From NCBI GenBank assembly GCA_034440375.1, contig JAWXBZ010000077.1:1-19243 (forward strand): a stretch of 19,243 nt of DNA, in the 5' to 3' direction. Each line of letters begins with the position of its first letter. The first letter of the stretch is position 1. The notes below the pieces were generated by a model. The model searched no databases, was not told the DNA's origin, and saw only the letters and a program-made list of their open reading frames with translations. A program made the position numbers and the translations under genes. Below are positions 1 through 19,243 of the stretch, piece by piece. The stretch is from Candidatus Eiseniibacteriota bacterium (GTDB lineage Bacteria; Eisenbacteria; RBG-16-71-46; JABDJR01; JAWXBZ01).

Positions 1-255
1 CAGCACGTCGGCCGGGAGAAGATTGCGTGCACGGTCTGCCCCCTTGCCGCTGGCGCCACCGGCCGTCAGGCCGGGGTATTCAGCCAATGGTCCGTGGCAG
101 GTGGAACAGGACGCATCCGCCGCCAGGTGTGATGTGGCCTGGTGACAGGCGAGGCAGGTTTCAGCCGTCGGACGAACCATGTCAGGCATCCGGCCGGTGG
201 CGCCAGCGGCAAGGTGGCAGACCGTGCACGCAATCTTCTCCCGGCCGACGTGCTG
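1..255. repeat. 65-bp inverted duplication (1-65 vs 191-255)
   Basis: 1-65 is the reverse complement of 191-255 with one mismatch (position 41). Confidence 0.97.
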
Positions 256-540
256 TTCGTGCGAGAACTTGAAGTTTCCCCGATCCGGGAGGGGTGGCTG
301 CCACGCCACGGGCGGCGCCGTCTGCCCGTCGTGGCAGCGGGCGCAGTCGTTGATGCTTACCCGAACCAGCTCCTCCGGGCGATCCGTTCCGATCTCCGCG
401 TGGCAGGGCGCGCAGGACGTGAAGAGGCGGGAGTGCTTCGTGTGCGGAAAGGGGGATGGTTTCGGCGAAGGGACCGCTCCGCTCGACACGACGACGGCGA
501 GGAGCAGCGCGGCCCCGATGACCCGGCGGAGGCGGCTCAT
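1..540 (-). CDS. Periplasmic multiheme cytochrome c (c3/c7-like repeats), 3'-partial; absent from the ORF track
   Basis: ATG at 540-538 overlaps the upstream TGA (ATGA). Manual translation: MSRLRRVIGAALLLAVVVSSGA (signal peptide) ...FPHTKH...CAPCH...CARCH...FSHEQH...CTVCH...CLACH...CSTCH. The frame is open to the window edge. Bases 1-65 are probably not native coding sequence. Confidence 0.92.
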   Translation of the reverse strand, partial: MSRLRRVIGAALLLAVVVSSGAVPSPKPSPFPHTKHSRLFTSCAPCHAEIGTDRPEELVRVSINDCARCHDGQTAPPVAWQPPLPDRGNFKFSHEQHVGREKIACTVCHLAAGATGRMPDMVRPTAETCLACHQATSHLAADASCSTCHGPLAEYPGLTAGGASGKGADRARNLLPADVL

Positions 541-2027
541 GATCGTGTCGCCCCACCGGCCTGGTTCGTTAACGCAATCGGATCGGAGCCGAACCTGACT
601 TTCAGCGCGAGCGTGCCGCGCCACTGGTCGTAGTCCTCGTACCCGGGACGGTTGTGGAAGGTGTGGCGGAAACGAGCGAGTTGCGCCGTCACGTCGACAG
701 CGCCGGCGCCATGCCGTCCGACGAATCCGACACCATGGGTGGTTCCCTCACCGAACCGAAACTCGGTGAATTGCTCGGTTCCCAATGCGTGAAGCCCGAA
801 TGCGGTGCGCGGTCCGAACGACCGATCCAGCGCCAGGTCGAACTGCCCCCGGTAGGCACCAAAGCCGTGGTCGACACCGGCCGTGGCGCTCGCCGACCAG
901 CCACCCTGGTGAAACCCGCCACCCAGGTGGCTGCGGAAGGCATCTCCCTCGATCGGTGCGAGGCCGATGCCGGTTTCAGTATCCCGGTAATCGCGGTAGG
1001 CGGCGGTGGCGTCGAACGTGAGTACCGCGGAAGCCCGGTATGACCCGGACAGCCGGAGCTGGTCGAATCCGACCGGGGTGAACGCGCCCCAGATCGTCCA
1101 GAGTTCAAAGAACGGGCTCGAGTGGCGAGCCTCTATGGCCAGGTCGAGCCCGGGCGTGATCGATCGACCGAGCAGGAGCCTCAGATCGTTGATGACAAGC
1201 GAAGCGACGTCGAGATCTCCCGAAAATTCGGCACGGGATCGCCCGGCCTGCCAGCCGGCATCGAGTGCCATTCGTTCGCTGTACAGCGAGGCGCGGTCGG
1301 TTCGTATTTCGCGCTGGTACAAGAGACTTGTCGACAACGTAGAGGTCGGGCGTACCCGTCCCTCGAAACCGATCAGCACGGCTCCCAGTTCGTTGGCGAT
1401 GTTGTCCGCCTCGGCCAGAAGGGAGCCGGAATAGGGGGCGTCGAGACCGCGCCCAAGGCTTCGTCCACCGAACGCCGTGAGCCGCAGCGTCGAAGGACCC
1501 TTCCAGAGAATACTGCCGCCATCAAAGTGGATCGCGCCGAGACCGCCGTGATGATCCTGTCGCCCGGCTCGCAGTCGAAAGTCGTCGCGATCGAAATCCA
1601 CGGAGAGATCGAGGACGGCCAGTTCCTGGTCACTCCGCGGCCACAAGTCGTCGCTTCCGAATCGGCCTCGCAGATGGGTTCGTGCCTGCACCCCCCGCCA
1701 CCCAGGCCATGCGGTCAGATTCAGATCCTGGGTCATCGGGGAGGCCGTCTGCAGAGTCCCCGAGCGGTATCGATAGCAGTAGCCGCCGGGCACACAGGTC
1801 ACCAGCGAGCCGTCGGGAAGGCGTCGGGTGATCCCGTCTCCGGGCACCTCGGATTCGGGAAAACTGTCTCGCTCCACCGTTCGAAAATCGATGGCCGAAG
1901 CGCCCACGCGGAATTCCCCGCGAATTCCCTGTGCGGCCGCCGGCAGGCAACTGGCGATGAGGAGGATACCGGCCGTCAGGGCTGGACAGATCGACAGGCC
2001 CGGCAAAGTGCCGCGCGAAAACCTCAT
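537..2027 (-). CDS. Putative outer-membrane beta-barrel (porin component of a porin-cytochrome cluster), 496 aa
   Basis: Start reassigned to ATG 2027 (ATGA overlap with the upstream stop at 2024-2026). Signal peptide ends AAA|QG. Many amphipathic beta-strands (FRLRAGRQ, FDGGSILW, LRLTAFGG, WRGTLALKVRF). Lies between cytochrome genes. Confidence 0.8.
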   Translation of the reverse strand: MRFSRGTLPGLSICPALTAGILLIASCLPAAAQGIRGEFRVGASAIDFRTVERDSFPESEVPGDGITRRLPDGSLVTCVPGGYCYRYRSGTLQTASPMTQDLNLTAWPGWRGVQARTHLRGRFGSDDLWPRSDQELAVLDLSVDFDRDDFRLRAGRQDHHGGLGAIHFDGGSILWKGPSTLRLTAFGGRSLGRGLDAPYSGSLLAEADNIANELGAVLIGFEGRVRPTSTLSTSLLYQREIRTDRASLYSERMALDAGWQAGRSRAEFSGDLDVASLVINDLRLLLGRSITPGLDLAIEARHSSPFFELWTIWGAFTPVGFDQLRLSGSYRASAVLTFDATAAYRDYRDTETGIGLAPIEGDAFRSHLGGGFHQGGWSASATAGVDHGFGAYRGQFDLALDRSFGPRTAFGLHALGTEQFTEFRFGEGTTHGVGFVGRHGAGAVDVTAQLARFRHTFHNRPGYEDYDQWRGTLALKVRFGSDPIALTNQAGGATRS

Positions 2028-3022
2028 GAGCCGCCACCCGTGTGTCCAAGTGCAACCAGGTGACACGACGCGCACGCCTTGCCGGGTTGATGATCAAACA
2101 GTTCCGTGTGACAGGAGAGACAGAGTTCGCGGGTGTAGCGCGTCGACTCGATGCCGTTGTCGGTGTGGCATCCCGAGCCGGCACAACCGGTGTCATGAAC
2201 CTTCAGGGAGTGAACGCCGGCGGGAGGCGCGGCGTGACAGGTGCGGCAGGACGCCTCCGGGCGGTCATGCTTTTGGTGACACCCGGCGCAGTCGGCGCGC
2301 ACGCCACCCTCGATGGGGGTGATATGACAGGTTTCACACGCAACGCCGGTGTGTCGGGCGTGATCGAATTCCATCGGGCGCTCACGGGGTGGCGTCCCTG
2401 CGCTCAGCCGCATCAACACGGTTTCGATCCGCTGGCCGCTGATTTCCGTGGCTCCGTGGCAGGCGCCGCAGGCGGCGGCGGGCGGCGGCCCGTGGTGGCA
2501 GGCCTGGCATTGCCGATTGGCGGTTATGACCAGCGAACCGTGTCGCTCGGTGCTCTGGTGACAGACGGCGCATTCGAGATCGGCATGGCGGTCATGGACG
2601 AACGAGGCCATGGCGGCGGTGGCCGCCGGGGTCGCGGCATTCCCGTGACAGGAACGGCAATCGGCACCGACGGCCTTCCAGGCATGCGGTACATGGCAGT
2701 TCGTGCAGTCTTTGAAAATTTCGGGATCGACCCGGTGGAAGATCGTCTCGGTCCAGGCTTTCGGATGACATCCGGAGGTGGTGCAGGTGGGCAACCACCC
2801 GTCGCGTCCAGGCCTTGGATTGGCTTCATTGGCATCGTGACAGATGTCGCAGGAGGGGCCGTGGCGGTCGACGATTCCGGTAGCCGAAGCGACCGCTGTC
2901 GGGGAAACAGTCGGGCCCGGGGGAGAATCACCCGGGCCCGGTCGTTCACAACCCCATGCCAACCATGCCGCGCCACCCGTCACGATCCAGAAAAGCGGTC
3001 CGAAATGGCGGGTGCGGGTCAC
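2024..3022 (-). CDS. Multiheme cytochrome c lipoprotein, 11 CxxCH + 2 CxxxxCH
   Basis: Lipobox-like LAWG-C. Motifs: CDICH, CTTSGCH, CTNCH, CRSCH, CAVCH, CQACH, CGACH, CETCH, CAGCH, CRTCH, CAGSGCH, CLSCH, CASCH. c3-type FxHxxH motifs (FVHDRH, FDHARH). The GTG start is uncertain. Confidence 0.93.
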   Translation of the reverse strand: MTRTRHFGPLFWIVTGGAAWLAWGCERPGPGDSPPGPTVSPTAVASATGIVDRHGPSCDICHDANEANPRPGRDGWLPTCTTSGCHPKAWTETIFHRVDPEIFKDCTNCHVPHAWKAVGADCRSCHGNAATPAATAAMASFVHDRHADLECAVCHQSTERHGSLVITANRQCQACHHGPPPAAACGACHGATEISGQRIETVLMRLSAGTPPRERPMEFDHARHTGVACETCHITPIEGGVRADCAGCHQKHDRPEASCRTCHAAPPAGVHSLKVHDTGCAGSGCHTDNGIESTRYTRELCLSCHTELFDHQPGKACASCHLVALGHTGGGS

Positions 3023-3033
3023 ATCATATCGGA

Positions 3034-4467
3034 TTACTTGAACATCCGTTCCCGTGAAACCGAGGGTGCCGCGGTGACGCCGTAGGCGGCTTCGAGCGCA
3101 TCAATGCTGGCCACCAGCAATTGCTCGGTCAGGAACGGATTGTGCGTGGGCGAGCCCTTCTTGTCGGCCAGCTGCGCGTTGAACCACGCCCCGTCGGCCA
3201 CGGTGAAGCGTCCGTCGGTGGTATTGAACTCACCGGCGGGAACAAGCGTGAGCAGTCGCTCGACCTCTTCGACCAGATTTGCCATCCGGTTGTTCGCGGT
3301 CAGGAAGGCCGATCGAGCGGCCACGGGTGATCCGTGGCAGCCACTCTGGGCGCATGAATTGAACGTCCGCTCCTCGATCGGGCACTCATCCTCAGGCAAT
3401 GGCTTGCCGGTTTCATCAAGACAGGGTGCCGCCTTGAAAAGATGCCCGGTGGCACTGAAGACAAAACCGCCGGTTTCCGGATTGGTCACTTCGAATGACG
3501 TCACGTGGCATGACGCACAGAGCCGCGGATTGCCGGTGGTGCCGTGAGTGGCCACGATTCGATCCACTTCGGGTTCGAATCCGGGGGGCCACCATCCGGC
3601 CGTGCCGAGAAGCAGCGGCCCTTCAGGGGCGTGCGGGCCGCGGAGTGACGCGGACTCGGTTTCGGGATTCGAACGCCGGTTGTGGCACTTCATGCAGAGA
3701 TTGAGGTCCTCGTCGGGCACATCGATCGGAAAGCGGAGTTGCGCCGGGTTGTTTTTGGCGTGCGGATCGTGGCAGACGACACAGGTGATGCCGACATGCT
3801 CACTGCGAGGGGCATTCTTCTCGATGTAGTTGGACGTGACGCCCCAGGCCGCGAGTGCCCCCTGGCCGGAGTGGCAGCTCAGGCAGCTCGTCGACGTGCT
3901 GGATTTGGCGATCGAGTTGAACGTGGCATGCCGCGAGACCGCCCACTCATCCGCGAAGGCATGATGCGCGCCGGTATGACACTCCGCACAATTCTTGGTC
4001 GGCAGGCCTGACTCGAGAATGGCGATGGAGGCTTGCGGCTGGCTCGCGTCCGGATTGGTCACATGGTTGAGGCCGGGGCCGTGACAGCTTTCGCATTGGA
4101 CATTGTGATACCGGTCGTCTGCGACTCCGGCATAGCCGACGGCGCCCGTGGTCGGGTTGCCATTGGGACCCACCGAGTGGCAATTCTGGCAGAAAGCCTG
4201 GGAACCACCCGACGCTTGAAGCGTGGCCCAGGCATCTGCATGACCCGTGTTTTCCCACTTGGCCTGCTGACCGACATGGCAATTGCCGCACACGGTGAGA
4301 TTGGCATCCTGATCATCGATCCCAAGAAAGCCCTGAGCCGCAGCTGGGGGGTCATCGTAGAGCGGGCGTTCGACGAAAATGGTCTTCTCGTCCGTACATG
4401 CGGCGAGACTCAGGGCGAGGAAAAAAATCGTGCCCTGAAGGGACCAATTAATGGCATTCGTTCTCAT
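3034..4467 (-). CDS. Multiheme cytochrome c lipoprotein, 8 CxxCH + 1 CxxxxCH (c554-like N-terminus, helical C-terminus)
   Basis: Lipobox LAA-C. Motifs: CGNCH, CQNCH, CESCHGPG, CAECH, CLSCH, CVVCHDPH, CMKCH, CASCH, CAQSGCH. C-terminal GSPTHNP. G-rich SD (AGGGGGG) upstream. Confidence 0.95.
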   Translation of the reverse strand: MRTNAINWSLQGTIFFLALSLAACTDEKTIFVERPLYDDPPAAAQGFLGIDDQDANLTVCGNCHVGQQAKWENTGHADAWATLQASGGSQAFCQNCHSVGPNGNPTTGAVGYAGVADDRYHNVQCESCHGPGLNHVTNPDASQPQASIAILESGLPTKNCAECHTGAHHAFADEWAVSRHATFNSIAKSSTSTSCLSCHSGQGALAAWGVTSNYIEKNAPRSEHVGITCVVCHDPHAKNNPAQLRFPIDVPDEDLNLCMKCHNRRSNPETESASLRGPHAPEGPLLLGTAGWWPPGFEPEVDRIVATHGTTGNPRLCASCHVTSFEVTNPETGGFVFSATGHLFKAAPCLDETGKPLPEDECPIEERTFNSCAQSGCHGSPVAARSAFLTANNRMANLVEEVERLLTLVPAGEFNTTDGRFTVADGAWFNAQLADKKGSPTHNPFLTEQLLVASIDALEAAYGVTAAPSVSRERMFK

Positions 4468-4655
4468 GGACCCCCCTGCATGGCAGGTGGAAGGTCATAA
4501 GTCTGCACCGCTGACATCTCAATTAATAAGGCACACGGCCTCCGGGCACAAGGGCGGATGCCATCTATTCAGCAATTACCGCCACCAACACTGATAATTG
4601 TCATGATTTGGATATGGAATCGCCGGGTGGGCTGTTCGGAAAGGACCCGGAACCC

Positions 4656-4667
4656 TAGAATCCCCTG
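4656..4667 (+). promoter_or_regulatory. Putative -10 box of a leaderless promoter for the maturation operon
   Basis: TAGAAT at 4656-4661, 6 nt before ATG 4668; no SD at the normal spacing. Confidence 0.55.
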
Positions 4668-5792
4668 ATGAATCAAGGATTGACTCTGCGCCGCCGATCC
4701 GTCGGGGACGTTTCGCTCGGAGCCCTGATCGTGCTGGCGTTGTCCGCAGCCGGCGCAGGCGTCGGATGCCGTGAAAGCAAGATTCGCGCCTACGAGGTGC
4801 CAGCCGAGCGCGTCGCCCCGCCCCCCGTCATGTCACCGCCGCCGATGTCGCCCGGCGGGGCCGAAGTGCCGCACTGGCAACTTCCCGCGGATTGGCAGGA
4901 AGTGCCCGGCACCGGGATGCGCTTCGCCACGCTCATCGTCGAGGCCGGCAGTCCGCCGCTCGAGATCCGCGTGACGCCGTTGACGCTGGCCGCGGGCGAT
5001 CTGCTCGACAATGTGAATCGCTGGCGCGAGCAGATCGCACTCGAGCCGGTGTCCGCCATGGATGTGGGTAAGCTGGTCAAGAGCATCGATGCCGGCGGGC
5101 GAACGATTGATTACGTGAACCTGACCGGCCCGGCGACGGGCGATGCGCCCGCCAGGCAGATCCTGGCGGCCATACTTCCGGGATCGCAGCAACTCTGGTT
5201 CTTCCTCATGTTCGATGATGCAACGCGCGTCTCCCGCCACGCCGCCGAGTTCGAGGCTTTCATCAGCACGGTGCATCTGGCGGGATCTCCGGAAGGAAGC
5301 GGCGGCCATCCGGACATTTCGGACGGCCACGGTTCCGCCCCGGTCGCCCCGGGCGACGAGGGCGCGGAATCGATGATCTGGAGCCTTCCCGGCGGATGGA
5401 CGGTCGATCCCAGACCTCGCGACATGCGGGTGGCCACGATCAAGCTGTCGGACGGAGGGAGTGAGGTGGCCATCACTCGCTTCGCCGGGCCCGGCGGCGA
5501 TTTGATGGCCAACATCAACCGTTGGCGAAATCAACTCGGACTGGCTCCGGTGGCTGATCCAACCGATCAACCCTCCGAGTCGATCGAGCTGGCCGGATTT
5601 CCAGCCCGTCTCTTCGACATCTCCGAAGGTGGCAGCGACCCAGCGCGAAAGCGGACGCTGGTCGTTGGCCTTCCGCGCCCCGGCATCAGCTGGTTCATCA
5701 AGATGACCGGCCCCCACGACCTTCTGGATCGGGAGGAACCGGCGTTCCGGCAATTCCTCGGGTCGGTGCGAATGACCGGCGGGGCTCGATGA
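4668..5792 (+). CDS. Uncharacterised exported (lipo)protein with two tandem homologous domains
   Basis: Hydrophobic N-terminus ending GVG-C. Two copies of W-x-LP-x-x-W...MRxAT...GDLxxNxNRWRxQ...WF...F-x-x-F, joined by a Gly/His-containing linker. ATGA-coupled to resB. Confidence 0.88.
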   Translation: MNQGLTLRRRSVGDVSLGALIVLALSAAGAGVGCRESKIRAYEVPAERVAPPPVMSPPPMSPGGAEVPHWQLPADWQEVPGTGMRFATLIVEAGSPPLEIRVTPLTLAAGDLLDNVNRWREQIALEPVSAMDVGKLVKSIDAGGRTIDYVNLTGPATGDAPARQILAAILPGSQQLWFFLMFDDATRVSRHAAEFEAFISTVHLAGSPEGSGGHPDISDGHGSAPVAPGDEGAESMIWSLPGGWTVDPRPRDMRVATIKLSDGGSEVAITRFAGPGGDLMANINRWRNQLGLAPVADPTDQPSESIELAGFPARLFDISEGGSDPARKRTLVVGLPRPGISWFIKMTGPHDLLDREEPAFRQFLGSVRMTGGAR

Positions 5793-6985
5793 GTCCATTG
5801 CGGCGTCTCTTCAGAACGCTCTCATCCCTCCAGCTGACGGTCGTGTTGCTGGCCCTGTCGATCTTCCTCATCTTCGCGGGCACCTGGGCCCAGATCGATC
5901 TGGGGATCTGGACCGTTCTCTCGAAATATTTCCGATCGTATTTCGTCATGATCCCCATCCAGATATTTCTGCCGCGCGAGTGGAACGTGCCGGGTGCCAT
6001 TCCGTACCCGGGCGGATTCACGCTGGGTGGTCTGTTGCTGCTGAATCTGTTGACCGCACATGCCGTGCGCTTTCGCTGGCAGTGGAAGCGGGCCGGAATC
6101 ATCCTCGTTCACTTCGGCATCGTTCTCCTCATCACGGGCGAATTCCTGACGGCACTCCTGGCGCGGGAAAACAACATGACGATCATGGAGGGGGAGACGG
6201 CCAATTTCGCCGAGGATATCCGCGAAGTGGAACTGGCGATCACTGACCGATCCGACCCGGGCGTCGACAAGGTCGTGGTCGTGCCGCATTCCCGGCTTTC
6301 CCGTCGCGGCCTGATCCGCGATCAAGAGCTTCCGTTCGATATCCGCGTCGACGAATACCACCAGAATGCCGATCTTCTGGAGGGCTCCGAGGGCGGGCAG
6401 GGGCCCCTCGTGGCGGATCGTGGCTTCGCGATGAGCCGGGGAATCACGGTCCGGCATCGTCCGCCGGCCAGCGGCACCGATCGGGATCGGAGCGATTTCC
6501 CGACGGCCTATGTCACCCTCGAGAAGGACGGTGCCCGGCTTGGCACCTGGCTCGTCTCGCTCTACTTCTCCCTCATGGCGGAACCGGTGATCCAGCCGGT
6601 CGTGGTAGATGGCCGATCGTTCGACATCAGCCTCCGCTTCAAACGCGAGTACAAGTCGTATGAGATGTCGCTCATCGATTTTCGCCATGACAAGTATCCC
6701 GGAACCGAAACGCCGATGAACTATTCCAGCGATGTCCGCCTCGTCGACCGGGTGCGGGGCGAAGATCGCCGGGTGCGGATCTTCATGAACAACCCCCTGC
6801 GCTATCGCGGCGAAACGTTCTACCAGTCCAGCTTCCTCCAGGGCGATACCGGCACCGTGCTGCAGGTGGTGAAAAACCCGGGCTGGCTGCTCCCTTATGC
6901 CGCCTGTGTGATCGGGGCACTGGGGCTCATCATCCACTTCGGAATCCGGCTGCTCGGGTTCCTGAATCGGGGACGTAACCGATGA
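5789..6985 (+). CDS. resB: Cytochrome c biogenesis protein ResB/CcsB (System II)
   Basis: Three N-terminal TM helices with conserved His (ILVHFG), large soluble domain, MNNPLRYRGETFYQSSF motif, C-terminal TM helix; coupled to ccsA. Confidence 0.9.
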   Translation: MSPLRRLFRTLSSLQLTVVLLALSIFLIFAGTWAQIDLGIWTVLSKYFRSYFVMIPIQIFLPREWNVPGAIPYPGGFTLGGLLLLNLLTAHAVRFRWQWKRAGIILVHFGIVLLITGEFLTALLARENNMTIMEGETANFAEDIREVELAITDRSDPGVDKVVVVPHSRLSRRGLIRDQELPFDIRVDEYHQNADLLEGSEGGQGPLVADRGFAMSRGITVRHRPPASGTDRDRSDFPTAYVTLEKDGARLGTWLVSLYFSLMAEPVIQPVVVDGRSFDISLRFKREYKSYEMSLIDFRHDKYPGTETPMNYSSDVRLVDRVRGEDRRVRIFMNNPLRYRGETFYQSSFLQGDTGTVLQVVKNPGWLLPYAACVIGALGLIIHFGIRLLGFLNRGRNR

Positions 6986-8733
6986 CGAACCGACGCCCGC
7001 TGATCGACTGGCTGCCCTGGCTGCTCCTCGGATCATGTCTTCTCTACGTTGCCTCGAATCTCCGTCCGCACAGGGACGGTGAGTTTCAGTTGAGCGCTTT
7101 CGGCCGACTTCCGGTACAGGACCAGGGAAGGGTGAAGCCGCTGGATACGCTGGCCAGGACGAGCCTCATGGTCATTTCGAACCGCCAGACGTTCTGGCTG
7201 TCAGGTGAGAGCGGCACCTCGGATCGGGAGCGGGTGAACGGTCACCGGAAGACCCGGGCGGTGCAATGGCTGCTCGATGTCATCGCACGGCCAAAGCAGG
7301 CACGCGCCTATGAAATCGTTCGGATCGACCACCCGGAAGTTCTCTCTCTGATCAAGGCACCGGACAAGCGCAAGTACTTTTCGATCGATGAGATCATGGC
7401 GCAGGAGGATGAACTCGTCCGGCAGTTCGACCTGGCGAGGGGGATCGACAAGAACGACTGGACTCCGTTCCAACGGCAGTTGATGAACCTGCACAACAAG
7501 CTGGCCCTCTATTTCACGCTCGAAGATGCCGAACGCCTCCGCTTCATACCGGCCCCGAAGGGCGTCCAGGACTGGACGACAATACGGAGTGCCGGCGTGG
7601 GCAACAGCTCCGGCGGTCAATCGATGGCGTACGCGCGCTCGCTGACCGAGTCGCTCATCGCCTGGCGGGATCAGGATTTCGCCGCGTTCAACGCGGCCGT
7701 CAAGGCGGCTTCCGGGCTCACCGACGAGGTGGCTTCGAAGACGCGGGCCCGCCTGAATCATGAATGGGATTTCAACCAGGCGGCCCCCTTCATGATGGCG
7801 ATGGCCCTCTATGTCATCGTGTTCGTCCTGGCCGCCCTTTCCTGGCTGAGGAATGAGGGGCCGCTGGCCCGTTCGGCGCTCTGGATCCTGACCCTCGCCC
7901 TGGTCGTCCACACCGTCGGGCTGATCTCACGGATCTATATCCAGGGACGCCCCCCCGTCACCAACCTCTATTCCTCGGCAATTTTCGTCGGGTGGGGTGG
8001 GGTGGTGCTGGGGCTCATCCTGGAGCGCCTCTATCGGAACGGCGTCGGGTCGGTGACCGCCTCGGGCCTGGGCTTCCTGACCTTGCTCGTGGCGCACAAT
8101 CTGGCGATGGACGGCGACACGATGACCATGATGCAGGCCGTTCTCGATACGAACTTCTGGCTGGCCACCCATGTCGTCGTCATCACGCTCGGCTATGGCG
8201 CCACGTTTCTGGCCGGATTCCTGTCGATCGTCTACATCATGCGCGGCGTCTTCACCCGCGGGCTCGACCAGGACACCGCCGCGAGCCTGTCGCGGATGAT
8301 CTATGGCATCATCGCCTTCGCCACGCTGTTCAGCTTCGTCGGCACGATCCTGGGCGGCATCTGGGCCGATCAATCCTGGGGCCGCTTCTGGGGCTGGGAT
8401 CCCAAGGAAAACGGGGCGCTCCTGATCGTCCTCTGGAACGCCCTGGTCCTGCACGCCCGCTGGGGGGGGCTCGTGCGCCACCGCGGAATCGCGGTCCTTG
8501 GCGTGGCCGGAAACATCGTCACGAGCTGGTCCTGGTTCGGCACCAACATGCTCGGCGTTGGCCTGCACGCCTATGGCTTCATCGAATCGGCCCTTTTCTG
8601 GATGTTCGTCTTCGTGGGTTCCCAGCTGGCCATCATCGGCATCGGCCTGATCCCGCTTGACCGCTGGCGGAGCTCGCTGGCGCGTCCAACAGCCACGGTC
8701 GTCCCGCCGACCGTTTCCACCATCGAAACGTGA
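6982..8733 (+). CDS. ccsA: Cytochrome c biogenesis protein CcsA/ResC (System II) with N-terminal extracytoplasmic domain
   Basis: WWD motif GGIWADQSWGRFWGWDPKE; conserved His in WLATHV and GLHAYG; multiple TM helices; GRVKPLDT motif in the extra N-terminal domain. Confidence 0.96.
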   Translation: MTNRRPLIDWLPWLLLGSCLLYVASNLRPHRDGEFQLSAFGRLPVQDQGRVKPLDTLARTSLMVISNRQTFWLSGESGTSDRERVNGHRKTRAVQWLLDVIARPKQARAYEIVRIDHPEVLSLIKAPDKRKYFSIDEIMAQEDELVRQFDLARGIDKNDWTPFQRQLMNLHNKLALYFTLEDAERLRFIPAPKGVQDWTTIRSAGVGNSSGGQSMAYARSLTESLIAWRDQDFAAFNAAVKAASGLTDEVASKTRARLNHEWDFNQAAPFMMAMALYVIVFVLAALSWLRNEGPLARSALWILTLALVVHTVGLISRIYIQGRPPVTNLYSSAIFVGWGGVVLGLILERLYRNGVGSVTASGLGFLTLLVAHNLAMDGDTMTMMQAVLDTNFWLATHVVVITLGYGATFLAGFLSIVYIMRGVFTRGLDQDTAASLSRMIYGIIAFATLFSFVGTILGGIWADQSWGRFWGWDPKENGALLIVLWNALVLHARWGGLVRHRGIAVLGVAGNIVTSWSWFGTNMLGVGLHAYGFIESALFWMFVFVGSQLAIIGIGLIPLDRWRSSLARPTATVVPPTVSTIET

Positions 8734-8765
8734 CCAAACGCTAGTCAGTCAATCCACCGGTGGCG

Positions 8766-11048
8766 CTACGCCATCGGCAGTTCGCGATCCAGCCAGGCCT
8801 CCCAATCACTGCTGCCGGGAGGGCGTGCGGGAAGTGCACCCAGCCACAAGCGGGCCTTCTGCACCAGGAATTGCCATTCGGCTTCCCGATCCGGATCCCG
8901 GAGGAGATGCCGCAGGGCCACCAGCGTGGCCACGATGCGACCGCCCAGGTCCTTGTCCACGGCGAGCTGTTTGAGAAGGGGCTGGAGCGCCTTCTTCTTC
9001 AGTGACACGGCCGTGAGGAACGCCGAATCCAACTTCCAGGATCCGTCCGCCAACTGCAACAGGAGGAGTTGAGTTTCTGGATCGGGTCGAACCTTATCTG
9101 CCCACGGCCTGGATCGGTGAGCAGACTCCACGTCGCAAAGGGTCAGTCCGGCCCGGCCGACAAGAGGTGAGCGAGCCGGACTGGCGGATGTGTAGTTTCT
9201 CTCGAACAACATGCCGTCCGTTGGCGACCCCCACCCGCGCGTGAGCGCGACCGGAATATGCCGAAACTCCGGCTGGATATCCGGATTCGCATCGGGGATC
9301 ACTTCCACCCCGATGAAGCTCGTTTCCGAGGAGAGAACGCCGTAGCGGCGGCTCAACGCGACGATGCGGGCGACGGCAAGGCGATCCTGCCGCGCAACTC
9401 GTCGCGATCGGGACCGGTCAGTTTGGGCGACTTGTTCCTCCTCGATCTCGCGGATGGCGGCCCGGGCCAGAAGCGCCGGCAAGGCCTCCTCATCGATGGG
9501 ATCCCCGGTGTCGAATTCCTGGGTCCACGAGAGCGGTCCGTTCGGGCCGACGGCATGCAGAGTGACGCGGACATGTCGATTGCGAGCCAGTCGGGCATAG
9601 AGCCGTACCACGGCGTCTTCCGACAGCGGGGGCAGTCGGCCCGGCGTCACGAGGTCGGGCGTCGCGCCCTCCCAGGTGAGCCGAACGTCGGTGAATGTCG
9701 GGCCGGTGATGCGGCCGAACTGACGCATCACTTTTTGTTCGATGCGTTCTCCTGGAAAGACGAACTCGGCGCCCCCGCCGCCGCTGCGCGCGATGATGCG
9801 GGCCAGATGTTCGTTGACACCCCGGCCGATGCCGAAGGTAAAGACCGCGGTTTCGGGATGACTGGCGACGAGCGTCGCGACCTCGTCCTCATTGCTGACC
9901 TGACCATCGGTGACGAGCACGACGCGGCGCCGGGCGAAGGACTTGTGACCCAGAATGAATTGAAGTGGCGCCAGCATTTCGGTGCCACCCAGATCGGCAT
10001 GAATTTCGGAAACGTGTCCGGTGGCGGCTTCCAGGGATTTCTGGCTGTATGGAACGCTCGTACCGAACAGGGATTCGAACGTGCTGCCGAAGCCGATGAT
10101 GTTGAAGCAATCCCCCTCGATCAGCGAACGAAGACAGATCTGGAGCGTGCGCCGCGCCTGTTCGATGCTCTCTCCCTCCATGGATCCGGACCGGTCGATG
10201 AGAAATACGATCTCGCAGGGCTGACGGGGGAACGCATCGAACGCCGGTCGAAACTCAACTCCTGCGATGCACTCCGTTTCTCCGTCACGAACGACCAGGG
10301 CGGACGACTCGGGAGCCGCCTCGAAGCGAATGTTCAAAACGACGTCCTGGTCGAGTGTTGTCTGCCGGTCGCAGAGCGTCACCACCGCGCCACCGCCCGC
10401 GAACTCGGTCCGCACCGGGTGCGACACGCACTCGACTTCACGAACCGGCGAGTTGCCACGGATGGCCACACGAAGGCGCAAGCCGTAGGGCACGGCATTC
10501 CGGAGCGGTGGACAGATGTCGCTCAGCTCGGAGGGATCGAGAGTGGCCGCCTGCTCCGCCGGTACGTACCGCGGCGATATCGTGGTCGGGATCAGGAGGC
10601 GCAGACTGTCGCCATGGCGCTCCAGCTCCGACGCCGTGCCGATAGTGACCACGGCCTCCTCGCCCGGGAGCAGATTTCCGAGCGACAGCGTGAGGATATT
10701 GGGCCGATCCTGGTCGAGAAGGATGGCCCGATTGCCGGCGGCCAGCGCGTCGTCATAGGCCGCCAGGGCCAGATCCTTCTCGTCGATTGCCGCGCGTATC
10801 AGGCGATCACCGATGCGAACCTCGAGTCGGTGCATGGCCGACAGGTCGCCGACGGGAAAACTGTAGAGGGCCTCGATCGGCACACGCTCGCCGTTTCGGT
10901 AGAACTGACGAAGGGTAAGGTTCGACACGGTGTCATGCACCGATACGTCGATTTCGACGGCAAGCAGGGGGACGCGAGCTCCGTCCCGTGTTGTCATCAC
11001 CCCGCTCGCCAGGTCCGCGGAGTCATTCAGTTGTTGTTGGATTGGCAT
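8766..11048 (-). CDS. VIT + vWA domain protein with VWA5A/PARP4-like C-terminal domain, 760 aa
   Basis: Start reassigned to ATG 11048 (SD GAGGTG at 11060-11055). VIT domain (QFYRN...IEALYSFP...GNLLPGE). MIDAS residues DRSGS / GGTE / TDG. C-terminal LQLADGSW...ATLVAL...EWQFLVQKARLWL. Confidence 0.93.
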   Translation of the reverse strand: MPIQQQLNDSADLASGVMTTRDGARVPLLAVEIDVSVHDTVSNLTLRQFYRNGERVPIEALYSFPVGDLSAMHRLEVRIGDRLIRAAIDEKDLALAAYDDALAAGNRAILLDQDRPNILTLSLGNLLPGEEAVVTIGTASELERHGDSLRLLIPTTISPRYVPAEQAATLDPSELSDICPPLRNAVPYGLRLRVAIRGNSPVREVECVSHPVRTEFAGGGAVVTLCDRQTTLDQDVVLNIRFEAAPESSALVVRDGETECIAGVEFRPAFDAFPRQPCEIVFLIDRSGSMEGESIEQARRTLQICLRSLIEGDCFNIIGFGSTFESLFGTSVPYSQKSLEAATGHVSEIHADLGGTEMLAPLQFILGHKSFARRRVVLVTDGQVSNEDEVATLVASHPETAVFTFGIGRGVNEHLARIIARSGGGGAEFVFPGERIEQKVMRQFGRITGPTFTDVRLTWEGATPDLVTPGRLPPLSEDAVVRLYARLARNRHVRVTLHAVGPNGPLSWTQEFDTGDPIDEEALPALLARAAIREIEEEQVAQTDRSRSRRVARQDRLAVARIVALSRRYGVLSSETSFIGVEVIPDANPDIQPEFRHIPVALTRGWGSPTDGMLFERNYTSASPARSPLVGRAGLTLCDVESAHRSRPWADKVRPDPETQLLLLQLADGSWKLDSAFLTAVSLKKKALQPLLKQLAVDKDLGGRIVATLVALRHLLRDPDREAEWQFLVQKARLWLGALPARPPGSSDWEAWLDRELPMA

Positions 11049-11061
11049 GTTGATCACCTCG

Positions 11062-11472
11062 TTAACCGCCGGAGTCGGGATTCCGATTTCCGGGCTCAAG
11101 AATGTCGCGGCAACGCCGCGTCATGTCACGCAACTGTCGGTCGGTGGGGACCGGGGTACCCGGCCCAACTTCCAGGTGAAGGCCGTCGCCCAGTTTCAAC
11201 CGGGTGACGAGTTCGCGTTCGATCGGTTCGTCCGGTACCGGCTCGCATGCGCGTCCGGTCAGGGCCGTCGTGGCCAGGTCGAGGGAAAGGCCGGTCCGTT
11301 GCAGATCCCGCAATTTCAGAATTCGATCGAGATGTTCCTGGCCGTAGTGCCGTCCGGGGCCACGTCCGTCGGGAGGCGGAATCAGCCCGCGTTGAACGTA
11401 ATAACGGACGGTGCGGCCGCTGATTCCTGCCACCTGTGCCAGCTCGGTAATGGAAAAGCGACGCGGTGTCAT
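11062..11472 (-). CDS. MerR-family HTH transcriptional regulator
   Basis: FSITELAQVAGISGRTVRYYVQRGLIPPP...YGQEHLDRILKLRDLQRTGLSL is a MerR winged HTH, followed by a short C-terminal domain. Confidence 0.93.
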   Translation of the reverse strand: MTPRRFSITELAQVAGISGRTVRYYVQRGLIPPPDGRGPGRHYGQEHLDRILKLRDLQRTGLSLDLATTALTGRACEPVPDEPIERELVTRLKLGDGLHLEVGPGTPVPTDRQLRDMTRRCRDILEPGNRNPDSGG

Positions 11473-11514
11473 GCAACTAATATGACACTAAGCTGTCGAA
11501 TTAGCAACTGTCAA
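11466..11514 (-). promoter_or_regulatory. Sigma70-type promoter(s) and palindromic operator of the MerR/VIT operon
   Basis: Minus strand: TTGACA(11514-11509)-N18-TAGTGT, and TTGCTA(11507-11502)-N17-CATATT-N6-ATG. Inverted repeat GTGTCAT-N9-ATGACAC at 11466-11488. Confidence 0.65.
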
Positions 11515-11530
11515 TATTTCAATGAACCGC

Positions 11531-12481
11531 TCAGCGCGACAAATCCACGAGGGCGGCCACCGGGCAACCAATTGTCGTGCCTCGCGCCACGTAGTCCCCC
11601 AGCATCTGCCGCGTCTGATCGCCGACCTTGGTAAAGTGATGTTGCAGATACGCTTCGAGGTCGAAGGGGACGAGGTGAGGCGCCAGTGTCAGGGCGATCC
11701 TGACGACCGGGCCGCCGACCAGGTGTCGACTCCACGGAATTTTTCGCCCCGAAGCCCGCGCGACAACGGTCATGGCCTCCCGCCCAGCCCGCGCGGCCAG
11801 CGCGGACCTCCCGCCGCGAGCGAATCGCGACAGCGACCACCCATCCAGTTCGATGCCACGAATGATCGGGAGCATGGCGGCGGAGGCAAGGCCGCCGAGA
11901 AAAGCTGCATCATGCTGCCGCCGGGCCGGACAGCCGCTACGGCCAAGCGTTGCCACGATGCTGGATATCGGCACTTCGGTCGCCGAAGGTCCGTCATACA
12001 GGCTCGCCGCGAACGGCGGAATCCAGTAAGCGATGCCCGGTCTCGGGCGCTTCTCGGTGGGGAGCGGTGTCTGCCAGGCGATGATCGCGATGACGCCGGA
12101 AATCAGGCGCTCCGCCGGGAATCGTCTTTCCAGATAGCTGCGATCGTCCAGCCCCGGCGTCAGATTTACCAGCGTGGCTTCACCAATCGACGAGAGAAAT
12201 GATTCGAGCCACGGGCCGCGCAGGGCGGGGGAGGAAATGGAAAGCCAGATCTGGTCCCACTTTTGCCGCGCCACCTCATCGGTCGTCGTCAGGACTCCGG
12301 CGGGATGAAACAGGAGGGGCGGCGGCTGGGGCGATTTCCGCAGGTCGTAGAGAACGAACCCCTGCCGCGCCGCGCCGACATGCTCTGGCTTCACGAAATA
12401 CCAGACCTCGGCGCCCCCCATCTGGAGATGCTGACCGTAGACCTGTCCCACGGCGCCCGCGCCGACAATGAGGACCTTCAT
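11531..12481 (-). CDS. Ketopantoate reductase (PanE/ApbA)-like NAD(P)-dependent oxidoreductase
   Basis: N-terminal Rossmann motif MKVLIVGAGAVGQVYG. The C-terminal domain diverges from canonical PanE. Confidence 0.78.
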   Translation of the reverse strand: MKVLIVGAGAVGQVYGQHLQMGGAEVWYFVKPEHVGAARQGFVLYDLRKSPQPPPLLFHPAGVLTTTDEVARQKWDQIWLSISSPALRGPWLESFLSSIGEATLVNLTPGLDDRSYLERRFPAERLISGVIAIIAWQTPLPTEKRPRPGIAYWIPPFAASLYDGPSATEVPISSIVATLGRSGCPARRQHDAAFLGGLASAAMLPIIRGIELDGWSLSRFARGGRSALAARAGREAMTVVARASGRKIPWSRHLVGGPVVRIALTLAPHLVPFDLEAYLQHHFTKVGDQTRQMLGDYVARGTTIGCPVAALVDLSR

Positions 12482-12783
12482 CCGCGAGGGGTACTACGAC
12501 CGGACCCGGCTTGCAAGCCCGCACCATGCGCATGCCCGATCCGGGCGCCGGCCACAGGAATACGGAAAACAGGGCGGGAACTGGAGGGTCCGCATAATCA
12601 TGTGCATCATGACCTCGTGGCCGTTGAGGTGTAAGACAATGCACCAGCCGGGTGGCAATCAGAATCTGAATCGTACAGGATTCGATTGTGGGCTGGATCA
12701 ACTTTGCGAACTTCCGACCCCCCCTAGCAATCCCCCCCGGGCTCCTGCATGCTCCTGTCGTCTGGCCATGCACCCTTGACGTG

Positions 12784-12810
12784 GGGTTCCGATCTTCGGA
12801 TGCGGAATCC
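12784..12810 (+). other. RNA hairpin with C(UUCG)G tetraloop in the putative 5' UTR
   Basis: GGGTTCCG-ATC-TTCG-GAT-g-CGGAATCC: 11-bp stem with one G-U pair and one bulge, 15 nt upstream of the GGAGG SD. Confidence 0.5.
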
Positions 12811-12837
12811 AGTGAAGCTCTTTTTGGAGGCATTGCC

Positions 12838-13719
12838 ATGAAGAAAACCGTCCTCACTACCAGTCTGGTCGCCATCGTCGTCGTCGGTTTGGCCGCATGG
12901 GTCTGGACCCTCAACCGCGACAAGCACACCGTGGAAGGGCAGTACGTCCGGGCCGTTGCCAGCGGTGACTCCCTCCGCTCCAGCTTCGACCTCGCACTCT
13001 CCTCAATTGCCGAAATCCAGGACAGCCTCACGTCCATCCTCCCCAGTGAATCGAGCGTCCTCGACATGTCGAACGACGTCGAAAAAGGGGGGGTGCTGAC
13101 CGCCTCGCGCAAGGATCAGGTCCTCCGGAGCATCACGGACCTTCAAGGCAGCATCCAGCGAAGCAAAGAGATGATCAGCGCCCTGGAGCAGCGCCTGGAT
13201 GAAAAAGATGTACAGGTGACCGCCCTTTCGAAAATCATTAACGGCCTGAAGCGGACGGTGTCCGACCGGGAACAGATGATCGCCTCGCTGAACGGGCGGG
13301 TGAAGTCGCTCCAGGTGGAAGTGACACGTCTGGAGACGGACGTGGCGGTTGGGCAGGAGCAGATCCAGACGCAACTTGGGGTCATCGAGGAGAAGCGTCG
13401 GGAGATCAGCACCGTCTACTACCTTGTGGACACCAACCGGAACCTCAAGCAGGCCGGCGTCGTCCGGAACGCGGGCGGCGTCATCGGCATCGGCAAGTCG
13501 GCCAAACTCACCGGCCAGTTTCCGAGTGGGCACTTCAGTACATTGGACACCGATATGCAGACGTCCATCCGGCTCTCCGGCAAGAAGCCGGTCGTCCTCT
13601 CCGGACAGAGCAGCACCAGCTACCAGATCGTCCCGGTCAATGAGGCCCTGTCGGAGCTTCGAATCACCAATCCGGAGGAATTCCGGAAGGTACGCTACCT
13701 GGTGATCCAGGTCGGCTGA
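12838..13719 (+). CDS. Membrane-anchored coiled-coil protein, Bacteroidota Cbp1-like family, 293 aa
   Basis: Start reassigned to ATG 12838 (GGAGG at 12826-12830). N-terminal TM helix, long heptad region, and C-terminal domain VYYLVDT...GGVIGIGK...LRITNPEEF..RYLVI resembling Bacteroides Cbp1-type proteins (from recall). Confidence 0.75.
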   Translation: MKKTVLTTSLVAIVVVGLAAWVWTLNRDKHTVEGQYVRAVASGDSLRSSFDLALSSIAEIQDSLTSILPSESSVLDMSNDVEKGGVLTASRKDQVLRSITDLQGSIQRSKEMISALEQRLDEKDVQVTALSKIINGLKRTVSDREQMIASLNGRVKSLQVEVTRLETDVAVGQEQIQTQLGVIEEKRREISTVYYLVDTNRNLKQAGVVRNAGGVIGIGKSAKLTGQFPSGHFSTLDTDMQTSIRLSGKKPVVLSGQSSTSYQIVPVNEALSELRITNPEEFRKVRYLVIQVG

Positions 13720-13776
13720 CCTTCGTTAGCCCGTGAGACATCGGCTGTCGGTCACGCCGTTGTCATTCGTCATTCT

Positions 13777-13828
13777 TCTGGCCCTGGGTTTCGTGCCGAT
13801 GGCGCGGGCCCAGGGCCAGGCTTTTAAT
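13777..13828 (+). terminator. Putative intrinsic terminator
   Basis: Perfect 11-bp arms CTGGCCCTGGG (13778-13788) / CCCAGGGCCAG (13809-13819), inner stem extendable by G-U pairs, followed by GCTTTTAAT. Confidence 0.5.
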
Positions 13829-13864
13829 CCGGAGGCCGCTTTCGAGGTCCGCCGCCAGAGGGCC

Positions 13865-14947
13865 TTAATGCGGCCCGCCGATTGCCCGGCACTCCCCCGC
13901 CGCTGCCGGCCCGACGAAGTAGGAACGGAGCAGAAACCGTAGCATCTTGTTGTTGCCGGCCATCACCTGTTCCAGGTGCCTGTTCTGCCTGTTCGTCGCC
14001 GATAAATAATAGTTCCCACTGCCAACTGCGTTCGCCTTCGCGGTCGCGGCATGATCGCGAGCCGAGGTGAATGCGGCCACGAGTCGATCCAGATGGGCGG
14101 TGTCCCGCTGCACGGGCCCATGTCCGGGCACCAGCATGGACGGACTTAACCCCCGAATCTGCCCGAGGGAAGCGAGCCACCCATCGCCAGACGTGAATGG
14201 AAACGGACCGTTCAACAGGTCCCCCGTAACTACGATTTTCTCCCCGGGCAACCACACCACGGCATCGCCGCGGGTGACCCCCTCGCCAAAGTGGTGAAGC
14301 TCAATGGTTCGCTCCCCGCGATGGAGGACCAATCGGTCGGAAAAGGTGACAGTCGGGAGCGTGAGCGTGAACCGGTGCGCCTCATCGACATGCTGTTGGG
14401 CCAGCCGAATCGTGCTCTCATAGGCCAGACGTTCCTCCGCGCTCATCAGCGAGCCATCCAGGGTCTTCTCCTCTGAAACGGCCTCCTGGAATCTCGCGAT
14501 GGCATCCGGCCCGCCATCCATCTGTTGCTTTCGATTCTCCACCGCCGTCGTGGCAAGATCCCTGCGTGTTTGCTCCTGGGAGATGATTTCGATTCCCGGA
14601 TAAGCCTGCGCCCAGACCTGATTGCCGAACGTGTGATCATCATGCCAGTGCGTGTTGATGAGGCAAGACACCGGCTTGTCGGTCAGCTTCTCGAGCGCCG
14701 CCAACACCACGCGGGTGGCCTCCAGCGTGAACTGCGTGTCGACGACCACGACATCGCTCTCGTTGATGATGAACACCGTGTTGGCGTGATTCGCCAGCCC
14801 GAGCGGCTCGTTGAAGATGACGGCGTGAATGCCGGGGGCGAGTTCCTCAATCTTGAGGTCGGCCGAGGCGTCTACCGGGGACAGGATCATGCTTGTGAAG
14901 CGCAGCGTCCCAGGGACCATCTGGCTGACGAAACGAGTCCAGGCCAT
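13865..14947 (-). CDS. MBL-fold metallo-hydrolase (cyclase-like)
   Basis: VVVDT, NTHWHDDHTFGN (HxHxDH), TGDL, VPGHG. The start is ATG 14947 or TTG 14956; weak signal-like N-terminus. Confidence 0.88.
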   Translation of the reverse strand: MAWTRFVSQMVPGTLRFTSMILSPVDASADLKIEELAPGIHAVIFNEPLGLANHANTVFIINESDVVVVDTQFTLEATRVVLAALEKLTDKPVSCLINTHWHDDHTFGNQVWAQAYPGIEIISQEQTRRDLATTAVENRKQQMDGGPDAIARFQEAVSEEKTLDGSLMSAEERLAYESTIRLAQQHVDEAHRFTLTLPTVTFSDRLVLHRGERTIELHHFGEGVTRGDAVVWLPGEKIVVTGDLLNGPFPFTSGDGWLASLGQIRGLSPSMLVPGHGPVQRDTAHLDRLVAAFTSARDHAATAKANAVGSGNYYLSATNRQNRHLEQVMAGNNKMLRFLLRSYFVGPAAAGECRAIGGPH

Positions 14948-14960
14948 GCGCGACAAACCC

Positions 14961-17292
14961 TCAGTAGGAGAACGGAGAAGAAATGTAGACCGCTGTCGGG
15001 AGTAGCCCGGCCCGGCGAAATGTCAGCGATCCCAATTCATCCAGGGACAGGATGGCATCCGGCACATGGGCTCCGGACAGGTTTCCTGACCAGAGCGAGC
15101 CAAGCTCGATACCATTCCTGGTAACGGTGCCAATGGCACCCCAAAACTCGGCCGGTATCGGCCCGTTGCTGCCGCAATTGCCACCGGATGCTCCGCCAAT
15201 TCTGGCATTGATTGCATAGTGATCATTGCCAAGTGACAGGGCGTTTCGGTAGTACTGGTACCATGTCACCGAGTGACTGCCGCCCGGCACGTAGCAATTT
15301 TAGGCGAACTGCAAATCGATGTCTTCGTCAACGGAGACTTCGGCGCCATTCAACATCGTTGCCCCTCCGACGACTTCATGCCTGCCGAAGCCATAGTGAG
15401 CAGCCAGGTACGACTCCCCGTTGTGGGTTACGCCGAATCGACGAATGGGCCCGCTGTCAATCGTGCCGCGAACCGTCCGGTTGAAGGCCACCCCGAGTGG
15501 CAGCCTGGAACTGGTCTGAAGTATCCGGAGATCGAGTGACGTCCCCACCTGGAGTCGGCACCAGAGCGTGCCGACGAAATCGATATGACTCAGTGCACCG
15601 GGGTCAGCGGTGACACCGGGATAGCCGGTGGCCTCCGTCACCGTCAGTTCGATCGGCTCCCCGGACCCGATCACGCGGAGAGTGGTCATCCCGTCGCCGG
15701 CTTCGTAGACATATCCTGCTTCGGTCCGCCGGAGGATTCCGGTCGTGACGATCTGATTGCCATTCAGGCGATAAGCCACGTTCAGGACGGAGAGTGCGGC
15801 CCCGACGGCCTGATCACTGATCTGCACGAGTTGATATCCGACCTGTCCCAGCTGCAGGAGCCGATCGGCTTCGGCGCTCGACAGGAGGGAGACAACCGTC
15901 GCTCGCGCCGTGGCCGATGCCGTCGGGTCTTCGACGCTCGTGGCGATAATGTGCACCTGACGGGTGTCGTTGAGGCCGTACGGGCTGGTAAAGAATCCAC
16001 TGGACGTCACGTCTCCGCCGCCGCCAACGGACCAGATGACGCCGGGGTCGTCGGCGTGTCGAACCGTGGCGGTGAATTGATATGTCTCGCCCGAGTTGAG
16101 GGTGATCGTTGGCGGGGAGATGGTCACCCGGACTTTCAGACGCAAGCCAACTGTGGCCGTGGCGCTGATGGACGGATCGGCCATGCTCGTGGCGCGGATG
16201 GTGGCCTGGGGAGGATCGGGGAGAATGGCGGGAGCCCGGTATACGCCATTGCCGGTGATGGTACCGAACGGGAAGCCTCCGTCCACGCTCCAGACAACAC
16301 GGTGGTCGGCACTGTTCGTCACGACGGCGGTGAATGTCTCGGATGCGTCCAGTCGCAGGGAAGCCGTGGCTGGCGAGATGCCGACGAGGACTGGTGGCGG
16401 CGGTGGTGGCGGTGGCGGCTCGGTTGCCAGTCGAATCTCGACCACGCTCGATTTGTTGGGATGCGCCTCCAGCGTGGCCCGAATTCGCGCGCGCGGTGGG
16501 TCGGGGAGCGTCGCCGGGGCCGAATAGAGACCCGTCGTTGTGACCGTGCCATGCTCCAGCCCCTCCTCGACGCTCCAGAGAACCGCCGAGTCGTCGGTGC
16601 CACCGACTCGAACGTGGAGTTGAGCCGTGTGTTCCAGGTACAGCAGGGTGGGGGTGCCGAGGATCCGAATCGCGATTCCCCGGATCAGGATTTCGGCCGT
16701 CGAGGCCTTCGATGGGTCGGACAGGCTGTGAGCCAGGACTCGAACAATCGGTGGATTCGGCAACTCATCGGGAGCCTTGTAAAGCCCTGCTTCAGAGATG
16801 GTGCCCCATGCGCCCGATTCGCCGCCGGGAACAAGCAGTCTCCACGAAACGCCGCCGGTAGCTCCCCCGAGAAGTCGCGCCTCGAACTGGTACACGGCGT
16901 TCGGTTCCGCCACGACATTGCGCGGGGACACGAGTACGGCCGTCCCGCGTCCCGGGTTATCGCATACACAGGATGATGGTGGTGTCGACCGCACCGCGGG
17001 CGTTCGATACCACCAGACGCGCGGCATGGGGGCCGTTGAGGACTGAGGTTGTGTTCCAGGCAAGGGGCGACGCCGGCCCGGAAACGACCGGGAGGTCGTC
17101 CACCCACAGGGCGTACTCGTCGCCATCCGCGGCGTCGATGGAAAGCGGGACGACACCGGAGAGAATGCTCCAGCTGTCCGGGGAAACCGATCGAATGACG
17201 GGGGCCGAAGTCGGACCCGGCAGAGACGGTTTGTCGTCTCCGCAACCGAGGAGGAGCGCGATCGATAGAAGGTAAGCCACGCGTCGCCGCAT
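14961..17292 (-). pseudogene. Surface lipoprotein with tandem Ig-like repeats (about 776 aa), disrupted by one frameshift and one in-frame stop
   Basis: ATG 17292 gives MRRRVAYLLSIALLLG-C (lipobox) plus an Ig-like domain. Frameshift near 16960-16975 leads into four W-S-V..G-T-I/V..G-x-Y-x-A-P repeats with a 9-Pro linker (16392-16418). TAA at 15302-15300 is in frame with ORF 14961..15290. Confidence 0.82.
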
Positions 17293-17304
17293 GACCTGAG
17301 TATA
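17293..17304 (-). promoter_or_regulatory. Putative -10 box, leaderless start
   Basis: TATACT (17304-17299) lies 6 nt before ATG 17292; no clear SD or -35. Confidence 0.5.
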
Positions 17305-17364
17305 TGACAACCGGCGTCCATCGGCCCGGTGGAGCAAGGGCTGGCTGGCATCCGCCTGGGCGGC

Positions 17365-17584
17365 CAGAAAGAGGGATTCCAGCGATTCCCCCCCTTGGCC
17401 GCTCCAATCACCGACGTTGAGATCGCGGACGATCCGGCCGCGAACCAGGATCAGGGCGCGGTCGCACAGGGTTTCGGCCGACCGAGGAGCGCGGCGGCAA
17501 TCGACACCTTGCGCCGCATTCCGTGCGAACATTCGATCAGGAGGGCGTTCCGTTTGTCGGTCGAAGGAGGCCGGTGAACGTGCG
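17365..17584 (-). pseudogene. ABC transporter ATP-binding protein remnant (three fragments in three frames)
   Basis: RTFTGLLRPT (17584-17555, post-Walker A); DKRNALLIECSHGMRRKVSIAAALLGRP (17558-17475, signature region); AETLCDRALILVRGRIV...SLESLFL (17478-17365, C-terminus). Confidence 0.78.
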
Positions 17585-17716
17585 CGGTTCGAGGCGTCAC
17601 TGGCGCTACCGTCGGACTCCGAGCCAACAGGATTGTCGCCCCTGTCCAGAATCACTTCGAGTTGTTCTACTGACCTGCATAACAGAGGCGAAGAGCCCGG
17701 CAAGGCCAGCGAATGA

Positions 17717-17844
17717 GTCTGCCCACCAACAAATTGGCGCGGTACGATGACCAGAGACCGCAGATTACACGGGCGGGGTACATTGTCCTGGTGTGCGAGC
17801 GTGGGTGTTTACGAGACCGGTAGAATAGAAGTTCGGTGGCAGAC
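17717..17844 (+). other. Upstream integron recombination point (attI-like site or degenerate attC)
   Basis: TAGAATAGAAG|TTCGGTGGCAGAC with GTT at 17831-17833. No L-box dyad upstream. Imperfect direct repeats and an R''-like GTCTGCCCACCAAC at 17717-17730. Confidence 0.45.
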
Positions 17845-19013
17845 GAGAATGCGAGCCGGAGCGCGAGACCTACAATGACATCACCCCTACACATCACCCC
17901 GTTCTCGATCCAGATCGAGGCAGAGGTGCTGTCTGATCTCCGAACGCGGATCCGCCGCACGCGCTGGCCTGATCAGGCGCCAGGTGTGGCGTGGGAGCAG
18001 GGGGCTGACCTTGAGTACCTCAAATCGTTGCTTGCGTATTGGGCCGACGAGTTCGACTGGCTCGCACAAGAGCGCGAGCTGAACGCGGCCAATCAGTTCC
18101 GCGCCGATCTCGACGGCGTCCACATCCACTTCGTTCATGAGCGGACGAGACGCGGGCAGGGCATTCCGCTGATCCTGACGCACGGATGGCCTAGCACGTT
18201 CGCCGAGTTGCTTCCGCTCGTACCATTCCTGACCGACCCAGACGCCCACGGCATCGACGGTCCCTCCTTTGACGTCGTCATTCCTTCCCTGCCTGGTTAC
18301 GGGTTCTCCGATCGGCCCGCTCAGGTGGGTGTGAACTATCAGCACGTGGCCGGGCTGTGGCACCGCCTGATGCGCGGCCACTGTCCGCGGCGGAGAAAAC
18401 CTATCGCGAGCGCAATGAGGCATTCTGGCAAGAGGAATATGGTTACAAGGCCATCCAATCCACGAAACCTCAGACGCTCGGATACGGGCTGAACGACTCG
18501 CCGGCTGGGCTCGCCGCCTGGATTCTGGAAAAGTGGCGCGCCTGGGCCGACTCCCGCGGCAATCTCGATGAGCACTTCTCCCGTGACTTCTTGTTAACCA
18601 CGGTCACGCTCTATTGGGTCACGCAGACGATCACATCCTCGATGCGGGACTACTTCGACAACGACAACAGGCGGTTCCGAGTCACGCTCGGACCACAGGA
18701 CTTCGTCAATGTGCCAACCGGCGTCGCTGTCTTCGCCAGTAATTTCGTCGATGAGGGTCCACCTCCCCGTGATTGGGCCGAACGCCTGTACAACGTGCGC
18801 CGGTGGACCCCGATGCCGCGCGGCGGGCACTTTGCCGCGGTCGAGGAGCCCGAGTTGCTGGCCCGCGATATCGCGGCGTTCTTTGCCGGCATGTGAGCCT
18901 GCGCGCAGGTCCCGGTGGAGTCGTTTCTTGAGATCAGGGCCGATGTCTGCCACCGAACAACGTGTTGCAGCCGACATGCTCCGCTGCGCTTCGCGCGCGG
19001 CTGAACACAACCG
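17832..19013 (+). mobile_element. Integron gene cassette carrying an epoxide hydrolase gene
   Basis: Bounded by G|TT at 17831 and G|TT at 19013. GTTCGGTGGCAGAC (17831-17844) is the exact reverse complement of GTCTGCCACCGAAC (18945-18958), as expected for the two halves of one cassette's attC. Confidence 0.85.
17875..18896 (+). pseudogene. Epoxide hydrolase (microsomal/EHN type) with an internal deletion and frameshift
   Basis: EHN domain (TRWP...YWADEFDW), HGWP and PSLPGYGFS in the first frame; DSPAGLAAWILEKW and GGHFAAVEEP in the second. The GGDxG nucleophile segment is missing at the junction near 18372-18380. Confidence 0.92.
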
Positions 19014-19019
19014 TTAGAC
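18945..19019 (+). repeat. attC site (59-base element)
   Basis: R'' ...ACCGAAC (18952-18958); L'' GTGTT[G]CAGCCG (18962-18973) pairs with L' CGGCTGAACAC (18998-19008) with one unpaired base; central GCGC-TTC-GCGC hairpin; R' GTTAGAC (19013-19019). Confidence 0.9.
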
Positions 19020-19083
19020 AGCGCGCCGGACATCAGGTACAGGTGCGGCGGATAGTGCGGAATCACGGAGAGAGGTAGAGCAC

Positions 19084-19146
19084 ATGGGGCAGTGGCAGGG
19101 AACGATTGGGGAGCTCGTCTCCCCCCAGCACACGGCAGTCCTGCTA
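19084..19146 (+). pseudogene. 5' end of a probable isochorismatase/cysteine-hydrolase family gene, interrupted by an IS
   Basis: SD GAGGT, ATG 19084, MGQWQGTIGELVSPQHTAVLL. This resembles the family's N-terminal P-x-x-T-A-V/L-L-L-I-D strand and is cut at a TA. Only 21 codons are visible. Confidence 0.5.
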
Positions 19147-19243
19147 TTGACAAACGCATAAGTAATGTCCCATACTCCCGCCGGGAGGTGAGGCATGCGT
19201 CCATTTGGAACTCCGGAGTCCCTTCATCGTCGTCGCTTGAAGG
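19145..19243 (+). mobile_element. Left end of an IS630-family insertion sequence
   Basis: Abrupt AT-rich TATTGACAAACGCATAAGTAAT starting at a TA target; TTGACA-N18-CATACT promoter; GGAGGTG SD; transposase-like start. Confidence 0.72.
19195..19243 (+). CDS. IS630-family transposase (HTH ORF), N-terminal 16 codons
   Basis: MRPFGTPESLHRRRLK resembles the MRPxGS/TxxxLExRRxxA start I recall for IS630-type transposases; runs off the window. Confidence 0.65.
   Translation, partial: MRPFGTPESLHRRRLK

Follow-up and report, generated by a model that had tools for sequence, protein, structure and literature searches.

Gene content of the cluster

The window analysed here, a stretch of 19,243 nucleotides from an Eisenbacteria genome, holds two divergent groups of genes (Table 1). 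On the minus strand, the genes of the 9-heme and 13-heme cytochromes lie 11 nt apart, and the 13-heme/barrel and barrel/periplasmic cytochrome junctions are ATGA overlaps (2024–2027 and 537–540). The same kind of overlap is found at both junctions of the plus-strand operon (lipoprotein/ResB and ResB/CcsA). A previous sequence-only reading of this DNA had described four tightly packed minus-strand genes diverging from a lipoprotein-ResB-CcsA operon over 200 bp, and all seven genes were found as it had claimed. A sigma-70-like promoter, a terminator and an inverted repeat were all searched for in the region separating the two groups, and none was found there. According to a crude GC3-based gene call, the remaining 12 ORFs of the window are devoid of CXXCH motifs.

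Table 1. Genes and intergenic region of the two divergent groups.
Feature	Position	Strand	Characteristics
Periplasmic cytochrome gene, 5' part	1–540	-	180 codons; signal peptide; 5 CXXCH; rest cut by the window edge
Barrel gene	537–2027	-	496 aa; signal peptide; heme motif absent
13-heme probable lipoprotein gene	2024–3022	-	332 aa; GTG start; ...WLAWGC, non-canonical lipobox
9-heme lipoprotein gene	3034–4467	-	477 aa; N-terminus ...ALSLAAC, canonical lipobox
Divergent intergenic region	4468–4667		exactly 200 bp; 54.5% GC
Probable lipoprotein gene, unnamed family	4668–5792	+	374 aa; N-terminus ...GVGC
ResB-like System II cytochrome c biogenesis gene	5789–6985	+	398 aa; PF05140, E 1.5e-17
Long-form CcsA gene (System II heme handling, attachment)	6982–8733	+	583 aa; PF01578, E 2.3e-23

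The predicted barrel and the adjacent cytochrome gene

The barrel gene product has 168 homologs, the named ones being all annotated as "hypothetical", and it returned no match in Pfam, including PF11854 (MtrB/PioB), in NCBIfam or among PDB sequences. Its AlphaFold2 model is all-beta (pLDDT 84, pTM 0.77) and has 23 long DSSP strands; one of these, of 25 residues, is probably a hairpin, which would bring the total to 24 strands, the turns on the periplasmic side being short and the external loops long. The 496-aa protein is thereby predicted to be an outer-membrane beta-barrel of about 24 strands, in agreement with the transmembrane barrel proposed by the sequence-only reading. Among the Foldseek matches listed for this model there are only outer-membrane barrels, including the 24-strand ushers FimD and PapC, while MtrB (6r2q_B) ranks 36th (E 3.4e-7, TMq 0.40). 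The solved structure of MtrB has 26 strands.

To place the cluster among its relatives, GTDB species genomes were scanned for the barrel, yielding 342 stretches, of which 80 loci were retained, all from metagenome-assembled genomes (MAGs) and none from organisms shown to respire minerals. The cluster is conserved in Gemmatimonadota and Eisenbacteria MAGs. A homolog of the cytochrome encoded at 1–540 lies directly 3' of the barrel gene in every one of the 77 loci whose sequence continues for 700 nt or more past it (74 by a strict adjacency rule, the cytochrome genes of the remaining three overlapping the end of the barrel gene by 3 to 6 nt). The synteny for which the sequence-only reading had suggested a search is thus kept for this pair in every locus where it could be seen.

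The product of 1–540 matches the Pfam Cytochrome_C7 family (E 7.9e-14) and the TIGR04257 c7-type triheme domain (42.4 bits for a cut-off of 40). Where the gene could be delimited in the relatives, 16 CXXCH motifs were counted in 50 of 68 loci and 12 in 11 of them, so that the "5 or more hemes" first attributed to this protein, which hold for the part inside the window, become 16 hemes in roughly 460–520 aa for the full-length protein of most relatives. All 16 motifs are invariant in 34 homologs, and because the same 34 sequences share 16 further invariant histidines, bis-His ligation of all 16 hemes is possible. The model of the 16-heme protein is of medium confidence (pLDDT 77, pTM 0.59, residues ~300–430 averaging about 46–68), and Foldseek gave no significant structural match to it, MtrA included; the sequence profile reaches MtrA (6r2q_A) with only E 2e-4. 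Closer in size is HmcA of Desulfovibrio (1H29, 1GWS, 2E84, 1Z1N), which also has 16 hemes in about 500 residues and is matched by the profile with E 1e-12. The best stretch covers profile positions 38–157 only, the NCBIfam HmcA model does not match the full-length periplasmic cytochromes, the Foldseek comparison of the model with HmcA gives E 3.3, and the gene context differs; judged on the alignment, the similarity is one of c3/c7 domain level.

Lipoprotein cytochromes and a proposed route across the cell envelope

Upstream of the barrel gene, a multiheme ORF ends at the barrel in 58 of the 66 loci having at least 2.5 kb on that side, and 41 of these 66 have, upstream and on the strand of the barrel gene, a homolog of the 9-heme lipoprotein, which directly abuts the barrel in L062 and L077. 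The 13-heme protein, with 11 CXXCH and 2 CX4CH sites and 13 conserved non-motif histidines in 12 aligned sequences, matches the C-terminal half of roughly 640-aa membrane-anchored cytochromes present in many relatives. Based on its N-terminus, and on the canonical lipobox (IAGC) of its L001 homolog, it is a probable lipoprotein.

The nine heme sites of the 477-aa lipoprotein consist of 8 CXXCH and 1 CX4CH, whose cysteines and histidines are 100% conserved at every site in 37 homologs, and the alignment reveals nine conserved non-motif histidines in addition. The lipobox cysteine, present in 37/37 homologs, is followed by a conserved T-D-E/T motif with Asp at +3 in 33 of them, resembling the acidic signal by which Bacteroidota lipoproteins are exported to the cell surface. 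The protein has at least 2779 relatives and is homologous to the heme cores of OmhA of Carboxydothermus ferrireducens (PDB 6QVM, E 1.1e-12) and OcwA of Thermincola potens (6I5B, E 6.1e-7), which are described as cell-surface cytochromes (PMC9250108, PMC6703420) and serve these Gram-positive iron reducers as terminal reductases. Six consecutive heme motifs can be aligned with those of the 11-heme OmhA; OcwA has nine heme sites, as the protein studied here, with only part of the motifs aligned. In both cases the alignment spans only about 200 of the 477 residues, and the second His pair of OmhA and OcwA is a single His in the window's protein, which differs from them also in being a lipoprotein of a diderm encoded beside a barrel. 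Its H168/H169 pair aligns with HH in OmhA and OcwA and may form the distal pocket of a five-coordinate heme. From these alignments we regard the 9-heme lipoprotein as a candidate terminal oxidoreductase of the OmhA/OcwA type.

Such a pocket would also suit a periplasmic module for a soluble acceptor, with the barrel as substrate channel, the lipoproteins in the periplasm, and the 9-heme protein reducing a nitrogen, sulfur, selenium or related compound in solution. The superfamily of this protein is described as also holding NrfA, ONR, HAO, MccA and OTR (PMC9250108), and OcwA as resembling enzymes that reduce soluble acceptors and as suited to soluble and insoluble substrates alike (PMC6703420). 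Weak NCBIfam matches to parts of the Ext operon for selenite/tellurite, and the many ordinary diffusion porins among the Foldseek matches listed for the barrel, point in the same direction. However, a diffusion channel does not need a barrel of roughly 24 strands strictly paired (77/77) with a 16-heme bis-His cytochrome, the nine conserved non-motif histidines would allow all nine hemes to be six-coordinate, and Pfam and NCBIfam reveal no catalytic subunit in the window's cluster, whether of the molybdopterin, FeS or another type. We consider this explanation unlikely.

We favour instead, as moderately probable, that the products of the minus-strand genes from 4467 to 1 form the outer-membrane end of a porin-cytochrome electron conduit. 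This is the architecture that the sequence-only reading had put forward and that gene content, the barrel model and strict adjacency support by inference. Because of the barrel-cytochrome pairing, the flanking cytochromes and the kinship with OmhA/OcwA, a distinct conduit family is well supported on the same grounds; it is uncharacterised, yet widespread in Gemmatimonadota and Eisenbacteria.

A close parallel in layout is the Geobacter-type Pcc conduit (OmaB/OmbB/OmcB; Ignavibacterium album IALB_1837–1839), with which the window's cluster was compared by layout and published description. As described in PMC4245776, Pcc has the same three parts (porin, periplasmic cytochrome and outer cytochrome), the porin/periplasmic-cytochrome pair is the conserved core while the third partner varies, extra inner-membrane or periplasmic cytochrome genes are often attached, as in the relatives studied here, and the porin is, like the window's barrel, much smaller than MtrB. 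Atypical CX3-4CH motifs are reported there in outer cytochromes only; here, CX4CH is confined to the two lipoproteins and never seen in the periplasmic cytochrome. The differences lie in the periplasmic cytochrome (16 hemes against 5–14, the largest Pcc protein having 14 in 400 aa), in the barrel (about 24 modelled strands against 18–22 predicted) and in the candidate outer cytochrome, here of the OmhA/OcwA type (PMC4245776).

The Shewanella MtrCAB complex (PDB 6R2Q) follows the same concept of a barrel-sheathed heme wire with a lipoprotein cytochrome outside, with 28 transmembrane motifs predicted for MtrB/MtoB (PMC4245776) against 496 aa and about 24 strands here. The separation from Mtr had been anticipated by the sequence-only reading and is supported: no curated Mtr-type model matched, the barrel lacking PF11854 or any other family, and no window cytochrome reached the OmcA/MtrC or DmsE/MtrA cut-offs. 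With DmsE/MtrA, the cytochromes score 23 and 38 bits, far under the cut-off of 192. The two lipoprotein cytochromes were also cited as separating this family, but their weight as a distinguishing mark was overstated. Geobacter ExtABCD likewise has two lipoprotein cytochromes.

Inner-membrane cytochromes of the quinol-dehydrogenase type (ImcH-, NrfH- or CbcL-like) are common beside the barrel in the relatives. Among the long upstream forms sampled, one has an NrfH/NapC-like N-terminus (L012) and another a cytochrome b561/FdnI-like membrane domain, as CbcL (L025); in some relatives a 19-heme protein is fused to such a domain, recalling CbcL/MtoC. In L001, L002 and L006, the cluster is flanked by ImcH-like genes whose products combine a NapC/NirT region with 6 CXXCH and 1 CX3CH, the pattern given as the ImcH signature in PMC6295460, in ORFs of about 500–585 aa, and the L001 protein has three transmembrane helices as read from its translation. 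These proteins occur in the relatives' loci and are absent from the window; they were assigned by motif pattern and Pfam domains, and no ImcH or CbcL model matched them in the libraries searched. By analogy with L001, the quinol dehydrogenase of the window's cluster is probably ImcH-like and encoded just past the left window edge. The description of the module as self-contained does not hold, the last cytochrome being cut by the edge and the quinol dehydrogenase, going by the relatives, lying beyond it.

In the conduit that we propose, the ImcH-like dehydrogenase would oxidise quinol and pass electrons to the 16-heme, all-bis-His periplasmic cytochrome, which would have the length to span a large part of the periplasm and reach into the barrel of roughly 24 strands, the latter insulating the heme chain through the outer membrane. 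Outside, the 9-heme OmhA/OcwA-type lipoprotein, perhaps with the 13-heme lipoprotein, would hand electrons on to an acceptor that is extracellular or of low solubility, possibly a mineral of Fe(III) or Mn(IV), humics or an electrode. We infer in this scheme that the cytochrome is housed in the barrel and that the lipoproteins face outward, as well as the direction of the electrons and the acceptor; the latter could also be soluble, since OcwA-type cytochromes are described as reducing soluble substrates too (PMC6703420). If it is a conduit, the cluster would give Gemmatimonadota-type bacteria a route to send respiratory electrons outside the cell.

The same parts could carry electrons inward, as in MtoAB/PioAB, drawing them from Fe(II), Mn(II), reduced sulfur minerals or a cathode. 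Porin-cytochrome systems are bidirectional, the CbcL/MtoC family being reported in both reducers and oxidisers (PMC6295460), and Cyc2-type iron-oxidation genes are on record in Gemmatimonadota and Eisenbacteria MAGs (PMC9769843). However, among the relatives that could be tested, the closest (L001, L002, L006) have an ImcH-like inner-membrane protein. In the account of PMC6295460, this family is to date linked to quinol oxidation alone, which means outward flow, and genes for carbon fixation or a high-potential acceptor were not seen within the window. Uptake is accordingly quite unlikely in our view. As for outward flow, the lineage had been presented as one not known for metal respiration; we did not find experiments on it in the literature, but the statement goes too far, as FeGenie surveys place both Gemmatimonadota and Eisenbacteria among the taxa with iron-cycling genes (PMC8478452) and ImcH/CbcL homologs of Gemmatimonadetes were already counted in 2018 (PMC6295460).

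The cytochrome c maturation operon

The plus-strand genes have the organization of System II (ResB/CcsB and CcsA, or fused CcsBA), with PF05140 and PF01578 encoded in adjacent, translationally coupled genes, and differ from it in that the operon starts with the 374-aa lipoprotein. The window's CcsA carries a roughly 300-residue N-terminal extension before PF01578, common to the listed relatives of about 550–650 aa. It has at least 8000 relatives; those listed are 43–75% identical across most of the length, and the named ones belong to Eisenbacteria, Krumholzibacteriia, Planctomycetota (as ResB-CcsA fusions of about 990 aa) and one Alphaproteobacteria MAG. This CcsA is of a common, long-form System II kind and is not private to the conduit.

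The sequence-only reading had seen in these genes the cluster's own divergent heme-attachment machinery, within a self-contained module. Spelled out, the operon would be a dedicated lyase co-evolved with the conduit, for instance for CX4CH, and the region could be transferred as a unit. The operon indeed diverges from the conduit genes over 200 bp, and its CcsA scores 123.8 bits with TIGR03144, under the cut-off of 187.6. Wolinella has dedicated CcsA isoenzymes beside their special cytochromes, which also counts in favour. Furthermore, a homolog of the 9-heme lipoprotein (P0395, 73%) and one of CcsA (P0125, 73%) each lie on an 8021-bp NCBI contig, maybe the same one. Against this, tblastn found the 374-aa lipoprotein, ResB and CcsA within 10 kb of the barrel in none of the 80 related loci. 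In 43 of these the sequence upstream of the barrel extends over 8 kb or more, and L002 and L006, from Eisenbacteria, have the full 10 kb; CX4CH-bearing homologs occur in all those loci with no lyase nearby. The CcsA family is moreover very large and conserved, with standard fused CcsBA in Planctomycetota, and look-alikes of the 374-aa protein are commonest outside the barrel's lineages. A dedicated lyase is therefore very unlikely, and this part of the sequence-only reading is not retained. Most likely, the operon belongs to the general System II cytochrome c maturation of the organism, which the conduit needs and to which it has no exclusive claim.

The 374-aa lipoprotein has no Pfam or NCBIfam family, and its look-alikes form "hypothetical" Atlas clusters of roughly 370 aa, commonest in Verrucomicrobiota and Planctomycetota. 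Tandem DcrB/PsbP-like domains may be present in this protein, as a lead only.

A conserved gene cluster around the barrel

The genes of the window were delimited from an ORF listing with translations, a GC3-based gene call and a motif script. These confirmed the layout proposed in the sequence-only reading, in which a four-gene minus-strand cluster lies back-to-back with a plus-strand lipoprotein-ResB-CcsA operon. The nonaheme lipoprotein gene and the 13-heme gene are separated by 11 nt and the two remaining minus-strand junctions are ATGA overlaps, as are those joining the three plus-strand genes. The divergent gap between the two groups is exactly 200 bp, and scanning it revealed no promoter (sigma-70 consensus only), terminator or inverted repeat. 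The remaining 12 ORFs picked by the GC3-based gene call in the window contain no CXXCH motif.

Genes of the conduit cluster and of the adjoining maturation operon in the window
Product	Coordinates	Strand	Features
Nonaheme lipoprotein	3034-4467	-	477 aa; canonical lipobox ALSLAAC; 8 CXXCH + 1 CX4CH
13-heme protein	2024-3022	-	332 aa, GTG start; WLAWGC; 11 CXXCH + 2 CX4CH
Barrel protein	537-2027	-	496 aa; signal peptide; heme motifs 0
Periplasmic cytochrome, 5' part	1-540	-	180 codons, cut by window edge; signal peptide; 5 CXXCH
Probable lipoprotein	4668-5792	+	374 aa; GVGC
ResB	5789-6985	+	PF05140, E 1.5e-17
CcsA	6982-8733	+	PF01578, E 2.3e-23

Scanning one genome per GTDB species identified 342 stretches encoding a relative of the barrel, of which the best 80, all from metagenome-assembled genomes (MAGs), were kept as loci L001 to L080. 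To count neighbours, the window proteins were searched against the loci with tblastn, and the length of the available flanks was taken into account. Downstream sequence of 700 nt or more is available in 77 loci, and in every one of them a homolog of the cut cytochrome gene lies directly 3' of the barrel gene (74 under a strict adjacency rule, the genes of L015, L019 and L025 overlapping the barrel end by 3-6 nt); the other three of the 80 loci end at the barrel. On the other side, 66 loci extend 2.5 kb or more upstream of the barrel; a multiheme ORF ends at the barrel in 58 of them, and 41 encode a homolog of the nonaheme lipoprotein upstream in the same orientation. Of the 43 loci whose upstream sequence reaches 8 kb or more, 32 have such a homolog. 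The best named relatives come from 'Candidatus Eisenbacteria' MAGs (65% identity for the barrel, 75% for CcsA and 55-59% for the nonaheme protein), and the wider family is mainly found in Gemmatimonadota. The arrangement is kept across Gemmatimonadota and Eisenbacteria MAGs, as seen from synteny in the 80 loci; the gene cluster is real and widely conserved.

Two of these loci have particular features. L051, labelled Akkermansiaceae, shares its gene layout and near-identical coordinates with the Gemmatimonadota locus L050, so that its Verrucomicrobiota label may reflect a binning error and not a transfer. In the Eisenbacteria locus L002, an apparent second conduit (L002:416-6674) lies directly upstream of the homologous cluster and encodes an ImcH-like protein, a c554-like tetraheme protein, a 519-aa protein without family that is possibly another barrel, a hexaheme lipoprotein and a DmsE/MtrA-like decaheme protein (165 bits vs a cut-off of 192).

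The barrel, its cytochromes and known conduit families

The 537-2027 product had been read as a transmembrane barrel, and its predicted structure and Foldseek agree on this point. Its AlphaFold2 model, built from a 43-sequence alignment (pLDDT 84, pTM 0.77), is all-beta with 23 long DSSP strands, one of which is 25 residues long. If the latter is a hairpin, the modelled barrel would comprise about 24 strands, with periplasmic turns of 2-5 residues and long external loops, such turns and loops being the usual topology of outer-membrane barrels. The Foldseek matches listed were all outer-membrane barrels (MOMP, Occ porins, FimD and PapC ushers, MtrB), with MtrB at rank 36 (E 3.4e-7, TMq 0.40). 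ORF 537-2075, which contains the barrel gene, matched no Pfam family at E <= 0.01, including the MtrB/PioB family PF11854, and no NCBIfam family, and the 43-sequence profile gave no match to PDB sequences at E <= 10. As noted from the sequence, the barrel is also shorter than MtrB: MtrB/PioB proteins have about 650-700 aa and 26-28 strands, compared with 496 aa and about 24 modelled strands here, and MtrB is only a generic fold match. A word-indexed search returned 168 homologs, the named ones all 'hypothetical' and from Gemmatimonadota, Longimicrobiales or Eisenbacteria MAGs, and the Atlas look-alikes are unnamed Gemmatimonadota clusters only. The barrel family has no name in Pfam or NCBIfam.

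The most conserved features of this family are two invariant cysteines at positions 78 and 84, in a small hairpin, and a nearly invariant, Trp-rich loop at residues 305-320 (FFELWTIWGAFSPVG) that is modelled with low confidence. The best-conserved stretch, PFFELWTIWGAFSPVG, maps to this loop of the AlphaFold2 model, and we infer that it likely contacts a partner or sits in the lumen.

The cytochrome gene following the barrel could be delimited in 68 of the 80 loci. It encodes 16 CXXCH motifs in 50 of them (about 460-580 aa) and 12 in 11 others (about 315-327 aa), the remaining seven being cut, mis-delimited or endowed with 9-14 motifs; the initial estimate of five or more hemes, drawn from the five motifs of the window fragment, thus becomes 16 in most full-length relatives. 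Across 34 aligned sequences, the 16 motifs are all invariant together with 16 further histidines, enough for bis-His ligation of all 16 hemes, as is usual for hemes that serve electron transfer alone. The window fragment passes the cut-off of the NCBIfam c7-type triheme 'nanowire' domain (42.4 vs 40). The cytochrome profile matched the PDB sequences of the 16-heme HmcA (E 1e-12, positions 38-157 only) and of MtrA (E 2e-4), and an exhaustive search with it found 4077 representatives at E <= 0.001, 287 of them at E <= 1e-30. Membership of the HmcA family (NF045713) was rejected, the full-length proteins of L012 and L006 having no match at E <= 0.001 and the PDB profile match being partial. The AlphaFold2 model of the 16-heme protein (75-sequence alignment) is of medium quality (pLDDT 77, pTM 0.59); compared with PDB folds it gave a non-significant best E of 0.18, and an MtrA-like or GSU1996-like fold is unsupported by this model.

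The 12-heme form defines a subgroup (L050, L051, L055, L058-L061, L063, L067, L079 and L080) in which it accompanies an upstream protein of about 950 aa with 19 hemes, except in L058; L079 belongs to 'Ca. Benthicola marisminoris'.

The cytochromes were also compared with the models of known conduits. For MtrA/DmsE (TIGR03508, ten hemes, cut-off 192.2 bits), the window fragment scored 23.3 and the nonaheme protein 38.4, and the two full-length relatives of the periplasmic cytochrome that were examined (L012 and L006, 16 hemes) gave no match. These scores, far below the cut-off, and the 16 hemes of most full-length relatives bear out the view that the cluster has no MtrA-type decaheme. For OmcA/MtrC (TIGR03507, cut-off 209.3 bits), the periplasmic fragment reached 15.5 bits and the two lipoproteins had no match. 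The ExtM, ExtN, ExtO and ExtS models gave weak, sub-threshold matches only.

A closer relationship was found for the nonaheme lipoprotein. In phmmer searches of the PDB it matched 6QVM (E 1.1e-12; the alignment runs over six heme motifs in succession) and 6I5B (E 6.1e-7). These entries are OmhA of Carboxydothermus ferrireducens (11 hemes) and OcwA of Thermincola potens (9 hemes), presented in PMC9250108 as 'cell-surface' members of the NrfA/c554/MccA superfamily; OcwA is described as a terminal reductase at the cell surface, acting on soluble and insoluble substrates (PMC6703420). At the level of sequence, the nonaheme protein shares a homologous heme core with OmhA and OcwA. In OcwA, two hemes are five-coordinate, and each has a conserved pair of distal histidines (H281/H282 and H380/H381; PMC9250108). 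Residues H168/H169 of the nonaheme protein align with the HH of OmhA and OcwA and are conserved at 97% and 59%, respectively, and at the putative second site the alignment retains a single histidine, H279. An alignment of 37 homologs taken from the loci shows at least 97% conservation of the nine heme motifs, of nine further histidines and of the lipobox Cys. An acidic T-D-E/T motif comes right after this Cys, and 33 of the 37 sequences have Asp at +3. The wider family comprises 2779 or more proteins, with 51-81% identity among the 120 matches listed. As judged from these alignments, the nonaheme protein is the best-conserved component of the cluster. An OmhA/OcwA-like lipoprotein in this setting connects a diderm system with the surface reductases known from Gram-positive iron reducers and bears on the evolution of multiheme terminal reductases.

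The gene immediately 5' of the barrel is more variable, taking three forms across the related loci. The short form, to which the window protein belongs, has about 230-390 aa, 8-12 + 1-2 hemes and in some cases a lipobox. The second form, of about 640 aa, has 17-18 CXXCH and 2-3 CX4CH, with an NrfH/NapC-like N-terminus in the sampled L012. The third, of about 950 aa, has 19 CXXCH and in the sampled L025 includes a fused membrane domain resembling cytochrome b561/FdnI; a multiheme protein with a cytochrome b561-type membrane part is the design of CbcL (PMC6295460, section 10). An apparent 92% conservation of a lipobox Cys25 in the 13-heme protein was discarded as an alignment artefact, 8 of the 12 rows being long forms that align a CXXCH Cys there; among these 12 rows, a Cys after a signal-peptide-like stretch is found in the window, L001 and L002 only.

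The gene arrangement, which the related loci keep, is that of the Geobacter-type Pcc architectural class (PMC4245776). In that class the porin and the periplasmic cytochrome form a constant core with a variable outer cytochrome (section 8), and atypical CX3-4CH motifs are confined to the outer cytochromes (section 9). Likewise, the present loci combine a constant porin/periplasmic-cytochrome pair with a variable outer cytochrome, and atypical heme motifs occur in both window lipoproteins and are absent from the 16-heme protein, the likeness being one of architecture, by description. The cluster is best described as a candidate porin-cytochrome conduit marked by a 16-heme periplasmic cytochrome, an OmhA/OcwA-type lipoprotein and a barrel from an unnamed family with about 24 predicted strands.

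A candidate route for electrons

The loci nearest to the window (L001, L002 and L006) have the short upstream form and a separate NapC/NirT-region protein with 6 CXXCH and one CX3CH. In L001, its gene is immediately 3' of the 16-heme gene, and its translation reads as three TM helices with the CX3CH just past the third. A NapC/NirT region, 6 CXXCH plus one CX3CH and three TM helices are given as the ImcH signature in PMC6295460 (section 11). Judging from L001, the sequence just past the left window edge is predicted to hold an ImcH-like gene.

These genes are most simply read as a complete electron path, in which a quinol dehydrogenase of ImcH, NrfH or CbcL type would hand electrons to the 16-heme bis-His periplasmic wire, the wire, as a candidate insertion in the barrel of about 24 strands, would pass them through it, and the surface nonaheme (and 13-heme) lipoprotein would deliver them to an external acceptor. 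The ImcH-type partners argue for outward flow. Tentatively, and with somewhat less than even confidence, we suggest a phylum-wide conduit for extracellular electron transfer in Gemmatimonadota and Eisenbacteria, made of a quinol dehydrogenase, a 16-heme wire, a new barrel family and an OmhA/OcwA-type surface reductase; a reductase type characterised only from Gram-positive iron reducers would then have been added, as a surface lipoprotein, to the porin conduit of a diderm.

Soils and sediments commonly harbour Gemmatimonadota, few of which have been cultured and whose anaerobic energy metabolism is poorly known. If the proposal is true, members of a phylum that ranks among the most abundant and least cultured of soils and sediments respire minerals, humics or electrodes. 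The conserved set of quinol dehydrogenase, 16-heme cytochrome, barrel and OmhA/OcwA-like lipoprotein offers a testable route to mineral or electrode respiration, for which the barrel supplies a marker gene without a name in Pfam or NCBIfam.

Our literature search found no paper describing the barrel family or the cluster. Table 1 of PMC6295460 counts two ImcH homologs and one CbcL homolog in Gemmatimonadetes, the taxa for which FeGenie lists iron-cycling genes include Gemmatimonadota and Eisenbacteria (PMC8478452), and multiheme proteins were noted in Gemmatimonadota MAGs (PMC9769843); the term 'PCC' is absent from the MAG-listing supplement of PMC13264449. 'Ca. Carthagonibacter metallireducens', whose genome contains locus L043, was named on a hydrogenase-based suggestion of metal respiration, in a passage where cytochromes are unmentioned (PMC10469786).

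The maturation operon and other genes of the window

ResB (PF05140) and CcsA (PF01578) are encoded together, which is the System II pairing, and the Trp-rich WWD stretch of CcsA is visible in the translation (WGRFWGWDPKE). CcsA scored 123.8 with TIGR03144, below the cut-off of 187.6. It has at least 8000 relatives, those listed being 43-75% identical, mostly over at least 90% of its length; the named ones among them include proteins from Eisenbacteria (up to 75%), Krumholzibacteriia and one Alphaproteobacteria MAG, as well as ResB-CcsA fusions of about 990 aa from Planctomycetota. For the 374-aa protein, look-alike clusters occur most often in Verrucomicrobiota and Planctomycetota, and a DcrB/PsbP-like nature is a weak lead.

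The sequence-only reading took these genes as the conduit's own heme-attachment machinery, making the module self-contained. This claim is unsupported: tblastn found ResB, CcsA, the 374-aa protein and a von Willebrand A (vWA) protein of the window in none of the 80 related loci. A substrate-specific CcsA is likewise unsupported, its linkage to the cytochrome genes being absent from the same 80 loci. The operon therefore looks like a general System II set that adjoins the conduit in the window lineage. One hint of local conservation comes from a nonaheme-lipoprotein homolog (P0395, 73%) and a CcsA homolog (P0125, 73%), each listed from an 8021-bp NCBI contig, which may be the same one. Maturation genes adjoining cytochromes on one contig should not be taken as a dedicated module.

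The vWA protein, a 777-aa ORF with VIT and von Willebrand A domains, is encoded in the 8766-11472 region on the minus strand, convergent with CcsA. Ahead of it lies a gene for a MerR-family regulator (11062-11472), with an ORF that overlaps the vWA start; neither gene is near the barrel in the 80 related loci. An epoxide-hydrolase-like gene (17836-18896, plus strand) is split over two overlapping frames: ORF 17836-18492 encodes an EHN domain and the start of an alpha/beta hydrolase fold, which ORF 18357-18896 appears to continue, the split being a frameshift, a pseudogene or an assembly error. Finally, a 703-aa ORF (15300-17411, minus strand), which contains repeated segments and weakly matches Big_2 (bacterial Ig-like), probably encodes a secreted or surface protein.
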